Source: a virus
Taxonomy: Duplodnaviria; Caudoviricetes
Virus record (IMG/VR): IMGVR_UViG_3300037567_000279
Span: 1 to 39,761 of that record
Direction: 5' to 3' (one strand)
DNA: 39,761 nucleotides
The notes under the pieces: generated by a model
What the model was told of the DNA's origin: nothing
Databases searched by the model: none
The model's input: the letters and a program-made list of their open reading frames with translations, nothing else
Position numbers and translations under genes: made by a program
In this document: piece by piece, positions 1 to 39,761 of the stretch
How the letters are laid out: the number at the start of each line of letters is the position of its first letter
Position numbering within the stretch: position 1 is the stretch's first letter

Positions 1-423
1 TGTTGCCTGAGCATCCAGATCGTTAGGATCGTAGTGTGGAAGACCAGGTTGGAAGTTCAGTTCTGCTGTGATGTTGATGTTAGCAGAACCATCAAACGAT
101 GCAGAACCAGACATGTCACCTGTCAAGGTGAAGTTTCTAGCGTTAGCAAGTCTAGTTGAGGTTGCAGCATTACCAATCAGCGTACCAGTGATGGCACCTG
201 CTTCAAAGTTACCATCAGCATCTCTCTTTACAAGAGTATTTGCAATGTTAGAATCTGCTTCTAGCGGTCTCTCATATTTAAGTGAGTTCCATTGTGTAAC
301 GCCATCTCCGATTTTTAATCGAGATGTATCAAGTTCAATGCCCAGTTCTCCCTGTGCAAGGATTGGATTGACGTTTGCCCACTGCTGAGCGCCGTCACGT
401 CTTAATTGGATTCTATTTGCCAT
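1..423 (-). CDS. Tail fibre protein, N-terminal part (continues beyond the window start); Mtd_N/hyaluronidase-N-like attachment domain
   Basis: Not in the ORF track. ATG at 423-421 reads MANRIQLRRDGAQQWANVNPILAQGELGIELDTSRLKIGDGVTQWNSLKYERP...GNAATSTRLANARNFTLTGDMSGSASFDGSANINITA with no stop to position 1. IQLRRD..W...NP.LA.GE.G.E.DT...KIGDG...W..L is a typical phage fibre N-terminal motif. Preceded by a TATAAATA late promoter. Confidence 0.88.
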   Translation of the reverse strand, partial: MANRIQLRRDGAQQWANVNPILAQGELGIELDTSRLKIGDGVTQWNSLKYERPLEADSNIANTLVKRDADGNFEAGAITGTLIGNAATSTRLANARNFTLTGDMSGSASFDGSANINITAELNFQPGLPHYDPNDLDAQAT

Positions 424-461
424 TGCTTATGAACGCTAGCAGGGTCAGGATGTCTCTTGTT

Positions 462-469
462 TATTTATA
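462..469 (-). promoter_or_regulatory. T4-type late promoter (gp55 sigma) TATAAATA upstream of the tail fibre
   Basis: Plus-strand tatttata at 462-469 is a perfect TATAAATA on the minus strand, about 40 nt upstream of the ATG at 423. Confidence 0.85.
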
Positions 470-472
470 CCC

Positions 473-505
473 AAAACAAAAGAGGACCCGAAGGTCCTCT
501 TTTTT
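473..505 (-). terminator. Rho-independent terminator with a cUUCGg tetraloop
   Basis: Minus strand reads AAAAAGAGGACC-TTCG-GGTCCTCT-TTTGTTTT immediately after the TGA of the 73-aa gene. Stem 481-488/493-500, extendable by A/T pairs. A T-tract is present on both strands, so it may be bidirectional. Confidence 0.9.
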
Positions 506-726
506 CATTCTTCGGTTGTTTCAGTTACTTCGGTTGTTTCTTCTTCATCAGGAGGATTCAGATATTCAAGGGTTTCGATAGCACCCATAAGTTTCAAACC
601 AGTTTGTTCATTTTGACGAATCTTTTCTTGCATTTCTTTGGTTTCATTTGCAAGACGATTGTAGCGTTCTTTAAATGTTGCTAGTAGTTCAGCAGCATCT
701 TGAACTTCGGTCACATCAGCAGGCAT
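505..726 (-). CDS. Small acidic coiled-coil hypothetical protein (possible fibre assembly chaperone)
   Basis: 73 aa; SD-like AAGGAG shortly upstream of the ATG; heptad pattern; acidic ET-rich tail; followed by the terminator. Confidence 0.8.
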   Translation of the reverse strand: MPADVTEVQDAAELLATFKERYNRLANETKEMQEKIRQNEQTGLKLMGAIETLEYLNPPDEEETTEVTETTEE

Positions 727-729
727 CAG

Positions 730-978
730 TTACTCTCCTTTGTTAATTAATTGTATAAGTAGACTTTTAATGTCGGACACATCAGATTTTAATTCATTTA
801 CCTCTGTTTGTAAAGTGGTAAACTCATTTTTCTTACGCTGTCGTTCCGTATACGACTGCATATATTTATCATAGATATCTCTGTCCCGTAGGAGGACGGC
901 ATTGGAATCTTTATCTCTAAAAAGTCCTCTGTTATCGTCCCCCTCGACAGGGATGTATTTTGGAATTTCATTCCTCAT
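730..978 (-). CDS. Hypothetical protein with a C-terminal coiled coil
   Basis: 82 aa; ATGA overlap with the upstream 2476-aa gene. The motif V.G...L.RD..SNA and the C-terminus ELKSDVSDIKSLLIQL resemble small genes that follow the VrlC-like gene in T4-like cyanophages (recalled, not searched). Confidence 0.8.
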   Translation of the reverse strand: MRNEIPKYIPVEGDDNRGLFRDKDSNAVLLRDRDIYDKYMQSYTERQRKKNEFTTLQTEVNELKSDVSDIKSLLIQLINKGE

Positions 979-3900
979 GATGCAAATGCAATTGCTCGAA
1001 GGTCTTTGATTAGTGGCACTTTTGCTTGGTTCTTAGACTTCATCACAATCTTGACTTGGAATGCTTGGAATTCCTCACCATCAACTGTGTATTCAAAGTC
1101 TTCCCACTCATTCTCACTCACATTAGTTGCACCAATTTCTGGTACAGGGATCTTGATAAATCCAATATCACTCATCTGCTTCTCGGAACCAGGTTTCTGG
1201 ATACGATAGTAAACATCGATATTGGAATCACCATACCTTTGCATGGAGATCATCAAACGAATGGATCTTGAAACGTTAGCAAGTCTTGCGACTCTTGTCA
1301 AGTATACTGCATCATTTTGATCACCATAAGGTAGTGTAGATACATCACCTTGTGGGTTGATCTCTGATTGAATACCCAACACCTGAGCACCACCTTCCCA
1401 GGAATTAATCCTGTTAGATGTTGTGATGACAGATACGCGGTCAAGGTCAACGATAGGTGACAAGTTATTAAGACTACTGTTCATATTAACTTTCAATGTC
1501 AATGACTTGTTACCTTCAAGTTTGTTGTCTTCATTCAACTGTGAAGCAATGATTCTAGGAGTCTCATAGTAGTTTTCTTCATTCAGTTGGATCTCATCAT
1601 AAACACCGTTATTAACGAACGATGCCTGGTCAGCGATACTAGAACCATTACCAATTGATGTGCCAGATGTTGTATTCAAACTAGGAACAATAGGTGTTTC
1701 CTTGAATTGCATGATCTGAATGGTAGGTGTGATAAGTTCAAACGGAACGTTTTTAGTCGCCTGAACATTATAACCACCAGTCCTGATACCAATACTAGCA
1801 ACAGATGTAGTTACAATTGTGTAAGAGTCAATAGTAGGATCTTGAATTGCAGTGTGGGTTTTGTTAATTTCGGTTAGTGGAACACCATCTAAGTTGTAAC
1901 ACTCAACCGTACTTCCTGTTCCCCACTCATTAGCAGCAGTACCACCAGCACCCCTACCAGAAGGAGCAACAGTGATTGTTTGACCATCATCACTAATAGC
2001 AGAGTATGCAATGATTTCACTAGGAAGTAATTCACTAATGTCATTCCATGCTTCTGTACCACCATCAGTACCAGGGATTGATCCCACAGGTTGAATGGTA
2101 AACATACCACCAGTAATCTTCACATAACCAGGATTAGTTGTACTAATTGGTCTACCATTAACGATCTTATGGAAAGATCCAGCGTTACTAACACCGATGC
2201 TAGTTGCAACAGTAGAAAGTGATTGTGTCAATTCTGTTCCTGGAATCTCAGATGAAACGCCAGTAATCTTAACATTATTAGATCTATTATGCATACCGTG
2301 GTTAGGATGAATAACAACAACCTTCTTATCTTCTGTACGGATAGTAGGTGTGATTGCAGGATAACCAATATAAGAGTCACCTGAATATACAGCGTCGGAA
2401 GCAGCATATTGTGCCTGGACACTACCACCAGCAATGTTCAACTGTTCACCGTTGGCATCAAATGCCTTATCGACATACTTAGCAATGATAGTTCCATTAC
2501 CAGTAGCATCAAACGATGTAATAGTAGCAGTAGCACCACTGTTAGCACCAACCAGAGTATCACCAGAAGCAGGTGTACCATTCGTTGGTGTTGATGATAG
2601 TGTAAATGTAACAACTGACTGTGAAGACTTCAATGCTTGGAATGGATTTCCATTACCATCAAGGAAACCTTGCTCAAAGGTACCAATAATACCCTTAACT
2701 GTAAGAATTTGCGGGTTAGATGTAGAGTCAAACTCTTCAATAGTTGCCTCAGCATTAGATGGTGACTGAATAATACGAGCACCAATTGTGTAGTTGTAAC
2801 TGTTACCTGTTGGCAGTTGCAACTGTTGCTTAGGTTCAACTGTAATCATAGGATTGACAGTTAGTGAACTAATACCGTCATTACCAGCACCGAGTTCAGA
2901 GTTAGTGAATGTTGCTGTACCAATGACCGAGGTATTAAATGATGCACGGAATAGGTTGAACTTTAAATCTTCATACTGATCAGCAGTCCATGTAGATGCG
3001 TTCTGTGATTTGAAGAGCACACCAGCATAAGGCTGTTCGGAGATCGTTCTTGTACCAGTGATATCAATATCACCCATACGTGAGATCCATACCTTATATT
3101 CGTTAGAGTCGGAGAACAGAACGAAGCAATGCTCTTCTGATTCTGGGATGTATACAGGTGCAGGGAACGTAAATCTAGTTGAAATAGATGCGTTATCAGA
3201 TACCTCAACCTGAGATGGTTTCAGAGTAACGTCAGAGAAAGGTAGGATGTCCTTAGTAGGATATCCATTTTCCATAGGACGGATCTGCATTGAGATGGGA
3301 ATCTTGGTATCTTTTGTACCGAAGAAGATGTCAACACCTGTCACAAATGTACCACCTTGCTCTTCCAGCAAGAATGATTGTGCCAGGGGATCCCACCAAC
3401 CAACTTGACGAGTGTTAGTACGAACAGAACGAACTGTTCTTCTTTGGTTGACAGTATCTCTAACAACTGTTGCGTTACGAACAGCAAGGATATTTTCTTG
3501 TAAAGTGTTTAATGTACCTCTGGCGGTATATTCTGCCTCAGCAGCAGAATCAACGGCACCAGGGAGTCTGCTATCCTGCTCTGAGGAGGATAAACGGAAC
3601 ACTCTCGAACCTGTCGCCCAACGTGGGTTGGAGTTGTTTGCAGGGTTAGGAATGAAGAAGGCACCTTTAATAGAACCAACTAAGTCAGAAAGTAGACGAC
3701 GGTCCTTAACAACTGCACGAGCACCAGAAGTATTACCAACTAATACTTCACCAACTGAGAAGTTACCATAGAAGTTAGGGTTAACAGTAGCAGCAAGAAT
3801 ATTGGTATCGATGTTAATGACAGAAGTCTGTGACGCATAAGAGTCAGGAAGATCATCATTGGTTGCTGAGTATGGATTAGTTACCATATCATTGTTAGGA

Positions 3901-6900
3901 GCAACAACTCTAAACCTACAACCAGATCTCAAACCATAGATTGTCTCACCGATAACAAATGGAGTCTCATTAGTGTTACTATCCTCAGAAGAGTTTTTAA
4001 CAATTTCAATCAACTTAGGGATAACATAATTCTGGATGTTATCGTTATCGAAGAATGCATACATTCTGGTCTTTGGCTTCACGCGCTCAACGTCGAAACC
4101 AACGTTACGAGAGCGGATCCATGGGATGAATGTACTATCGATGACACTATCACCCAAAGAGCGACGGTCAATTCTAGGAACAACTCTAATTCTTGTACCA
4201 GATCTAACCTGACGACGTGTAGTAACAGTGGTCGATCCTTGAAGAATACGTCTAGGAACACCACGAGAGAATGATGTCTCTCTCCATGTTCTTGTATTAC
4301 TTCTACGTGTTCCAGTCCATGCTGTTCTCCAAGAACGCCACTGGACAGGAGCAAAACCATTATTGTTTGTACCAAGTCTTTCACGAGTGGCACGGAAGTT
4401 ACCTTCAATAGTGGTCACACGAGAAGGAACACGACGGGTGTCGGTCCAGTCATCAGATGCAGGAAGGAGATCAATACGACCAATGAATGTAAACACGTTG
4501 AATGGGTTCACATTCTCCAAACGAGATGCATATGGTTGGACAATGATAGCAATCTCTTCATATGGAAGAGTCAGGATGTTGGCACCCTTTCTATCACCCA
4601 ATGCAGGGTTCTCTCTCCAATACACCAAGTTGGAAGAAAGTGCTTGACTATACAGTAATGAAACGTTAGAAGTATAGTGTGATGGACGGAGGATGCCCTC
4701 AGTAAAGTCAAGAGAACACTTATAATCTTGGTTCTCAGTGTCAGAAGTAGAGTGGTCGGTGAAGTCATCCACCAAGAAACCATTCTTCAATCTATCAAAA
4801 CCATCAGAGTCATATGCTTTCGCATTTCTAGCATCTGATTCTAGGAGTGACAAAGATGTATAGTATTCCAGAGACTGTAATCTACGATCCATGTTACCGA
4901 TGTCTTCCATCGTGTAACGACGTTGTTGGTGTAGGGTGATGACAATATCATCTTCTACATCATACACATAGGGTTCATATCTAATCTTCGCCAATAACAT
5001 AGCATTATCAAGGTTATCTGCTTCTGCTGGATCCTCCGAAGGAACACCCTGAGAAAGTTTCAGATCACCATCATGCGCCATGTATAGTTTGTCCTGACGT
5101 GGAAGATAGTATTCGTAATCCAAACGAATCTGATCTTCCACCTTAGGAATATTAAAGATGGTTGAACCACCTGCACCACCTGCCGATGTAAACACACGAG
5201 ATGGGAAGTCCAAAGACTTACAGTTGACATAATAAGGTTGTTCAACAGTACCACTACCTGATGCTAGTTCGCCAACAGCAGGACGGAAGTCCAGCGTGTC
5301 AGTCAGATACTGTGTGTTACGATCGCCACGAATTCTAGGAATCTCTGAGAATCCAATACCAGTGTATGACTGGTTGGTGAAGTAATCCCCTGATGCTTCA
5401 TGAATGAAGTAGTCAAATACAACTGCTAACTTACGCTTAGGTTCTGATGTACCTGCCTTTCTCACCATCTTCGACACACTGTAATAGTATGACGTGGTGT
5501 TTGTATCTAAGTAGAAGTTACTGGTAATATTTTTAGATCCTCTTTCTAGCGAACCCTCACTATCATCAATAACACCAACTAATGCATTAAGATCATTATC
5601 AAAACCATCGATAGTTTCACCAGTCTGGAAGAATTCTGTACTTACAGGAACAACATATAGTCTATTGTTATTAGAGTTGAATGCTACAACTCTTGCTCTG
5701 GCATTGGATGTTCTACCAACAACCACAGAACCATTGTCATAGAAGACGTTCTCTGTCAGAGTAAGATAAGGAACTTTTGCATCCTCATCTCCTTCTGACT
5801 CAAATACTGCATGTAGTTCATAAACATCATTCAATGCAAATGAAACCTCTTCATCTTCAATACGTGTTCCATACAGGTTACCATATGCCAAACCATAGTT
5901 TGTCACATCATTTTGATTTCTAGTGCGAATGACCTTCATGGTCCTCATCTTCGCAGCAGTCTTAATCTTCTTGGATACCGTGTTGACAGATACAGCAGCA
6001 GTCAATGTAACATTAGAGATGTTATTAACACTACCACCAGAACCATCATTCAGACCAGTAACCTGCAATGACTGTCTATTAGCACCAAAAGATACTCCAA
6101 TGGTTGGAGACTGCTTTTCATATTCTTCTTCAATGTCTAGGTTAGTACCAATTGTCCATCCATATCCAGTGTTATCATTAGCACCCTGAGTGATTGTGAG
6201 GTTATAGTTTTCACCATCAAGAGTAGTAAACTGTTCATTTTCTGGCAGTGTAAATGTTACATCACCAGAGGACAGAGGTTTGTTTGCAAACGTTTTGATA
6301 ACAGTAAACGATTCATCGGAGACTGACTTGATAGCACGTTTTGGCATATCAATAGCAAGTTCCCCATCTCTATTCGCCTTTTCATAGAAGTAAGGACGTA
6401 ATCGAGTGAACTGAGTTGCAGGATATTCTGCATCAGTAATACTACCCTTAGTTAAAGTAGTGTCTAGTTTTGCTTCCTGTGTACCAAAGTCAAACACTGG
6501 GGTCAAACCAGTATTTTTTCTGTTGTTAGTTGTAAATGCAATACTAGTAGGATCGATACGCTTCACACGCAGTGAAGTAGTACCTTTCTTATCAGTATTA
6601 GTTGGTGAAATTACATCACCAGCACGAAGGTCACCTGAAAACTCAGTATCAAAACCTTGAATATCTTGTCCAGATGCTTGGTCAACAGTGATAGTCTTAC
6701 CTATCAGTGACAGTGATTCTGTCAGAGCAAGTGATGCTGTGAATACTACGGTAGCATTACTGCTTGACTCATAACCAACAACCTGACGAACATCAGATCT
6801 ATCATAAGAATAAGATGCATTCAATACATCTAGGACACGACCGTCACGCTCAATAACTTCACCATTCTGGAAACGTCCAGATACTTGGTGAACAAGTGCA

Positions 6901-8405
6901 TAGTCAGCAGCAGCAGAATATACGTATCCTCTGGCACCAGAAGAACGACCAACCAGCATCTCACCATCGATGATGGTCTGTGAAGATGCAAAGTTCAGAG
7001 TAGTGAACATCTGAACGTCAAAGACAAACAAGTTATACTTGTTGCCATCTTTTTCAAGTTGAAGAATTCTTGCCTTACCAATCAAATTACCTTTGACTGT
7101 ATTAGCAGGTCCAGTTCCCAACCAATCATCTCTAAGGTCAATAGTCTGATAACATTCAGTTACGTTCTCACCTGAGATACGAGGCCAACCCCAAATGTCA
7201 TACACTTCCACTCTTTGTGAGAGATCAACAGGGACAATCTGGTTATTACGTCCTACAAAGGTACGTGGTTTTGGAGTGTCAACGTAAGTAGGTGCCAGAA
7301 TTTGTGTTCTATAACCTTTTACATATGCTCTACCAGGTCCAACTTCAAGAACAGCAAAGTTCTCAGATGCTGCTTGCCCATCAGAAGAAATCTGACCAGG
7401 TGTATACACACCGTTGTTGAAATTATCATTTAGGTGTTCTCTTGCACGGACATCGAACGTATCGACAACGTAGTCACCATGCGTTTCATAGGTTCTACGA
7501 GCAATCGATTTCTCAATCTCGTTATACTCTGTACGATCAACGAAGTTCTCGACGGTTGAATTTCTGATTCGCAGAAGTTCAATGAAGTTCTTGTCTGTCT
7601 CATCGTTGATGGGTTTCTTGACAAGTTGAGTCTTAATTCTGAATCGGTGAGCACCAGGAGCAGAGTAGTTGGACGCACCAATTGCATTATCGGTGAGAGA
7701 CGGGTCATCCTCAGGTGTAATAATTGACTCGCTAACCTCGAATCCAACTCTGTATGATGGGTTGTTTGTATACTGGTCAAGGATGATGTACTCGGAAGGA
7801 ATGTCAACGAAGTGTCCACGGATAAAGTAAACACCTTCGCTAATGTAAGCAGTAGAACCGATAAGGGCGGCCTCTACTGGAAGCATCTGAGCAAAGGGTG
7901 ATCCAGTTTCGATCAGGGTGTTACCGAAAGTAATCTCCTGTTCAGCAACTAACTGTTCGTTGTTCTGGAATTTCTTTGTCGTTACATCAGATGTGGTATC
8001 ACCTGATTCAATATACTTAATATAGAATGTAATGTATCCACGCTCACTTTGAGTGGCAGGAATGGAATACAATACCTTTGCTTTAATACCAGTGGTCAGA
8101 CCTTCAATGATCTTACCTTGTAGTTGGTTTCTATATGTCTCAACGTCTACACCCAGGAACGCTTGCTGGATTAAGATACATTCCACGTTCAAGTCATAAC
8201 CGACCTGACCAGGGATGACCATCGCACCTTCTTTGAATAGGTGCTGCCCCATTGCCTCGACCTGATTTTGCAGGATCGATTGCATTGTAGTAAGTTCCCT
8301 CGCCTGGATAGGAAATCCTGGTCGGAAGAGAACTCTGTAAAAGTTTTTATCCTTATCGAAGTCATCGAAATAAGGAGAAATGTTTAGGTTAGTATTCTGG
8401 GGCAT
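975..8405 (-). CDS. Large virion structural protein, VrlC/DUF4815-like
   Basis: 2476 aa. N-terminus MPQNTNLNISPYFDDFDKDKNFYRVLFRPGFPIQARELTTMQSILQNQ; internal RRYTMEDIG..DRR...LEYYTSLSLLE, RLKNGFLVDDF, WDPLAQSF and LFKSQNASTWT motifs; C-terminus KDLRAIAFA; lies directly downstream of gp8. Confidence 0.88.
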   Translation of the reverse strand: MPQNTNLNISPYFDDFDKDKNFYRVLFRPGFPIQARELTTMQSILQNQVEAMGQHLFKEGAMVIPGQVGYDLNVECILIQQAFLGVDVETYRNQLQGKIIEGLTTGIKAKVLYSIPATQSERGYITFYIKYIESGDTTSDVTTKKFQNNEQLVAEQEITFGNTLIETGSPFAQMLPVEAALIGSTAYISEGVYFIRGHFVDIPSEYIILDQYTNNPSYRVGFEVSESIITPEDDPSLTDNAIGASNYSAPGAHRFRIKTQLVKKPINDETDKNFIELLRIRNSTVENFVDRTEYNEIEKSIARRTYETHGDYVVDTFDVRAREHLNDNFNNGVYTPGQISSDGQAASENFAVLEVGPGRAYVKGYRTQILAPTYVDTPKPRTFVGRNNQIVPVDLSQRVEVYDIWGWPRISGENVTECYQTIDLRDDWLGTGPANTVKGNLIGKARILQLEKDGNKYNLFVFDVQMFTTLNFASSQTIIDGEMLVGRSSGARGYVYSAAADYALVHQVSGRFQNGEVIERDGRVLDVLNASYSYDRSDVRQVVGYESSSNATVVFTASLALTESLSLIGKTITVDQASGQDIQGFDTEFSGDLRAGDVISPTNTDKKGTTSLRVKRIDPTSIAFTTNNRKNTGLTPVFDFGTQEAKLDTTLTKGSITDAEYPATQFTRLRPYFYEKANRDGELAIDMPKRAIKSVSDESFTVIKTFANKPLSSGDVTFTLPENEQFTTLDGENYNLTITQGANDNTGYGWTIGTNLDIEEEYEKQSPTIGVSFGANRQSLQVTGLNDGSGGSVNNISNVTLTAAVSVNTVSKKIKTAAKMRTMKVIRTRNQNDVTNYGLAYGNLYGTRIEDEEVSFALNDVYELHAVFESEGDEDAKVPYLTLTENVFYDNGSVVVGRTSNARARVVAFNSNNNRLYVVPVSTEFFQTGETIDGFDNDLNALVGVIDDSEGSLERGSKNITSNFYLDTNTTSYYYSVSKMVRKAGTSEPKRKLAVVFDYFIHEASGDYFTNQSYTGIGFSEIPRIRGDRNTQYLTDTLDFRPAVGELASGSGTVEQPYYVNCKSLDFPSRVFTSAGGAGGSTIFNIPKVEDQIRLDYEYYLPRQDKLYMAHDGDLKLSQGVPSEDPAEADNLDNAMLLAKIRYEPYVYDVEDDIVITLHQQRRYTMEDIGNMDRRLQSLEYYTSLSLLESDARNAKAYDSDGFDRLKNGFLVDDFTDHSTSDTENQDYKCSLDFTEGILRPSHYTSNVSLLYSQALSSNLVYWRENPALGDRKGANILTLPYEEIAIIVQPYASRLENVNPFNVFTFIGRIDLLPASDDWTDTRRVPSRVTTIEGNFRATRERLGTNNNGFAPVQWRSWRTAWTGTRRSNTRTWRETSFSRGVPRRILQGSTTVTTRRQVRSGTRIRVVPRIDRRSLGDSVIDSTFIPWIRSRNVGFDVERVKPKTRMYAFFDNDNIQNYVIPKLIEIVKNSSEDSNTNETPFVIGETIYGLRSGCRFRVVAPNNDMVTNPYSATNDDLPDSYASQTSVINIDTNILAATVNPNFYGNFSVGEVLVGNTSGARAVVKDRRLLSDLVGSIKGAFFIPNPANNSNPRWATGSRVFRLSSSEQDSRLPGAVDSAAEAEYTARGTLNTLQENILAVRNATVVRDTVNQRRTVRSVRTNTRQVGWWDPLAQSFLLEEQGGTFVTGVDIFFGTKDTKIPISMQIRPMENGYPTKDILPFSDVTLKPSQVEVSDNASISTRFTFPAPVYIPESEEHCFVLFSDSNEYKVWISRMGDIDITGTRTISEQPYAGVLFKSQNASTWTADQYEDLKFNLFRASFNTSVIGTATFTNSELGAGNDGISSLTVNPMITVEPKQQLQLPTGNSYNYTIGARIIQSPSNAEATIEEFDSTSNPQILTVKGIIGTFEQGFLDGNGNPFQALKSSQSVVTFTLSSTPTNGTPASGDTLVGANSGATATITSFDATGNGTIIAKYVDKAFDANGEQLNIAGGSVQAQYAASDAVYSGDSYIGYPAITPTIRTEDKKVVVIHPNHGMHNRSNNVKITGVSSEIPGTELTQSLSTVATSIGVSNAGSFHKIVNGRPISTTNPGYVKITGGMFTIQPVGSIPGTDGGTEAWNDISELLPSEIIAYSAISDDGQTITVAPSGRGAGGTAANEWGTGSTVECYNLDGVPLTEINKTHTAIQDPTIDSYTIVTTSVASIGIRTGGYNVQATKNVPFELITPTIQIMQFKETPIVPSLNTTSGTSIGNGSSIADQASFVNNGVYDEIQLNEENYYETPRIIASQLNEDNKLEGNKSLTLKVNMNSSLNNLSPIVDLDRVSVITTSNRINSWEGGAQVLGIQSEINPQGDVSTLPYGDQNDAVYLTRVARLANVSRSIRLMISMQRYGDSNIDVYYRIQKPGSEKQMSDIGFIKIPVPEIGATNVSENEWEDFEYTVDGEEFQAFQVKIVMKSKNQAKVPLIKDLRAIAFAS

Positions 8406-8408
8406 TTC

Positions 8409-9944
8409 TTAGAACTCGATTACGATTTTGATGTCTTCGATTTGATCGCCAGCACGAGAGATCGCGCCTCTATTATCAATATATATGATCTCGCCCGAGT
8501 TGGGTTGAATCTCAGATTTCGCATAACCATTGGTAAATGACATACCCAAGTCATACTCAGTGTTGTTAATAACACGAGTAGAGATACCAGACACAACAGG
8601 GAAGTTAATGTCGGGGTCTGCCGTTGTACCAGAGGTAGAACCTGTTACAGGGTTCCCTCCTTCAAACTCAGTGAGGTTACCAGTAATCTCAGGGAACACA
8701 CCATCAATTCTGTTCTGATAATATTTCAGAACTTTGGTTGTGTTATTCCAAGAAATCACTCGACCACGAGCAGTCACTTGCTGACCACCAATAGTTCTAG
8801 ACTGAGTGATGATCTCGTCAGTTTGGAACTGACCAGTGAATGTGGGAGAGAAGATTACTGCCTTTGTTGCAGACAAAGTAATCGCTGATGTTAGTTCGGT
8901 TGTTCCATACTGATATGGGTTAATCACCAGACCAATACGACGGTAGTCGTTATCAGTAGGGAAGTCACCTGACCCTTCATCGTAGGTGAACTTGGTGTTG
9001 ATCATACATCTGTAACCACCCAGTTCCTTACCAGGATCTGAACCATGTCCAGTGTCGGGAGGAATGATAACGTCAATAGCAGCACCAGTACCTGTACCAG
9101 CACCAATACCGTTGACTTCATCAATAACAACCTTACCGAAGGTGTATCCAGAACCACCAGAAGTCACTGTGGCAGAAACAATCTTACCACCGTCAACCAC
9201 CAAAGAAACACGACCACCAACGCCATCGCCTTTGATGGGAACGTTCTCATAGGTACCGTTGTTATAACCAGTACCAGATGCCTGAATCACAACACTGTCA
9301 ATCTCACCACCAACAGCATCACCAGTCACAGCGACATCGCTGAGAACAGGCATATAGTCATTGGAGAAGAATTTCAAAACTTGACCCACAGGGATCGTAT
9401 AAAGATACTTCCAACGGTAACCATCACTAGTTGTGATAATTGAAGTGGAGGTACCAGTAGGTTCAACAGTAGAAGGTTTACCGTTAGGATCGCTAGGTGA
9501 TGTACCGTTATAGATGCACTTATATACCTGATACTGCGAGTTAACGACGTAGAAATCTGCGTCGTATAGTTTCGTAGCACCAGAAGATGCCGTCTTCGTC
9601 GAAGAGTAATCATGACGATACATATCATAAACGTAACCCAAACCACCAGTGGTTTGTTCGGGTGGAGTCCAATCGATACGACGTACAACCTGAATTGTGT
9701 CGCTCGCAAGCACACGTTTCAGTGAAATCATATCTGAAAATGTGTCCGAAAACTCTTGGAACGAATCCACGGGAGTCGGAGCAGCATTTTCATTATCCCA
9801 CTCTTGGGGGCGACCAATAAACACATACAGTCGATCTCTCGACGTACCTGCAACTAGGTCGCTCTGCGTAGGATCAGCACCTTCCAAAGATTTAATAAAT
9901 CTTTTTGCGGTGAAAATTCTAAATTGATCTGTTAGAAGTGCCAT
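8409..9944 (-). CDS. gp8: Baseplate wedge subunit gp8
   Basis: 511 aa. MALLTDQFRI, LYVFIGRPQEW, YVVNSQYQVYKCIYNG, DGYRWKYLYTI and the C-terminal SGEIIYIDNR..I.R..DQIEDIKIVIEF are characteristic of T4-like gp8. Confidence 0.92.
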   Translation of the reverse strand: MALLTDQFRIFTAKRFIKSLEGADPTQSDLVAGTSRDRLYVFIGRPQEWDNENAAPTPVDSFQEFSDTFSDMISLKRVLASDTIQVVRRIDWTPPEQTTGGLGYVYDMYRHDYSSTKTASSGATKLYDADFYVVNSQYQVYKCIYNGTSPSDPNGKPSTVEPTGTSTSIITTSDGYRWKYLYTIPVGQVLKFFSNDYMPVLSDVAVTGDAVGGEIDSVVIQASGTGYNNGTYENVPIKGDGVGGRVSLVVDGGKIVSATVTSGGSGYTFGKVVIDEVNGIGAGTGTGAAIDVIIPPDTGHGSDPGKELGGYRCMINTKFTYDEGSGDFPTDNDYRRIGLVINPYQYGTTELTSAITLSATKAVIFSPTFTGQFQTDEIITQSRTIGGQQVTARGRVISWNNTTKVLKYYQNRIDGVFPEITGNLTEFEGGNPVTGSTSGTTADPDINFPVVSGISTRVINNTEYDLGMSFTNGYAKSEIQPNSGEIIYIDNRGAISRAGDQIEDIKIVIEF

Positions 9945-9966
9945 CTTTAAGCAGTTACCTTCCTTT

Positions 9967-9973
9967 TATTTAG
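9967..9973 (-). promoter_or_regulatory. Probable late promoter (CTAAATA variant) upstream of gp8
   Basis: Plus-strand tatttag lies in the short intergenic gap, followed on the minus strand by SD-like AAGGAAGGT and the ATG at 9944. Confidence 0.6.
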
Positions 9974-9978
9974 GGGAC

Positions 9979-11826
9979 TTATTCTGGTTCAGTTCTGACC
10001 AGGTTGTTGTATTCTTGTGTAACGAATACACCATTAGCACCACTGGTACCACCAGCAATGGTATCTGATGTTGTGAACTTATAAGTATTGCCATTATTAA
10101 CAATACCAGTCACTGTCAAATACTTATAACCAAATGCATCAGCAGTGCTGTCATATGTTTCGACAGTTGCTGTGATACCAGTGGTGCTACCAGTTACGAT
10201 CTCACCAACTTGGAAGTTAGTGGCAATAGTATCTTTTAGTTTTAATATAGTTCTGGATGTATGATCAACACCATCACCCAAAGCACCAGCCACAGAAATG
10301 GTAGATGTCAAAGGTACTAGATTTGAATCATAGATTTGATCACCCTGTTGGAACAGAGTTGTGTTCTGTCCACCAATAGTTTCTTCAATACCATACAGAG
10401 ATACTGCAATACCACCATCTAGACTGATAGCATCTTCATAGTCTGTATCTGTATTTACCAGATCTATGATACCGTCACCAGCACCATCAACTTCATCATT
10501 ATCTTCAAATCTAAATCCTACCAGAGCACCGATAGGATCTGTAAATGTAACAATAGAACCTTCATCATCATCTAAAAGTACATGAGGTTCTACACCAGTC
10601 CCTGAGGATGCTGCCGATCCAGCAATAAACTGAATAACAGCGGTATTCTCATTAGACCTACCGCCATCAATAAACGCAAGTTCATCGACTTGGAATGTCA
10701 GGAATAACTCCCTAGTAGTAGGAAGCCAGTCATATACAATAGCAACTTTATTACTCTTATCTTCTTCTACTCTTCTGATTCTATCCGAAACTGTGAAACT
10801 ATATCCAGAGACTCCTGTGCTTGGATCCGTTGCTAGATTATCCAGAATCACACGCTGGTCATAACGGAAGTTAATACCTCTGTCACAACCAGTAAATGAA
10901 ATTCCAGTTTTACCTGTATATCTAATAATCTCTCTACCAATCTGGAACTTACCAGATCCAGGGAATGCATTTGTAGTCTCTACATATATCGTACTATCAG
11001 CAGCAGTTGCATTTCTAATCAATGCAGTCATGTTATAGAAGTCTGATACGAGAGACGTTCTATTACGTTGCTTTCTGATTAGATTTGTATCGCGAGTAAA
11101 GATGACCGAAGGTGCTGAGGTATAACCACCACCAGGATTTAGTAAATTGATAGCGGAGATTCTACCAAGATTAATTTCCGCTTCTGCTGTTGCACCAGAT
11201 CCACCACCACCAATCAATTGGAGGATAGGAGGTGTCTCAAAGAACTCACCTTCTGTGGTTACATTGACATTTTCTACAACACCAAACTGATTAACTTCGG
11301 CAACTCCACTAGCACCAGATCCACCACCACCAGAAATAACAACAGTAATATCTTGTGCTGTATAGTTCCTACCATTGTTTTCAACAGATAGTCCAGTCAC
11401 ACCACCAGTTACGGGGACTAGTTCTGCACCCGATCCACCACCACCTCTGAGATATGCTTCTGCTGAGTAGTACCCATCACCAGGTTGATTGACTTGTAAG
11501 AAACTTACAGACCCATCTTCATTCAAATATATGTTTGCATCTGCCCCAACAATGCCAGCATCTGTGCTCACAATATCCAAACGTAAAGGATCATACCCTT
11601 CACCTGGATCTAACACATCAACTGATAGTAGTTCGCCGTTGTCACCAATATTTGCTTTAAGAACAGCGTCCCTAATAGGAGTACCACAGTTCCCAACAGA
11701 TAATCTAGGTGGGTCAGCAGGATCATACCCACTACCCACGTTAGTTACGATAACGTCTTTAACACCATATACGCTATTAAAGACGGGTTCAATTGTTGCG
11801 CCACTTCCTGGAACTGTTCTTGTCAT
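9979..11826 (-). CDS. Virion structural protein with gp7-like Gly-rich beta repeats
   Basis: 615 aa. Repeats of V....G.GY...P.....GGGGSGA.A.A and F..GE...G.TSGA.. modules, the same repeat types as in gp7. TAATG overlap with the upstream gene. Confidence 0.8.
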   Translation of the reverse strand: MTRTVPGSGATIEPVFNSVYGVKDVIVTNVGSGYDPADPPRLSVGNCGTPIRDAVLKANIGDNGELLSVDVLDPGEGYDPLRLDIVSTDAGIVGADANIYLNEDGSVSFLQVNQPGDGYYSAEAYLRGGGGSGAELVPVTGGVTGLSVENNGRNYTAQDITVVISGGGGSGASGVAEVNQFGVVENVNVTTEGEFFETPPILQLIGGGGSGATAEAEINLGRISAINLLNPGGGYTSAPSVIFTRDTNLIRKQRNRTSLVSDFYNMTALIRNATAADSTIYVETTNAFPGSGKFQIGREIIRYTGKTGISFTGCDRGINFRYDQRVILDNLATDPSTGVSGYSFTVSDRIRRVEEDKSNKVAIVYDWLPTTRELFLTFQVDELAFIDGGRSNENTAVIQFIAGSAASSGTGVEPHVLLDDDEGSIVTFTDPIGALVGFRFEDNDEVDGAGDGIIDLVNTDTDYEDAISLDGGIAVSLYGIEETIGGQNTTLFQQGDQIYDSNLVPLTSTISVAGALGDGVDHTSRTILKLKDTIATNFQVGEIVTGSTTGITATVETYDSTADAFGYKYLTVTGIVNNGNTYKFTTSDTIAGGTSGANGVFVTQEYNNLVRTEPE

Positions 11827-13307
11827 TAGACGACTACGATGTTACCAACCATGTTGCTGTGAATATTGCACTGGTACACATAAGTTGTGCCAGCAGCAAG
11901 ACTCATTGGAACTGTCCAATATTGGATACTATTAATAGATCCAGATGTTCCACCGATCTGAGAACCACCGTTAGATACTCTAATCTCTAACGGATGACTA
12001 GCACCAGTTGTGTTGTCAAATCTGTAAGTAAATCCACGATACACATAGATAGTGGCATCAGTGGCACCATCTATACCAGGTCCATTGACGGTATAGTTAT
12101 TACTGTCAGAAGCACTAAATGCAAAGTTAAGAGTAGGAGATGCTACTGCTTCATAGTTAGATGTGCCATAGATCAATGATTGACCTTCGTTTGCACTAGG
12201 CAGTGCTACTGTGTTGGTAATCGTTACTGTCGAACCAGATACAGCAGTAGAGATTCCAGTGCCACCAGCGATGGTAATAGACGAATCAGCAGCATCGGCG
12301 GTATATGTACCAGTATCACCCGCAACCCCTTTCAGAGCGTCCTGGACGACGTTAGGAGCGTCATTAGTGAATGTAATTGCACCAGCATTCAAGTTAGTAG
12401 TAATTCCACTACCGCCTGTGAATGTCAGTAAGTCAGTAACTACCGTGGCACTAACAGTTCCGTTATCAGCACCGAATGTTGTGAATACATTCTGGTTGAG
12501 GTCACCTAATGTGCCTGTCATGTTAACAGTCAGTGTATCACCAACCAAAGTCGTGGAGATATTGGTACCACCAGCGATAATTAAAGTATCATTAGCAGCA
12601 GAAGCAGTTGTAGATCCAGTATCAGCATCAACAGTTTCAAACAAGTTCTGAGTTGATCCGCCAGAACCACCAGTACCCTGCTCATCGTTAGCAGGTTCCC
12701 AAGCACTGTTAGAATCATTCCATTTCAGGACTTGTCCATCAGAGGGACCACCATTAACAGTAGTATCAACGTCGGCAAGAACGGTAATACTTTGGTTCTC
12801 GTCTACAAGGGGGATCCAAGCAGCAGCATGGGCAAAGTATCCCTTGCCAGTACCATGAACGTGAGCAAACATACCGTGATGATTAGACGCATCAGGAAGA
12901 TCACCCAAAGTAGCGTAAGGAGCATACCATTTAAAATAACCATCATCACCATCAATGTAAGTGTAAGCGGATCCCGATCCACCACCCCAGAACTGAATAT
13001 CACCCGTTCCAGTATGTTTTAAGATAATATTATCAGTACCATCGGTTACAATATCAAAACCGTTGGTATCTAGATTGCCAGTTAATGTGTCAAAGTTGCC
13101 AGCACGAAATGCACCGCTAGGTGATGAACTCCATTTAAGCACTTGGCCATCATTAGCAGCACTGATATCTAGTTGGATATCCGTAGCGTTGCCAAGTTTG
13201 TCATAAAGTTCGTCAAAGTTGGCATTATATTTAATAGCACCGTCTCTTAGGGTATCACCTGTACCATCATTTGCCGAAGATCCAATACCGACTAGCTGTT
13301 TTGCCAT
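11826..13307 (-). CDS. Baseplate-attached fibre with a T4 gp9/gp10-type N-terminus and a C-terminal cupredoxin-like domain
   Basis: 493 aa. MAKQLVGIGSSANDGTGDTLRDGAIKYNANFDELY matches the gp9/gp10 N-terminal motif; two DGQVLKW motifs; three ~48-aa repeats; C-terminal HPL...YQCNIHSNMVG. Confidence 0.8.
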   Translation of the reverse strand: MAKQLVGIGSSANDGTGDTLRDGAIKYNANFDELYDKLGNATDIQLDISAANDGQVLKWSSSPSGAFRAGNFDTLTGNLDTNGFDIVTDGTDNIILKHTGTGDIQFWGGGSGSAYTYIDGDDGYFKWYAPYATLGDLPDASNHHGMFAHVHGTGKGYFAHAAAWIPLVDENQSITVLADVDTTVNGGPSDGQVLKWNDSNSAWEPANDEQGTGGSGGSTQNLFETVDADTGSTTASAANDTLIIAGGTNISTTLVGDTLTVNMTGTLGDLNQNVFTTFGADNGTVSATVVTDLLTFTGGSGITTNLNAGAITFTNDAPNVVQDALKGVAGDTGTYTADAADSSITIAGGTGISTAVSGSTVTITNTVALPSANEGQSLIYGTSNYEAVASPTLNFAFSASDSNNYTVNGPGIDGATDATIYVYRGFTYRFDNTTGASHPLEIRVSNGGSQIGGTSGSINSIQYWTVPMSLAAGTTYVYQCNIHSNMVGNIVVV

Positions 13308-13329
13308 GATCGTTCTTTTTTTACAATTC

Positions 13330-13337
13330 TATTTATG
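13330..13337 (-). promoter_or_regulatory. Probable late promoter CATAAATA overlapping the stop codon of the YHYH gene
   Basis: Plus-strand tatttatg, about 23 nt upstream of the ATG at 13307. Confidence 0.65.
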
Positions 13338-14937
13338 TTGCGTCGAAGGAGATGCTGGTAGTGCTGAACTTACTATCCGTAGATGAGAAGTCAGTATCAC
13401 CTTGACCATCACCGAAACCAGTCACAGTCAGAGTTGCAACGTCTGACGTTAGAGGTGAGTTTTGTGCAGGGGTCACACCTAGACCCAAAGGACCACGTAC
13501 TTCACATCTGAATTTATATCCAGACATGTAGTTCAATGCTGTAAATGTGTAGGATGCATTAGTTGCACCAGTCAACACAGCGAACGAGAATCCACCATCA
13601 GTAGATCTAAACCACTGATATGCCTTAGGTCCATCTTCTGGACTGATGGCAGCAGTGATCGAGAATGTGACAGTCTGATTGACATTATGAGTTGCATTTG
13701 CAGGTTGCAAAGCAATTTGAATGACAGCAGGAGGTGCCTCAGTATCACCACCAGAAGGAGGTGCAGGAGGTGTTGCAGCGCCATTGTTTGGTGGTTGATC
13801 TAGAATTTCACGAGAAGTTAGACCCATAAGATATGGGAATACTGGTTGTAAATTGTTTTCACTATCTATCTCAGTAGATAAAAAATATGCATATGTACCA
13901 CCCTGAAACTCAGGAGTGATGCAAAATCTACCATTATGTCTATCTAAATTACCTAAACCTTCTGCATATTCCCAATCTTCCATTAAAGATCCAGCAGGTG
14001 GATTCTGTTGGGAGTCTCCATATATTGGTCTACCATCCACTTCTTCGGATCTAACCCGATAGGAACTGGTAGCAGTTGTAACGTTAGAATTACTATTCCA
14101 ACTACTACTATAAAGGTATGGACCATAGATAGGAAATCCATCAAATCCATATCCTAAGATTTTAGAATGTCCATCTGGATGTCTTAGGTTGTCACCATTG
14201 TACTGAGAAGAACCATAGTAGTCATTATAAGATGCCATGGCAGCACCATTCTTCCAGCACTCCAAAAATTCAGTATCATGATAGTGATACTGTCCTGTAT
14301 TTTCTGGATGTCCACCACACGCATCTTCACCAAATGTTACTGGTGAACTTGGAAAGTGAGCATTCCAACTAAAATTGATAGGTGGGTTTCCCCCAGAACC
14401 AGCAGAAGGATTGTAGAAAACTACTCCATTAGCGGCAATACCAATGGCACCTAAGGGTGTATTTACCCTGCCATTTCTTTGATCATAATAAGTATATGTA
14501 CCTGAACGACCAGATGATGTATATTCCATGACCAGTTGTAAATTCTGATCAGTCTGTCTCCAAAATTCCCCAGGGATTGCAGTTTGTTCTGTCCCTCTAT
14601 ATGTAAATACTAACTTCTCTTCTTGTGCAGTATCTTCATCAAATACAAAAAGAATTCTATCACCAACCTGAATCTGATTGCCTAATAAAGTGTTATCAGC
14701 AACTGACAATGCAACACTGATAAAAAATCCTTCGTGGGCATAGACATTGGAATCCAATGTTCTAGTTACACCAAAAGTACCACCTCTATAATAGAAGTCA
14801 TGATCAAATGCTTGCTCAGTGACGCTATTTGGATTATCTACATTAGGAAACGTACCGTATGCTACGGGGGATGGTAGTCCATCCGCATCTACGGTAAGTA
14901 TCTTAGTGCCAGCGTTAAATTCAGCGGTTGCCGTCAT
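13333..14937 (-). CDS. YHYH-domain protein with a C-terminal Ig-like domain
   Basis: 534 aa. TPLGAIGIAANGVVFYNP, DACGGHP..GQYHYH, GHSKILGY.FDGFPIYGPY and LDRHNGRFC.TPEF..GTYAYF motifs; Pro-rich linker; QP.N.T...VTF...YQWFRS...YKFRCEV...ATLTV Ig-like domain. Confidence 0.88.
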   Translation of the reverse strand: MTATAEFNAGTKILTVDADGLPSPVAYGTFPNVDNPNSVTEQAFDHDFYYRGGTFGVTRTLDSNVYAHEGFFISVALSVADNTLLGNQIQVGDRILFVFDEDTAQEEKLVFTYRGTEQTAIPGEFWRQTDQNLQLVMEYTSSGRSGTYTYYDQRNGRVNTPLGAIGIAANGVVFYNPSAGSGGNPPINFSWNAHFPSSPVTFGEDACGGHPENTGQYHYHDTEFLECWKNGAAMASYNDYYGSSQYNGDNLRHPDGHSKILGYGFDGFPIYGPYLYSSSWNSNSNVTTATSSYRVRSEEVDGRPIYGDSQQNPPAGSLMEDWEYAEGLGNLDRHNGRFCITPEFQGGTYAYFLSTEIDSENNLQPVFPYLMGLTSREILDQPPNNGAATPPAPPSGGDTEAPPAVIQIALQPANATHNVNQTVTFSITAAISPEDGPKAYQWFRSTDGGFSFAVLTGATNASYTFTALNYMSGYKFRCEVRGPLGLGVTPAQNSPLTSDVATLTVTGFGDGQGDTDFSSTDSKFSTTSISFDAT

Positions 14938-14950
14938 TGTGCTTTTTATC

Positions 14951-14958
14951 TATTTATT
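14951..14958 (-). promoter_or_regulatory. Probable late promoter AATAAATA overlapping the gp7 stop codon
   Basis: Plus-strand tatttatt, 14 nt upstream of the ATG at 14937. Confidence 0.6.
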
Positions 14959-17900
14959 GAAAAATCTGAGTCGGGTTGAAGTTGTTAACAACAGTAGCAC
15001 CAGTCTGTACTGTGAGGATCACAGAGTTGGAATAGATTGGTGTAGCACCAGCAGCAGTAACTGCAACACGGAACTCATCACCATCATCCGCTTGTTCGGC
15101 GGTCAATGATGTGTATGTAGCACTGGTAGAACCAGTGATGTTTGACCAGTTGGTTTCGCCATACTGCTTACGCTGCCACTGATAGTTCAGAGCAGTAGTT
15201 CCAATTTGATTGTCAGAACTGTTGATGAACTGAGCAACGATAGTGAATTGTGCAGTTTGACCTTGGTTTACTGTCACGTTTACAGGTTGTGCCGAAACGT
15301 TAACATAACCAGGAATGATGACGATCGGGTTGCCCTGAGCGTCAGTACCTTCGCCAGCATATGTGTCGAAACCTTGGTTAACAGCAGGTCCACTAGGAGA
15401 AACAAAGTCATCATCAACGGTAGTCTGAACCTCAACAATTGGTTGTTGATAGTCAATACCAGCAGTCTTAACATCAATTCTTAACAGACCCATTAGGGCA
15501 CGAACACGACCATCAAAACCAGTGGAGGAAACCACATCCACGTTCGGGCGCGAAGAGTAACCATCACCAGGTGAGGTGATGATTGCCTTAGTGATTTCAC
15601 CAGTCTTGATTGATGCAAGAGCAGTGGCACCACGACCTTTAACTGTGCCTGTGTACTCAAAGGTGATCAGTGAGTTGGAAGACTCAATCAGAGCAACTTC
15701 ACGTTCATCTGCTTCACCTTCGATTTGTAGAACATCACCTGCTTCAATCGGTGGAACAACTGTTGCTGCGATAACGTCAGCATCAGATCCAATGTAGGAG
15801 AAGGCAACGAATGTAGATCCTGCACGAGGAATCTCAGCGAAGATGATTCTAGAACCAACCAATTCATAACCAATACCTGCTTCCTGAATAACACCATTGA
15901 GTGAGACGATGATGTTGTTTTCGGGAAGGATCGTGTTAGACGAAACACCCTCAGTCAGTGTCAGTGAGTAGAATCCACCCTGATATTTCAGGTTGAAGGA
16001 CGAGCGTAAGGAGTCAAACTCGAATGAGATATCATCCAGTTGTCTCAGTTTACCCACGTAGTAACCAATGAATTCGGATCCAATGGTAGGTGGTTCAGTG
16101 AACGTGATCTGGTCGGAGAATGCCGTGTACGCGAAGTTAGCACCAGGGGGTTGCATAACACCATTAACAAAGACGAGCAGATGTCCAGCGGGATCTGGGA
16201 AGTATGCTTCACCATTACTAACCGTCAGTTTGAAGGTGTCAGCAGCGCCATCAAATCCACGGAAGAATCTATCGCAGCGACCCAAGAGATTCTTCGCTTG
16301 GGTGACACCAGCAGACCAACCATAGTCGGATTTGATTGTCAAGTTTGATGGGAAAGCGCCATTGACATCTTCCAACCATAGGCGACCTGTATCACCACTA
16401 ATTGACTTACCAGAAACCTTACCGTAGGACGTGTAATTAGTCTCGGTAACATTACTAATATCACAGGAGATGATTGGGAAGTTATTGAGGTTCTCAAATC
16501 TACCTAAACCACCTGTCAAAAGTTCCTGAGGATCTGTGGTTGTAGTGCCATCAGCAGCAGCACCAAATGGTGTTAAGTTTGCGATCCAGATCTTATGCTG
16601 AACGCCTTCCTCGTACAAATAATCTGTAACCAGAGCGGTCCAACCAGGAACCTTAGGTACACCACCTGAAAGGAGATAAACAACATCACCTCTCTTGAAG
16701 TCGCCCTCGAATCCTTGATCTCTCAGGATACTGTTGACATCACACTCGATCGTCTTAACCGCGTGTACGAACTGATTAAGTTCAATGTCTCTAAACCCTT
16801 CTTTACTGATCTTACCAATGTCAAGGATCTTGTCAGTGATAGAACCGTAAATGATGTCTCCATCAGTGAAGTCCTCTTGTAGAGTTTCAATGTCGATCGT
16901 GATACGACCACCACTGTTACCAGTCAAGATACCAGCAGAATTTTCGTAGGAAACGATAGTTGCCTCAGCACCATTACCTTTATTAAAGATAATCTCACCG
17001 TTAGCAAATTCACCGCGATCAGTATTGATCAACATGCGAGATGTGCCATTGTTACTGAGTTCTGCTGTGATACCACTGTCTACACCCTCAATCACCTGAG
17101 TGCTGCTAAGCGTACCCGTGATATTTTCGATGTACACCCAACCTTCATCCTCATTATCGCCCGTGAGGACTGAGGGTTGCATAACGATACCGTTGTTGGC
17201 AGCAGCACCTTGAACTTGTACTTGCTCACCAACTGTGAACCTACCAGTGGCAAGTCTGATGGTGTATCTGTAATATAGTTTGATGATATCAGCAGAGTTA
17301 TTTTTGTTCCTAACAATCTCAGAACTTGCAGTAGATGTAGTACCCACAACCACGTCTGCGAGGTTGAAACCACCAGTGATGGGGTTGTCAATATCTCTTG
17401 TGCCATATGTAGTTGTTTGACGTACAAGACCAGATCTTACAGGACTTTGCAGTTGTTGCTGTCCCGAAGTTCTTGTGTCAACTGCGAAGCGAGAGAATCT
17501 TGCATCATGTCTAATTTCCCTCGTGATCTCAAATTGCGTTGGCGTTGCATTGAGAACATAGAAGTAATCTTGATTAGCGAAGGCAGATTCAACATCACCT
17601 GATGCAATTGCATATTGTAGAATGTCACCGCGTGAGTAGAAGTTAGGACGTTGAATAATAATTCTATTCTCTCTTCTCTCAAACCCAACCTCAACGGTAG
17701 GTGTGTTGATGATCAGATCAGGATCAGTGTTCCAATCATTACCTTCATTATAATGATTTTGCTGATTAGTACCATGAACATTATTAGTCCACTGCACGGT
17801 ATTTTGTGCAGGAGGTGTGCCTCTGCTGATAGCAAAGTATGCAGCATTGAGGGAACTATCAATCTTAAACTGACTGGATTCTTTCTCATATTCAAATCTA

Positions 17901-20900
17901 TGCTCGATAGCGCCAGTATTGATATGAGTCTCATCTAAGTAGATGTCATATCCATACCACTCACCACCAACTAAGTTATCGTTGTAGTCATCAAGAATAC
18001 GCTTGGCATACTCACTGATACGAGTTACATACCAGAGAAGATGCTGCTTAGTGACATTAGGGAATGCGATGAAGTTACCCTCACCATCAAACCAGGTATT
18101 AACTAGTCTCAGGATTCCGATGTTACCACCAGTGTTCAAGTCATACAGCAGACCTTCAAGCAATGCATCACCAAACGATTGTTCGGCAATAGTTGCTGGA
18201 TATGCCGTTTGAACCTCTGAGAATGCTTTCAGGGAAACAGCGTGCTTGTTCCACAAGATGCGACGTGCAACTGTTTTATCAGAGTTACTACCACCACCAA
18301 GTGTCTCATCCATTAACTCGAAGAGAGTATCAGTTGCTGAGGTGACGTTGTAGCATGTGTAATACTGATAGTTTGTGTTGCTATTATATCCAGTGTTACG
18401 AGCAACTCCACCAAGATGACTAGCATTACCAGCATATGCTGTGCTGATTGTATCGATAACGATATCAAACAAAGTCTCAATGTTTGTTGCCTGAGTAGCA
18501 CAAACTTGATTCCAATCTGGACCATCATACGTAATTGAAACATCACGTCGGACATATTCAGGAGAATACTTGACAGGCCAGATGAATGGCAGAGTCTTAG
18601 TGATCGTACCGTCTCCGATACTTGCAGGTGTGGTGATTGTGTCAGTAACAATCGTCATCATAGTATTGATTGCCGAAGCAACGTCAGCACACTTAGGTGA
18701 GTCAGTATCTACTGTGATCGCATAACCACCCTCGCTATAAGGGAAGTAATCTAGATCTGTGTATGTCTTCTGAGTGAATCCATGACCAGCAGTAATCGTG
18801 ATTGTCTCATCCCTCATTGACTGAATTGCAAGATCTCTTGCTTTGTTCAGAATCCAGATAGACTCAGTAGAAACACCTACGATATGTTGTAGGTTACTGC
18901 CCGAAACATATAGTTCAGCAGACTTAAAGACCTTATTATTACCACCATGCTTCAAGTTCCACACCATGGAGGAGAGAACGTCAGTCACGTCATGTACACA
19001 GTCGATACTACCGTTAGTCACCACAGCGTCCTGCTGAGCAGATACGAATGTGTGTGCAAACTGATACTCAGCAGCAGCAACGCCAACGTTCACGGTGAAG
19101 GTGTCAGTTGTAACAGCACTAATGGCTAATGATGTATTATACGCAGGATCAGCAGATCTTGGATAAGAATGTTCAGTAGCGTTATTATTTTGAGTACATG
19201 TAAATACAATGCTATTAGGTTTAATTGAGACTCTATTAGCAGTAGTTAATGTGTGTCCAGCAACCGTCAGAGTCATGTCACCAGTTGCCTGGTTGTATGT
19301 TGCAGTAGTTGGAGTCAACTTAACACCACCAGTACCGACGCCATTGATACTTAATGAAGGATACTGAGCGAGACCTTGTGCAACTGCTTCCTCGGCAATC
19401 AGACGAATGTTTCTATCAATTACATTTGCTGCATCGATGAAACGGTCATCAGCGCCATTTCTTTCATAAGTGCTGACATCAACAGAATCAAGAGAAGAAC
19501 CACCACTGATTGGTTCACCAGTTACGGGGTCAACACCACCATCTTCTTGGTATAGGTACAAGTTCTCGCGCCCGAAACCATTACGCATCGTTAGGATGCA
19601 GATCTCAGCAGCAATCTTGTATACATCAAGTGAAGCGTCAACTTCACTTTCGATGTGCTTCAAACTGTCATCTTCTTCGTTCAGGTAGAGTGCAGCAGCG
19701 TCCCAAGTCTTAGAGTTGCCACCAAATCTCAGGTCATGAATCACAGCATCGAGAACGTCAATCACGTCATCAATACAATTTTGAGCACCACCAACAACAG
19801 CAAGATCCAAATACTTGGACATATCGTTCATCGTATAAACCGCTTCTTTTGCGATTACGTGCTTATTCGCTTCGAGTAGATCAGCAGTGTCAAGATTCTT
19901 GTTAGAATCAGAACTACTACCGTCATATCCCTTAGTATCGATGGTCAGAGTATCATCTTTATATACTGCAACATCAGTCCATTGTGCAATATAGTAATCA
20001 TCTTGATATTCAAATGAGACACTGAATTCAGCAGCAGTCGTACCCTTACTTAGGAGAGTGTTATTAACTGCATGATGCACCAAGGTTTTGATAAAGGCGA
20101 ATGCATCCAACATTGGACCAAGTTCATTCTCAATGTGAATGATCTGATCGTTAACATTAATATACTGATCAATAACATATTGGGTAGCAGAGTTACCACC
20201 AGTGATCAAGTCAGTGATAACAGCAGGCAGAATGTGTTGCTTGATATCACGCTCACAGTATGCATCACCATAACCAGGCATTGTCAGGAAATCGTAAGTA
20301 GTACCATTGATTTCCTTAATGTAGTTTGCCTGTAAGTAACCAACAGTTTCTTCTGCAATGTAAGTACGGTTCTTCCAGATCATATCGCCTGCATCACGGA
20401 ATCTGTCACCAGTAGGTCCGATGATATCTGCAATAGTATTAGCAAGAGCAGTGATCTCGTTAGTTACTGTGCTAGATGCAGGTGATGTAAAGTTGTTAGG
20501 AATGCGAAGAAGTTCAGTATACTTAACGGAGTTGTAGTTTTCAAGATCACCACTAGTAGTAGTAATTACATAATTAATAACATTAGCAAGTTCTGTCCAG
20601 GTGAAGATAGATTGTAGGAGTTCATTACCCACATAGTTAAGACCACCTTCCTTAGTTAGATAACCTCTACCAGCGACGACGCTGTTAAAGTTACCGCCAT
20701 ACTTGATATCTTCTACGATTGCTTTTAAGATGTATTCTTTGGTGTCACGCAAGCACTTGTTAGTACCTTGCTGTGTTCCAACACCATCAACACTATCACC
20801 AGGTATGAGGAAGTCAGAATACTTCTCCTTCATCAAACCAACAGCAACCTGAGCAATCCAATCGTAGTTCAACTCGATCAATTCAGCACACTTACGATGC

Positions 20901-23900
20901 TCATCGCGTGCGAGGTTAATATCTTCAATGATGAACTGCTTTGCATCAAAGTCAATACTCTTGGCAGTTGCCGAAGAGTTAGTTTGACCAGTATACACGC
21001 CATATCTTTCCTGATTACTGATGATCAGAGGTAGTTCCATGCTCATACCGAACGAGATGTCAGTGGTAGCAGTAGGATAGGTAGAACCAGGAGTGAAGGT
21101 TGTAGTATAGTCTGAGGTACCTTTCTTAATAATGATGTTATCAATCCAACCCACAAATCCATTAGCATTTGTTAAGTCAGCACCCACCTTGAATGAACGT
21201 TCTAGATAGTTAGTATTATCAGTGAAGTCACCACCAACTTGTGTACCATTCACCCAAAGTTTGGTGATGTTTGTTGTTCTACTAACAGCGATATGATGCC
21301 AAGCGTTAGTGCCTAAGTTGTGAGCACCCGTAATCTGATCACTACTGTTCAGGTACCAAGAGATGTTACTGCCATTCATATACAGAACGGGAGATCCAAT
21401 CTCAGCAGCACCACTCGTGCGTGTATCCCAGAGATACTGCAAACCAGACAGGGTTGTAGGTCTGATCCACATCTCAATTGTGAAATCAGCAGTTCCAAAC
21501 TTCTGTACATCACTTAGTTCATGTGTCAGATAACCACCAGCATCAAGTCTCAAAGACTTAGATCCAGACTTCTTAATTAATCCCGTCAGGACTGCATTAT
21601 TGCTAGTCAATTTGGTGTTAGAAAGAATCTCTCTATCTTGGAAAGTACCTGTAACTGAATTGGTATACAACCACTTCAAACCAGAGTTTGCACCCTTTGC
21701 TGTGAATGTTGCACCAGATGTCAGACCCGTGATTGTATTACCAGGAATAAAGAATCCATTTCCACCAGGATCTTTATAGGATAGTTTATATACACGTAGG
21801 TTTTCATTGATCTGATAAGAACCATCACTAATGACTGCCAGGGCATTAACATTGTCCAATGTGCCAGAAGCAATAGTAGTTGATGCAAGTTCGATCAGGG
21901 TATTGATACCTGCCTGAACATCAGCACAGTTACCGATTGATTCGTTTCTACCAGAGTAGTAGTTAGGATCGTAGTATGCAGCAGCGCCACCACCACCTTG
22001 GAATACAGCGTTATCCTCAGCACTAATGAAGACGTGAGCATAACCACCACCCGTGGAGATAGAGTTGTTTGTAGAACTTACGAATGTGTGTGGATATTGG
22101 TCAGCAGTGGCAGCAGCACCAACGTTTATAGTAATAGTGGTTGCAGTAACCGCAGAGATTAGCAGATAAGAATTATTAGCAGGGTCAGAAGCACGAGGAT
22201 ATGTATGGTTTGAAGCATTAGCATCCATAGTGCAAGTGAAGGTCAAACTATCTTGTGCGATAGTAACGTTATCCCCGATGCTCAGTGAGTGAGAACCGAT
22301 GGTCAGTTCCATTGCACCAGTTGCAGGATTGTATGCAGCAGCAGTAGGTGTAAATTGTACTAATGCAGATGCACCAACGTTAACTTCAATGGTTGTAGCA
22401 GTTACAGCAGTGATATTCAGAAGTGTATCGAATGCAGGGTCTCCCGCACGAGGATAATCATGGAAAGTTGCATATCCATCAGAAGCACATGTAAACCGTA
22501 AGGAGTAAGGTCTAATCTTAATGCTGTCGCTGGTTGTCAGTGAGTGTGAACCGATCGTCAATGTCATGACGCCAGTACCAGCATTATATGCAGAAGCACT
22601 CACGTCAAACTCAGTTAGTTCAGATCCCGAAGAACCAAGATATGGACCAGCATATGTGGTCGGATCTTTCAGCATATAACCAGTCGCACTAGTTCTGGTG
22701 TTAACCTGAACATAGAGAAGGTTGTTAATTGCCTTACGACACATCTCACCTGCTTTTTTGAAAGCAGTAAGTGACTCAGCAGTCTCACCAACCAGACCAT
22801 TACTGATAGGTGTTCCAGCATTATCATAGTATTTCTTGATAAATTCGACGATTTGATAGTTACCATCACCTGCAATATCAGCAGCAAGAGCATCAATCAT
22901 AAGACCGATGTCGCGACGACACTTAGTTTCGTTTGTGCTATATGCGTTGGGTTGTGATAGATCAATCAGATCAGAAAGTGAACCTGCAAGCAGGACTTCG
23001 GATACGTTAGTAAAGAGAGTTGTGAGTGCAGATTGTACATCAGAACAATTTGTAGCACCATAGTTTATAGCATTGGAACCAGCAGTACCATAATTATTAC
23101 CAGGTGATGGGTCAGCAGTGATGCCAGTACCAGAAGAACCGCCAGCGGATCTCTCATCATACTTGACATAAGTTACACCATCAACAACTTCACTACCCGT
23201 GAGCATATTAGTCAGAGCATTCTTCATGTAGTTGAGTGCTTGCTCAAATGCATATTCAGTTGCTTGCTCTTCACCATCAATATACAGGAAGGTCAAACCA
23301 TCTGTACTGAAATATGATTGTAGAAGTAGACGTGTATAAACTGTACCACCTTGGAACATGTCCATAGACAGTGCTTCGATATACTTACCGATATCTCTCT
23401 TACACTTAGTAGAAGAAGGAATCACAAGTGCAGGATACTCAGTAACCATGTCAGCAAAAGACTTGGCAATGATATATTCTTTGTTATTAGTAATCAGACG
23501 ATAAGCATCTGCATATCTACTATACTGATCGGTGACGTTATCACCAGGATAGTAGAACGCAGGGTGCTCAACAGAAATCTCAGCATTAGCAAAGTCAATG
23601 ATCTCTTGTCTGTTGAACTCGATCATACGACCAGCATCTTTCCATCTGTTGAGGGAATCTGTTACTGGGTTGCCATATGTTACTTGGATAGAACGAAGTT
23701 TATCACCAACTGCCAATGTGCCGCCAGTGAGACCTTCATATTCAATCTCAGTAGAACGAACTTCTTCAAAGTCAAGGAAGTCGGCGTTAATACGATCAGC
23801 AGTGTCAAGAATTTCGACAGGGGTGATAGTAGTCTTAGAAACATCATCAAGGATTCGGTTCTGATTGGTCAGAGAGATCAAACGCTCGAAGATCATGCCG

Positions 23901-26900
23901 AAGAATGTAGAACCTCTGTTAATGATCAGTGTATCAACCACATCACCAATTCTTGCTTGTCCCAGGAGAGTTTCTGTTAACGCACCTAAAACTTCATTAC
24001 CATTAACATCATTTTCATACTTTTGTACAGTTTCCGAAACTTCTGTCTGTTCACCATCAGTAGGATCAATAGTATTTGGATCTAAGTTGAAGTTCTGTTC
24101 AGTCTTTTTCAAGTAGTACAGAATAGGTGGAGATGCTACATAATCAATTCTGACAACTTCACCTCTTGCACCAGAAGTCAAACCAAGGAATTGATCACCT
24201 TCTTGGAAAGATGCCCATTCGCCAGTAACACTAGAAGGACGTTCTACGTTTATACTAGTAATAGGATCTCTGTAAGGTGAGATCGTTGTAATACGACCAG
24301 CAATATTAGATGCAGCAGAATAGAAGATATCATTAAGAAGAAGGTTATATGCACCAGTCTCATACTCAGCAGTTCCTGAGGTCTTAGACAATACTAACTT
24401 ATCAGAGACGTTACCATCAAGGTCAAGGTTGGTTTCTTCAATAATAGCAGTATCGTTATCGAGACTAGTGAGAGATTCACCAAACTCGAAGATAGTCTTA
24501 TAGTTAACACTATCAACATTTAAGATGTTAGCGCCATAACCAGCAGCGAAGAATTGTACATCCTCCCCACGATCAAAGTATCCATTAGACATGTCTGTCA
24601 CTTGGATGCTCTGCTCAGTTAGGTCAATAGAGGTTATAGTTGCTCTTGCACCAGTTGTTTGGCCTGTTACAATATCTCCGATTAAAATTGTTCCGAATGT
24701 ACCACCAATACTCTGTAAGAACAGTTTAGTGAATGACTTATCGATAGTTCCAATAAGAGCACTAAATCCAGTTCTACCAACATCAACTCTCTCATTCAGA
24801 TCGAATGTTCCAGTTCCACCAGTAATGTCCACAACGTCGATGCTAGTTGCACCAGTTGCAACAACTCTTGCTGTTGACTGAGTTGTGAATCCATTAACTG
24901 TGTCACCAATTGATGGGAAGATACCAGCAATAGTATTCAGATTCAATCTGGTGATAGGCATAATATCAAAAGAGATATTCCTATAAACCACTTTGGAGTC
25001 AGGTCTAGGTGCTTCTGAGAACACAATAGATCCACCAACCACATTGTATGCATTACCTGGTGATTGGATAACACCATTCAATGTAACAAGAAGTTGATTC
25101 TCATTAACAATTACTTGTTGACCTTCAACTGTGATTGGGAATGCCTTAGTAATACCATCAAACTGAGAAGAAATAGTATCAATCTTCTTAACGATGGAAG
25201 TAAGAATTTCCTCAGAGTTGGTCAATCTCTTCTTACGGAAGAGGACTTCGGAGTTATTGAATGTTGAATAGATTGGTTGAGCAGCACCGAATGAGGTAAT
25301 CTCATTGACATTGGTATACTCATTGATGTTAACTTGCTTAGTGAAGTCAGCAGCAACCTTACGACCAGAAATATCCTTACCACCAGTCAGTTCTAACTGA
25401 CCGAACATACTGAAACCAACTGGGTGGTTGTTTTCTAGAATCTGATTCTTCCACTTGTTGATAGGAATCTGAGACTTAATGACATAGGAGAAGTTCTGAT
25501 AGAAGAACGAGTCTTGAATCTTCTGAACAATTTCAGAAGGTTTACCAACGTCATCAGTAAATCTACCAGCAGTTTTGGTGATAGCATCAATGTTAAGAAC
25601 GCCCTTAGCGATGTTCAGGTTGTCGATGACACCAGAAGCGCGAGAAATGATACCTTGAACTTTACCACCAACAACAAAGTTGCCCTCAGGATTAGTAACT
25701 TTAAGGATCTTAGGTTGAATCTGCCAACCATCATTTTTGGAAACAATACCAAATGCAGTTGCAGTTTCAAAAGTTTCGCCTTGGTAAACTTGCTCACCTT
25801 CCAAAAATCTGGAAGTTTCGACCACTGCTTCTGCTTGACCACCAAACACCTCGGTAAGAAGAACTTGACGACCATCACCTTGTGTCAAGAATGTGATGAA
25901 GTTACCAGACTCAGCATCAACTGGGGTCAGACCGAATCTAAGTTGATCAGATTCAAGACCATTTGCATCACCAGCAATAGCAAAGTAAGTTTGACTAGAA
26001 GACAAACTTGTCAGACCAACGCTACTAGGTTTTGGCAGAATGCCTGCCTGTGAACCGATGTTATCAGCACGGAACTGAACCTCAGCACCAGTGGTAATAC
26101 CATGTGGGAAGTTAAACTGCAAGTAGTTCAAGTCAAGGTTCACAACATATGTGAACTCAGATTTCAACGTAACAATAGGTTGTGAAGAGTAACCAGCACC
26201 AGGATTCTTAATCAGAATTTCAGACAGTCTATTGTTTTTAACAATTGCTTCTGCTTCTGCATTAACTCCACCACCACCAGAGATAAGAACAGCAGGTGCT
26301 GAGGTATAACCAGCACCAGGATTAGTGATCTTAATCTGTGAAAGAATTGAAGTATTGAACAGTTGTAGGTTGATTGGGAATGCAATCTCAGGACGCAGAG
26401 TATAGTCATGGGAGTAACCATAACCAAACTCATTGTTTTTCAGAGTCTTGATCTTACCAATCTGTGTACCTGTTAAGAATACAGCAGCACCAGTACCCTC
26501 GTCAGGGATGACAACTTGAATTGCACCACCAGAACCTGCAAGAGTTGCACCAAGAATTCCAGGGATAGCATCGATGTCAATACTACCTGTGGTATAACCT
26601 TTACCTGGATCAGTTAGTGCAACATCTGAAATAGCACCAGATCCTGTCTCTGGATCATTTTCGACGGTGATATTACACAAACCACCTTCACCATCTCCAA
26701 GAATTGCAATCTGAGTATATACACCAGGTGCATACTCAGTACCAGCAGCAGTGATACGTAGTTTCTCGATCTTACGATCAGAAGCAATATCAGAGATGAT
26801 TGGAAGTTTCTTATAGAATCCACCAGGTGAGATTAGTCGAATCGAGTTGATAGGACCGATTGCTTTGGTAGAAGTGGTCGAATAGATTGTATTAGGAACA

Positions 26901-29900
26901 TCTCTATCATTCAGACCAATTTCTGCATTAGTAAACTCAGGTTCGATGAGAAGTGGGAATCTAAACTCAGTATCTGAAATAACTTCGCTAATTTTAAATC
27001 TACCGTCGAATGGTGTTTTAATAACATCAATAAACGAGTTTGCACCAACAGGTGATGTTGAACCCACTCGTGATGGGTCAAAATAGTATGTAATGTTTGT
27101 AACTTCACCACCAATGGTAAACTTAACCACAGGAGTCTCTGTTAGCGAAGATAGTCCAGGAGTACCTTCACGCTCAATTACGTTAAAGGAATATTCTAGT
27201 TTGAACTGATTATCTTGTGCAAACGACAGATAGTAACCAAAGTTGGATACATCACTCATATCAAAGATATAGGAGTGATTTCTTACCAGAAGTAGAATTG
27301 GGTGCTTAGAAGCAATCTTAATTCTGGAAATAGCGTTTTGCTCAAATATAGGATCGGCAGTAGCAATTGCTCTCATTCTATAAGTGAAATCTCTGGAAGA
27401 GAAGACTTCTTTTACGAAGAATGAACCCTTAAACTCAGCAGTTGTAAATCCTTCAACAAAGAGGATGTCATTAGTATTAAAGTTGTGGGGAGAAAGTGCT
27501 GAACAATAAATGAGGTCTGTATTCGCCTCTGCTGTTCTAATAATGTCCTTATTCAGGTTTACAGTAACACGAATGGTCTTAACACTAGATAGTCCACTTA
27601 CTTCTGCAATTTTATTATTAGTGTCTGCCTTAGGACCAGCATTTACGCTATTACCCAATGAAACTACGTCACCAACAATAAAGTCAGAACCACTGAAAGT
27701 ATTCAGGATAGTTACTCTATAATCAAGAACATTAGTAGGACGGAACCTAGCGTAGTTATAAAGTGGATCATATGTACTAGTGTATGTCCATGTAACGGAA
27801 TTATCCGTCGCTGTTCCTGATGCATGGGTTGGTGCGGTTGTACCACTGGTGCCAGCAACTGTACAGGTATACTTGTTTCTTCCAAAGTATACAGTATCAT
27901 CAAGTGCATATGATCTGGTCTCTGCCCAAGGGACAGCATCAGTTGGAACAGGCCATGGATAGTCCAGAAGATCAACTTCAATATTTGGCGCATTACTAAT
28001 AAACTGCCAAACCACAGAACCATCAGTTACTGCACCGATAGTATGAGTAGGTGGTGTTACACCAGAGGTTGCATTGTTAGTTGCATAGTAAATCTTGTCA
28101 TCTGACCAAACTTGGTCGTTTGTGGAATATGCCTTACCTGATTCCCATGCAGTTTGTGGGCGAGTAACTTCAAACGAAATTTCATCAATAGTATTAACCT
28201 CAGAAATGTCATTTTGGAATAGATCGGTATTATTAAAGTTGCCGTAGATTTTACCCACTTTATAGGTAGTACCAACGCCAGGATTATCAATACTGCCAAC
28301 GGGAATATCAACAATCGTACCAAACGATTGAACAATGCCCTGAGCATTGATTTGTTGAAGAATTGAACCTTTCTCAAACTTGATATCCTGGTTAAATGTA
28401 AATTCCTTAACAGCATCAATCTTCTGATAACCAGCATCCCTAATATAGTATTTTGGAAGAACAACAGGGTCTAGAATCAGTTTTCTACCCAAAGGAGTAG
28501 GAATAGTAGATGTCTTAGTTTCGTAAGTAAATCTATCGCTTACAAAGTTATAAGTGCCAGGTGCTAGTGTTGATGTTACATCAGAGTAATCAAGAATCTG
28601 TAAACCAGAAGAACCAACTGTCCATGTTGTGATTACAGGGTTGGAAATCGTATTTACGTTGATACCCCCAGTACCAGAGTCAAGGTCTTCTATACGCAGG
28701 TTCTCGCCGCTTCTGGTGGCGCTGGTGGGGGTATATGTACCTCTCTTGCTATGCAGTCTATCAAACTTGATTAGTTCAACTCCACTGTCATTAGAAGTGA
28801 TTCTATATCTCTCGGTAGGTAATGTAAACGATGCAGTAGTGTATACCGCCTTAGGATCAACAATAAGATCGTCGATGTTACCAAGGAAGCAGTTAGCAGT
28901 AGCAGGAGTTGCCACCTCTGCACCCACATACAAATCGTTCAGTACAATACTCTCAGTAGTAGTTGTAGTGGCAACAATAACACCATCGAAGTAACATGAG
29001 TAAACATACGAACCCAAGGAAGGTTCTTCTTTAACGAATGCAATATGATGCCATGCATTATCAGATAACGCCGCCCAATAGGTAGAACCAACAGACCATA
29101 CTGTGGTAGTAGCAGCACCGTTAGGAGTTAGTTGTAATGCAATCTTACCGTAGTTAGCAAGACCAGAATTACCTTCAATTGTGAAACGAATGGTTCCGCC
29201 AGTGTCGGCAACTGCTGTAATCATCTCAACAGTAGCATTACTACCGTCATGTGCAGAATCCATCTGCACCCACATACCAACAGTCCAGTCAGTAGTGATA
29301 TTCAGATCTTGCCACTGTATACGGTTAAGAGCAGTGAAATCTAATGATCCAGAACCAAACTTATAGTCAGTAGTATCATGTGCAGCGTTAGCAGCATTCA
29401 AAACTGTGATTGTAGAAATATCTTGCTTAGTTGAGTCTTCTACTAAGTTAGCAGCATTCTCAAAGCGATGAACAACCGTCTGATCGGGATTTTGAGTATT
29501 GCAACTCAGAATCATGTCACCAGAGTTGTCAACAGCATGAGTATGTGTTGTAAATCCAATATCAGTAGCAGTCTTCCAAACATCAGACTGATTTAGCAGT
29601 GTTCCGTCATATTTGAAACTTGCAATGTTAGCAGTCAGGTTGTTATCTTCATATTTGATCTCTGTAACGACATTAACGTTACCAAAGATGTCAAGAGAGA
29701 TGCCTGCATGTTTGACGGACTCAAATGTGACTGTTGGTGCCATAATCCTGGCGAAGTCCCATACTGGACTTGCAACCACCAGTTTGATCTGTGACATTGC
29801 AATCTTGAAGAATGCAACACCATAATTCTTGGTGCCATTCCACATATCACATACAAAGAACAGATCATTGTACTCATCAAGCACAAACTGTGGATTTTGT

Positions 29901-32900
29901 ACGTCACCACCAGATATTGCAAGACGTTTGACATATGTGAATTCGATGTTTGCACCATCGTACTCCATTTCACCAAATAGCAGATCATTGTTATCTTTGT
30001 CAATACCAGCAAAGACAAGTTTATTATCACCGATATAACGCAGTTGATACATCTGCTCACCTTCGGAATCCGAGGCAAACTTACGCTTCTCAATCAAATC
30101 ACCAAAACTATTCAGTTGAATGATCCAAATATCATCAGGATCGGGTGAGTTAGTATCAGTCCAACCACAGATGTAAACACGTTGATCTGCATCTAGATAG
30201 ATGTCACCAGCATAGTCGCGACGGGTACCACCAGACACACCAGCAATTTCTTTCTGCCATCTAACAAGACCTTCGGGATTGTTAGCATTATCAAGACCAG
30301 ATTCATACTTGGCAACTAAAATATCAGGATTACGGTTTGCCGTTCCCTGAGACTCAGTTTCACCAATCAAATAGAGGAGATCATTCTCTTCACTAGTCTC
30401 ATCCAGATACATCTTCTTCCAACGTGCCACCTTAATAGATGTACTAGGAAGTAAAGTTCTATCCCAAACAATATTACCTAGGTCGTTAAACTTAGCAACG
30501 AATGCTGCTGATTCACCATTGGTCTTTGTGATTTCACCACAGATATACAAATTACGCTGTGCTGATACAACAGAATCGAAGATCTCAAACTTACAATCTG
30601 CACTTTCGGTAAATGCGGTGGACCAGTAATAAGTCTTCTTGAATCTCTGTGGATGAGAAACACGAATCTCGGGAGAATTATCTACATCATAATTGAAACC
30701 AGAGTTGATGATGTTAACAGTATCAACCTTACCAGTGGTTTTGTCTAATACAATATCAAGTTCAACGTCTTGTCCAGACGGTGTGATGATTTCATACGAT
30801 GGGGGAATAGACTCATTATAACCAATACCACTTTGTGATACAAGAATTGAGTCAATGCCTGTAACCACAGACATATAGAATCTCTTATTTGTATTCTCAG
30901 TGATAACCTTAGAACTAACGATGACCTCATCTTGTCCAATTAGTTCGTGGTCTGTTGATGTTGTGATTTTACCGTAGGGTATATCATTGATGACTTCCTT
31001 ACTATATGCAGCGATGCCAGCACCCTGAACAGACTCAACTTGTGCAGAGGCACCAAAACCATCCGTTCCAGTGTTATCGAAGAATAATGTATCATTAACT
31101 TGATAGGATACACCAGAATTTTCAATAACAAAACCATCGATCTGAGCATTCTCAAATTTCGTTGTTGTCTCAACTTCAATATCGACTCTGGATTCTGTCG
31201 ATACTCTTGGGAAATAATCATAGATTTGAAGAGCTGCTTCCTCTGTCATCACCTGATTAGTGGCGATCTCGGCAGGAGAAATGATACCATCATTATCTAT
31301 GTCAGCAGTTTCAAAGAGGATAAGATCCCCTTCCTTCTCGGTAACCAGTTGATCTGACTGTTGGTTGGGTTGACGATCAATATCGATGTCAACTTCTTCA
31401 TATGGATCTCTAAAACGAGACACATCCTGAGGGATGTTCTCTTGTGTTGCTCTCTGACTCAGGTTCCAGGTATCTACAATAGAGTTGAACTCAGGACCGA
31501 TGATGTAAGGGAATACTGGAAGACCTGCTTCTGATGCATCAATTGTGATGAAGTAGCAATATGTACCATCAGGATAATCAGGAGTCTTACAGAAACGACC
31601 ATTGTATGGGTCTAGATCGCCCTCTTGGAATGCATATTCGTAGTCATCAACAAACTGTCCAGCAGGATAGTCAGCAAGTGCAGGACCATCGATACGAGCA
31701 GGTGTTGGGTTTGTATCAATATCGTAAACTACATTAGTTTTCAGTCTATAAGAAGAGCGCATTCTTCTGATACCACCGTTTTGATCGGTAGGATCGATGT
31801 AACCATAAGGACCGTAGATTGGGTTACCATCAAACGACCAACCTAGAATAGGTGAGTGGGAGATAGCAGCACCAGTTTCAGTGCCTTCTTCTTTAAACGT
31901 ATTAGTTTCAGGATCAAGAACTACGTTGTCACCAACCACATAACGGAGTTCTTTGGGGTCGGAGACGTGTGCATACTCACCACCGTACTGGTTATTGAAA
32001 CCAGTAAATACATAACCACGAGCAATATCGTACTTAGTGGTGAGGTTATATTCTATGTTCTTATTCCATTGGAAAACGTTTGCATTGAATGTTGCAAGTT
32101 GTCCAACTGCTTCCATACGGACAGTAGTGTTACCCTGAGTATACCCAACACCTTTGTTAGTGATACTAATTGAGGTAACCTTACCTCTATCTTCACCAAG
32201 GGTGCCGATGACAGCAGTTGCCTTAGCACCGAAACCATCACCATTGATGAATACAGTAGGAGCAGTAGTATATCCATCGCCAGAGTTAATAATAGCAACC
32301 GATACAATACGACCATTGATCACAATGGGTTGTGCCAAAGCCCCTTCACCAGAGTTCAGTTTGAGTGTTGGTGTAGAAGTATATCCAGTGCCTCTGGATG
32401 TAATGTTAACACCAGAGATAGCACCACGAACCTGTGCAAGAGCAGTAGCACCCGATCCACCACCACCAGTAATAGAGATTGTAGGTTGTGCTGTATATCC
32501 TGTTCCAGGGTTACCAACCAAGACACGAGTTACCCGACCATTTGTCACAACTGCTTGTGCAGTAGCACCCGATCCACCACCACCAACGATCGAGATCAAA
32601 GGTTGTGTAGTATACCCAGTTCCTTGGGTGAGGACATCAACGGTATCCAAAGCACCATTAACAACTACTGTTGCAACAGCACCTGTTCCACCACCACCAG
32701 TAATTTCTAGTGTAGGTGTGGAACCAGCGTCATACGACTCGCCAACATTAGTAATATCGATGCCAGTGAGAGGACCGAAGGTTACAAACTCTTGATCCTT
32801 ATATCCCCATGCAGATACGCCATTAACCCAGGAACCAATTGGAGTATTTGGTGCTACCGTAGTTCTGGTTGATACTGTATTGACGCTTCTAGGGAATCTC

Positions 32901-35900
32901 AGCAGTTTACGCTGGTTTCCTGGAATAAGTGCAGATCCACTGAAAGGACCAATCTTATAATTGGGAAGACCTGATGCTGCAACATAAACATAGTCATTAT
33001 TGAAGAATGAATTCTGTACGTTGGATGTAAACAGAGAGACCACTTCATTGATCGTACTCTGAGTAGACTTTCCTCTATTCAAGTCAACGGATAGAAGGAT
33101 ATTACCTTGTGGTTCAATATCTGTTGGTACTGGAATGAGATAAGAGAATGTAAAGTCGTCAAGACGAGCAGTAACCTCAAATGTACCATTATAAACAGCA
33201 GGGTTTGCGCCATAGAGGGTAACAGTATCTTCAACTAGCAAACCATGTGGGTTTTCGCAAGTTACAGTTGCAGTTCTGTTCAATCCACCAGGAATGATCT
33301 GAGAGACCTTAATAAGTTTCTTAACGTTATACAACCAAGATTGTAAACGCTCATCCTGGTCAGTAGAACCTAATGCCGCAACATTTAGTTTGTCACCAGG
33401 CAGATAATAGGAACCAGTATCTTCAAGAACAGTAGTTCCTGCTTCTGCGATACCCAGAATGCGAAGTTGCACTTCTGTTTCTTGTCCACGGTTAACATAT
33501 ACGAAAATATTGGAATGAATGGTTGTACCAGGATCCCAATCCTCTACAACTCCATTTTTAGAGCGAGTACACTCAATAAATTGGTTTAGTGACTTATCTT
33601 TGTATTGTACAATTTCATTATCGTCGATAATGATGGTACCGTTCTTTTCTGGCCATCCAATAGTGGAGTCAACGGTAATAATACCACCAGTAGTGTCTAA
33701 TGGTTCTACAAGAACTGTTTTATATGGAATCTTGAATTCGCCATTCAGTGTTTCTTCTGAAATTGCCAATTCATAGATAATGTCCGTACCTTCAATGATC
33801 GAGATGACGTTTTCAATCAGAACGGACGCATCCTTGATGTTCTGGTCAACTTCATCCGCAATTTGAACTAGTTGCGAATCTGCCAAGTTTGCTGGATCAC
33901 CAGAAATCAATTCTGCTCGTAAAATAGTGTCAACAACCCAAGATGCCGCAGAAGGGGTGATCATCTCATCCCTAGGGTAGTACACATCGACCTCTTCACC
34001 GAAGAGAATCTTAAATAGGTACTGTGTTGCTTTCTTAGTGCCCTTAGACAGATAGAAATCCTTAATCTTCTTGATAACCAGTACAGGATTAACCTGAGCA
34101 TAGTCAAGATTGATTGTGGGCATGTATTGACGACGGAATTTGTCAAATACTTGCTTAATGATCATACTGTCAATGTTATTGACAATAGATTCTTGTGGAT
34201 GACTGCTCTGAGTTAGTTGTGTCTCTTTTGCATAGATCTGGTTAGCGAAATCATCAAAATCTGCAATATCAGATACACCACGAGCACATCCAATCAGTGC
34301 TGATGGTTGATATTTACGTCCAGCAGATAAAATAGTGAAACCAGTGACTTCACCAAACCCAACATCACACGATGCTTGTGCAGATGCAGGAGATGCGATG
34401 TAAACCTTAGGTGGTATAGTATCAGAATATCCACTACCAAAGTTAATGATGTTGATATCAGTAATCTCACCATTAAAGATAGTTGCTACTGCCTCAGCAC
34501 CAATACCACCAATTGGTTCACCCAGAGGACCTTTACGATCATCCACAATGTAGACAGAAGGCGCATCTAAGTAACCTTTACCACCAGTCAGCAAATTGAT
34601 GTTAGTTACATTGCCGTTCGCAACGGTGATATCAAGCACCTGTGCGCCCACTGGTTGAACGATACGCGCTCTTGGGGGTGTAGTATACCCTCTACCTCTA
34701 TTAGTGATTGTTACTGATACAATCTGCCCATTAGGTGCAACAGTACATGTAGCAGCAGCATTGATACCACCCTCAGGTGCATCATCGATATAGATTGTAG
34801 GTGGATTGCTATATCCAATACCACCATTAGTGACAGAGATAGATGCTGCAACCAAACGTCCCTCAGCATCAATCTGAGGATCAGTGATTATCGCACCATT
34901 AGGATTTAAGAATGTGATTGCAGGAATAAAATCATAACCAGAACCTGAGTTAGTGATTTCAATACCAGACACCATACCAGTGGTATCATCAACAGTAATT
35001 TCTGCTGATGCTTGTGATCCGTTAATCAGATCCGATGGTGGAGTGATTTTAAGAACAGGTGGGTTATACGAAGTGTAACCCTGACCACCTCTAATCAATT
35101 GGGCATTTTTAATACCATTAACTAAGGTTCTACCTGCTGATGCTTCACCAACACCAGTTGATGAATAAACTGAAAGTTTAGGTGCAAAATTGAGTTGATA
35201 ACCTTTACCACCATTCTTGATGATAATCTTATCGATTTCACCACTAGAACCAACTCGGGTAACTGCCTCAGCACCACTACCCACAGATGGAGAAACGTAT
35301 TCAATGGAGCGGATATGGAATGTATCCTGATTTGAAATATTTACAAAGAACTTAATTTTTGTGTTGTTGTCCGTTAACACATAGTCATCATAAGGACGTT
35401 GAAGGACAGCATTCCTATTGATGATCAGACCGATCTCGGCAATAGGGGAATATGGTAAATTATCATACTCCATTGTTGTGGAGTCGAGACCCACTAGGGT
35501 TCCAACGGGGGGAATTACCAAATCCTTGATTACAGAATCCGCAAATCCAACATAATACAGAATTTGTGTAAGTTCTACCTGATCATTACCCGTTTTTGCG
35601 CGGGGTGGGGTGGTCAGAGTGATCTCACTACCAGAAACAGTATAATCAATCTGAGGAATCAGCAGATCGCCATAGATTGTTACCGCAAGGTGATCAGCAG
35701 ATACCGCAGACACAGGAGTGCCTAAGAATTTCAGCGAGAATGTAGTTCTTACTCCGTCAAATTGTTCCCAAGGTGATTCGAGTGCTTGTCTTTTCTTATT
35801 GAACTCTTCAAGAGATATACCAGGTGTCAGAATAGCATCTGGTCCACGAACGGTCTCATCATAATAGATGATCTCGTTATCAATCATCACAGAACCCTTG

Positions 35901-36178
35901 CTAGGCAAGAATCCATCAATTTGTTCTACTTCGAGGATTTCATCATAAATCCCAACTTCCTTGATTAGAGATGTAGAAGAAGTAAGAATCTTCTGATCAT
36001 ACTCGTCTAAGTCAAGATACTTAATAAGATTATTAAGCACGTTGTATGGGCGACCAGTCTTTTCCTGAGATTTATAGTATTCAATCAGGAAATTGACTAA
36101 TTGCTCATCTTCGTTTCGGATGAATTCTGGGAGTTGGTTAGCAACTCTGTCAGAAATGTTGATCGTTTTTGCGAACAT
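14954..36178 (-). CDS. gp7: Giant baseplate wedge initiator (gp7-like) multidomain protein, 7074 aa
   Basis: Directly downstream of gp6. N-terminus NQLPEFIR....LVNFLIEYYKSQE; gp7 motifs IKDFYLSKGT....YLFKILFGE and KIQDSFFYQNFSYVIKS....KW......NHPVGF..FG; many G.GY...P repeats. Also contains a split YHYH-like domain, a beta-propeller-like region, two LamG-like domains, CBM-like repeats, helical C-x-R-D repeats and a terminal Ig-like domain. Confidence 0.88.
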   Translation of the reverse strand: MFAKTINISDRVANQLPEFIRNEDEQLVNFLIEYYKSQEKTGRPYNVLNNLIKYLDLDEYDQKILTSSTSLIKEVGIYDEILEVEQIDGFLPSKGSVMIDNEIIYYDETVRGPDAILTPGISLEEFNKKRQALESPWEQFDGVRTTFSLKFLGTPVSAVSADHLAVTIYGDLLIPQIDYTVSGSEITLTTPPRAKTGNDQVELTQILYYVGFADSVIKDLVIPPVGTLVGLDSTTMEYDNLPYSPIAEIGLIINRNAVLQRPYDDYVLTDNNTKIKFFVNISNQDTFHIRSIEYVSPSVGSGAEAVTRVGSSGEIDKIIIKNGGKGYQLNFAPKLSVYSSTGVGEASAGRTLVNGIKNAQLIRGGQGYTSYNPPVLKITPPSDLINGSQASAEITVDDTTGMVSGIEITNSGSGYDFIPAITFLNPNGAIITDPQIDAEGRLVAASISVTNGGIGYSNPPTIYIDDAPEGGINAAATCTVAPNGQIVSVTITNRGRGYTTPPRARIVQPVGAQVLDITVANGNVTNINLLTGGKGYLDAPSVYIVDDRKGPLGEPIGGIGAEAVATIFNGEITDINIINFGSGYSDTIPPKVYIASPASAQASCDVGFGEVTGFTILSAGRKYQPSALIGCARGVSDIADFDDFANQIYAKETQLTQSSHPQESIVNNIDSMIIKQVFDKFRRQYMPTINLDYAQVNPVLVIKKIKDFYLSKGTKKATQYLFKILFGEEVDVYYPRDEMITPSAASWVVDTILRAELISGDPANLADSQLVQIADEVDQNIKDASVLIENVISIIEGTDIIYELAISEETLNGEFKIPYKTVLVEPLDTTGGIITVDSTIGWPEKNGTIIIDDNEIVQYKDKSLNQFIECTRSKNGVVEDWDPGTTIHSNIFVYVNRGQETEVQLRILGIAEAGTTVLEDTGSYYLPGDKLNVAALGSTDQDERLQSWLYNVKKLIKVSQIIPGGLNRTATVTCENPHGLLVEDTVTLYGANPAVYNGTFEVTARLDDFTFSYLIPVPTDIEPQGNILLSVDLNRGKSTQSTINEVVSLFTSNVQNSFFNNDYVYVAASGLPNYKIGPFSGSALIPGNQRKLLRFPRSVNTVSTRTTVAPNTPIGSWVNGVSAWGYKDQEFVTFGPLTGIDITNVGESYDAGSTPTLEITGGGGTGAVATVVVNGALDTVDVLTQGTGYTTQPLISIVGGGGSGATAQAVVTNGRVTRVLVGNPGTGYTAQPTISITGGGGSGATALAQVRGAISGVNITSRGTGYTSTPTLKLNSGEGALAQPIVINGRIVSVAIINSGDGYTTAPTVFINGDGFGAKATAVIGTLGEDRGKVTSISITNKGVGYTQGNTTVRMEAVGQLATFNANVFQWNKNIEYNLTTKYDIARGYVFTGFNNQYGGEYAHVSDPKELRYVVGDNVVLDPETNTFKEEGTETGAAISHSPILGWSFDGNPIYGPYGYIDPTDQNGGIRRMRSSYRLKTNVVYDIDTNPTPARIDGPALADYPAGQFVDDYEYAFQEGDLDPYNGRFCKTPDYPDGTYCYFITIDASEAGLPVFPYIIGPEFNSIVDTWNLSQRATQENIPQDVSRFRDPYEEVDIDIDRQPNQQSDQLVTEKEGDLILFETADIDNDGIISPAEIATNQVMTEEAALQIYDYFPRVSTESRVDIEVETTTKFENAQIDGFVIENSGVSYQVNDTLFFDNTGTDGFGASAQVESVQGAGIAAYSKEVINDIPYGKITTSTDHELIGQDEVIVSSKVITENTNKRFYMSVVTGIDSILVSQSGIGYNESIPPSYEIITPSGQDVELDIVLDKTTGKVDTVNIINSGFNYDVDNSPEIRVSHPQRFKKTYYWSTAFTESADCKFEIFDSVVSAQRNLYICGEITKTNGESAAFVAKFNDLGNIVWDRTLLPSTSIKVARWKKMYLDETSEENDLLYLIGETESQGTANRNPDILVAKYESGLDNANNPEGLVRWQKEIAGVSGGTRRDYAGDIYLDADQRVYICGWTDTNSPDPDDIWIIQLNSFGDLIEKRKFASDSEGEQMYQLRYIGDNKLVFAGIDKDNNDLLFGEMEYDGANIEFTYVKRLAISGGDVQNPQFVLDEYNDLFFVCDMWNGTKNYGVAFFKIAMSQIKLVVASPVWDFARIMAPTVTFESVKHAGISLDIFGNVNVVTEIKYEDNNLTANIASFKYDGTLLNQSDVWKTATDIGFTTHTHAVDNSGDMILSCNTQNPDQTVVHRFENAANLVEDSTKQDISTITVLNAANAAHDTTDYKFGSGSLDFTALNRIQWQDLNITTDWTVGMWVQMDSAHDGSNATVEMITAVADTGGTIRFTIEGNSGLANYGKIALQLTPNGAATTTVWSVGSTYWAALSDNAWHHIAFVKEEPSLGSYVYSCYFDGVIVATTTTTESIVLNDLYVGAEVATPATANCFLGNIDDLIVDPKAVYTTASFTLPTERYRITSNDSGVELIKFDRLHSKRGTYTPTSATRSGENLRIEDLDSGTGGINVNTISNPVITTWTVGSSGLQILDYSDVTSTLAPGTYNFVSDRFTYETKTSTIPTPLGRKLILDPVVLPKYYIRDAGYQKIDAVKEFTFNQDIKFEKGSILQQINAQGIVQSFGTIVDIPVGSIDNPGVGTTYKVGKIYGNFNNTDLFQNDISEVNTIDEISFEVTRPQTAWESGKAYSTNDQVWSDDKIYYATNNATSGVTPPTHTIGAVTDGSVVWQFISNAPNIEVDLLDYPWPVPTDAVPWAETRSYALDDTVYFGRNKYTCTVAGTSGTTAPTHASGTATDNSVTWTYTSTYDPLYNYARFRPTNVLDYRVTILNTFSGSDFIVGDVVSLGNSVNAGPKADTNNKIAEVSGLSSVKTIRVTVNLNKDIIRTAEANTDLIYCSALSPHNFNTNDILFVEGFTTAEFKGSFFVKEVFSSRDFTYRMRAIATADPIFEQNAISRIKIASKHPILLLVRNHSYIFDMSDVSNFGYYLSFAQDNQFKLEYSFNVIEREGTPGLSSLTETPVVKFTIGGEVTNITYYFDPSRVGSTSPVGANSFIDVIKTPFDGRFKISEVISDTEFRFPLLIEPEFTNAEIGLNDRDVPNTIYSTTSTKAIGPINSIRLISPGGFYKKLPIISDIASDRKIEKLRITAAGTEYAPGVYTQIAILGDGEGGLCNITVENDPETGSGAISDVALTDPGKGYTTGSIDIDAIPGILGATLAGSGGAIQVVIPDEGTGAAVFLTGTQIGKIKTLKNNEFGYGYSHDYTLRPEIAFPINLQLFNTSILSQIKITNPGAGYTSAPAVLISGGGGVNAEAEAIVKNNRLSEILIKNPGAGYSSQPIVTLKSEFTYVVNLDLNYLQFNFPHGITTGAEVQFRADNIGSQAGILPKPSSVGLTSLSSSQTYFAIAGDANGLESDQLRFGLTPVDAESGNFITFLTQGDGRQVLLTEVFGGQAEAVVETSRFLEGEQVYQGETFETATAFGIVSKNDGWQIQPKILKVTNPEGNFVVGGKVQGIISRASGVIDNLNIAKGVLNIDAITKTAGRFTDDVGKPSEIVQKIQDSFFYQNFSYVIKSQIPINKWKNQILENNHPVGFSMFGQLELTGGKDISGRKVAADFTKQVNINEYTNVNEITSFGAAQPIYSTFNNSEVLFRKKRLTNSEEILTSIVKKIDTISSQFDGITKAFPITVEGQQVIVNENQLLVTLNGVIQSPGNAYNVVGGSIVFSEAPRPDSKVVYRNISFDIMPITRLNLNTIAGIFPSIGDTVNGFTTQSTARVVATGATSIDVVDITGGTGTFDLNERVDVGRTGFSALIGTIDKSFTKLFLQSIGGTFGTILIGDIVTGQTTGARATITSIDLTEQSIQVTDMSNGYFDRGEDVQFFAAGYGANILNVDSVNYKTIFEFGESLTSLDNDTAIIEETNLDLDGNVSDKLVLSKTSGTAEYETGAYNLLLNDIFYSAASNIAGRITTISPYRDPITSINVERPSSVTGEWASFQEGDQFLGLTSGARGEVVRIDYVASPPILYYLKKTEQNFNLDPNTIDPTDGEQTEVSETVQKYENDVNGNEVLGALTETLLGQARIGDVVDTLIINRGSTFFGMIFERLISLTNQNRILDDVSKTTITPVEILDTADRINADFLDFEEVRSTEIEYEGLTGGTLAVGDKLRSIQVTYGNPVTDSLNRWKDAGRMIEFNRQEIIDFANAEISVEHPAFYYPGDNVTDQYSRYADAYRLITNNKEYIIAKSFADMVTEYPALVIPSSTKCKRDIGKYIEALSMDMFQGGTVYTRLLLQSYFSTDGLTFLYIDGEEQATEYAFEQALNYMKNALTNMLTGSEVVDGVTYVKYDERSAGGSSGTGITADPSPGNNYGTAGSNAINYGATNCSDVQSALTTLFTNVSEVLLAGSLSDLIDLSQPNAYSTNETKCRRDIGLMIDALAADIAGDGNYQIVEFIKKYYDNAGTPISNGLVGETAESLTAFKKAGEMCRKAINNLLYVQVNTRTSATGYMLKDPTTYAGPYLGSSGSELTEFDVSASAYNAGTGVMTLTIGSHSLTTSDSIKIRPYSLRFTCASDGYATFHDYPRAGDPAFDTLLNITAVTATTIEVNVGASALVQFTPTAAAYNPATGAMELTIGSHSLSIGDNVTIAQDSLTFTCTMDANASNHTYPRASDPANNSYLLISAVTATTITINVGAAATADQYPHTFVSSTNNSISTGGGYAHVFISAEDNAVFQGGGGAAAYYDPNYYSGRNESIGNCADVQAGINTLIELASTTIASGTLDNVNALAVISDGSYQINENLRVYKLSYKDPGGNGFFIPGNTITGLTSGATFTAKGANSGLKWLYTNSVTGTFQDREILSNTKLTSNNAVLTGLIKKSGSKSLRLDAGGYLTHELSDVQKFGTADFTIEMWIRPTTLSGLQYLWDTRTSGAAEIGSPVLYMNGSNISWYLNSSDQITGAHNLGTNAWHHIAVSRTTNITKLWVNGTQVGGDFTDNTNYLERSFKVGADLTNANGFVGWIDNIIIKKGTSDYTTTFTPGSTYPTATTDISFGMSMELPLIISNQERYGVYTGQTNSSATAKSIDFDAKQFIIEDINLARDEHRKCAELIELNYDWIAQVAVGLMKEKYSDFLIPGDSVDGVGTQQGTNKCLRDTKEYILKAIVEDIKYGGNFNSVVAGRGYLTKEGGLNYVGNELLQSIFTWTELANVINYVITTTSGDLENYNSVKYTELLRIPNNFTSPASSTVTNEITALANTIADIIGPTGDRFRDAGDMIWKNRTYIAEETVGYLQANYIKEINGTTYDFLTMPGYGDAYCERDIKQHILPAVITDLITGGNSATQYVIDQYINVNDQIIHIENELGPMLDAFAFIKTLVHHAVNNTLLSKGTTAAEFSVSFEYQDDYYIAQWTDVAVYKDDTLTIDTKGYDGSSSDSNKNLDTADLLEANKHVIAKEAVYTMNDMSKYLDLAVVGGAQNCIDDVIDVLDAVIHDLRFGGNSKTWDAAALYLNEEDDSLKHIESEVDASLDVYKIAAEICILTMRNGFGRENLYLYQEDGGVDPVTGEPISGGSSLDSVDVSTYERNGADDRFIDAANVIDRNIRLIAEEAVAQGLAQYPSLSINGVGTGGVKLTPTTATYNQATGDMTLTVAGHTLTTANRVSIKPNSIVFTCTQNNNATEHSYPRSADPAYNTSLAISAVTTDTFTVNVGVAAAEYQFAHTFVSAQQDAVVTNGSIDCVHDVTDVLSSMVWNLKHGGNNKVFKSAELYVSGSNLQHIVGVSTESIWILNKARDLAIQSMRDETITITAGHGFTQKTYTDLDYFPYSEGGYAITVDTDSPKCADVASAINTMMTIVTDTITTPASIGDGTITKTLPFIWPVKYSPEYVRRDVSITYDGPDWNQVCATQATNIETLFDIVIDTISTAYAGNASHLGGVARNTGYNSNTNYQYYTCYNVTSATDTLFELMDETLGGGSNSDKTVARRILWNKHAVSLKAFSEVQTAYPATIAEQSFGDALLEGLLYDLNTGGNIGILRLVNTWFDGEGNFIAFPNVTKQHLLWYVTRISEYAKRILDDYNDNLVGGEWYGYDIYLDETHINTGAIEHRFEYEKESSQFKIDSSLNAAYFAISRGTPPAQNTVQWTNNVHGTNQQNHYNEGNDWNTDPDLIINTPTVEVGFERRENRIIIQRPNFYSRGDILQYAIASGDVESAFANQDYFYVLNATPTQFEITREIRHDARFSRFAVDTRTSGQQQLQSPVRSGLVRQTTTYGTRDIDNPITGGFNLADVVVGTTSTASSEIVRNKNNSADIIKLYYRYTIRLATGRFTVGEQVQVQGAAANNGIVMQPSVLTGDNEDEGWVYIENITGTLSSTQVIEGVDSGITAELSNNGTSRMLINTDRGEFANGEIIFNKGNGAEATIVSYENSAGILTGNSGGRITIDIETLQEDFTDGDIIYGSITDKILDIGKISKEGFRDIELNQFVHAVKTIECDVNSILRDQGFEGDFKRGDVVYLLSGGVPKVPGWTALVTDYLYEEGVQHKIWIANLTPFGAAADGTTTTDPQELLTGGLGRFENLNNFPIISCDISNVTETNYTSYGKVSGKSISGDTGRLWLEDVNGAFPSNLTIKSDYGWSAGVTQAKNLLGRCDRFFRGFDGAADTFKLTVSNGEAYFPDPAGHLLVFVNGVMQPPGANFAYTAFSDQITFTEPPTIGSEFIGYYVGKLRQLDDISFEFDSLRSSFNLKYQGGFYSLTLTEGVSSNTILPENNIIVSLNGVIQEAGIGYELVGSRIIFAEIPRAGSTFVAFSYIGSDADVIAATVVPPIEAGDVLQIEGEADEREVALIESSNSLITFEYTGTVKGRGATALASIKTGEITKAIITSPGDGYSSRPNVDVVSSTGFDGRVRALMGLLRIDVKTAGIDYQQPIVEVQTTVDDDFVSPSGPAVNQGFDTYAGEGTDAQGNPIVIIPGYVNVSAQPVNVTVNQGQTAQFTIVAQFINSSDNQIGTTALNYQWQRKQYGETNWSNITGSTSATYTSLTAEQADDGDEFRVAVTAAGATPIYSNSVILTVQTGATVVNNFNPTQIFQ
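17980..23650 (-). repeat. Array of six (plus one degenerate) helical phycobiliprotein/globin-like repeats within gp7
   Basis: Recurring pattern R..DA..hI..N...I..EA......YP / C.RD....h.A...D...GGN / ..AF......Ah.N / C.DV.S.h..hF. Confidence 0.75.
32442..32585. repeat. 27-bp exact direct repeat (gcagtagcacccgatccaccaccacca) in tandem Gly-rich modules of gp7
   Basis: Copies at 32442-32468 and 32559-32585, 117 nt (39 codons) apart. Twenty nt of it recur at 11426-11445 in the 615-aa gene. Confidence 0.85.
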
Positions 36179-36185
36179 TTATCTC

Positions 36186-38558
36186 TTAGAAACAGGAGTC
36201 CAGTTCTGGATACGAGAACGTTCCAGTAGGGTACGTGATTGTATTTATGTTACTACCGCCGTAGTTCCATCCGCCAAAACTGAATGGATCGAAAGAAGGA
36301 ACAGCACCAGGATTAGTGTTGATATCCCTTGGAAACACTTTGGGGTCGAAGATTGTTGGGTCAACACCAGGTGGGATTGTGATAGGTCCATTGTTGGGTA
36401 AAACTACAACAGGAATTCTAGTCGTACCGTCAGGTGTATCACCTACATTAATAGGTCCAACACAAACAATACCATTTTCGTAATCCACAGTTCCAACCAA
36501 ATCATTCAGAATCACTTCTTTTTCATTTCTGTTGGTGACCATCATCAAGTTACCAAGACCATCATCTCTGATATTTACAGGAACCAGAGTTGCTGTTTGG
36601 GCAATCTGTGCATTGGCAACCACCTCTTCCAGATTAGTATTACCACCAGCAACTGGGTTGCTAACAGTAGTACCAGTAATAAGAGATCCTGCTGCTTCAC
36701 CAGCACCAATCAGATCAGCAACATCTTCGGTATATCCAGTAGCGTAGAATGTTCCACTCTTAACAGCAGAGAACTTAGGATTACAGGTACCTCCACCACC
36801 TCCACCGCTTGGATCGCCATCACCACCCCGATAATTGGGATCTGGTTGACATGTACCGTTGACACAGATCTGACCTTCTGGACAATCAGCACTAGTAGAG
36901 CATGGAGTACCACCACCATTCGGATCATCTTGACATGTGCCATTGATACAGACTTGCCCAGGAGGACAGTCAGAATCAGTAGAGCATGGAGTACCACCTC
37001 CTCCACCACCACCAGGACCGTCTCCACCACCACCAGGACCGTCTCCACCACCACCAAAATCATTCGGGTTAGTGATTGGGTTGTTGAAGTCTAAACACTG
37101 TGAGAATTGATTTCCGAAGGTGAACTGATCAAGGTTCTGACCCATAGTCATCTGGGTCGTTGTGCCACTGATAGCAGAATCGGAAGAGTCCACCATAGAG
37201 TTAAACTTCGATGGTTCTAGACGACCAGAGAATCTATTATCACGCTCCTGAGAGTTGAATCTATCGACAGACCTCAATACCTGAGCGGCCAGTTCATTTG
37301 ACGACCTAGGTGTATTGTTACCGTTGTAGGCAAGATGAATAGTCGGTGATATGTAGAAAATTCTGGGGTCAACGATTTCAGGTTGAATCGATGCCATAGA
37401 GTAATCAAGTAATTGATTCTTGATCCTCTTCTTAGTAGTGTTATTAAGGTTAACACCACTCCTTGTTCTTACTGCAACGTAAACTTTCCCATATTGTGGT
37501 GGATTTAGTTTCTCTCCACCGTATGCAGTCACTGATGCTGCCTGTGGATACAGTTCAGACACCAAATATGCGTAGTCACCTTCGGTAACTGCCCTATTCT
37601 GCACTGAGAATGACTTTGGAGCGCGATATTTGACTGTTAATGCATTTTCCCGTGCTTGACCATCCGCAGATGTCTCAATAGTTGTCAGTTCAATCGCCTG
37701 AGGGAGGATTGGACGACCCACAGAGTCCGCTGCACGCCCAATAAACCCAAATTTCTTCGCACCATTCGCTTGTTCACCGTCAGTATCAAGATATTGTACG
37801 GTGATGAACTCATTATCGATCAATTTACGACCAAGTACACCATCACCAAAGGTAATTTTGTATCTAAGGTCCTCAGTTTCCTCTAAAAAGTAATTTCTTG
37901 ACGTTGATTCAAGAGCAGTTACGTTATTTGCCAGAGAATATTCATCAACTTCCACAGATTGTTCGTTTGGACGAACAAAAACCTTCATTCTCTCCGTATC
38001 TACATCTTCTGATGGGATAATATACTCCGCTTTCCTTGTATCATCAACAGTAAAACTGTAATTGAGTAAATTTCCTTGATACACAAGCATCTTATTGAAA
38101 GTTGCCAGTCCAGTAGACTGATCAACGCTACTCTCTACGTCAGAAAGTAAAGAAAATATAAATGAATCACCATCAACCTTGGCAACAAATGCGTCACCTT
38201 TCTTAATTGTTACGGATGTTGGGTAAGTTTGATCACCAGGGAGCAATGTTGCCAAGGTTGTCATCCCAACACATGCTCTTGATCCCTTTTTGGACCTAGG
38301 AGTATATCCAATTTGCTTTGCAATCCTAACAATGTTATCTCTAACAGTTGCAGATTCCAAAAATGCCTCGTTCATCGACATGTTTGCCGTAAACGAAGCG
38401 TAATAAGTGTTATATGCTAGGATATCAATGAGATATGAAGACGCAGAACCTTCAAAATCATAATCTGTGAACTCTTTTCTTGTTCTCAGGTAAGATCTGA
38501 TAGATTCTTTGATCTCAAAGAAGTCTAGTGACGTTAATTCTGATGGTAGTGCTGCCAT
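36186..38558 (-). CDS. gp6: Baseplate wedge subunit gp6 with a Gly/Cys-rich insertion
   Basis: 790 aa. LDFFEIKESIRSYLR...FTDYDFEGS....LIDILAYNTYY, NEAFLESATVR, FGDGVLGRK, QNRAVT..DY, PPQYGKVYV and GTVDY..G are gp6 motifs. Confidence 0.95.
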   Translation of the reverse strand: MAALPSELTSLDFFEIKESIRSYLRTRKEFTDYDFEGSASSYLIDILAYNTYYASFTANMSMNEAFLESATVRDNIVRIAKQIGYTPRSKKGSRACVGMTTLATLLPGDQTYPTSVTIKKGDAFVAKVDGDSFIFSLLSDVESSVDQSTGLATFNKMLVYQGNLLNYSFTVDDTRKAEYIIPSEDVDTERMKVFVRPNEQSVEVDEYSLANNVTALESTSRNYFLEETEDLRYKITFGDGVLGRKLIDNEFITVQYLDTDGEQANGAKKFGFIGRAADSVGRPILPQAIELTTIETSADGQARENALTVKYRAPKSFSVQNRAVTEGDYAYLVSELYPQAASVTAYGGEKLNPPQYGKVYVAVRTRSGVNLNNTTKKRIKNQLLDYSMASIQPEIVDPRIFYISPTIHLAYNGNNTPRSSNELAAQVLRSVDRFNSQERDNRFSGRLEPSKFNSMVDSSDSAISGTTTQMTMGQNLDQFTFGNQFSQCLDFNNPITNPNDFGGGGDGPGGGGDGPGGGGGGGTPCSTDSDCPPGQVCINGTCQDDPNGGGTPCSTSADCPEGQICVNGTCQPDPNYRGGDGDPSGGGGGGTCNPKFSAVKSGTFYATGYTEDVADLIGAGEAAGSLITGTTVSNPVAGGNTNLEEVVANAQIAQTATLVPVNIRDDGLGNLMMVTNRNEKEVILNDLVGTVDYENGIVCVGPINVGDTPDGTTRIPVVVLPNNGPITIPPGVDPTIFDPKVFPRDINTNPGAVPSFDPFSFGGWNYGGSNINTITYPTGTFSYPELDSCF
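36242..36249 (-). promoter_or_regulatory. Possible internal late promoter CATAAATA in the 3' end of gp6, upstream of gp7
   Basis: Plus-strand tatttatg, about 64 nt upstream of the gp7 ATG; could occur by chance. Confidence 0.45.
37001..37056. repeat. 21-bp tandem repeat (about 2.7 copies) encoding GGGGDGP in gp6
   Basis: ctccaccaccaccaggaccgt at 37001-37021 and 37022-37042, with a partial copy at 37043-37056. Confidence 0.9.
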
Positions 38559-38559
38559 T

Positions 38560-38973
38560 TTAGGTGCGTTCTAATAGAAATTCGATAGTTTGAACAAGTT
38601 CTTCACCAACGATACGATACTCAATGCTCACATCAAGAGCATCTTCACTTTCTGAGAGAATCACATCCAATGATTCGACTGTCACACGAGGTTCTAGTCG
38701 TTCAATGGTATTTCTAATTTCGTCTTTCATGTCTTCTGCTGAGAAAACGTCGAACGGTTCAAACAAAAGACCTGTAACGCGGGACCCAATATCCATTTGA
38801 AAGGGTCTCTCTCCAAATTGTGTCATGATAAGATTCCGAACTGACTGCTTGATAGCATTTTCATTAGTAACTGCCCCGAAATCTTCCGTATTCGGATTCA
38901 TATTAAAGGATACAGAGAAATCTTTGTACCCTCGGGACAGGAATTGTTCAGATCGGAACCGATAACGTGCCAA
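38560..38973 (-). CDS. gp25: Baseplate wedge subunit gp25 (sheath initiator)
   Basis: 137 aa, TTG start. YKDFSVSF..NP, NENAIKQSVRNLIMT..GERPF...GS....LFEP and EPRV motifs; adjacent to gp6. Confidence 0.93.
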   Translation of the reverse strand: MARYRFRSEQFLSRGYKDFSVSFNMNPNTEDFGAVTNENAIKQSVRNLIMTQFGERPFQMDIGSRVTGLLFEPFDVFSAEDMKDEIRNTIERLEPRVTVESLDVILSESEDALDVSIEYRIVGEELVQTIEFLLERT

Positions 38974-38987
38974 TTTTCTGATTTATA

Positions 38988-39203
38988 TCAGTGTTCTTGT
39001 TTATTTATAGGTTCAACCAGGGGATTATATTTCATATATTCCCTAAAAGTCATTTTCATCTCTCTTTCTGTCATACCACAGTGCTTTGCAGCATTAGGTA
39101 AGTTCATAGTAGCACTAAAAAGACTCCGATTTGATTCCTCAACAAGTTCAGGAGTGGTAACTACCTTATCTTCCTTGACCTCTGTACCTCTTTTGCTTAC
39201 CAT
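38988..39203 (-). CDS. Small hypothetical protein with an HTH-like segment (71 aa)
   Basis: The ATG at 39203 is preferred over the track's GTG at 39284. MVSK...TTPELVEESNRSLFSATMNLPNAAKHCGMTEREMKMTFREYMKYNP; MNLPNAAKHCGMT..EM resembles a helix-turn-helix. Confidence 0.7.
   Translation of the reverse strand: MVSKRGTEVKEDKVVTTPELVEESNRSLFSATMNLPNAAKHCGMTEREMKMTFREYMKYNPLVEPINKQEH
39002..39009 (-). promoter_or_regulatory. T4-type late promoter TATAAATA upstream of gp25
   Basis: Plus-strand tatttata, about 29 nt upstream of the gp25 start, inside the end of the upstream small gene. Confidence 0.8.
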
Positions 39204-39315
39204 TTCGTGATGTTGCGCTAAGTTTAGTGTTTTGTGAACAACCCTGACGGGTTCTCTTGGGTTGTGCTTGGATGAAGTTGCCACCAGCCAATCCTGTTGT
39301 TGCTCTCTTTGCCAT
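39166..39315 (-). CDS. Small basic protein (49 aa)
   Basis: Below the ORF-track cut-off. SD AAGGA 5 nt before the ATG at 39315. MAKRATTGLAGGNFIQAQPKRTRQGCSQNTKLSATSRNGKQKRYRGQGR, TAA at 39168-39166. Confidence 0.85.
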   Translation of the reverse strand: MAKRATTGLAGGNFIQAQPKRTRQGCSQNTKLSATSRNGKQKRYRGQGR

Positions 39316-39333
39316 AGTTATCCTTTGGGTGCC

Positions 39334-39761
39334 CTAAGATGATAGCACATTTGGTGATCCATATGCAACCACACTATTACATGGATATGACCACCCCATC
39401 CATCCAGGTGTTCCCACACCAAGTGGATCCAAAACACGAGCAACTGGTAGTTTTGTAGCAAACACAGTCAGTGTTGATGTGAAAGCGAATCGAACATGAC
39501 CAATTCCAGCGTTATCTTCAATCGTTAAGTTTGAACATGGGATAGGAGTAGGTACAGGACACAATCCTTTGCTACATGGACACAGATAAATGATAATATT
39601 TGTGCAAGTTGAGATATGTGGTGTGAACGTATCACCAAAAGTCATACAAGGGAGACCATTGATGAGTACAGTTGCCTTGATAGCACTCAGTGGATTGATA
39701 GGGATCAGAGGAGTAGGGGGCCACCAACACGTCCATTCCTTAATAACGATACTGTAAGGGA
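39334..39761 (-). CDS. PAAR-like spike tip protein (T4 gp5.4-like), 5' end outside the window
   Basis: The frame is open upstream of the track's ATG to the window edge: ...WWPPTPLIP...ATVLINGLPCMTFGDTFTPH...GH.R......TVFATKLPVARVLDPLG...PCNSVVAYGSPNVL. This is the PAAR repeat pattern with Cys/His ligands; location upstream of gp25 fits. Confidence 0.82.
   Translation of the reverse strand, partial: PYSIVIKEWTCWWPPTPLIPINPLSAIKATVLINGLPCMTFGDTFTPHISTCTNIIIYLCPCSKGLCPVPTPIPCSNLTIEDNAGIGHVRFAFTSTLTVFATKLPVARVLDPLGVGTPGWMGWSYPCNSVVAYGSPNVLSS

What the first reader, a model, noticed from the sequence alone, without database searches (positions are those of the whole stretch)
18300..23050. Second conserved Cys matches the beta-Cys153/155 site, the target of T-type lyases: a candidate substrate for phage CpeT
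Seen: five C-terminal helices begin with a Cys: NC4378SDVQSALTTLFTNV (23045-7), NC4751ADVQAGINTLIELA (21926-8), KC5830ADVASAINTMMTIV (18689-91), VC5893ATQATNIETLFDIV (18500-2) and TC5942YNVTSATDTLFELM (18353-5). Known (from memory): beta-phycocyanin ends GDC155SALASEIASYFDRA, with Phe at Cys+11 as in three of these helices. CpcT/CpeT lyases attach bilin at that peripheral site, and cpeT-like genes are widespread in T4-like cyanophages without a clearly established substrate. Inference: the phage lyase may chromophorylate the phage's own baseplate rather than host antenna proteins.
Basis: partly seen in the sequence, partly recalled or inferred. Interest (0 to 1): 0.85.

Follow-up and report, generated by a model that had tools for sequence, protein, structure and literature searches.

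The report
CpeT-type bilin sites in cyanophage baseplate
Five cysteines in the giant baseplate protein of this cyanobacterial virus lie in domains related to the host's light-harvesting pigment proteins, at the predicted second pigment-attachment site served by CpcT/CpeT-type enzymes, so the virus's own CpeT enzyme likely acts on the virus particle itself, which is untested.

Summary
Observation confirmed. The five Cys lie at the stated codons of a 7074-aa gp7-like baseplate protein and begin the last helix of five nested phycobiliprotein-like domains. A model of one domain (pLDDT 86) superposes on phycocyanin/phycoerythrin beta chains (Z 15-17, about 2 A); by register C4378 falls on beta-Cys153. 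Exactly these five domains keep the equivalent of beta-Asp39, which binds the beta-153 bilin. Cys and Asp are kept or lost together in relatives (251 of 259 domains, but only about three independent losses).

This contig is 22% of a genome and has no cpeT; 4 of 4 complete close relatives do. All 21 of 21 cpeT-positive genomes tested carry the domains, and cpeT often sits directly upstream of a fibre gene with them. Jumbo phages whose domains lack the site lack cpeT (0 of 32 records, mostly fragments). Against: 3 of 10 cpeT-negative cyanophages keep intact sites, and P-SSM4 has cpeT with decayed domains.

No pigment or lyase activity is shown. The scan found this before on other DNA. I found no description in the searchable literature.

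The parts
14954..36178 (-). 7074-aa gp7-like baseplate wedge/virion structural protein, downstream of gp25 and gp6, upstream of gp9/10-like and gp8 genes
   Evidence: phrog_701 E 0; PF00502 E 2e-8 on aa 4100-7074
21854..23656 (-). Domain X (aa ~4175-4775): Asp4181, CxRD Cys4420, helix-H Cys4751; domain Y and two beta-rich inserts lie inside it
22979..23527 (-). Domain Y (aa 4218-4400), contiguous: Asp4224, CxRD Cys4259, helix-H Cys4378; modelled and superposed on beta subunits
20405..20911 (-). Domain D3 (aa ~5090-5258): keeps helix-E Cys5142, has Lys5096 for the Asp and Ser5236 for the helix-H Cys (internal negative control)
18284..20410 (-). Domain D4 (aa ~5257-5965), outermost of a three-deep nest: Asp5262, Cys5308, helix-H Cys5942
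18434..19909 (-). Domain D5 (aa ~5424-5915), inside D4: Asp5430, Cys5468, helix-H Cys5893
18623..19453 (-). Domain D6 (aa ~5576-5852), inside D5, with a beta-rich insert: Asp5582, Cys5727, helix-H Cys5830
17969..18292 (-). Domain D7 (aa ~5963-6070), decayed: Thr5969 for the Asp, no helix-E Cys, no helix H detected
23045..23047 (-). Cys4378, beta-153/155-equivalent site of domain Y
21926..21928 (-). Cys4751, helix-H Cys of domain X
18689..18691 (-). Cys5830, helix-H Cys of D6 (lost in one lineage of orthologues)
18500..18502 (-). Cys5893, helix-H Cys of D5
18353..18355 (-). Cys5942, helix-H Cys of D4
23507..23509 (-). Asp4224, beta-Asp39 equivalent of domain Y (the other four: 23636-8, 20393-5, 19889-91, 19433-5)
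36242..36248 (-). T4-type late-promoter-like heptamer 64 bases upstream of the gp7 start (consensus recalled)

Best explanation
The five cysteines start the last helix of five nested phycobiliprotein-like domains in the phage's baseplate protein and are predicted to be the beta-153/155 pigment-attachment site, which the phage's own CpeT lyase likely loads with a host-made bilin, so the finished particle would carry pigment. Shown: sequence, domain order, conservation, co-occurrence with cpeT. Predicted: fold and register of the Cys. Inferred: during late infection CpeT presents phycoerythrobilin or phycocyanobilin to the helix-H Cys, the Asp39 equivalent holds the central pyrrole nitrogens, and the helix-E CxRD Cys is loaded by self-assembly or a host S-type lyase. 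Where cpeT is missing, the host's CpcT/CpeT would have to do it. The pigment's use (light-gated attachment or photoprotection) is speculation. Odds: beta-153-equivalent site about 95%; carries a bilin about 65%; phage CpeT is the loader about 50%.
For: Fold: PF00502 above cut-off. A profile of 65 phage domains matches 91 PDB sequences at E <= 0.01; the 60 shown are all phycobiliprotein-family chains, best beta-phycocyanin 6JPR_B (E 1.6e-6) with Asp39 and Cys82 aligned. Model pLDDT 86. The 50 VIA rows are beta chains by chain letter and length, Z 15.0-16.9, rmsd 1.8-2.5 A, model 1-180 on chain 33-172 (phycocyanin) or 33-177 (phycoerythrin); model Asp7 gives 39 and Cys161 gives 153 if the end helices align without gaps. 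Pocket: beta-Asp39 H-bonds the beta-153 bilin nitrogens (PMC6614406, passages). Asp and Cys together: 5 of 5 window domains with the Cys have the Asp, 0 of 2 without; 98 both, 153 neither, 7 Asp only, 1 Cys only among 259 domains. Lyase link: T-type lyases serve this site (PMC2327270, passages); cpeT in 4 of 4 complete close relatives; 21 of 21 cpeT-positive genomes have the domains, 7 of 10 negative ones lack them; cpeT lies 251-3214 bases upstream, same strand, of a domain-bearing gene in 18 of 80 loci; G020 has two cpeT, each within 9 kb of such domains; 0 of 32 records of the one-site class have cpeT. Bilin reductases do not track the domains as tightly (P-SSM2 and S-SSM7 have one without domains).
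Against: No bilin or lyase activity is shown. S-SKS1, S-T4 and B3 have intact Asp/Cys/Cys domains (B3 five of them) and no cpeT by three searches. P-SSM4 has cpeT but decayed domains: one helix-H Cys, with Asn for Asp and no helix-E Cys. The Asp-Cys covariation rests on about 3 changes of the Cys on a tree, and one lineage lost C5830 while mostly keeping the Asp. The 31 genomes were hand-picked and are related. The Cys153 match in sequence is below threshold (-1.9 bits), Foldseek gave no E <= 0.001, and the loop before the Cys is low-confidence. In phycocyanin ring D of this bilin rests on alpha-chain residues, and the phage domain has no alpha partner or X/Y helices (match starts at residue 33). 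In the closest relatives cpeT is about 55 kb from the domains and no bilin reductase was found in S-WAM1, S-SZBM1 or G001.
Confidence: 0.5

Rival explanations
1. The site does carry a bilin, but it is loaded by the host's CpcT/CpeT or by self-assembly; phage CpeT acts on host phycoerythrin or has another role, and merely co-travels with the domains.
For: Three cpeT-negative phages keep intact sites. Bilin-binding globins with a CXRD motif self-assemble without lyases (PMC10151467, passages). Reviews assign phage CpeT to host antenna (PMC10452541; PMC2984593). P-SSM4 keeps cpeT with decayed domains.
Against: No cpeT-positive genome lacks the domains (0 of 21). cpeT sits next to domain-bearing fibre genes in several lineages. 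Prochlorococcus phages carry cpeT though the host has no phycobilisome (PMC2984593).
Confidence: 0.2
2. The domains are phycobiliprotein-derived structural modules with no pigment; the cysteines form inter-domain or inter-chain disulfides that stiffen the baseplate after lysis.
For: Extracellular particle; two conserved Cys per domain; no alpha partner for ring D.
Against: The two bilins on these Cys are 38.7 A apart in a beta subunit (PMC6614406), so no intra-domain bond is expected. The other nearby Cys are not conserved (C4480 4 of 33, C5527 11 of 32). The helix-E Cys persists without the helix-H Cys in 151 of 259 domains. A disulfide does not explain the link with Asp39 or the kept Asp at CxRD (776 of 799).
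Confidence: 0.12
3. The domains act as decoys or docking surfaces that bind bilins or host antenna-related proteins non-covalently, or are relics of a captured beta-subunit gene kept only for shape.
For: Decay in D7, D3 and P-SSM4 shows the domain can persist without the residues.
Against: Asp, Cys and CxRD are kept in 726 of 801 parsed domains although many pairs of domains share only 16-45% identity, which argues for selection on the binding residues.
Confidence: 0.18

Closest known systems
Phycobiliprotein beta subunits CpcB/CpeB and cryptophyte beta chains (Pfam PF00502)
   Same: Globin-like core from residue 33 to the C-terminus, CxRD Cys (beta-82/84), Asp39 and a Cys before helix H (beta-153/158); Z 15-17, rmsd about 2 A.
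   Different: No X/Y helices, no alpha partner gene in the window; about 20% identity or less; seven copies nested inside a 7074-aa virion protein; long inserts in the A/B-E and G-H loops; no pigment shown.
T-type bilin lyases CpcT/CpeT (PF06206), including cyanophage CpeT
   Same: Their known target is the beta-155 Cys (PMC2327270); relatives of this phage encode one.
   Different: Known substrates are host antenna subunits. The paper on phage CpeT (Gasper 2017) could not be opened; from recall it binds phycoerythrobilin but a natural acceptor was not established.
Bilin biosynthesis-associated globins (BBAG-1/-3; PMC10151467)
   Same: Distant phycobiliprotein relatives with a CXRD motif that bind bilins outside light harvesting.
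   Different: Stand-alone bacterial proteins; a second site is not mentioned in the passages read. They resemble the one-site jumbo-phage class more than these two-site domains.
T4 gp7-like baseplate wedge initiator of Kyanoviridae (phrog_701; S-WAM1 YP_009325074.1)
   Same: Gene order and full-length similarity; 78% identity in domain Y to S-WAM1.
   Different: Annotated only as structural protein or wedge initiator; the records seen do not mention the domains.

Membership tests
Phycobiliprotein beta subunit (CpcB/CpeB) | Globin-like phycobiliprotein fold | tested here: met
   PF00502 34.8 bits, cut-off 22.2; model Z 15-17 to beta chains. Modelled for domain Y only.
Phycobiliprotein beta subunit (CpcB/CpeB) | CxRD cysteine at beta-82/84 | tested here: met
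   C4259, C4420, C5308 read CxRD; C5142 CLRD; C5468 and C5727 read CxDD/CxHD; aligned to Cys82.
Phycobiliprotein beta subunit (CpcB/CpeB) | Second cysteine at beta-153/155 with Asp39 | tested here: met
   Register from aligned ranges and sub-threshold HMM piece; no residue-level superposition was available. Met in 5 of 7 domains.
Phycobiliprotein beta subunit (CpcB/CpeB) | N-terminal X/Y helices and alpha-beta heterodimer | tested here: not met
   Match starts at chain residue 31-34; domains are embedded in a virion protein.
Phycobiliprotein beta subunit (CpcB/CpeB) | Covalently bound bilin | not testable with these tools
   Needs biochemistry.
Substrate of a T-type lyase | Acceptor Cys at the beta-155 position | tested here: met
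Substrate of a T-type lyase | Lyase gene in the same genome | tested here: inconclusive
   None in this 22%-complete contig; present in 4 of 4 complete close relatives; absent in 3 phages with intact sites.
Substrate of a T-type lyase | Lyase-dependent bilin attachment | not testable with these tools
   Needs co-expression and mass spectrometry.
gp7-like baseplate wedge initiator (Kyanoviridae) | Homology and position between gp6 and gp8-like genes | tested here: met
gp7-like baseplate wedge initiator (Kyanoviridae) | Present in the particle | not tested
   Inferred from family annotation and a late-promoter-like site.

The most novel reading that the evidence does not exclude
T4-like cyanophages build pigmented virions: phage CpeT is a virion-maturation enzyme that loads bilins on nested beta-phycobiliprotein domains of the baseplate and tail fibres, giving the particle an array of chromophores that gates attachment by light. 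A sister class in uncultured jumbo phages uses a single self-loading site and, in some, its own heme oxygenase and bilin reductase.
Probability: 0.3. Interest if true: 0.95.

Novelty: new variant of a known kind. Interest (0 to 1): 0.78.

Why it matters
cpeT is in over 60% of T4-like cyanophages (PMC10665884, passage) and is routinely read as a gene that boosts host light harvesting. These domains give it a named, phage-encoded candidate acceptor that can be tested in one co-expression experiment. If right, a textbook auxiliary metabolic gene is really a virion-assembly enzyme, and ocean cyanophage particles carry pigment. That would offer a physical basis for their reported light-dependent adsorption (PMC2984593, passage).

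Tried and rejected
Fold of the D4-D5-D6 nest (707 aa, 10 sequences): mean pLDDT 45, pTM 0.30; helices start at or near the three Cys but packing cannot be read, so it was not searched. The wide VIA search was not run; the VIA result is a second look at Foldseek's own matches. Single-sequence search of domain Y against PDB: best E 0.22, alpha chains, uninformative. Late-promoter motif within 300 bases upstream of cpeT: 6 of 29 against 3 of 29 downstream, inconclusive. S-type lyase (PF09367): 0 of 36 records, so it does not replace cpeT in S-SKS1, S-T4, B3 or the jumbo class; a divergent cpcV might be missed. Divergent cpeT in the ten negatives: a 21-sequence profile found none; those two calls had no positive control, the same profile rang on G001. 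The binomial chance figure is circular (seeds came from these helices) and is not used. Raw Fisher p-values for Asp/Cys are inflated by descent and discounted after the tree. Intra-domain disulfide rejected on geometry of the known fold. Literature searches for a prior description found none; subscription papers, Gasper 2017 and all supplements were not seen.
Full report
Setting. The window is a 39.8-kb virus record, 22% complete, holding the baseplate genes of a T4-like cyanomyovirus: gp25, gp6, a 7074-aa gp7-like protein (14954-36178, minus strand), a gp9/10-like gene and gp8. The nearest cultured relatives in domain Y are S-WAM1 (78%), S-SZBM1 (73%) and P-RSM6 (56%).

Observation. All five Cys and their flanks are as stated; three have Phe at +11. 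The C-terminal part of the protein hits PF00502 at E 2e-8, above the curated cut-off.

Anatomy. Three recurring modules can be scored with their anchor column masked: an A/B-helix module with an Asp, an E-helix module with the CxRD Cys, and an H-helix module with the Cys of this finding. Read as brackets (A opens, E fills, H closes) they nest perfectly in 81 of 121 proteins and in 0 of 6050 shuffles of the order. The window has seven domains: X containing Y; D3; D4 containing D5 containing D6; and a decayed D7. C4378 closes Y, C4751 X, C5830 D6, C5893 D5 and C5942 D4. The nesting is inferred from this grammar; a fold of the D4-D6 nest was too poor to test it (pLDDT 45).

Is it the beta-153/155 site? 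A profile of 65 contiguous phage domains matches 91 PDB sequences at E <= 0.01. The best is beta-phycocyanin 6JPR_B, with Asp39 and Cys82 aligned in the significant stretch and Cys153 aligned to the helix-H Cys in a second piece scoring -1.9 bits. The model of domain Y has pLDDT 86, with helix 162-181 at 91-95 and the preceding loop at 49-63. Foldseek gives no match at E <= 0.001, but its listed rows are phycocyanin, phycoerythrin or related chains that by letter and length are beta chains. VIA re-alignment gives Z 15.0-16.9 and rmsd 1.8-2.5 A over 129-143 residues, model 1-180 on chain 33-172 or 33-177. Counting from the ends puts Asp4224 on 39 and Cys4378 on 153 in phycocyanin (158 in phycoerythrin, numbering recalled), provided the terminal helices align without gaps. 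No residue-level superposition was available.

Is the pocket under selection? In phycocyanin beta-Asp39 H-bonds the pyrrole nitrogens of the beta-153 bilin (PMC6614406, passages). In the window the five domains with the Cys have the Asp and the two without have Lys and Thr. Of 801 parsed domains in close relatives, 726 have both, 23 neither, 18 Asp only, 34 Cys only. In the 150 best distant representatives (of 1512 hits) 259 of 1520 aligned stretches covered both helices well: 98 both, 153 neither, 7 Asp only, 1 Cys only. A tree with those columns masked needs only 3 changes of the Cys and 8 of the Asp, so this is one deep split plus a few separate losses, not hundreds of events. One lineage lost C5830 and mostly kept the Asp. 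The helix-E Cys is kept independently (151 of 259 without the second Cys), and the other nearby Cys are poorly conserved; both count against a disulfide role.

Link to cpeT. T-type lyases attach bilin at Cys-155 of beta subunits (PMC2327270, passages). This contig has none. PF06206 is found in 4 of 21 related records, namely all four complete ones, about 55 kb from the domains, so beyond this contig's end if gene order is shared. Across 31 complete or near-complete genomes, 21 have cpeT and all 21 have the domains; of 10 without cpeT, 7 lack them (Fisher p 4.6e-5). Fifteen genomes were picked from hit lists of one trait or the other. Among the 16 picked from a gp8 list or by name the split is 7 both, 7 neither, 2 domains only, 0 cpeT only; these too are hand-picked and related. 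Of 19 cpeT-positive genomes scanned, 18 have at least one domain with Asp and both Cys; P-SSM4 does not. In the S-PM2/S-RSM4 type, cpeT lies 251-3214 bases upstream of a domain-bearing gene in 18 of 80 loci (13 of the 27 with more than 3 kb of upstream DNA). A class of uncultured large phages has domains without Asp and second Cys (65 of 65 scored, in 28 of 32 loci) and no cpeT in 32 records summing to about nine genome equivalents, one 93% complete; this is one lineage contrast. Bilin reductases occur in 9 of 31 genomes, two of them without domains, and not in the three closest complete relatives, so pigment would come from the host.

Against. S-SKS1, S-T4 and B3 keep intact sites without detectable cpeT or S-type lyase. 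The alpha-chain residues that hold ring D in phycocyanin have no obvious counterpart. No pigment or activity is shown.

Mechanism. Most likely the late-expressed gp7 folds its domains in the host cytoplasm, phage CpeT loads a host bilin on the helix-H Cys, and the CxRD Cys is loaded by self-assembly, as in bacterial CXRD globins (PMC10151467, passages), or by a host lyase. This would explain why these phages carry a T-type lyase and, in the records tested, no S-type. I put the site's identity at about 95%, a bound bilin at about 65%, and phage CpeT as loader at about 50%. What the pigment does is unknown; light-gated adsorption is the boldest reading, and adsorption is reported to be light-dependent for several cyanomyoviruses (PMC2984593, passage).

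Novelty. The fold, the site and the lyase family are known; their combination in a virion protein was not found in eight literature searches. Papers seen as passages: PMC10452541, PMC6614406, PMC7780113, PMC2327270, PMC13198022, PMC10665884, PMC2984593, PMC10151467; others as search listings only. Gasper 2017 is recalled, not read, and no supplements were opened; a mention there would lower the novelty. The scan has reported the same idea on other genomes; those notes are not evidence, and every claim above was tested here. The domains work like beta-subunit bilin pockets but are not beta subunits, since they lack the X/Y helices and alpha partner.

Noticed in passing
L178, L199-L260 (G021, G073-G104); proteins P0096, P0103, P0125-P0141: A one-site class of the same repeats (CxRD kept, Asp39 and second Cys absent), up to about 36 per protein, in fibre-like proteins of uncultured phages estimated near 350 kb, with no close cultured relative. 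G074 has a heme oxygenase next to a bilin reductase and G082 a bilin reductase; none has cpeT or CpeS.
   Followed up: partly
window 17969-23656 and 81 of 121 homologues: The domains are nested like brackets, up to several deep, by insertion in the A/B-E and G-H loops; an unusual way to grow a repeat protein.
   Followed up: partly
G020:C1 2237-2668 and 108901-109329: One genome with two cpeT genes, each within 9 kb of its own domain-bearing giant gene.
   Followed up: partly
L140 (P-SSM4, 68500-78000): cpeT- and bilin-reductase-positive phage whose domains have lost every helix-E Cys and keep one helix-H Cys; a sharp test case either way.
   Followed up: partly
window 36186-38558: gp6 carries a small Cys-rich insert near aa 523-571 matching DUF7107, Dickkopf-N and EB modules.
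   Followed up: no
window aa 4520-4710 and 5620-5720 of gp7 (about 22050-22620 and 19020-19320): Three copies of a beta-rich insert with a conserved Cys (4564, 4649, 5661), variable in copy number among relatives.
   Followed up: no
window 13333-14937 and gp7 aa 1397-1548: YHYH domains (PF14240) in two neighbouring structural proteins; gp7 also has a laminin-G/concanavalin domain between X and D3.
   Followed up: no
window aa 5097 (20888-20890): D3, which lacks the Asp and second Cys, has a Cys one residue after the Asp position, kept in 25 of 32 orthologues; a possible alternative attachment site.
   Followed up: no
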